NCBI GenBank assembly: GCA_049423385.1
Contig: JBMSQQ010000059.1
Span: forward strand, 1 to 22,488
Source of the DNA: Silvanigrellaceae bacterium
GTDB taxonomy: Bacteria > Bdellovibrionota_B > Oligoflexia > Silvanigrellales > Silvanigrellaceae
Direction: 5' to 3'
Length of the DNA stretch: 22,488 nucleotides
Part shown: positions 1 to 22,488 of the stretch, in pieces
Position numbering within the stretch: the stretch's first letter is position 1
Layout of the letters: each line of letters begins with the position of its first letter
The notes under the pieces: model-generated
Told to the model about the DNA's origin: nothing
Database searches by the model: none
Seen by the model: only the letters and a program-made list of their open reading frames with translations
Translations under genes and position numbers: made by a program

Positions 1-2069
1 GTGGTCGGATCGAATTTGAGTGACGACCTGCACGGTTCGCGGCCGGTGGGTTTCTGCTCGGCATAGCGCCCGAGATTCATCCACATGGAAAATCCATGGG
101 TATCTTTTCCGCGTCGCCCCGCGCGGCCAAGCATCTGCATGATTTCACTCGCCGCGTATTTGGTTTCACCGCCCTCACTTGGCCTGGAAAGGTCCGAAAT
201 CAACGCACCACGCACGGCAAAGTTCACGCCAAGGGAAATTCCCATGGTGCCCGAGCAGACTTTCAGGAATCCTTCCTTGAGCAAGGTTTCAATCGCAACA
301 CGACCGGGCGGAATCAACCCGCTGTGGTGAAAGGCAATGCCATGGCGACGGATCATTCGTTGAAGGTCATGCGGCACGTAATCCCAGCCACTCAAGGTAT
401 TGATGCGTTCGTGCAGGGATTTGAGCGATTCTTCGGTTATGGTGTTCTGTAGTCCACGGGACAACGTATGGGCGATGGCCTCAACATCTGCGCGACGACC
501 CGCGTATACGACAACCGGACCCAGGTTCTGTTCCAAAGCAACCCGCACCGGATCGATCAGTTCGTCGAAACGGGCCTTGTCTCGCCTCCGGCGGTTGCCT
601 TTGTCGGCTCTCACTGTCCGGCGAATCAACGCGATTTCTTCCGGCCGCAATGCCAAATCGGGCGCAAAAATCCAACCGTAGCTTGTGTAGATGATGTCGG
701 CGAGCGGAACCGGACGCTTGCTCACACGGATCAACTTGGAGGGTCGCGCAAACAAGACTTCCAGCCACTGTGCGAATTCGTCGGCATTGGGAACCGAGGC
801 TGAAAGCAAAATCACCTGGCTTTCTTTCGGCGTGAGAATCAATGACTCTTCCCACGCACTGCCGCGACTTTCATCCTGCAGGTAATGATATTCGTCGTAC
901 ACAACCACGCGACGACGCATGTCGGGTTCAACGCCCAAAAGACTGTTGCGATACGTTTCAAGGGTCGAAAGGACGATGGGTGCTCGCAGATTTTCCTTGA
1001 AGTCACCGGTGTTGATGCCCACCCTTTCCTTGCCATATTTTTCACAGAACTCGCGATATTTGTCGTTGCTCAGACTCTTCACCGGACTGGTGTAGATAAG
1101 CCGCAAACCTTCGCTCAACTTTGCATCCAGGAGCGCTTCAATGACGCGGGTTTTGCCTGCTGATGTGGGTGCATCGACAACCACATTTTGCCCGGCCAAA
1201 AGAGCGTCCAGGGCTTCGGCCTGCCATGGGTCGAGCAGCATTCCGGTTTGACTGAACCGCGGCTGATCTGTTGCGACATCTGCTTTCTTTTCGCCAAGCC
1301 CGGATTTGTTTTTGTCTTCAACGGCTGGAACCGCTGTGTTTCGCTGTTCGGCTGCAAGTTTGGTGCGGGCCAATGCAAAGCCACGATCGGGAGGACGAAC
1401 GGCATCACCCACCGTCGGAGCCGCTGCAGTGGCCGCGAGCTTTGTCGCTTCCTGTTTTGCAATTCCGCCGGTTGCTGGTGCTGCAGGCTGCACAGGTGGT
1501 GCTTTCAGCGCCTGCTTTTGTTCCATCTTGTAGGAACGGCTGGGGGCAAACTGCGCCATTGAAAAGGGCGTTCCCGCCGCGGATGCAGATGCTGAAGGTG
1601 GAGGTGGCTTGAGCGAAGCCTTGCCAGGAGCAAATCCGCCCGCAGCAACTGTTTTTCCAGCAACAGGCCCCGCCTTCTTGGCAGGAACGGGTCCTGCTGG
1701 AGTTGGAAGTCCGGCGCCATGGGGCAAAGTGAATTCCCAATCAGAATTCTTAAGCCGTTCACGGAAACGTTCTGCGAGTGCTGCCCAACCTTTGGGGTCG
1801 AGGCGTCCGGCCAGGAGTTTTTCAAGCGAATCACGAACCGCCTCGGGGCTGGGAGTTTGAAAACCTCCACCGCCCCAGTTGCCTCGTCCTCCTCCGCGAT
1901 GATTGTTGAATCGTTCACGCGGTTGGCGTGGTTCACCTCGATCACCGCGCCGACCCGAGCGCTCACCGGAAGACGACGGACGTCCATCTGCCTTGTCGGC
2001 GCGCAGGCTGTTGCTTTTGGGCTTGGAACGCGAAGCGTTGCGGCGATTTTTTGGATGTCTGCGTGCCAC
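1..2069 (-). CDS. Ski2/HelY-like DExH-box (SF2) RNA helicase with long N-terminal low-complexity extension; 3' end runs off the window
   Basis: Translated manually (not in ORF track). Frame is open from GTG 2069 (AGGGGAG RBS 8 nt upstream, in-frame TGA at 2099-2097) to base 1. Motifs: Q-motif LDPWQAEA, I APTSAGKT, Ia YTSPVKSLSNDKY, GINTGD, II DEYHY, RGSAWEE, III LSASVPN, RPVPL, GIAFHHSGL, V GISLGVN, VI QMLGRAGRRG. Confidence 0.93.
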   Translation of the reverse strand, partial: MARRHPKNRRNASRSKPKSNSLRADKADGRPSSSGERSGRRGDRGEPRQPRERFNNHRGGGRGNWGGGGFQTPSPEAVRDSLEKLLAGRLDPKGWAALAERFRERLKNSDWEFTLPHGAGLPTPAGPVPAKKAGPVAGKTVAAGGFAPGKASLKPPPPSASASAAGTPFSMAQFAPSRSYKMEQKQALKAPPVQPAAPATGGIAKQEATKLAATAAAPTVGDAVRPPDRGFALARTKLAAEQRNTAVPAVEDKNKSGLGEKKADVATDQPRFSQTGMLLDPWQAEALDALLAGQNVVVDAPTSAGKTRVIEALLDAKLSEGLRLIYTSPVKSLSNDKYREFCEKYGKERVGINTGDFKENLRAPIVLSTLETYRNSLLGVEPDMRRRVVVYDEYHYLQDESRGSAWEESLILTPKESQVILLSASVPNADEFAQWLEVLFARPSKLIRVSKRPVPLADIIYTSYGWIFAPDLALRPEEIALIRRTVRADKGNRRRRDKARFDELIDPVRVALEQNLGPVVVYAGRRADVEAIAHTLSRGLQNTITEESLKSLHERINTLSGWDYVPHDLQRMIRRHGIAFHHSGLIPPGRVAIETLLKEGFLKVCSGTMGISLGVNFAVRGALISDLSRPSEGGETKYAASEIMQMLGRAGRRGKDTHGFSMWMNLGRYAEQKPTGREPCRSSLKFDPT

Positions 2070-2109
2070 GTGGGAGTCTCCCCTGAAAGTTGAATCTCAG
2101 GGGCACATT

Positions 2110-3291
2110 TCAACACCCTTGGCGGTCAATGACAAGTGCGACAGCCTCTCCGCCACCAATACACAGTGTGGCCAGGCCGCGTTGCAGGTTTCGAGTGCGC
2201 AAAGCATGAACGAGCGTGGTCAGGATTCGGGCTCCACTGGCACCAATCGGGTGACCGATGGCGACTGCTCCGCCGTTCACATTGACCTTTGCGTGCGGAA
2301 TGTTCAGCTTCTTCATCGCTGCCAAGGTGACAAGTGCAAACGCCTCGTTGATTTCGAAAAGATCGATATCATTGAGGTTTGTTTTCGCGGCTGCGACCGC
2401 TCTTTCGATGGCAGTGACAGGTGCAGTGGTGAACCACTTGGGATCCTGGGCGTGGGTTGCATAGCCCGCAATGCGCGCGAGCGGCTTGAGGTTGTATTTC
2501 TTCACGGCTTCTTCGGAAGCAAGTACCAGAGCTGCTGCACCGTCGTTGATTTTGGATGCGTTCGCCGCAGTGATGGTCCCTTCTTTGTCGAAGGCCGCAC
2601 GCAGCGTCGGCATTTTTGCCAAGTCGGATGCATTGGGCTCTTCGTCGCTGTCGACAAGTTGCGTGCCCTTGCCTGCCGGAACTTCGACCGGAACGATTTC
2701 ATTCTTGAAAGCTCCAGACTCCATTGCCTTGCGGGCGCGAGCATAACTTTCCGCTGCGAACGCATCTTGCTCGGCACGCGAAATCGAATATTCACGCGCA
2801 CAAGTTTCAGCGCACAAACCCATGTGCATGTTGTTGTACGGGTCCCACAAGCCATCAATGATCATCGAGTCCATGACTTCCTTGTGACCCATGCGGAATC
2901 CATCGCGTGCCGTGGGCAAAAGGTAAGGTGCATTGCTCATGCTCTCCTGGCCGCCAGCAATAGCCACTTCGATGTCGTTGAGGCGCAGTGCCTGTGTGGC
3001 AAGCATCACACTCTTGAGGCCACTGCCGCAGACCTTGCCGACAGTCAGAGCCTGAATGTGTTGTGGAAGACCTGCATAGATCGCTGCCTGGCGGGCAGGA
3101 GCCTGGCCCACGCCCGCGGTCAGAACCTCACCCATCAGGATTTCGTTGATGGCCTCGACCGGAACTCCCGATTCCGCAACGGCCGACTTGACTGCGGCAG
3201 CACCCAACCGTGCGGCGCTGATTCCCTTGAGAGCACCCTGAAAGCGACCCACAGGTGTGCGTTTTGCAGCAACAATATAAACGTTCGCCAT
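2110..3291 (-). CDS. atoB: acetyl-CoA C-acetyltransferase (thiolase)
   Basis: KVCGSG (catalytic Cys), AGGQESMS, NASKINDGAAA, EINEAF, NVNGGAVAIGHPIGASGAR, LCIGGG; AAGGAG RBS. Confidence 0.96.
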   Translation of the reverse strand: MANVYIVAAKRTPVGRFQGALKGISAARLGAAAVKSAVAESGVPVEAINEILMGEVLTAGVGQAPARQAAIYAGLPQHIQALTVGKVCGSGLKSVMLATQALRLNDIEVAIAGGQESMSNAPYLLPTARDGFRMGHKEVMDSMIIDGLWDPYNNMHMGLCAETCAREYSISRAEQDAFAAESYARARKAMESGAFKNEIVPVEVPAGKGTQLVDSDEEPNASDLAKMPTLRAAFDKEGTITAANASKINDGAAALVLASEEAVKKYNLKPLARIAGYATHAQDPKWFTTAPVTAIERAVAAAKTNLNDIDLFEINEAFALVTLAAMKKLNIPHAKVNVNGGAVAIGHPIGASGARILTTLVHALRTRNLQRGLATLCIGGGEAVALVIDRQGC

Positions 3292-3314
3292 GATTCTCTC
3301 CTTGAAAGCAAAAT

Positions 3315-3797
3315 TCAGGACTTCATTCCCAGTGAAACAACAAATTCAAATTCAGATGGCTGCACAGGTTGTATGGACAATCTTTGGCCTTTGCGCAGCA
3401 CCATCATATCCTTGAGTGCCGAGTGCTGCTTGAGTTCATCGAGTGTCACGAAGCGGCTGAATGGCCGAGGTCGTCCCACCGTCACACAAAACCAGCGCGG
3501 GTTCTCCGGTGTGGATTTCGGATCGAAATATTCCGATTCGGAATTCCACGACGACGGATCCGGTTGCGCCGGCTTCACGACTTCTGCAACTCCGGCAACA
3601 CCGGAGGGCTCGGCATTGGAGTGATAAAAAAGAACCAGGTCGCCCACCTTCATGTCGTTCATCATGAAGTTGCGTGCCTGGTAGTTTCGCACTCCGTCCC
3701 AAAGCTCTGTCTGGCCGGGTCGTTTGACGAGATCTTCAATACTGAAAACATCTGGCTCGGTTTTCATGAGCCAATAACCTGGTCGTGCTGCCGCCAC
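3315..3797 (-). CDS. EVE domain protein (Thy1/THYN1-like)
   Basis: YWLMKTEPDVFSIEDL, WDGVRNYQARNFM, GDLVLFYHS, YFDPKS, RLSIQPV; GTG start with GGGGGA RBS. Confidence 0.95.
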   Translation of the reverse strand: MAAARPGYWLMKTEPDVFSIEDLVKRPGQTELWDGVRNYQARNFMMNDMKVGDLVLFYHSNAEPSGVAGVAEVVKPAQPDPSSWNSESEYFDPKSTPENPRWFCVTVGRPRPFSRFVTLDELKQHSALKDMMVLRKGQRLSIQPVQPSEFEFVVSLGMKS

Positions 3798-3816
3798 GAA
3801 TGCATCCCCCGATGAA

Positions 3817-4920
3817 TCAGGGGTGCATCATACGACCCACGGCCGAGCTTGCAACGTTGTGCATGGCCTTGAGGTTGCGTACCGACTGGATACGGTTTTC
3901 GGCGTAGCGCTGTGAAGCTTCGTGGGTGGTGACACCGTCGCGCTCGGCGATCTTGAGAATTTGCAGCACAGTTGCACCGATGTTGCGCGCTTCGCTGAGC
4001 GCCTTCTCACGATTGTAGCCGATGAGTTCGTTGTAGACGTTGATGAGGCCACCCGCGTTGATAACGTAGTCTGGGCAATAGACGATCTTTTTGTCCTGAA
4101 GCATCCTGCCGTGAACTTTTTCGTCCTCGAGCTGGTTGTTTGCGCCGCCGGCAATGATTTGCGCCTTGAGCTGGGGAATGGTTTTGGAATTGAGAATCGC
4201 ACCCAAAGCGCAAGGAGCGAACACGTCCATGTCGAGCGAATAGAGCTCGGCATCTGTCACGGCAGTCGCTTGATACTTGCTGACCATCTCCTGAACGCGA
4301 TCGGCATTGATGTCGTTGACAAAAAGCTTCGCGCCTTCCTCGTGGAGGTATTGGCACAAATATTTTCCAACATTGCCCACGCCCTGAACAGCCACCCGAA
4401 GACCCTTGAGATCTTTGCGGCCCATGCGGACTTCAACAGCGGCCTTGAGGCCCGAGAAAACGCCGAGTGCAGTCACGGGGCTTGGGTCGCCCGAACCACC
4501 CAAAGCAGGCGCAACGCCGGTCACGAATTTGGTTTCCAGACGGACAAAGTTCATGTCGGTCACGTTGGTGTTGACGTCTTCAGCTGTGATGTAGCGTCCT
4601 TGAAGCGAGTTCACGAAGCGTCCGAAAGCGCGGAACATGGCTTCATTCTTTTGCTCGGGACGAGCGATGATGACGGCCTTGCCGCCACCCAATGCCAAAC
4701 CGGCGCAGGCAGCCTTGTAGGTCATTCCGCGGCTCAGGCGCAGAACATCGCGCAGAGCGTCTTCTTCAGAGGTGTAATGCCACAAGCGGGTTCCGCCCAA
4801 TGCCGGCCCCAGATTGGTGTCGTGGATGCCGATGATGGCACGCAGGCCAGATTGAGGATCGTTGCAGTAAACGATTTGTTCGTGGCCGAGAGTTTCCACA
4901 TGCGTGAACACGTTGCTCAT
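3817..4920 (-). CDS. leucine dehydrogenase (Glu/Leu/Phe/Val dehydrogenase family)
   Basis: GPALGGTR, RLSRGMTYK, GGGKAVI, YITAEDV, GSGDPSPVTALG, VAVQGVGNVG, PCALG, GGANNQL, PDYVINAGG; start moved to ATG 4920 (MSNVF) because of AGAGGT RBS. Confidence 0.93.
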   Translation of the reverse strand: MSNVFTHVETLGHEQIVYCNDPQSGLRAIIGIHDTNLGPALGGTRLWHYTSEEDALRDVLRLSRGMTYKAACAGLALGGGKAVIIARPEQKNEAMFRAFGRFVNSLQGRYITAEDVNTNVTDMNFVRLETKFVTGVAPALGGSGDPSPVTALGVFSGLKAAVEVRMGRKDLKGLRVAVQGVGNVGKYLCQYLHEEGAKLFVNDINADRVQEMVSKYQATAVTDAELYSLDMDVFAPCALGAILNSKTIPQLKAQIIAGGANNQLEDEKVHGRMLQDKKIVYCPDYVINAGGLINVYNELIGYNREKALSEARNIGATVLQILKIAERDGVTTHEASQRYAENRIQSVRNLKAMHNVASSAVGRMMHP

Positions 4921-4965
4921 ACTGACTACACCTCTAGCGGATAAGTGTTTTTGGAACGATTCGCC

Positions 4966-4993
4966 AAAGTACACGATTCCAAAAATCGTGCAA
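4966..4993 (-). promoter_or_regulatory. candidate sigma70 promoter for leucine dehydrogenase with overlapping inverted repeat
   Basis: Minus strand TTGCAC-16 nt-TACTTT; perfect 7-bp inverted repeat CACGATT-N5-AATCGTG at 4972-4990. Confidence 0.35.
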
Positions 4994-5016
4994 GGACAAC
5001 AAGTTTTTCATCAAAT

Positions 5017-5970
5017 TCAGCATCTTGGCCGCAGCGCCAAGGTCAACAAGGCGACGTGCGCAATATCGATTGCAGAGGCGCCACGCGACAAATCCGAAAA
5101 CGGCTTGGCGGTTCCAAGCAAAAGCGGCCCCCAAGCCTCGGCACCTGCAAGCCGTTGGGTGACTTTATAGGCAATATTGCCTGCATCGAGATCGGGAAAG
5201 ACAAAAACGTTGGCTCTGCCGGCAAGGCGCGATGCGGGATTCTTGCGGAGTGCCACTTCGGGGACCACCGCAGCATCGAACTGAACTTCACCTTCGGAAA
5301 CCACGTCAGGGTGCTTGATTGAGAATTCGCTCGCAGCCTGCCTGACTTTATGCACATCGGGGTGCTCCGCACTTCCCATGGTCGAGAAACTTAAAAAACC
5401 GACCCGTGGTTCACGGCCCGTCCAGCGGGAAAACGCAGAAGCCGACAATTCGGCGATTTGCGTCAACTGGGTTTGGGATGGTTGCGGAACAACGCCTCCG
5501 TCCGCATACAGGACCACATCCTCTCCTCCTGCAGTCGGTTCACGCAGCTTGAACAAAAAACACGACGTGATGAGCGGAGCCTGGGCATCCACACCCACCG
5601 TGTTGAGTGCAGCGCGAATGACGTGGGCCGTTGTGGCCACAGCGCCTCCGACAACGGCATCCAGTTGTCCCATTTCCAGCATCGCACCGGCGGCAAAGAA
5701 TGGATCATCAAGCCAGGCAACATGATCTTGCGGAAGAGCCTTGCCCCTTTGATTTGCCCGGCTGCGGATGACCGAATCGGTTTGAGAACGAACCCGGGAA
5801 ACAACTTCAGGCGACATGAGGGTTGCGTCAACTCCAGCTTCTGCACGAAGCAAACGTGCAGCTTCAACAACACGCGGATCTTCGTGTTCAGGCAAACCCA
5901 CTCTTGCAGAACGGGAAGACGCAACGAGGTGTTCACGAATTTCGGAAGGTAAATTTGCAAAGAGTTTCAT
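5017..5970 (-). CDS. pta: phosphate acetyltransferase (short, class I Pta; phosphate acyltransferase family)
   Basis: GLPEHEDPRVVEAA, YADGGVVPQP, FLSFSTMGSA, GEVQFDAAV, ANVFVFPDLDAGNIAYK, GPLLLG, SDLSRG; ATG 5970 preferred (AGGA upstream), TTG 6027 is an alternative. Confidence 0.88.
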   Translation of the reverse strand: MKLFANLPSEIREHLVASSRSARVGLPEHEDPRVVEAARLLRAEAGVDATLMSPEVVSRVRSQTDSVIRSRANQRGKALPQDHVAWLDDPFFAAGAMLEMGQLDAVVGGAVATTAHVIRAALNTVGVDAQAPLITSCFLFKLREPTAGGEDVVLYADGGVVPQPSQTQLTQIAELSASAFSRWTGREPRVGFLSFSTMGSAEHPDVHKVRQAASEFSIKHPDVVSEGEVQFDAAVVPEVALRKNPASRLAGRANVFVFPDLDAGNIAYKVTQRLAGAEAWGPLLLGTAKPFSDLSRGASAIDIAHVALLTLALRPRC

Positions 5971-6029
5971 ACCGGATTCCTGCGGTGGACGAATTTCCGC
6001 AGGCACTTTTCCCAAGGCCGCGGTCAAAC

Positions 6030-6653
6030 TCAGCCGGATGCTAATCCACGGTTGCGCAAATTGCGAGCCTGCTTGATGAGCTCACGCGCCTTTTCGGCAT
6101 CACTGCTTTCGAGTGCCTCGGCAGCCTTCTCGATGTGCGCGAAAATTTCGTTTTCCCGCTCGTCCAGTCGTTCGAGCATTTCATTGAAACGTCGAGCCAC
6201 ATAATGAATTTCATCCGACGTTCTGAACTTTGCGTGAGCCTTGAAGTCTCCGCGCGAAACCTTTTGGAACTGACGCAGCAGATTGAACAACGGACCGACA
6301 ATGCGTTGCGTCGAAAGAATGCTGGCAAACATGATTCCAACCAGATTCACGATCAAGGCAAAACCGATGGCAACCAACACAGGAATCGGTAGTCGCTGCC
6401 CCTGCCAAATGCCAAAGCTGTAGAAGGAAATGAGAACAATGGCGATCGATGAAACCGTGCACACCAAACCCATGACCAACGCACTGCCGGCAAACTTGAA
6501 TTGCAGGTCGCGATTGACGATGTAGTTTCTTCTCCACCAGGGCAGGTAGGGACGACGGGGTCCCATCTGAGACTGGGATGATGACGCAGGATCCTGACTC
6601 AAAATCGAGTTCGGAGCAGGCTCCCTGCTCTTGTTGGATTCGTCCGTGGCCAT
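6030..6653 (-). CDS. two-TM membrane protein with HAMP domain and no output domain
   Basis: RRNYIVNRDLQFKF followed by two hydrophobic helices, then HAMP IVGPLFNLLRQFQKVSRGDF...DEIHYVARRFNEMLERL; GGAGGA RBS. Confidence 0.85.
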   Translation of the reverse strand: MATDESNKSREPAPNSILSQDPASSSQSQMGPRRPYLPWWRRNYIVNRDLQFKFAGSALVMGLVCTVSSIAIVLISFYSFGIWQGQRLPIPVLVAIGFALIVNLVGIMFASILSTQRIVGPLFNLLRQFQKVSRGDFKAHAKFRTSDEIHYVARRFNEMLERLDERENEIFAHIEKAAEALESSDAEKARELIKQARNLRNRGLASG

Positions 6654-6659
6654 GAAAAG

Positions 6660-7772
6660 TCATCCTCCGCAGTGTTCAACCGCCGCCCACAAGTCCTGTT
6701 CCGACCCGTCCGCCTTGGACACACATCGTTTTGCCGTTTCCAGAAATTTTGCCAAATCCGAGCCTGATCTTTCAAGAAGTCGCGCGAAGGGTTCTTGGCG
6801 GGCTTCATACACGGAAGCTCCCAAAAATGTTGCATTGTTGAATCGGCCCGGCTGAAAAAATGTTGCGTAATAGGTTCCGCTCACTTTTTCTCCAAATTCC
6901 CTCTGGAAGCGCGAGTCGAGCGCTGCAATTTTTTCCTCACGAAGTTTGATAAAAGCAGGGAGCTCGAGCTGCTGCACATCCGACCGAGCGTAAAATTCGT
7001 TGAGTTCGACGCGTGCGCTGTTGAGGAAAGCTCCGAACGCCTGGCGAGCCCTCTGCATGCGTTCGTGCTTTTGATGAAAGTCCTGAGCTGCCTTTTCGGT
7101 TGATGCAGCAGCGTCTTTGCCGACAGTCTCTGTTGCAAACAACCCGCTGCGTTCCTTGAGGAACATCAACGTTGCATGGCGGGCCACAAATTCAGCAAGA
7201 TTCTCGTTGAACGTGTACGCATCTGGAACATAGATCGTGCGGTGCAGCGTTTCGTGGAACAAGAGTTCAACAAACGCCAATGCATCATTGCCGTCGATCA
7301 TCGTCGAATAAATGGGATCGGGAAAATAGCCGAGCAGCGAAAAGGCCTGAACACCACCCAGCACTGTGTCATAGCCCTCTGCCACCATTTCTTTCTGGAA
7401 AACTTCGGCTTTCTTGCGATCAAAAAATCCAAGGTAGGGTTGGCGACCAACAATGGGAAACCACCATGTTTTAAGTTTGAGTGCGCGCTTTTCTGCGGCC
7501 TGGACGACGTATGTGAGCGCCGGACGATCGAGTGAAACGTAGGACCGATAACTGGACCCGGGTGTCAGGCCGATGCGGTCTTGCGCGTATGCCAACACCT
7601 CGGGCACCAACTTCAATTTTTTGAGACGTTCGGGTGTTTCACGGCCTTCCTTCAGAACATCTTCAACAGGCACGCGCCGGGAAATCAGCTTGGCCTGTTC
7701 GATGCCTTGGGTCAGGGTATAGCAGCCTGTGAAGAACAGGGATGAAGCCATCATCAGCGACAAGCGCTGCAA
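6660..7772 (-). CDS. putative zinc aminopeptidase lipoprotein (DUF2265/Aminopep-like)
   Basis: Lipobox FTGC, YRSYVSLDRP, WWFPIVGRQPYLGFF, AFSLLGYFPDP, HEXXH (ELLFHETLH), FNENLAEFV, FNNA; start uncertain (TTG 7772 or ATG 7754). Confidence 0.85.
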   Translation of the reverse strand: MQRLSLMMASSLFFTGCYTLTQGIEQAKLISRRVPVEDVLKEGRETPERLKKLKLVPEVLAYAQDRIGLTPGSSYRSYVSLDRPALTYVVQAAEKRALKLKTWWFPIVGRQPYLGFFDRKKAEVFQKEMVAEGYDTVLGGVQAFSLLGYFPDPIYSTMIDGNDALAFVELLFHETLHRTIYVPDAYTFNENLAEFVARHATLMFLKERSGLFATETVGKDAAASTEKAAQDFHQKHERMQRARQAFGAFLNSARVELNEFYARSDVQQLELPAFIKLREEKIAALDSRFQREFGEKVSGTYYATFFQPGRFNNATFLGASVYEARQEPFARLLERSGSDLAKFLETAKRCVSKADGSEQDLWAAVEHCGG

Positions 7773-7788
7773 GGATGAAGCAATGACA

Positions 7789-9039
7789 CTAGGGCGTGCG
7801 CGTTGGCGAAGGGAAGAGTTGTTTGATGACGTTGAGTCGGGAGTCAATGGTTTCTCCGCTGGCTGTGAACTGGAGCAGTGACTCCTGGAAGAAGTACACC
7901 ATGCCATTGTACCCGAAATCACGAACCATGGCAGTTTGGGCGCGAACCATGTCAATCGGCATGGGCTCGGGCTTGAGACCCGAAAGAACACCAATGATGA
8001 GGCTCGCCTTGCCTTTGAGCTTGTCGAGCACCGGACTGCTCAGCTCGCCCTGAAAACGGGCCATGTTGTCCCGGTAAACCTGGACGACAACTTCATCCAC
8101 CAGTCCTGATTCCACCCACGATGGCCAATCCTGAACGTAATTCTGGAACGACCATGGATAAGGGTTGGGCGAAACGGAGAGCTTGATTCCGGGACGTGCG
8201 GCCTTGATGGCCCGGGAAATGCGCGCAACGAATTGCTCCAGCTTTGAAGCTCTCCATGTGAGCCACTCCTGAGCCTCGGGCGCGGGAGTTCCGCTCCGAC
8301 CGGTTTCCTTTTTATAGAGGGAAAGCGTGAAATCGTCGTAGCCAAAGATATTCTTGAGCGACAGGTGGTCATCGAACTGGACGGCTGGAACTTCGTATTT
8401 GACCACAAACTCGACCATCAAAGATTCAAAGAACTGCTGAACCTCGGGATGCATGAAATTCAGGTACGATGTTGATGTTCCATCCTGATCGAAAGTCACC
8501 TTGCCGGTGTTGTCGCGCGAGAGCCATTCCGGATGCTGGGAAGCCAACGGGGAATTCGAGGGAATTTTCACGCCCCATTCGAACCAGGGAATGATGTCGA
8601 GGTCGTACTGGTTGCCGAGTGCAATCCAGTCTGCCATCGGGTCACGCTTCAGATTGCCCAGGCCATAGCGTCCCGATATTTTCGGGGCACCGTATTTCGC
8701 CATTGTTTCGCTTGGATAGAACGTCTCGCCCTTGTTCCAGACAACGGGATACAGGGCGTTCATGTTGAGGTTTGAAATTCTGGAAGCAAGGGATTCCATG
8801 TTTCCATACGAATCCATCACGTTCGAATCGACATTGCTGACCCAGACACCGCGCATTTCAGTGCCGCTGGTGACCCTGCGCTTGCGGATTTTGCGCTGTG
8901 CGCCCTGGCCGTCGTCGACCGGGGCGGATGCCTTGAATCCAATACGCAACCACTGCTGGCAGCCGGTGGACGTCGCCCCGATTGCCAGCAGTGTTGTTAA
9001 AAAGACCAAAAGTGTCGGTAACTTGTTTTTGTGCCTCAT
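7789..9039 (-). CDS. glycoside hydrolase-like family 10 (GHL10; YddW/DigH/YngK-like) lipoprotein
   Basis: Lipobox STGC, EMRGVWV, NALYPVVW, IPWFEWG, HPEW, LNFMHPEVQQF, VQFDDH, QDWPSW, VQVYR; ATGA overlap with upstream gene. Confidence 0.88.
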   Translation of the reverse strand: MRHKNKLPTLLVFLTTLLAIGATSTGCQQWLRIGFKASAPVDDGQGAQRKIRKRRVTSGTEMRGVWVSNVDSNVMDSYGNMESLASRISNLNMNALYPVVWNKGETFYPSETMAKYGAPKISGRYGLGNLKRDPMADWIALGNQYDLDIIPWFEWGVKIPSNSPLASQHPEWLSRDNTGKVTFDQDGTSTSYLNFMHPEVQQFFESLMVEFVVKYEVPAVQFDDHLSLKNIFGYDDFTLSLYKKETGRSGTPAPEAQEWLTWRASKLEQFVARISRAIKAARPGIKLSVSPNPYPWSFQNYVQDWPSWVESGLVDEVVVQVYRDNMARFQGELSSPVLDKLKGKASLIIGVLSGLKPEPMPIDMVRAQTAMVRDFGYNGMVYFFQESLLQFTASGETIDSRLNVIKQLFPSPTRTP

Positions 9040-11486
9040 GCTGCCCTGAGAGCTGTCTTCCCTGTATGGTGGATAATCTCATACAGGTCGGTACCACGCT
9101 CCAGCAAGGCCTTCAAGTTGATACTGACGCGAAGTGCCCGGAGGCCTTGGGCGCCTTGAACTTCGTCGATCAGGTACTCTTCGACATCCTCAAGGACGCA
9201 CTCCTGGGCTGCCAGGAATGTGAAGTACTCCATGTACTCAACGCGTTCACGCTCCTGGGTGAAGACCACGGCAAGCTTGCCGGGTTGGCTCAGGCGCTCC
9301 TGGGTTCCCTTGATGACCGCGCGATCAACGCGACGCTTGAGCATTTCACCACGACCATCGGCACCGCCGTCGACGTGGAATTGTTTGTCGTCGAAGTCGA
9401 ACTGAACGTTCACGGGCGTGTCCTGGACAACAATCACGTGTGTGAGGTCGAAGGGAACCTTGAGGTTCGGCTTCATGCGCGCCGACTCTGCCGCACATCC
9501 GCACATCACCATAAGCTGCCAGAGGCGAAGGTTCTTGAGATAGATTTCGTTGAACTCGCGGCCCTTCACCAACGATTGGCCGATGAGAATCGTGTGCTCC
9601 ACCGACTCATTGCAATGCTTCTCGAAGTAGTGCGGGAAGATCTTCTGGGCATTGAGTTGTTGTGCCTTCAGGTAATTCGACAGGGTCGAAGTCACTTCGG
9701 TCACGCTCGCATCGAATTCGCGACGCCGCAGATAGACGGTTCTCGATTTTTCATCGAGTTGCTTCCAGTAGGCATTGATCTTCTGGATGAGGTTCAGATT
9801 CCATCCGCGAACGTGGTTGAACACAGGCTCAACTTCCGACGCAAGGAACTTGCTGGCGGCCGTTTCATCGCCCGCGGTGAGTTGCTCACTGATACGCCCG
9901 TCGAGTTTTTCCAAACGGAAGCAGAGTTCACGCAGGAAAGGCATCGGGCGGTTCTCGTACGCCATTTGAAGAACTTCAAGCGCAAGACCAATCTGGGTGC
10001 GCAGGTCGTCCTGAACCGCTTTTGAACGCAGCGCCGCCGAGTTGCGGATGGTGCTGAGTGCATAAAGTGGATAGACATCCTGGAAGTAGATGTTCTTCAT
10101 CTCGAGCGACTTGCTGCCTTCGGCGCGCTCGGATGCGATTTGCGCCTCTTCATGGAAACGCCACTCGACGGTTGGATGAATGGATGTGCATTGTTCGGAG
10201 ATGATCGACTGCACAGCCTGCTTGACGTCGTCGATGCGGCGCTTGCCGGCAAGGCAAAGCAAAGGCATCAGGTCGAGCAGTTTCTCCGCGACCGCTTCGT
10301 TGATGTCGTCCTTCTTTGGAGAAGTCACATCGAAAAAGCCAATGTGCTGGTCGTCGAAGAACAACGGGAAGACAGCGAGTGAGCGTGCACCGTGGTTCAA
10401 CATGTCGGATTCTATCTTGGAACGATCCGCGCTCGACGCGAGGTCCAGACAAACCATGCTTCTCTGCTGCGTGCGTGCGCGCTCGAGCATGTCGTTTTGC
10501 AGAGCGAACAACGAACCTTGTAGATCCTCACGATTGTAGCGTTCAACCGAGACGCCATCTCCAGCTTTGCGCTCCATGCCTCCCGCAAGGCGGGTTCTGG
10601 ACAAAAGACCACCCACGCTGGAGCTCAATCCCACACTCAAATGTGGCCGGCGGAGAATTTGGCGAATTGCGGTTTCGACTTTGCCCAAAAGAAATCCTGG
10701 CTCAACGGAATCGCGATCCGTAAGTGCGCGCTGGATGTCGGTGAATGAGTTTTGGTCGGTGATGTCGTTGCTGCGGTAAAACGCGAAACCGTGGAACTCG
10801 AACCAGTTGGGTGGCAGAAGCTCACGCCACTTCTCAACATCATTCACGTCTGCAAGCAGGTCGCGCTTGATTTTTTCGTCGAGAACCTTGGGACCACCCA
10901 CGTTGACGACGTCGCAGAAGCTTGGCTCCATTGTCACGCTGTGGAAGCGGCTAAGGTTCGTGTTTTTATCCTGGGTTGAAAACGCAACAGGGCGGGTGCC
11001 GAGTTCAAGCTCGATGCCATACAGGCGACGCAGGATAGTTGAATAGGCCAATTTGATGCGTTGGTTCAGCCATGCGTCTTCGCCAATCTGACAGGTTGCT
11101 GCAAACCGGCCATTCTTGTCGAAAAATGCGTCGAAAAAGGTTTCGGAAACCATGATGGGCTGAACGTGGAACGGCAACACCGCACCACTGCTCTCCGGGT
11201 TCTTGAAACCCGATGACCACAGGATGCTCATCATCACCTTGATGAGTGATTCATGCGTTTGAATCACCTTGGAGTCTGTGATGGGTTGTGCGAGTTCGGG
11301 CGCACGCTCCAGACGACGCATCACATCGGATGCGATTTTGGAGACGGTCGGTTCTTGCGATGCAACCAAACCCGCCCAATAACGAACCAATGGACCCATG
11401 CTCAACACACATTTGAATGGAAATTCCTTGGTATCCTGCATGACACGAAGATGGGGAACCAATCTTGGACCTTGGCCTTGAAACAT
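9036..11486 (-). CDS. large cytoplasmic GAF-domain protein (816 aa) of a conserved uncharacterised family
   Basis: GAF-like segment GARSLAVFPLFFDDQHIGFFDVTS; C-terminal blocks IHPTVEWRF, VYPLY, FPHYFEK, YLKNLRLWQL, ERLSQPGKLAVVF, QGAQGLRALRV; GAGGT RBS. Confidence 0.7.
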   Translation of the reverse strand: MFQGQGPRLVPHLRVMQDTKEFPFKCVLSMGPLVRYWAGLVASQEPTVSKIASDVMRRLERAPELAQPITDSKVIQTHESLIKVMMSILWSSGFKNPESSGAVLPFHVQPIMVSETFFDAFFDKNGRFAATCQIGEDAWLNQRIKLAYSTILRRLYGIELELGTRPVAFSTQDKNTNLSRFHSVTMEPSFCDVVNVGGPKVLDEKIKRDLLADVNDVEKWRELLPPNWFEFHGFAFYRSNDITDQNSFTDIQRALTDRDSVEPGFLLGKVETAIRQILRRPHLSVGLSSSVGGLLSRTRLAGGMERKAGDGVSVERYNREDLQGSLFALQNDMLERARTQQRSMVCLDLASSADRSKIESDMLNHGARSLAVFPLFFDDQHIGFFDVTSPKKDDINEAVAEKLLDLMPLLCLAGKRRIDDVKQAVQSIISEQCTSIHPTVEWRFHEEAQIASERAEGSKSLEMKNIYFQDVYPLYALSTIRNSAALRSKAVQDDLRTQIGLALEVLQMAYENRPMPFLRELCFRLEKLDGRISEQLTAGDETAASKFLASEVEPVFNHVRGWNLNLIQKINAYWKQLDEKSRTVYLRRREFDASVTEVTSTLSNYLKAQQLNAQKIFPHYFEKHCNESVEHTILIGQSLVKGREFNEIYLKNLRLWQLMVMCGCAAESARMKPNLKVPFDLTHVIVVQDTPVNVQFDFDDKQFHVDGGADGRGEMLKRRVDRAVIKGTQERLSQPGKLAVVFTQERERVEYMEYFTFLAAQECVLEDVEEYLIDEVQGAQGLRALRVSINLKALLERGTDLYEIIHHTGKTALRAA

Positions 11487-11616
11487 GGCGTTACCTCACA
11501 AGCAGCACGTTGCGCATCTCAAATCGTTGCAAAACAGACTTTCGTTCACGATATTTCTTCGGATCATTCATGAAACAATTGAATTCCTTCGCAGACGTAT
11601 TTGACACCCTGCAAAA

Positions 11617-12750
11617 TCATTCACACGCCGGAACAACCAACGCCGACAGTACGTATCCAAGGCCAATGCGACCATCGACACAAGGGCCCTTGACTTGAGT
11701 CCAACTCCCCGACACCGAAAGTCTTTCGAGCGAAGTTCCAAGCGGAATCTTGCAAAGAATCTTTCCATTCGGAACGTCGCGCAAATTGGTTGGAGTTGGG
11801 GAAATTGTTGTCAACTTTTTGCATTCCGCCAAGGGTGGTTGAGTTGGTACAGGAATTGGTTGTCCCGCAGCGGCAACATGCGGACGAAATGGCATCACCG
11901 CACCCGCACCATCGGTGGCCAACGCCTGTGCGTTTTTCATTTCCTTGAGGATTTCTGGAATGACTGTCAGCGTCACGTGATAGTTTGTAGGGTCGAGGTC
12001 ATCGATTTCGGGAATCACGATTCCCACGTCGGCAAGAATTCCCTGATTATCACGTTGACGACTCAACCAAGGCGTGGGCATCCATTTGCGCTTGTAACCT
12101 TGTTGATACCAACCCAATGGAATCATGTGCGGGCGCCAGGGCCGGTCTTCGGGGCGATACCAATTGTTGTGATATAGAAGCTGGTGATCATTGCTGTCGA
12201 TATCGCCAACAAGACTGATATGACCATCGCCCGCTTGCCCGGAACAGTCGGGTCGAAGGCAACCACTGACCAGGGTTCCAACCGGCACGGCACCGCTGAA
12301 ATACTGCTCGAGCACTTTGGCAATCGCACGTGTCTCGCGCGGGAGCGGAATCACCCACCCTCCCCGCAAACGGGCTGCATTCACCATGTCGGCGAGCAAC
12401 GGCGAGCTGTAGGACGTGATACCTGCCATTTCAAAAACGCGTGAAACGTTGTTTGCGCACTGTGCCGGCATCGCATAGCGATCAGCCTCGGCTTGTTGTT
12501 TCTTCATCCACTCCAGTGCGGCTGCAAAAATGCGTTCACCCGTTGGAGTGATTCTTTCGAAACGATGATTCCGCAACAGTTCAATCCGGTTGAACGAGAC
12601 GTTCTCAACGTTCAACAGGTCGGAATCTTCGCTGTCTGCGTTGAAGGTTCTTTGCTTGCATGAAAACAACAAGACCAGGGCAAAAACTGCCGCAAGAAAC
12701 TTGCAGGCAATTCTTGGGAAAACCTCGTTTGTCATTCGAATCAATCGCAT
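11617..12750 (-). CDS. lipoprotein, putative papain-fold (NlpC/P60/CHAP-like) Cys-His amidase with C-terminal SH3b-like domain
   Basis: Lipobox LFSC; QCANNVSRVFEMAG and GHISLVG; Pro-rich linker; TNLRDVPNGKILCKIPLGTSL...GSWTQV...GYV (SH3b-like); start set at ATG 12750 from AAGGGAG RBS. Confidence 0.65.
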   Translation of the reverse strand: MRLIRMTNEVFPRIACKFLAAVFALVLLFSCKQRTFNADSEDSDLLNVENVSFNRIELLRNHRFERITPTGERIFAAALEWMKKQQAEADRYAMPAQCANNVSRVFEMAGITSYSSPLLADMVNAARLRGGWVIPLPRETRAIAKVLEQYFSGAVPVGTLVSGCLRPDCSGQAGDGHISLVGDIDSNDHQLLYHNNWYRPEDRPWRPHMIPLGWYQQGYKRKWMPTPWLSRQRDNQGILADVGIVIPEIDDLDPTNYHVTLTVIPEILKEMKNAQALATDGAGAVMPFRPHVAAAGQPIPVPTQPPLAECKKLTTISPTPTNLRDVPNGKILCKIPLGTSLERLSVSGSWTQVKGPCVDGRIGLGYVLSALVVPACE

Positions 12751-12840
12751 CAATTCAAATCTCCCTTGGGGGATTCTAAACATTTTCCGCGCGCGAATCA
12801 TTGGGAAGATTTTCCTTGTCAGGCAGCAGTCGGCGGCTTT

Positions 12841-15099
12841 TCAACCCGCCCGGAGTGCACTTTCGACAAATCCGGGCTTGTCCGGTGGAACGTCGACAAT
12901 TTTCTCCTGAGCTGGCCAGCGGACAATCATCATTGTGACGTCGTCGGCATATTCTTCCTCGCCCCAAAGTGCCTTGGCTTCACTCATGATCTGTTCGCGA
13001 ACCTCGGTGACCGGCCGTCCTGATGAAAGCAAATCATAGAAGCGCCGTTTGCTGAGCATCTCGTTCTTGGGCCCGTGATTTTCAAGCAATCCATCGGTGT
13101 ACATGGCAAACAAATCGCCCGCCTCGAGCTGCAGTTTCTTCACCGTGATGCTGCGGTCGAGCGACACTCCCAACGGGTTTCCTGTCGAGGTTTGTGGGGA
13201 GATCTTTTTGGTCTTGTTCTTGAACCAGAGCAACGGAGTATGGCCTGCACTGGCGTAGTAGAGCTCGCCCGTTTCCGTGTTCAGCGACACCAGGCACATG
13301 GTCATCAGACGCGCGGACTTGCCGACGCTCATGATGGCGCGGTTGAGAATCGAAGCCATGAATTCAAGGCGATCAGTCTCGCCCATTGTATCGCTTGCCT
13401 TGACGATGTCCATCACCGTCTGTGCTCCCATAAACGAGCCATAGGCAACTCCGGTCATGATTGCCGCTGGCACCCCGTGACCCGTCACGTCACCCACAAG
13501 ACCGTGCAGCCATGGAGAGTTGTCGCTTTTGTCGAAGAACAGCCAGTCTCCACCGCAACGTGTTGCTGCCTCGTAATAAAAGTCGAGGTCGGCATTCATT
13601 TCGGGTTTGCCGGAAGGCAGCAAAGATGCCTGAACGGCTTCTGCAGTGACGAGTTCGTTTTCGAAATGAACTGTTGCCAACTGTTCTTCCTGGAAGTCGA
13701 ACATCACCAACGCGTGACCCAGTGCTCCCGACAAAAGGTTCATCAGATGCCGTTCGGTTGTGTTCAGCGAATCTTCAGGAAAGCCATCGAGGAGCAGAAA
13801 CAATTTGGGTTTGCTGCCCGAAAAGGCCCTGATGATGATTGTGTGGTCCAGGATGGACGCAGGATCGTTCGACATCACGTCGTTGAGATCGATGCCCGAC
13901 TCGTCCAAGGGTATGATTTTGGGTTCAGGAACCAAAACTCCGGACTTGATATAGTCGAGGAGCCCCTTGCACTCGCCCTTGGCGACATCAAAGACAATGC
14001 CCGTTGCGTCCATGTTGCCACTGAAACCGGCGTAACGGCGTACTTCGTTGATGAACAGGCGAATGCATTCTTCACGATTGGCAGACAAAGCCATGTCGTT
14101 TGAAATCTTCATCACGAATTCAAGGTTGGAACTGATCTGGCGCAGTTCTGTTTCACGAATCTGCAACCTTTGCGCCATTTGTTGCAAACCGCGGGCCACA
14201 AAATTGAGTTCCTCATCGAATTTCACGTTGAAGGTGATGTCGTATTGACCAGCTGAAATTTTGAACATGGCATTTACGATTTCACGGAGTGGACGCAAGA
14301 GACCAAGCAAGAGGAAATCAGTGACCAAAATCACCAGCCCAATGAGGCTCAGGGCAAGAATACCTGCAAGACCCGCAAACTTGCGGATGGGTGCATTCAA
14401 GGATGCCAACGATGTTTCAACAAAAACAATCACATTCGTTCCGGGAATTTCGCGGAATGAAATGATCCATTGGTTCTTTCCATCTGTATAGCGGGTGAAG
14501 CCCTCGCGCAGACCGCTCTTGATGAACTTTTTTGTTCCAGGCCGGGCAGCAAAGTTGCTCGAATTCACGTCGCGCACGTCATACGAACCAAGAAAGATAC
14601 CAAATGAGTTGGAAATGTAACTTTTTCCATCGATGCCTTCAAAAAGGCGAACGTTGGGATCGAGCTCCGTTCGCCAGATCATTTCTCCCTCGGCTCGGCC
14701 AAAAACGTAAACCTTGTCTTTGTAGCGACCTACAAAAATCTGGTCTTCAGCAGGCATCTGGGGAATGTTGTATTGCGCCGCAAGTTTGCTTTCCTCAACT
14801 CCTCGGACCTTGATGAGATCCTGTCGCGGCAGATTTGAAAAATAAAGTTTCAGTCTTGTCGCTACTGCACTCGTCTTGAGATAGTGATTTTCGTAAACGT
14901 AAGACAACTTGTCGGAACGATAGAGGGTGATTCCCGTCACGAGAATCGCGACAACACTCACGACCAGAATGAATGTCTGTACGAAACTCAATCTGCTCTT
15001 GAGGCTGCTGCGATCCCACAAGGCAAAAAAATCGAATACCTTGAACAAGGCCTTCGTTGTAATATTGTCTTTTGCAGGCTTGAGGGCACGTTGGTTCAT
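12841..15099 (-). CDS. membrane sensor PP2C/SpoIIE-family Ser/Thr phosphatase (2 TM, Cache-like periplasmic region, HAMP, possible GAF-like region)
   Basis: AEAVQASLLP, GGDW, VGDVTGHGVPAA, SAGH, GNPLG, YTDGLLE, ADDVT; HAMP LRPLREIVNAMFKISAGQY...EELNFVARGLQQM; ATGA overlap with upstream gene. Confidence 0.92.
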   Translation of the reverse strand: MNQRALKPAKDNITTKALFKVFDFFALWDRSSLKSRLSFVQTFILVVSVVAILVTGITLYRSDKLSYVYENHYLKTSAVATRLKLYFSNLPRQDLIKVRGVEESKLAAQYNIPQMPAEDQIFVGRYKDKVYVFGRAEGEMIWRTELDPNVRLFEGIDGKSYISNSFGIFLGSYDVRDVNSSNFAARPGTKKFIKSGLREGFTRYTDGKNQWIISFREIPGTNVIVFVETSLASLNAPIRKFAGLAGILALSLIGLVILVTDFLLLGLLRPLREIVNAMFKISAGQYDITFNVKFDEELNFVARGLQQMAQRLQIRETELRQISSNLEFVMKISNDMALSANREECIRLFINEVRRYAGFSGNMDATGIVFDVAKGECKGLLDYIKSGVLVPEPKIIPLDESGIDLNDVMSNDPASILDHTIIIRAFSGSKPKLFLLLDGFPEDSLNTTERHLMNLLSGALGHALVMFDFQEEQLATVHFENELVTAEAVQASLLPSGKPEMNADLDFYYEAATRCGGDWLFFDKSDNSPWLHGLVGDVTGHGVPAAIMTGVAYGSFMGAQTVMDIVKASDTMGETDRLEFMASILNRAIMSVGKSARLMTMCLVSLNTETGELYYASAGHTPLLWFKNKTKKISPQTSTGNPLGVSLDRSITVKKLQLEAGDLFAMYTDGLLENHGPKNEMLSKRRFYDLLSSGRPVTEVREQIMSEAKALWGEEEYADDVTMMIVRWPAQEKIVDVPPDKPGFVESALRAG

Positions 15100-16040
15100 T
15101 GGAAAACCCTCACGCCTTCAAACCATTTGCCATCTTCCGGCAGATAGTCCTCTTCATCCCGCTTGATCGCTCGGATCACGACGGGTGGAGAAGCATAAAG
15201 CTCATCATCCGACATTGCCTGGAAAACAAACATCCCTGGCTTGTCGATGGGCACACGCGGGAATCCGGCAGATCCCAGCGACGACCAGTGTGGCTCAAGT
15301 TCCTTGCCTTTCCAAAGATATCCCCACAGCTTTCCTGTTTTCGGAAGTTGATCAAACGTCACGGGAATGGATGTTGGAAACTTCGTCGCAATCACTTCAA
15401 CAAATGGACCAGGAAAGCGCACAGTCAGGGCTTTCGTGTTGCGGACAATCTTCAAGTCCTCATCCGTGATGACATCGGCGGGCCGGTTGGCCGGATCGTT
15501 TTCGTCGGCACCCGCCTTTTTGATTGTCGGGTTCTGGATGACACGGGTCGAAAATCGTGCTTCGGTGAGAGGCGATTTGACCTTTTGTTCTGGCGCCTGT
15601 CCCAGATCGGCAGAAACACCACCCGAGGTTCTCAATTTTGATGTTTGCGGTACCGTGATTCCCACGTGGAACAAGGATCCTTCCGGCAGTGTCACGATTG
15701 AATCCTGTTCCAAAAAAAACAAGACAACCTTTGCTTCGTCATCCACATACACAAGGTCACCGGGATGCAGTTCAATTCCTGCCTTGAGTGGCCACCAGTT
15801 GAGCCAGGATGATCGCTTGTAACGTGCTTCTCCTTCAACATCCAGCGCGTAGACCGGGCTGTCGGTGGCAGGAGTGGCAGCCTCTCCGTACGATTCGGCC
15901 AGACCTTTTTTCAAAATTTCCCATTTGTTTTTTTGCGTCCTGCTGGTCACAAAGAATGCAAGGAGTGAAAGGAAAACCACTCCCGCGAGAATCTTCTGAA
16001 ATTGGCTCAGCTGGTTCAGCCACGCAGGATTGAATTTCAT
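15096..16040 (-). CDS. single-pass membrane protein with FecR-like periplasmic domain and beta-rich C-terminal domain
   Basis: N-terminal TM; VEGEARYKRSSWLNWWPLKAGIELHPGDLVYVDDEAKVVLFF...IVTLPEGSLF resembles FecR beta-domain; ATGA overlap with motB. Confidence 0.6.
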   Translation of the reverse strand: MKFNPAWLNQLSQFQKILAGVVFLSLLAFFVTSRTQKNKWEILKKGLAESYGEAATPATDSPVYALDVEGEARYKRSSWLNWWPLKAGIELHPGDLVYVDDEAKVVLFFLEQDSIVTLPEGSLFHVGITVPQTSKLRTSGGVSADLGQAPEQKVKSPLTEARFSTRVIQNPTIKKAGADENDPANRPADVITDEDLKIVRNTKALTVRFPGPFVEVIATKFPTSIPVTFDQLPKTGKLWGYLWKGKELEPHWSSLGSAGFPRVPIDKPGMFVFQAMSDDELYASPPVVIRAIKRDEEDYLPEDGKWFEGVRVFQ

Positions 16041-17002
16041 GGCGCCTTGTCCTTTTTGAGGATGACGACAATCCTGTCGTTGCCCGGAGAAAAATCTTCT
16101 CGTTGTTTTGGTGAAAGATTCTCGCCCAGGACAATGGGCCTGCCATCGGCATAACCAGCACTTGCGACTTTTTTGTGGGGAATTCCTTCTTTTATGAAAT
16201 ACTCAAAAAAGACACCCGCACGCATGGTTGCGAGTTTCAGGGTGCTGAAGTCGGATTGGCCTTTGAGGTTGGCCAGCATCGCCTTCGAAAACTCTGTGTG
16301 AACCTCGATTTCGGTGAACGACAATTTTTCAACAACAGCCACTTCAGCAGCCAGTTGCTTGAGGTTGATTTGCCCCTGGGGCGTGAGGTCTGCGGTACCT
16401 TTTGCAAAGAACTCCGTGTGGGGAAAGACGAGCTGCATGGGCAAGGGAATGTTTGTTCCGGACAAGTATTTGCTCTTCTTTTTTGCCTCTTCCTTCTTTT
16501 CAGCTTCCTTGCCCGCACCACGGGCGAGTTTTACATCTGCCTTTTCCTGGCGTTCGAGCATGAAGCGAATCGCGGCTGCGATTTCTGCACTCTTGTCGCC
16601 CCCTGCTTCACCACCCGAGGATGCCAACTGCTTCGCATCCAGGGCGCCGTTGCGTGGACCAATGACGACTCCGTCCTTGTCCTCTTCTTCCTTCAAGAGC
16701 TGTGGCTTCTTGTCGCCCTGGAGCGCCTGTTGAACCTCTGCAAATTTCTTTTCGTCGATTTGGGAAATTGAATACATCACGATAAAAAACAGCAGCAGGT
16801 TGAAGAGCATGTCATTGAAGCTGTAGAGCCACAATGTGTCGTCGCTTTCGTGTCCGCCGCCACCACCGCCGCCGTCGTCTTGGCTGGCAGCCTTTCTCTT
16901 TGGCAAAGGCATTTGCGGCTTTTTTTTCTCAAGAAGCTTCCCTGCCGAACCATCCGCCGGCGAAGAAGTGTTCTTCAGGTTTTCGAAAAAGCCTCGAGCC
17001 AA
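16037..17002 (-). CDS. motB: MotB-family stator subunit with divergent OmpA-like C-terminal domain
   Basis: TM WLYSFNDMLFNLLLFFIVMYSIS with the essential Asp; plug DEKKFAEVQQAL; FFAKGTADL, IEVHTE, LATMRA, SAGYADGRP, NDRIVVIL; TTG start with AGGAGA RBS. Confidence 0.88.
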   Translation of the reverse strand: MARGFFENLKNTSSPADGSAGKLLEKKKPQMPLPKRKAASQDDGGGGGGGHESDDTLWLYSFNDMLFNLLLFFIVMYSISQIDEKKFAEVQQALQGDKKPQLLKEEEDKDGVVIGPRNGALDAKQLASSGGEAGGDKSAEIAAAIRFMLERQEKADVKLARGAGKEAEKKEEAKKKSKYLSGTNIPLPMQLVFPHTEFFAKGTADLTPQGQINLKQLAAEVAVVEKLSFTEIEVHTEFSKAMLANLKGQSDFSTLKLATMRAGVFFEYFIKEGIPHKKVASAGYADGRPIVLGENLSPKQREDFSPGNDRIVVILKKDKAP

Positions 17003-17030
17003 AAATCTTCTCCTGGTTTGGAATTAAATA

Positions 17031-17825
17031 TCAGGCCGCCTTTCCTCCTCCACCAACTCCAAGCACATCCACCCGTTGTTCTTCCTTCAGGTACGAATTC
17101 AACTTTTCCTGAACGAAAAGTGGTGCTTCTTTGTTGGCCAGCATCAACACGCCCTGAAGAATGATTTCACGCTCCTTGAGTTCCGCCTTGTCCCTGTGTT
17201 CCGAGTTTTCACCCAGGGGCATGATGATAAAGTTCGCAGCCAACAAGCCAATGAGTGTTCCCACCAGTCCCACCGCCATTGATGGCCCGAGGTCACCCGC
17301 TTTGAGTTCGCCACCCAGGCGTTGCATCACCGCAATCAGCGACACCACACAGGCAATGATTCCGAAAGCGGGCGGATATTTTGCCAGCGCTTTCAATCCA
17401 TGCGTTTTTTTGCCGAGATATTGTTTGTGACTTTCAATACGGTCGGTCAGAATCGAATCGATTTGTTCGGGCTTGAAGCGGTCGAGGATCAAACCCACAC
17501 CTTCCTTGAAAAAAGCTTGCTGGATTGTTCCCAATTGTTGCTCAAGAAGTCGTGGGTCACCATTTGTGACCTTGGCAACCGTGACGATCTCGGTGACGAT
17601 CTCCTGTTTGCGATCGACACGGCGTTTGAAGCCTTCAAGCATTGCCTTGAAGATGCGTTTGACTTCGTCGAACGTGTTGGCCATGAATGCCATGGCAACC
17701 GTGCATCCGACAATCAGCAAAAATCCAGGGATGTCGTTGAAGACCTTGAGGTCCTTCACCGAGTGCTGGATGATATAGAAAGCAAACACCCACGCCAGAA
17801 TAAAACCAATGATGGTTGAACTCAT
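17031..17825 (-). CDS. motA: MotA-family stator subunit
   Basis: Four-TM pattern; PGFLLIVGCT, FFKEGVGLILD, YPPAFGII, LGPSMAVGLVGTLIGLLAAN.IIMP, EIILQGVL...EAP...EKLNSYL; AAGGAGG RBS. Confidence 0.93.
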   Translation of the reverse strand: MSSTIIGFILAWVFAFYIIQHSVKDLKVFNDIPGFLLIVGCTVAMAFMANTFDEVKRIFKAMLEGFKRRVDRKQEIVTEIVTVAKVTNGDPRLLEQQLGTIQQAFFKEGVGLILDRFKPEQIDSILTDRIESHKQYLGKKTHGLKALAKYPPAFGIIACVVSLIAVMQRLGGELKAGDLGPSMAVGLVGTLIGLLAANFIIMPLGENSEHRDKAELKEREIILQGVLMLANKEAPLFVQEKLNSYLKEEQRVDVLGVGGGGKAA

Positions 17826-17867
17826 TGCCGGGCCTCCTTATGCGTCGTGGTTTGCACCCCGATCATG

Positions 17868-20138
17868 TCATGACGCCTCTGCATCTTCGCCATCACCTCC
17901 ATCGCCTGCCAGCTCAATAAGACCTTGCTCGCGCATGTCCTTGACCTGCCGGATGAGCGACGCCTGAATCTTTTGACCTTCGAACTCCGCTCTTTTGCGG
18001 GCCATCTTGGAGCGCTCGAATTTTTCCAGTTCCTGGCGGATGGCAGCCTGGATCTTGGCCGAAGTGAAGAACTCGTTGATGCGATCATTGAGTTCTTCAG
18101 GCAGCGAAACCAGAAGTGTTGCAACGTCCACCGGTTCGAGTTCTGCCAGCAGCTCCGCAAGGGTTTCGTCGTCGAGGCGAAGAACTTCTTCAATCGTCAC
18201 GACACGGGAACCCACCTGTTGCGAGAGTTGCTTGTCGGCGCGCAATACCTTGCTCACAGCGGTGCGGAATTCCGGACTTGGTGCATCGAGCATGAGCATC
18301 AGGTGGTTGGTCACGTCGAACCTGGAATCGCCCCCACTGTCGCTGTTGATTCTGCCCTTCACATCATCGAGTGCCGCTTTCGCGTCGTCTTCACTCATTT
18401 CGGTTGCTTCACGCATGGCCTCGAGCAATTCCATGCTGTCGTGATTGCGCACTCCGGGAATGATTCGAGCGCAGCGCTCGGGAGTCAGAAGCACCATCAG
18501 ACGAGCTGCCTCGGCTGTTCCGGAGTCAGACAAAGCCGCGCTCAGGTCGAGGTCGGTGGCCTTGATCAGGAAGCTCATATCGAGATTGACAAAGTAGCTT
18601 GGCTTGCGGCTGATTTCCCGGCCTGCCAATCGATAGAGCTGAAGAACAACCTTGTAAGCCTGGGCCTTTGCCAACGGCTCATACAATGCATTGCCAAGCG
18701 CCTCAATTTCCTCTTTCGGAAAAACCTTGAAAATTTCACGAGAGGCGTTGGGACCCACAGCCTCGGCAAAGCCCGCAAATTTGGTTCTTTCTCGCTTGTC
18801 TGCAAGCCAGTCCTTCAGAACGCTGAGCATCGGATATCGACTTTGGTTCATCTCGGCGATCAGGCTTTGCGCTTCCTTCTCAAGAGCGATCAGTTCCTCT
18901 GATGTTGAGTCACCGGATGATTGCATCCCCTGTTGTTGAAGAGCGCCTGCCCCACCCGCTGAAACGTTGATGGCATCGCCTTGCTGCTTGCCTTGCACTT
19001 TGGCGGCCTGGACAATCGACTCACCGATTTTCGCGACGGCAGTCGAGACCTGCATCATGGTTGCGCTCATGTCGGTGCTTGCCGATTTCACTCGCGATGT
19101 CTGGATAAGAACGATGACAAGGATTCCAACCAGGCCCAAAAGAACGGCCGGCACCACTGTCAGTGGCAACTCCAAACCGGCGATCAATTTCTTGAACTTG
19201 CCAACCGGAGACTTGGAGTCCTCCGTGAGGTCCTTGTTCTTTTGGTTCAGGTCGGCAATCTGTTTCTTGAGGTCATCGATTTCAGTCGAAAGCTTTCGGC
19301 GTTCTTCCTCCGCTTTGTTGGTTTTGTCTTGTTCCTCGCGCTGCTTGAGTTTGGCATCATCGGTTGCCTTGAGAGCTTCACGAAGCTGTGTTTGTGCGTC
19401 CTGTTCCTTGCGCTTGGCCTCGTTCACTTCGCGTTGCGCATCGCTTTCGCGTCGACGAATGGCTTCTATTTCGCGTTGCAGGCTGTCGATTTGGGATTTG
19501 TACTGAAGACTTTCCTTCTCTGCTTTTTCGACTTTCGACTTGGAGCGCCCGGCCGTAAGGTCCTTTTGATTGACGCCAAGTTTGTCTCCACGCTTCGCAT
19601 TCAAGCGAAGATAGGCAAAAAGTGTATTCTTGAGGTCGGCAACCGAATCCTTGGGATATGTCTGGTCGAGGGTGACCACAACCGAAACGCGCTGCGCGTT
19701 GGCAAGAATCTCCAAAGGTGTGAGCGCATTCAAAAGACTGATGAGCGCGTCGTCATTACTGATGCCTTTCGCAAGTGCACCGCGAGACAATTTCGACACG
19801 TTCCCACCCGCAGACTGGCGCAGCGTATTGAGTTTTGAGACCGGGAATTCAACCTTCACGGTCGTCAGGAAAGGTGGATCCGTGACTGCCTCGAGCCGCT
19901 TTGTGAGTCGCTCTTCCAAATACGCTTCAGCTTCTGCCACCTTCGCATCAAGGGTCTGGCTGAGTGTCGCGCGACCACTCGTTTGTGCCTGGGCCGATGG
20001 AACGAGTCCAAGAAAAATATTCAGGGCAATGGCAAACAAAATCACGAATGCAGCCAAACCAGCCGACCTTTGCGAAATCTTGCCGTTTGCAAGCACTTTC
20101 GCTGCTGAATTTGATTCACCTTGTGGCAGCTGTTTCAT
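17868..20138 (-). CDS. FliF-FliG fusion rotor protein (signal peptide, RBM3-like domain, coiled coil, TM, FliF C-terminus, FliG N/M/C)
   Basis: AQA|Q signal peptide; EAYLEERLTKRLE, RVSVVVTLD, LRLNAKRGDKLGV (FliF RBM3-like); TM LTVVPAVLLGLVGILVIVLI; PMLSVLKDWL (FliF-C); AVGPNASREIFKVFPKEEIEAL (FliG-N); VVTIEEVLRLDDETLAELL...QASLIRQVKDMREQGLIEL (FliG-C); start set at ATG 20138. Confidence 0.8.
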   Translation of the reverse strand: MKQLPQGESNSAAKVLANGKISQRSAGLAAFVILFAIALNIFLGLVPSAQAQTSGRATLSQTLDAKVAEAEAYLEERLTKRLEAVTDPPFLTTVKVEFPVSKLNTLRQSAGGNVSKLSRGALAKGISNDDALISLLNALTPLEILANAQRVSVVVTLDQTYPKDSVADLKNTLFAYLRLNAKRGDKLGVNQKDLTAGRSKSKVEKAEKESLQYKSQIDSLQREIEAIRRRESDAQREVNEAKRKEQDAQTQLREALKATDDAKLKQREEQDKTNKAEEERRKLSTEIDDLKKQIADLNQKNKDLTEDSKSPVGKFKKLIAGLELPLTVVPAVLLGLVGILVIVLIQTSRVKSASTDMSATMMQVSTAVAKIGESIVQAAKVQGKQQGDAINVSAGGAGALQQQGMQSSGDSTSEELIALEKEAQSLIAEMNQSRYPMLSVLKDWLADKRERTKFAGFAEAVGPNASREIFKVFPKEEIEALGNALYEPLAKAQAYKVVLQLYRLAGREISRKPSYFVNLDMSFLIKATDLDLSAALSDSGTAEAARLMVLLTPERCARIIPGVRNHDSMELLEAMREATEMSEDDAKAALDDVKGRINSDSGGDSRFDVTNHLMLMLDAPSPEFRTAVSKVLRADKQLSQQVGSRVVTIEEVLRLDDETLAELLAELEPVDVATLLVSLPEELNDRINEFFTSAKIQAAIRQELEKFERSKMARKRAEFEGQKIQASLIRQVKDMREQGLIELAGDGGDGEDAEAS

Positions 20139-20161
20139 GTTGCCCACCCATATCGTCAGGC

Positions 20162-20182
20162 GCAGACGGCACGCCATCTGCT
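20162..20182. promoter_or_regulatory. palindromic element giving sigma54-like -24/-12 boxes on both strands
   Basis: Plus strand CGGCACG-CCAT-CTGCT; minus strand TGGCGTG-CCGT-CTGCG; both have GG-N10-GC; lies in the divergent intergenic region. Confidence 0.4.
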
Positions 20183-20228
20183 TCACCAATCGTCTTCATC
20201 GGAAATTTGGAAAAAGTGTTCACTCCCC

Positions 20229-20249
20229 CGGATGCAAAAAGTGCATCCG
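20229..20249. repeat. perfect 8-bp inverted repeat (operator or hairpin candidate)
   Basis: CGGATGCA-AAAAG-TGCATCCG; function unknown. Confidence 0.5.
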
Positions 20250-20374
20250 ATCCACCATGTCTGACGAACTCTTCCCGTTCGCCCTTGGCCCTCCTTCAAT
20301 CCCACAGGCATAATTGGGTTGCGTGAATGTTTTTGAAATTCAGGATTCGAGTTGAAGAGGTCGTTGCGTTATTT

Positions 20375-20992
20375 ATGGGTGTCTCAAAAATCATCGTACC
20401 GGCTGTGTTTTTCCTTCTTGTGGGTTGTGCGAGTGTGAGCATCACAACAAAACCACCTGCTGCCGACGTCATCCTGGCCGTACCAGGCCAAGAGACAGGA
20501 AAGCTTCTTGGCAAAACACCACTCCAACAGAATCTTTCTGAAATCACCAAACTCTCGAACCGAAGCACGATTGTTGTGACTCTGAAAAAATCGGGATATC
20601 GCAGCCAGAATTTTGTGATTCCGAATCTGGGTGGTGGAAAACTCGAAATCGAAGCCAATCTCTTGCCCATCGGCTCCGACGATTCTGCAGACATCAACAT
20701 TGCCGTGCGTTACCTTCTTGAAGCGGAAAAATACATTATCGAGAAGAACTTCAAGGAAGCGCTGAAGGCATTGGAGAAGTCTCGAGCGTCGAATCCAAAC
20801 ATCGCAGCGGCATACACTTTTGAAGGCACCATCTACATGTTGCAGAACCAGGTCGAAAAAGCCCGTGAAGCCTTCTACAAGGCACTTGCGCTTGATCCAC
20901 AGGACGCGGAAGTGCGAGCTTTGTTGGCCGAGACCGGTGGCAACAGCAATTCGGCTCCTGCGGGCAAAGGCAAGGGAAGAGGCAAAAGATGA
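20375..20992 (+). CDS. lipoprotein with PEGA-like domain and C-terminal TPRs
   Basis: Lipobox LVGC; SITTKPPAADV...LGKTPL...LKKSGY (PEGA-like); AAAYTFEGTIYMLQNQVEKAREAFYKALALDPQD (TPR); start set at ATG 20375 to give a normal signal peptide. Confidence 0.82.
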   Translation: MGVSKIIVPAVFFLLVGCASVSITTKPPAADVILAVPGQETGKLLGKTPLQQNLSEITKLSNRSTIVVTLKKSGYRSQNFVIPNLGGGKLEIEANLLPIGSDDSADINIAVRYLLEAEKYIIEKNFKEALKALEKSRASNPNIAAAYTFEGTIYMLQNQVEKAREAFYKALALDPQDAEVRALLAETGGNSNSAPAGKGKGRGKR

Positions 20993-21579
20993 GGTTTTCC
21001 TGTTTCCTGCTGGCGATGCCTTTTTGCTGGACGGCCGCGGCCAAAGCCGAAGTCGTGTCCGCAGTCTCTGCCTCCAGCGGACTGATTCTGGCCAACATTT
21101 CCGGTTACCGGGTGGGCCAGGACAGCATCTCCAAGAATTTTGATGCAAAGTGGTTGTCGTTTCGATCGCGAATCCTGGCTGCCGTGGGAGAATTCCAGGT
21201 TGGCTTGTCTTCAAAATTCAAGGCGACCCAACTCATGGAAACCCGGACGGGAATTCAATATTACCCATTTTCGTATGGCGCCGATTTCGAGGATTTTCAT
21301 GAATCCACCATCATGCGTTACTCGTCGTCCCTCAAACCCTACCTGGCAGCCAAGGTGGGCTATGGACGATATCTCATCTCGATTGTCGACGACCTGGGGT
21401 CTGCCGAGGTCAGCTCGAACTATTTTTCAGTGGGAGGTGCCTTCGGCACCGTATACCAGTTCTCCCAGAGCGCCGGCCTGGACCTCAACGTTGATGCCTC
21501 CATGGCCCTGGGCACCAGCGAGGTCGCCTTCACGGGTATCATCCTAAGACCCCGTTTTGGCTTGCTTCTGTATCTCTGA
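20989..21579 (+). CDS. small outer-membrane beta-barrel protein (about 8 strands)
   Basis: AKA|E signal peptide; amphipathic strands TRTGIQYYPF, KPYLAAKVGYG, SVGGAFGTVYQF; terminal strand RPRFGLLLYL; ATGA overlap with TPR gene. Confidence 0.75.
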   Translation: MRFSCFLLAMPFCWTAAAKAEVVSAVSASSGLILANISGYRVGQDSISKNFDAKWLSFRSRILAAVGEFQVGLSSKFKATQLMETRTGIQYYPFSYGADFEDFHESTIMRYSSSLKPYLAAKVGYGRYLISIVDDLGSAEVSSNYFSVGGAFGTVYQFSQSAGLDLNVDASMALGTSEVAFTGIILRPRFGLLLYL

Positions 21580-21663
21580 CATTGGTTTCAATTCTGCCCT
21601 CAAGTTTCAAGGTCAATTGGACGAACTCACCATTGGAATCCCTTGATTCCATGGGAGAACAAC

Positions 21664-22488
21664 TTGTTGTCGAGAGATCTTCGAAAAGATTGGAGAAATC
21701 TCATTGCCGTGACATTTGTGACGGCAGCCGCGGCATTTGCGTTGTTGGCGTCCTGCTCTGGCGGCGTCAAACAAGGCGGAAGTCTGGGCTGGACGGTCGA
21801 CATTGTTGCTGGTGCAAAACAAATCGCATTGCCCAAACGCCCGTTTGCCAACCCGATTGAGATTTTTGTGAAGGACCCTTCCGGGGCACCCGTGATTGAT
21901 GCCTCCGTTGAATTCCGCCTCGTGGACGAGAGTCTGATTGGCAAGGAAAACATCACTCCCGATGTTCTGGCCAAAGCGTGGAACACCGAATCCGCCGCGC
22001 AAACCTCTTCCGATTCTGCCGTTCGCACCGCTGCCATCGCAGCGGCAAAGGCTGCTGGCAAAGACTCAAAGAAGGCAGAGGCGGACATTGAAGAACGAGT
22101 CGGTCGCATCGACCAATTCGAAGCACGAACCGATAGACTTGGACGCGCCAAGGTTTGGGTGATTGCGCCTGTGATGTTCAACCGAACGATAGCGGTGCTT
22201 GCCAAAGCGGGTTCCGACATCTCGCAAAGCTATTCGTATGCGATCCTTGCGACGCCAGACCTCAAGGATGGTTCAAATTTGTTCGTCGACACCACCGGAA
22301 ACAAAAAAGAGGCTGCAGGTGCAGAATTCGACATTACAATTACAATCGTAGACAGCGAAGGTCGCATCGCCTCAAGTTTTGAAGGCCTGAAAAAAATGAA
22401 ACTCGAGGCGGCGCCTTCAACTTCCTGGGCAGGTTTTGCACCTGAATTTCCTACCGGCGAGTTTGATTGCCAGTTTTCGGGCGGCCGC
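21664..22488 (+). CDS. Ig-like (Big-1/invasin-type) domain lipoprotein, probable surface adhesin; runs off the window
   Basis: Translated manually (not in ORF track). TTG 21664 with GGGAG RBS; MLSRDLRKDWRNLIAVTFVTAAAAFALLASC lipobox; IVAGAKQ...PFANPIEIFVKDPSGAPVIDASVEF...TDRLGRAKV; second Ig-like start AGAEFDITITIVDSEGRIASSFEG; no stop to the window end. Confidence 0.78.
   Translation, partial: MLSRDLRKDWRNLIAVTFVTAAAAFALLASCSGGVKQGGSLGWTVDIVAGAKQIALPKRPFANPIEIFVKDPSGAPVIDASVEFRLVDESLIGKENITPDVLAKAWNTESAAQTSSDSAVRTAAIAAAKAAGKDSKKAEADIEERVGRIDQFEARTDRLGRAKVWVIAPVMFNRTIAVLAKAGSDISQSYSYAILATPDLKDGSNLFVDTTGNKKEAAGAEFDITITIVDSEGRIASSFEGLKKMKLEAAPSTSWAGFAPEFPTGEFDCQFSGGR

Follow-up and report, generated by a model that had tools for sequence, protein, structure and literature searches.

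On its reverse strand the window, i.e. the whole stretch of 22,488 nucleotides of Silvanigrellaceae DNA analysed here, encodes a cut-down paralogous fusion of the rotor proteins FliF and FliG, and the best explanation of the evidence as a whole, which we consider reasonably probable, is that the product serves as rotor-side partner to a stator of its own. This single gene unites a whole FliG with a ring-building domain, a membrane anchor and a stretch in the place of the FliF tail, and it travels with its own stator and regulator in a module that is duplicated as a whole and present in many families of one phylum. To our knowledge, FliF, FliG and MotAB have scarcely been reported outside the flagellum, and a literature search found no published description of the fusion-stator module. 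Our analysis suggests an undescribed flagellum-like motor module in a freshwater bacterium. The features of the fusion gene and its neighbors are listed below in window coordinates, with residues numbered as in P0002.

17868..20189 (-), whole ORF of the FliF/FliG-like fusion protein; likely start ATG at 20138, 756 aa (P0002)
19986..20069 (-), N-terminal hydrophobic segment, residues 24-51; from hydropathy, ending A-x-A/G before QTSGR
19554..19973 (-), periplasmic RBM domain resembling FliF RBM3, residues 56-195; from fold match and profiles
19218..19553 (-), long predicted helix or coiled coil, residues 196-307; helix in the model, pLDDT ~75-79
19086..19187 (-), predicted transmembrane helix, residues 318-351; from hydropathy, preceded by G-x-E-L-P
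18801..18902 (-), conserved cytoplasmic helix, residues 413-446, with EA..AW ... Y..L..L[KR][DE]WL; from model and conservation
18606..18797 (-), FliG N-terminal-like domain, residues 448-511; starts at K448, the junction
18210..18587 (-), FliG middle-like domain, residues ~518-643; from fold match to 3ajc and profile
17916..18203 (-), FliG C-terminal (torque) domain, residues 646-741; Pfam FliG_C
17031..17825 (-), MotA-type stator A subunit, a private paralog directly downstream of the fusion; MotA_ExbB 57.7 bits
16037..17002 (-), MotB-type stator B subunit with plug and OmpA-like end; MotB_plug 48.4 bits
15096..16040 (-), membrane-anchored conserved protein of 314 aa, part of the module
12841..15099 (-), membrane HAMP-PP2C (SpoIIE-type) phosphatase; SpoIIE 129.6 bits, HAMP 27.8 bits
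20327..20992 (+), TPR protein with an N-terminal hydrophobic segment, divergent from the fusion gene; TPR families
20989..21579 (+), small secreted protein of 196 aa; possibly an outer-membrane beta-barrel, as a lead only

Translation of the window gives a single open frame of 773 codons from a TTG at 17868-20189 (-), while the database call of the protein starts at M18 and yields the 756 aa of P0002. This frame is one genuine gene. It passes from ...LKDWLAD directly into KRERTKF... without a stop, and holds ...SLIAEMNQSRYPMLSVLKDWLADKRERTKFAGFAEAVGPNASREIFKVFPKEEIEAL... equally uninterrupted, as the original prediction had read it; the place given there for the junction, 18690-18857, differs by only 6-9 bases from the 18696-18866 (-) that we count for this peptide. 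In all 17 near-full-length relatives, which are 67-92% identical to P0002 and lie each on a different contig, the junction is collinear and most of its residues are invariant. A relative is likewise encoded at 12/12 genome loci from different MAG species, with the match uninterrupted across the junction in ten of them; the junction is also covered at a locus where the contig end cuts the gene ~55 residues past it (L015) and at one that starts ~30 residues ahead of it (L016). Of four sequencing runs, none of them flagged as a possible origin of the window, two from two studies give a contig bridging the junction codon (~18797), namely X4 record 1 (18300-18914) and X6 record 7 (18538-18965), both with 0 differences and 0 gaps; in runs X5 and X7 the contigs break near the junction, and no insertion or deletion was seen. 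Besides the 17 close relatives, ~35 distant full-length ones keep the fusion. Across 36 diverse family members with a mean column identity of 26%, the best-conserved stretch is L-[KR]-[DE]-W-L (L in 31/36, K/R in 34/36, D/E in 35/36, W in 30/36 and the last L in 27/36). The fusion is shared by relatives at 16-29% identity and is therefore old, which agrees with the original view that the junction evolved rather than arose by stop-codon read-through.

The order of domains, namely an N-terminal segment, an RBM3-type domain, a helix of ~110 residues, a membrane helix, a linker, the junction helix and FliG N/M/C, is the one that results when FliG is placed behind the C-terminal half of FliF. The N-terminus is variable as far as QTSGR, which is invariant in 17/17 sequences; residues 24-51 would be either a signal peptide, with cleavage presumed from the sequence, or the first transmembrane helix. 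This segment, possibly cleaved off, and the hydrophobic one at 318-351 would flank the periplasmic part. When the model of that part (pLDDT ~80) was compared with 48,161 chains using VIA-align, the top three matches were all FliF S-ring/RBM3 entries with rmsd 2.0-2.2 over 96-99 aligned residues: 8z5v_A (Z 14.2, rmsd 2.0, 98 aligned), 8z4d_1 (Z 12.7) and 6scn_A (Z 12.6). The next folds were PrgK (4oyc_B, Z 8.1) and then SpoIIIAG (7.9). Profile comparison of the family with 16 FliFs using hhalign aligned residues 59-200 to FliF 241-427 (E 8.7e-5, with a probability of only 60%), and the family profile matched the FliF chain 9yh6_Oj (E 0.005). The Pfam family PF08345 was found in 6/36 members, in all of them below its cut-off, and the four matches that could be located (E <= 0.02) map to the RBM3-like domain. 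By fold match, hhalign and profile this domain thus belongs with the RBM3 domain of the FliF S-ring.

The RBM1/RBM2 region of FliF is, judged by profiles, absent from the fusion. PF01514 (YscJ_FliF) gave no match in P0001 at E <= 0.01, is absent from the family table of P0002, and does not appear among the 25 most frequent families of either the 17 close relatives (E <= 10) or the 36 diverse members (E <= 1); with the real fliF of this genome that model reaches 184 bits. Where FliF has its beta-collar the single model, built on a shallow alignment, shows a short helical insert at 101-146, and the FliF ranges matched by model region 56-195, namely 255-452 and 228-438, exceed it in length by ~60-70 residues. 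In the model the ~110-residue helix (196-307) separates the RBM3-like domain from the membrane helix. It yields coiled-coil matches only, and in the 16/36 members in which both an RGD-like and an ELP motif were found, 60-139 residues separate the two. The G-x-E-L-P ahead of the membrane helix is nearly invariant, as are G321 and E323 in alignment A2, and a low-complexity linker connects this helix to the one bearing L-[KR]-[DE]-W-L.

The latter, the junction helix, corresponds to model residues 5-38 of P0074 (pLDDT 96-98) and lies directly N-terminal to the residues aligned with FliG residue 6 of 5tdy_B. Since the upstream part is FliF-derived and the order is collinear, this helix would stand where the C-tail of FliF stands, an assignment made by position and collinearity together with a confident model. 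Compared by profile with the C-termini of 16 FliFs of its phylum, it aligned over 6 columns at E 0.46, and a phmmer search of PDB chains matched nothing; the FliFs of the phylum end in ...IRQLL, without Trp. Of the proposed meeting of FliF-C and FliG-N at this point, the FliG-N-like start and the FliF-derived RBM3 domain upstream hold up, while homology of the helix itself to FliF C-tails was not detected by profile or phmmer. The boundary was placed correctly, with the FliG-N of 5tdy_B aligning from the K right after ...WLAD. As a FliF C-tail by position, the helix would be permanently co-folded with FliG-N; the 1:1 stoichiometry that had been read from the junction does follow, albeit as a trivial consequence of any fusion.

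Downstream of the junction the protein is a complete but divergent FliG, with N, M and C domains in order (VIA-align ranges N 40-103 and MC 110-335) in a cytoplasmic model of pLDDT 90.7. All Foldseek matches at ranks 1-13 are FliG with probability 1.00, including the full-length 3hjl and 8umx_B. Model residues 40-103 align with residues 6-71 of 5tdy_B, the FliG-N chain of a cofolded FliFc:FliGn complex (PDB 5tdy), at Z 6.2 and rmsd 2.7 (64 aligned, 20% identity), and positions ~4-58 of the FliG_N HMM fall right after the conserved motif in three distant members, below the cut-off. For the remainder, 110-333 matches residues 105-323 of 3ajc (Z 10.9), the family profile matches the MC part of Thermotoga maritima FliG (E 1e-19), and the FliG-C part matches 1qc7_B (Z 10.9, rmsd 2.4, 89 aligned) and the stator-bound FliG-C 8ucs_H (Z 9.3). 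Pfam FliG_C scores 28.7 bits against a cut-off of 23.3 and is found in 35/36 members. The charges of the torque helix, in columns taken from the alignment to the T. maritima torque helix, are kept (K/R 32/36, E/D 33/36 and R/K 33/36), and the acidic position equivalent to D288 is variable; here the E. coli numbering was mapped onto T. maritima by a correspondence that we assume. That numbering comes from a section of PMC12505986. The EHPQR motif, through which FliG-M binds FliM according to a passage of PMC7355467, is not conserved: the 'SEHPQT' of T. maritima aligns to variable columns in the 36 members, and the window has D-S-G-T. MgtE_N, which is homologous to FliG domains, was matched in 22/36 members. 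Two other assignments were considered and rejected, a MgtE magnesium channel, for which only MgtE_N was matched and no CBS or MgtE membrane domain family, and a FliG proper, i.e. a soluble protein of ~330 aa in a flagellar operon, given that the fusion has 756 aa, is membrane-anchored and has non-flagellar neighbors apart from MotAB.

The fusion is the first gene of a conserved module that continues with MotA/MotB, the 314-aa membrane protein and the HAMP-PP2C phosphatase. MotA/MotB adjoin it in 11/12 loci, the twelfth ending inside the gene; in a wider set from the phylum MotA lies within 1.5 kb of the fusion in 20/30 loci, including ones only ~28% identical, and it is near the fusion also in genomes G052 and G049. 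The MotA of the window scores ~105-107 bits with the PomA/MotA equivalog models and so does not reach their cut-offs of 237-394; its best solved relatives (1e-25 to 1e-20) are flagellar MotA 6ysf_E (1e-25), 8ucs_C and PomA 8bri_A. The MotB has an OmpA match of 24.7 bits, below the cut-off of 27.2, and a best NCBIfam score of 52 bits, below the equivalog cut-off. An Asn of MotA aligns, in a region where the alignment is gapped, with what we take to be R90 in E. coli numbering. The transmembrane segment ...SFNDMLFNLL... of MotB contains an Asp, presumably equivalent to the channel Asp of MotB. Channel domain, plug, Asp and OmpA-like end together mark this pair, as predicted from sequence, as being of the flagellar type. 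The phosphatase is kept downstream across loci. The 314-aa protein has no Pfam or NCBIfam match and is co-located in both close and 28%-identity loci; a resemblance to FecR (Atlas score 0.86) is a lead only. On the other side, the TPR protein adjoins the fusion gene in 11/12 loci, and the small secreted protein, conserved in 9/12, has no Pfam match of its own and a BLASTP match (7e-7) to a protein with a below-cut-off OMP_b-brl match that is encoded on contig C49. This contig carries a second, paralogous module, such that the whole module is present twice in the genome: beyond the small protein (7e-7), the MotA (1e-33), the PP2C phosphatase (4e-28) and the TPR protein (3e-21, 27% identity) have counterparts there, the TPR paralog being co-directional with the fusion-like gene. 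The latter encodes a 767-aa protein that matches the fusion family with hhalign E 7.6e-10 and a probability of 96.5%.

The fusion is an extra system beside the cell's separate flagellar genes, which comprise a fliF on contig C33 (540 aa, with the above 184 bits to YscJ_FliF, and with PF01514 and PF08345 precomputed for near-identical relatives), a fliG on contig C21 (332 aa, 141 bits to FliG_C) and a stator on contig C67, whose MotA, at 248.4 bits, passes the cut-off of 237 for a flagellar equivalog. The fusion is not needed for flagella, because in genus g8 fliF is present in 12/13 genomes and the fusion, at E <= 1e-15, in 0/13. Nor would it be a flagellar basal body, because it lacks RBM1/2, a conserved FliM-binding motif and, in the model, the beta-collar; without RBM1/2 there would be no seat for the export gate. 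The best reading is that its product receives the torque of a private stator within an envelope machine that is either non-flagellar or a flagellar accessory. The fusion protein would oligomerise via its RBM3-like domain, and private proton- or ion-driven MotAB units would push the torque helix of FliG-C, making it the rotor-side component of the pair; the module would most likely be a separate envelope machine or an accessory of the flagellar motor. If a stator-driven ring of this kind is real, it would give structural and single-molecule studies a natural minimal pair of rotor and stator, with a 1:1 FliF:FliG link and a built-in, co-folded FliF-C:FliG-N domain, and would bear on whether the torque core of the flagellum can exist and evolve separately from the type III export apparatus.

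A further-reaching reading, to which we give rather less than an even chance, is a free-standing rotary or force-transducing machine independent of the flagellum. Here an RBM3-FliG ring turned by MotAB, with no secretion gate, rod, hook or filament, would pass its motion to the neighboring TPR, barrel-like and FecR-like proteins as partners in the outer envelope through a periplasmic helical stalk of ~16 nm under the control of the HAMP-PP2C phosphatase. Such a machine would be the barest known flagellar rotor-stator core, either an offshoot or a relic, and would bear on the origin of the flagellar motor.

Somewhat less probable, and on balance unlikely, is an accessory of the flagellar motor, i.e. 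an extra ring at the MS/C ring that recruits additional specialised stators. Extra periplasmic and cytoplasmic motor scaffolds occur in other lineages, and such a role would accord with the FliG-type torque-helix charges, with the flagellar type of the stator paralogs (plug, and MotA/PomA as best solved relatives), and with the fact that every reasonably complete genome with the module also has fliF; no well-assembled genome with the module but no flagellum was found, the sole candidate, G049, being 59% complete. Against this, the flagellated genus g8 does without the fusion, the module never adjoins flagellar genes in the loci examined, and it brings its own HAMP-PP2C, TPR and small secreted proteins and is duplicated whole. 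Moreover, EHPQR is not conserved and therefore no link to FliM is expected. Were this alternative true, duplicated rotor parts would have yielded a new kind of motor embellishment.

An improbable alternative dispenses with torque altogether, with the FliG/MgtE_N-like domains serving as a signalling platform or scaffold for a HAMP-PP2C pathway and MotAB acting as a gated ion channel or peptidoglycan anchor. While the constant presence of the phosphatase, the frequent MgtE_N matches and the one variable acidic position of the torque helix are in line with this, it sits poorly with three ordered FliG domains of which FliG-C matches the stator-bound 8ucs_H, with two opposite torque-helix charges kept across relatives at 16-29% identity, with a stator that retains plug and channel Asp, and with the lack of CBS and MgtE membrane domains. 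Very improbable is that the cell's own flagellar MS-ring protein is fused to its C-ring protein at a fixed 1:1 stoichiometry. A continuous ORF with a FliF-like part, membrane helix and FliG would fit it, and laboratory FliF-FliG fusions assemble rings according to parts of PMC7355467; but the separate canonical fliF and fliG, the lack of RBM1/2, a gene position outside the flagellar operon and BLASTP matches of the fusion to the cell's FliG and FliF that are near noise all speak against it. The original prediction is hence only partly supported: the fusion is real, but the organism's flagellar FliF and FliG are not what is fused. That two genes were joined by an assembly chimera or a sequencing error is scarcely credible, as dozens of independent contigs and genomes keep this frame open and the bridging contigs of two studies show no difference.

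Set against known systems, the proposed rotor-side partner of a private stator is closest to flagellar FliF and FliG (5tdy, 5wuj, 6scn, 8z5v), with which it shares the order of RBM3, membrane helix, pre-FliG-N helix and FliG N/M/C, along with a charged torque helix and flagellar-type MotA/MotB. However, those are two polypeptides and this is one; compared with FliF it lacks RBM1/RBM2, has, in the model, a helical insert in the place of the beta-collar as well as an added helix of ~110 residues, and unlike flagellar FliG it has no conserved EHPQR and no flagellar operon and co-exists with canonical fliF/fliG. A natural FliF-FliG fusion of ~330 aa, with RBM2, one further RBM-like stretch and only a FliG-M-like region, is described for Chlamydiaceae in parts of Bergeron 2016 (PMC4768692). 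By that partial description it too joins in frame a shortened FliF (signal sequence, fewer RBMs, two membrane helices) to a FliG-like part, outside a complete flagellum built by that gene; compared by description, the present fusion differs in its ~750 aa, RBM3-type domain, long helix, full FliG N/M/C and link to MotA/MotB. The laboratory FliF-FliG fusions of Salmonella and Vibrio, which form rings according to sections of PMC7355467 (see also PDB 8z4d), have the same covalent link between FliF C-terminus and FliG. They are engineered from full-length flagellar proteins, whereas the present fusion is a natural paralog of ancient origin that has undergone large deletions and insertions.

Beyond the flagellum, the 5:2 motors TolQR-TolA, ExbBD-TonB, GldLM and ZorAB likewise combine a stator-like ion motor with an elongated, helix-rich inner-membrane protein reaching into the periplasm, and the neighboring TPR and outer-membrane-type proteins recall Tol-Pal, as an analogy only. 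These MotAB-like motors are named in two sources (10.1101/2024.03.12.584617; PMC12505986). In contrast to them, coupling here would be via a cytoplasmic FliG domain facing the cytoplasmic face of MotA, in place of a MotA tail or a membrane helix within the motor, and the plug-bearing stator belongs to the flagellar class. Finally, PrgK/SctJ and SpoIIIAG/SpoIIIAH have the same alpha-beta-beta-alpha-beta RBM fold (Z 8.1, 7.9 and 7.0) but score clearly under FliF RBM3 and come without a FliG part or stator genes; the RBM fold itself is common.

The gene labeled 'hypothetical protein' in the source databases encodes an ancient fusion of FliF(RBM3) to FliG that arose naturally and probably serves a private stator. 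It is carried by the following frame, in which the database start is an ATG 17 codons inside, yielding the 756-aa version P0002:

17868-20189, minus strand: fusion ORF, 773 codons in a single open frame from a TTG

In this protein the Pfam models pick up FliG_C, at 28.7 bits and above its cut-off, its relative MgtE_N, and nothing else; a reading as an MgtE magnesium channel was rejected because neither a CBS nor a channel domain was found. BLASTP against the genome's own FliG was uninformative (best E 0.002, a local match only). A family-profile search of 1.84 billion cluster representatives yielded, at E <= 0.001, 55 proteins; roughly 35 of these are 650-790 aa long and align along the greater part of the sequence with 16-29% identity. 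T. maritima FliG is hit by the diverse family profile with an E of 1e-19; in 35 of 36 diverse family members the FliG_C HMM finds a match. The EHPQR motif of FliG-M, described as FliM-binding in PMC7355467, has been lost, not being conserved in the family. The model of the whole protein was poor (pLDDT 56.9, with the cytoplasmic part under 50), and Foldseek returned no match for it at E <= 0.001, with FliG and FliF entries topping the list; it was replaced by a domain model from a 50-row alignment. This model of the cytoplasmic part (P0074, ORF residues 426-773), with distant relatives as the alignment, reached a pLDDT of 90.7, and ranks 1-13 of its Foldseek matches are all FliG (probability 1.00), including the full-length Aquifex and Salmonella proteins. 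VIA-align matched it to FliG-C (1qc7_B, Z 10.9, rmsd 2.4, 89 aligned), FliG-MC (3ajc, Z 10.9) and the MotAB-bound FliG-C of 8ucs (Z 9.3). A further match is to FliG-N as it occurs in the cofolded complex FliFc:FliGn, chain 5tdy_B (Z 6.2, rmsd 2.7, 64 aligned, 20% identity), with chain residues 6-71 corresponding to model residues 40-103. In ...LKDWLAD|KRERTKF, the K after the bar corresponds to residue 40 of the model, so the FliG-N-like domain starts exactly at the junction that the original prediction had proposed.

The 39 residues ahead of K40 form one helix, modelled at pLDDT 96-98, which holds the best-conserved motif of the family, L-[KR]-[DE]-W-L, with the tryptophan present in 30 of 36 members. 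Upstream of this helix are a Gly/Gln-rich linker and then a membrane helix (318-351 in P0002), and further upstream a helix predicted to span about 110 residues and then a periplasmic alpha/beta domain (56-195, pLDDT about 80 within the whole-protein model); a variable N-terminal hydrophobic segment opens the protein, ending in A-x-A/G and followed by an invariant QTSGR. Among 48,161 representative chains the best structural matches of the periplasmic domain are the FliF S-ring/RBM3 domains of Vibrio and Salmonella (Z 14.2, 12.7 and 12.6; rmsd 2.0-2.2 over 96-99 aligned residues), with the next folds clearly lower, namely PrgK (Z 8.1), SpoIIIAG (7.9) and SpoIIIAH (7.0). Comparison of the family with 16 FliFs using hhalign paired residues 59-200 with FliF 241-427 (E 8.7e-5, probability 60%), aligning the family RGD...V with the FliF GRD.ITV; the family profile reached a FliF chain at E 0.005, and PF08345 was detected below its cut-off in 6 of the 36 members, with the four matches located at E <= 0.02 all falling inside the periplasmic domain. 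These profile matches point in the same direction as the fold, more weakly. RBM1 and RBM2, for which no PF01514 match was obtained in the fusion protein or the family members searched, have been lost, and BLASTP of the fusion protein against the genome's own FliF was uninformative (best E 1.6). RBM3, membrane helix, helix and FliG-N/M/C come in the order found when the C-terminal half of FliF is placed ahead of FliG, and by this collinearity the junction helix occupies the position of FliF-C. When it was compared by hhalign (family columns 1-45) with 16 FliF C-termini from within the phylum, the result was E 0.46 across 6 columns, and phmmer with the 45-residue junction stretch found nothing among PDB chains at E <= 10.

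Downstream of the fusion gene, on the same strand, are genes for MotA, MotB, a 314-aa membrane protein, a HAMP-PP2C phosphatase and a 394-aa protein, while a TPR protein and a 196-aa secreted protein are encoded upstream and divergently. From the phosphatase to the secreted protein this region covers 12841-21579. The MotA and MotB score about 105 and 52 bits on the flagellar equivalog models. Since a plug (48.4 bits) is present in this MotB together with an Asp within the membrane helix, and since flagellar MotA and PomA are the closest relatives of the MotA among solved structures, the pair is assigned by sequence to the flagellar class despite these low scores. MotA lies next to the fusion gene in 11 of 12 close loci, the twelfth contig stopping within the gene, and every sufficiently long contig continues with the 314-aa protein and the phosphatase. 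Across the phylum a MotA relative is found in 20 of 30 loci with 1.5-kb flanks, including loci in which the fusion is only about 28% identical and the order is MotA-MotB-fusion-314-aa protein; two genomes, G052 and G049, add two more MotA genes adjacent to or near the fusion relative. The 314-aa protein belongs to no family and matched no PDB sequence (best E 1.2), its only lead being a FecR-like one from the protein Atlas. Two further proteins of the window are as follows, of which the 394-aa protein may be part of the module:

11617-12801, minus strand: 394-aa membrane protein behind the phosphatase; no family; 50-71% identity in close loci
9036-11486, minus strand: 816-aa protein with a weak GAF_2 match only

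The module is duplicated in this genome. Contig C49 carries a second, paralogous copy that matches that of the window part by part and spans 2261-10822 of the excerpt L052 (C49:9000-21000):

2261-3067, plus strand: MotA; 27% identity, 1e-33
3064-3933, plus strand: MotB with plug
between MotB and HAMP-PP2C: 327-aa protein
4937-7171, minus strand: HAMP-PP2C; 4e-28
7168-9471, minus strand: 767-aa fusion-like protein of the same topology, with a distant FliG-like end
9559-10212, minus strand: small protein with a weak OM-barrel match; 7e-7
10172-10822, minus strand: TPR protein; 3e-21

In this copy, four genes, those for the TPR protein, the small protein, the fusion-like protein and the phosphatase, run in one direction and overlap. 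Residues 413-731 of the 767-aa protein align with the junction helix and FliG part of the family (hhalign E 7.6e-10, probability 96.5%).

We propose that, like other RBMs, the RBM3-like domain would assemble into a ring, that MotA would push FliG-C as it does in the flagellum, and that the junction helix would stay packed against FliG-N permanently. Were the N-terminal segment cleaved off, the RBM3 domain would sit at the far end of the approximately 110-residue helix, about 16 nm away if straight, where it could meet the TPR and barrel-like neighbors. A serious alternative is that the protein forms an accessory ring of the flagellar motor. FliF is present in 114 of the 131 genomes of the phylum, and a full-length relative with neither FliF nor FlhA was found only in G049, a 59% complete genome, with G052 having no FliF match and FlhA present. 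Genus g8, of which 13 genomes including closed ones were covered, has no fusion and only canonical FliG; given that 12 of these 13 genomes have fliF and none the fusion, the latter is not needed for the flagellum. A further rival is a non-rotary signalling scaffold; the torque-helix charges are kept in 32-33 of the 36 family members. The torque helix of P0002 includes K695, E703 and K706.

The original prediction had taken the protein to be the cell's own flagellar FliF-FliG pair, and this is wrong. In this genome of 183 contigs (90.6% complete), contig C33 carries a canonical fliF (540 aa, 184 bits) whose near relatives go by the name FliF in records of Fluviispira, Spirobacillus and Silvanigrellaceae, C21 carries a canonical fliG (332 aa, 141 bits) and C67 a MotA/MotB pair that passes the flagellar equivalog cut-off (248.4 versus 237 bits), all separate from the fusion. 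Thus, the junction itself is real and well placed, whereas its assignment to the flagellar motor fails and the homology of the junction helix to FliF-C is putative. The C33 fliF (L005) has no fliG behind it, being followed by an unrelated ORF of at least 173 aa, and the C21 fliG (L001) is upstream of a 431-aa ORF that appears, by eye, putatively FliH-like. Two further soluble FliG_C paralogs are encoded at L004:1471-2433, minus strand (C96, 320 aa), and L002:1393-1950, minus strand (at the end of C117, at least 185 aa), with no MotAB in their short flanks. Another MotA/PomA-like gene, at the end of contig C13 (L020:52-870, minus strand), scores 141.6 bits against the PomA model, below its cut-off; as it adds a fourth, the genome has four flagellar-class MotA paralogs.

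An artefactual joining of two genes can be dismissed, as the frame is open across 17 relatives, 12 loci and bridging run contigs, and the fusion is hence genuine. The junction peptide is present without interruption, its true span of 18696-18866 lying 6-9 bases from where it had originally been placed. The 17 near-full-length relatives (67-92% identity to P0002, each on its own contig) are collinear across the junction, and the majority of junction residues are invariant among them. All 12 loci, from 12 MAG species in records titled Silvanigrellaceae, Silvanigrellales, Silvanigrella or only 'Pseudomonadota', cover the junction unbroken, confirming the same fusion in independent genomes. Four runs, none flagged as a possible source of the window, were compared at the junction: contigs from two of them (two studies) bridge the junction codon with 0 differences and 0 gaps, and those from the other two stop near it with no indel. 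A split form in G001, read as having a TAG inside, was ruled out, the TAG lying outside the real 648-aa ORF, which stays intact.

Chlamydiaceae have a natural FliF-FliG fusion, reported by Bergeron 2016 (PMC4768692); according to that paper, it differs in being about 330 aa long, with RBM2, one RBM-like stretch and only a FliG-M-like tail. Engineered FliF-FliG fusions of Salmonella and Vibrio form rings, as reported in sources including PMC7355467. A survey of MotAB relatives (PMC12505986) separates flagellar from generic ion-driven motors, and its accessible text does not mention a FliG-linked non-flagellar module. In full-text literature searches, neither this family nor any FliG-MotAB module apart from the flagellum turned up. 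The fusion and its stator module stand a fair chance of marking an undescribed machine, and there are hints that natural FliF-FliG fusions are commoner than the literature states.

Among the 34 genomes of the order, strong full-length matches are found in genera g1-g5 and g9. In the phylum as a whole, 60 of the 131 genomes have a match at E <= 1e-15, a count that includes canonical FliGs at about 1e-16. Near-whole-profile matches with open frames of 640-860 aa occur in families f1, f2, f3, f5, f8, f9, f13, f16 and f17, and partial profile spans in f18 and f19; in f18 some of the larger closed genomes are among those with partial relatives. The f15 genomes (G080-G083, two of them closed) have no FliF or FlhA matches and keep a soluble 330-370-aa protein (e.g. 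L048:1543-2535, minus strand, in G080), which aligns to the family profile beginning at the junction helix, with E values (7e-32 to 9e-20) superior to those of canonical FliGs, and starts with ...VLVEWMEA..., similar to the LKDWL helix. In the protein Atlas, clusters of 500-620-aa FliG_M + FliG_C proteins from Pseudomonadota and Elusimicrobiota (scores 0.85-0.87, leads only) bear the YscJ_FliF_C label in 22% and 55% of their members.
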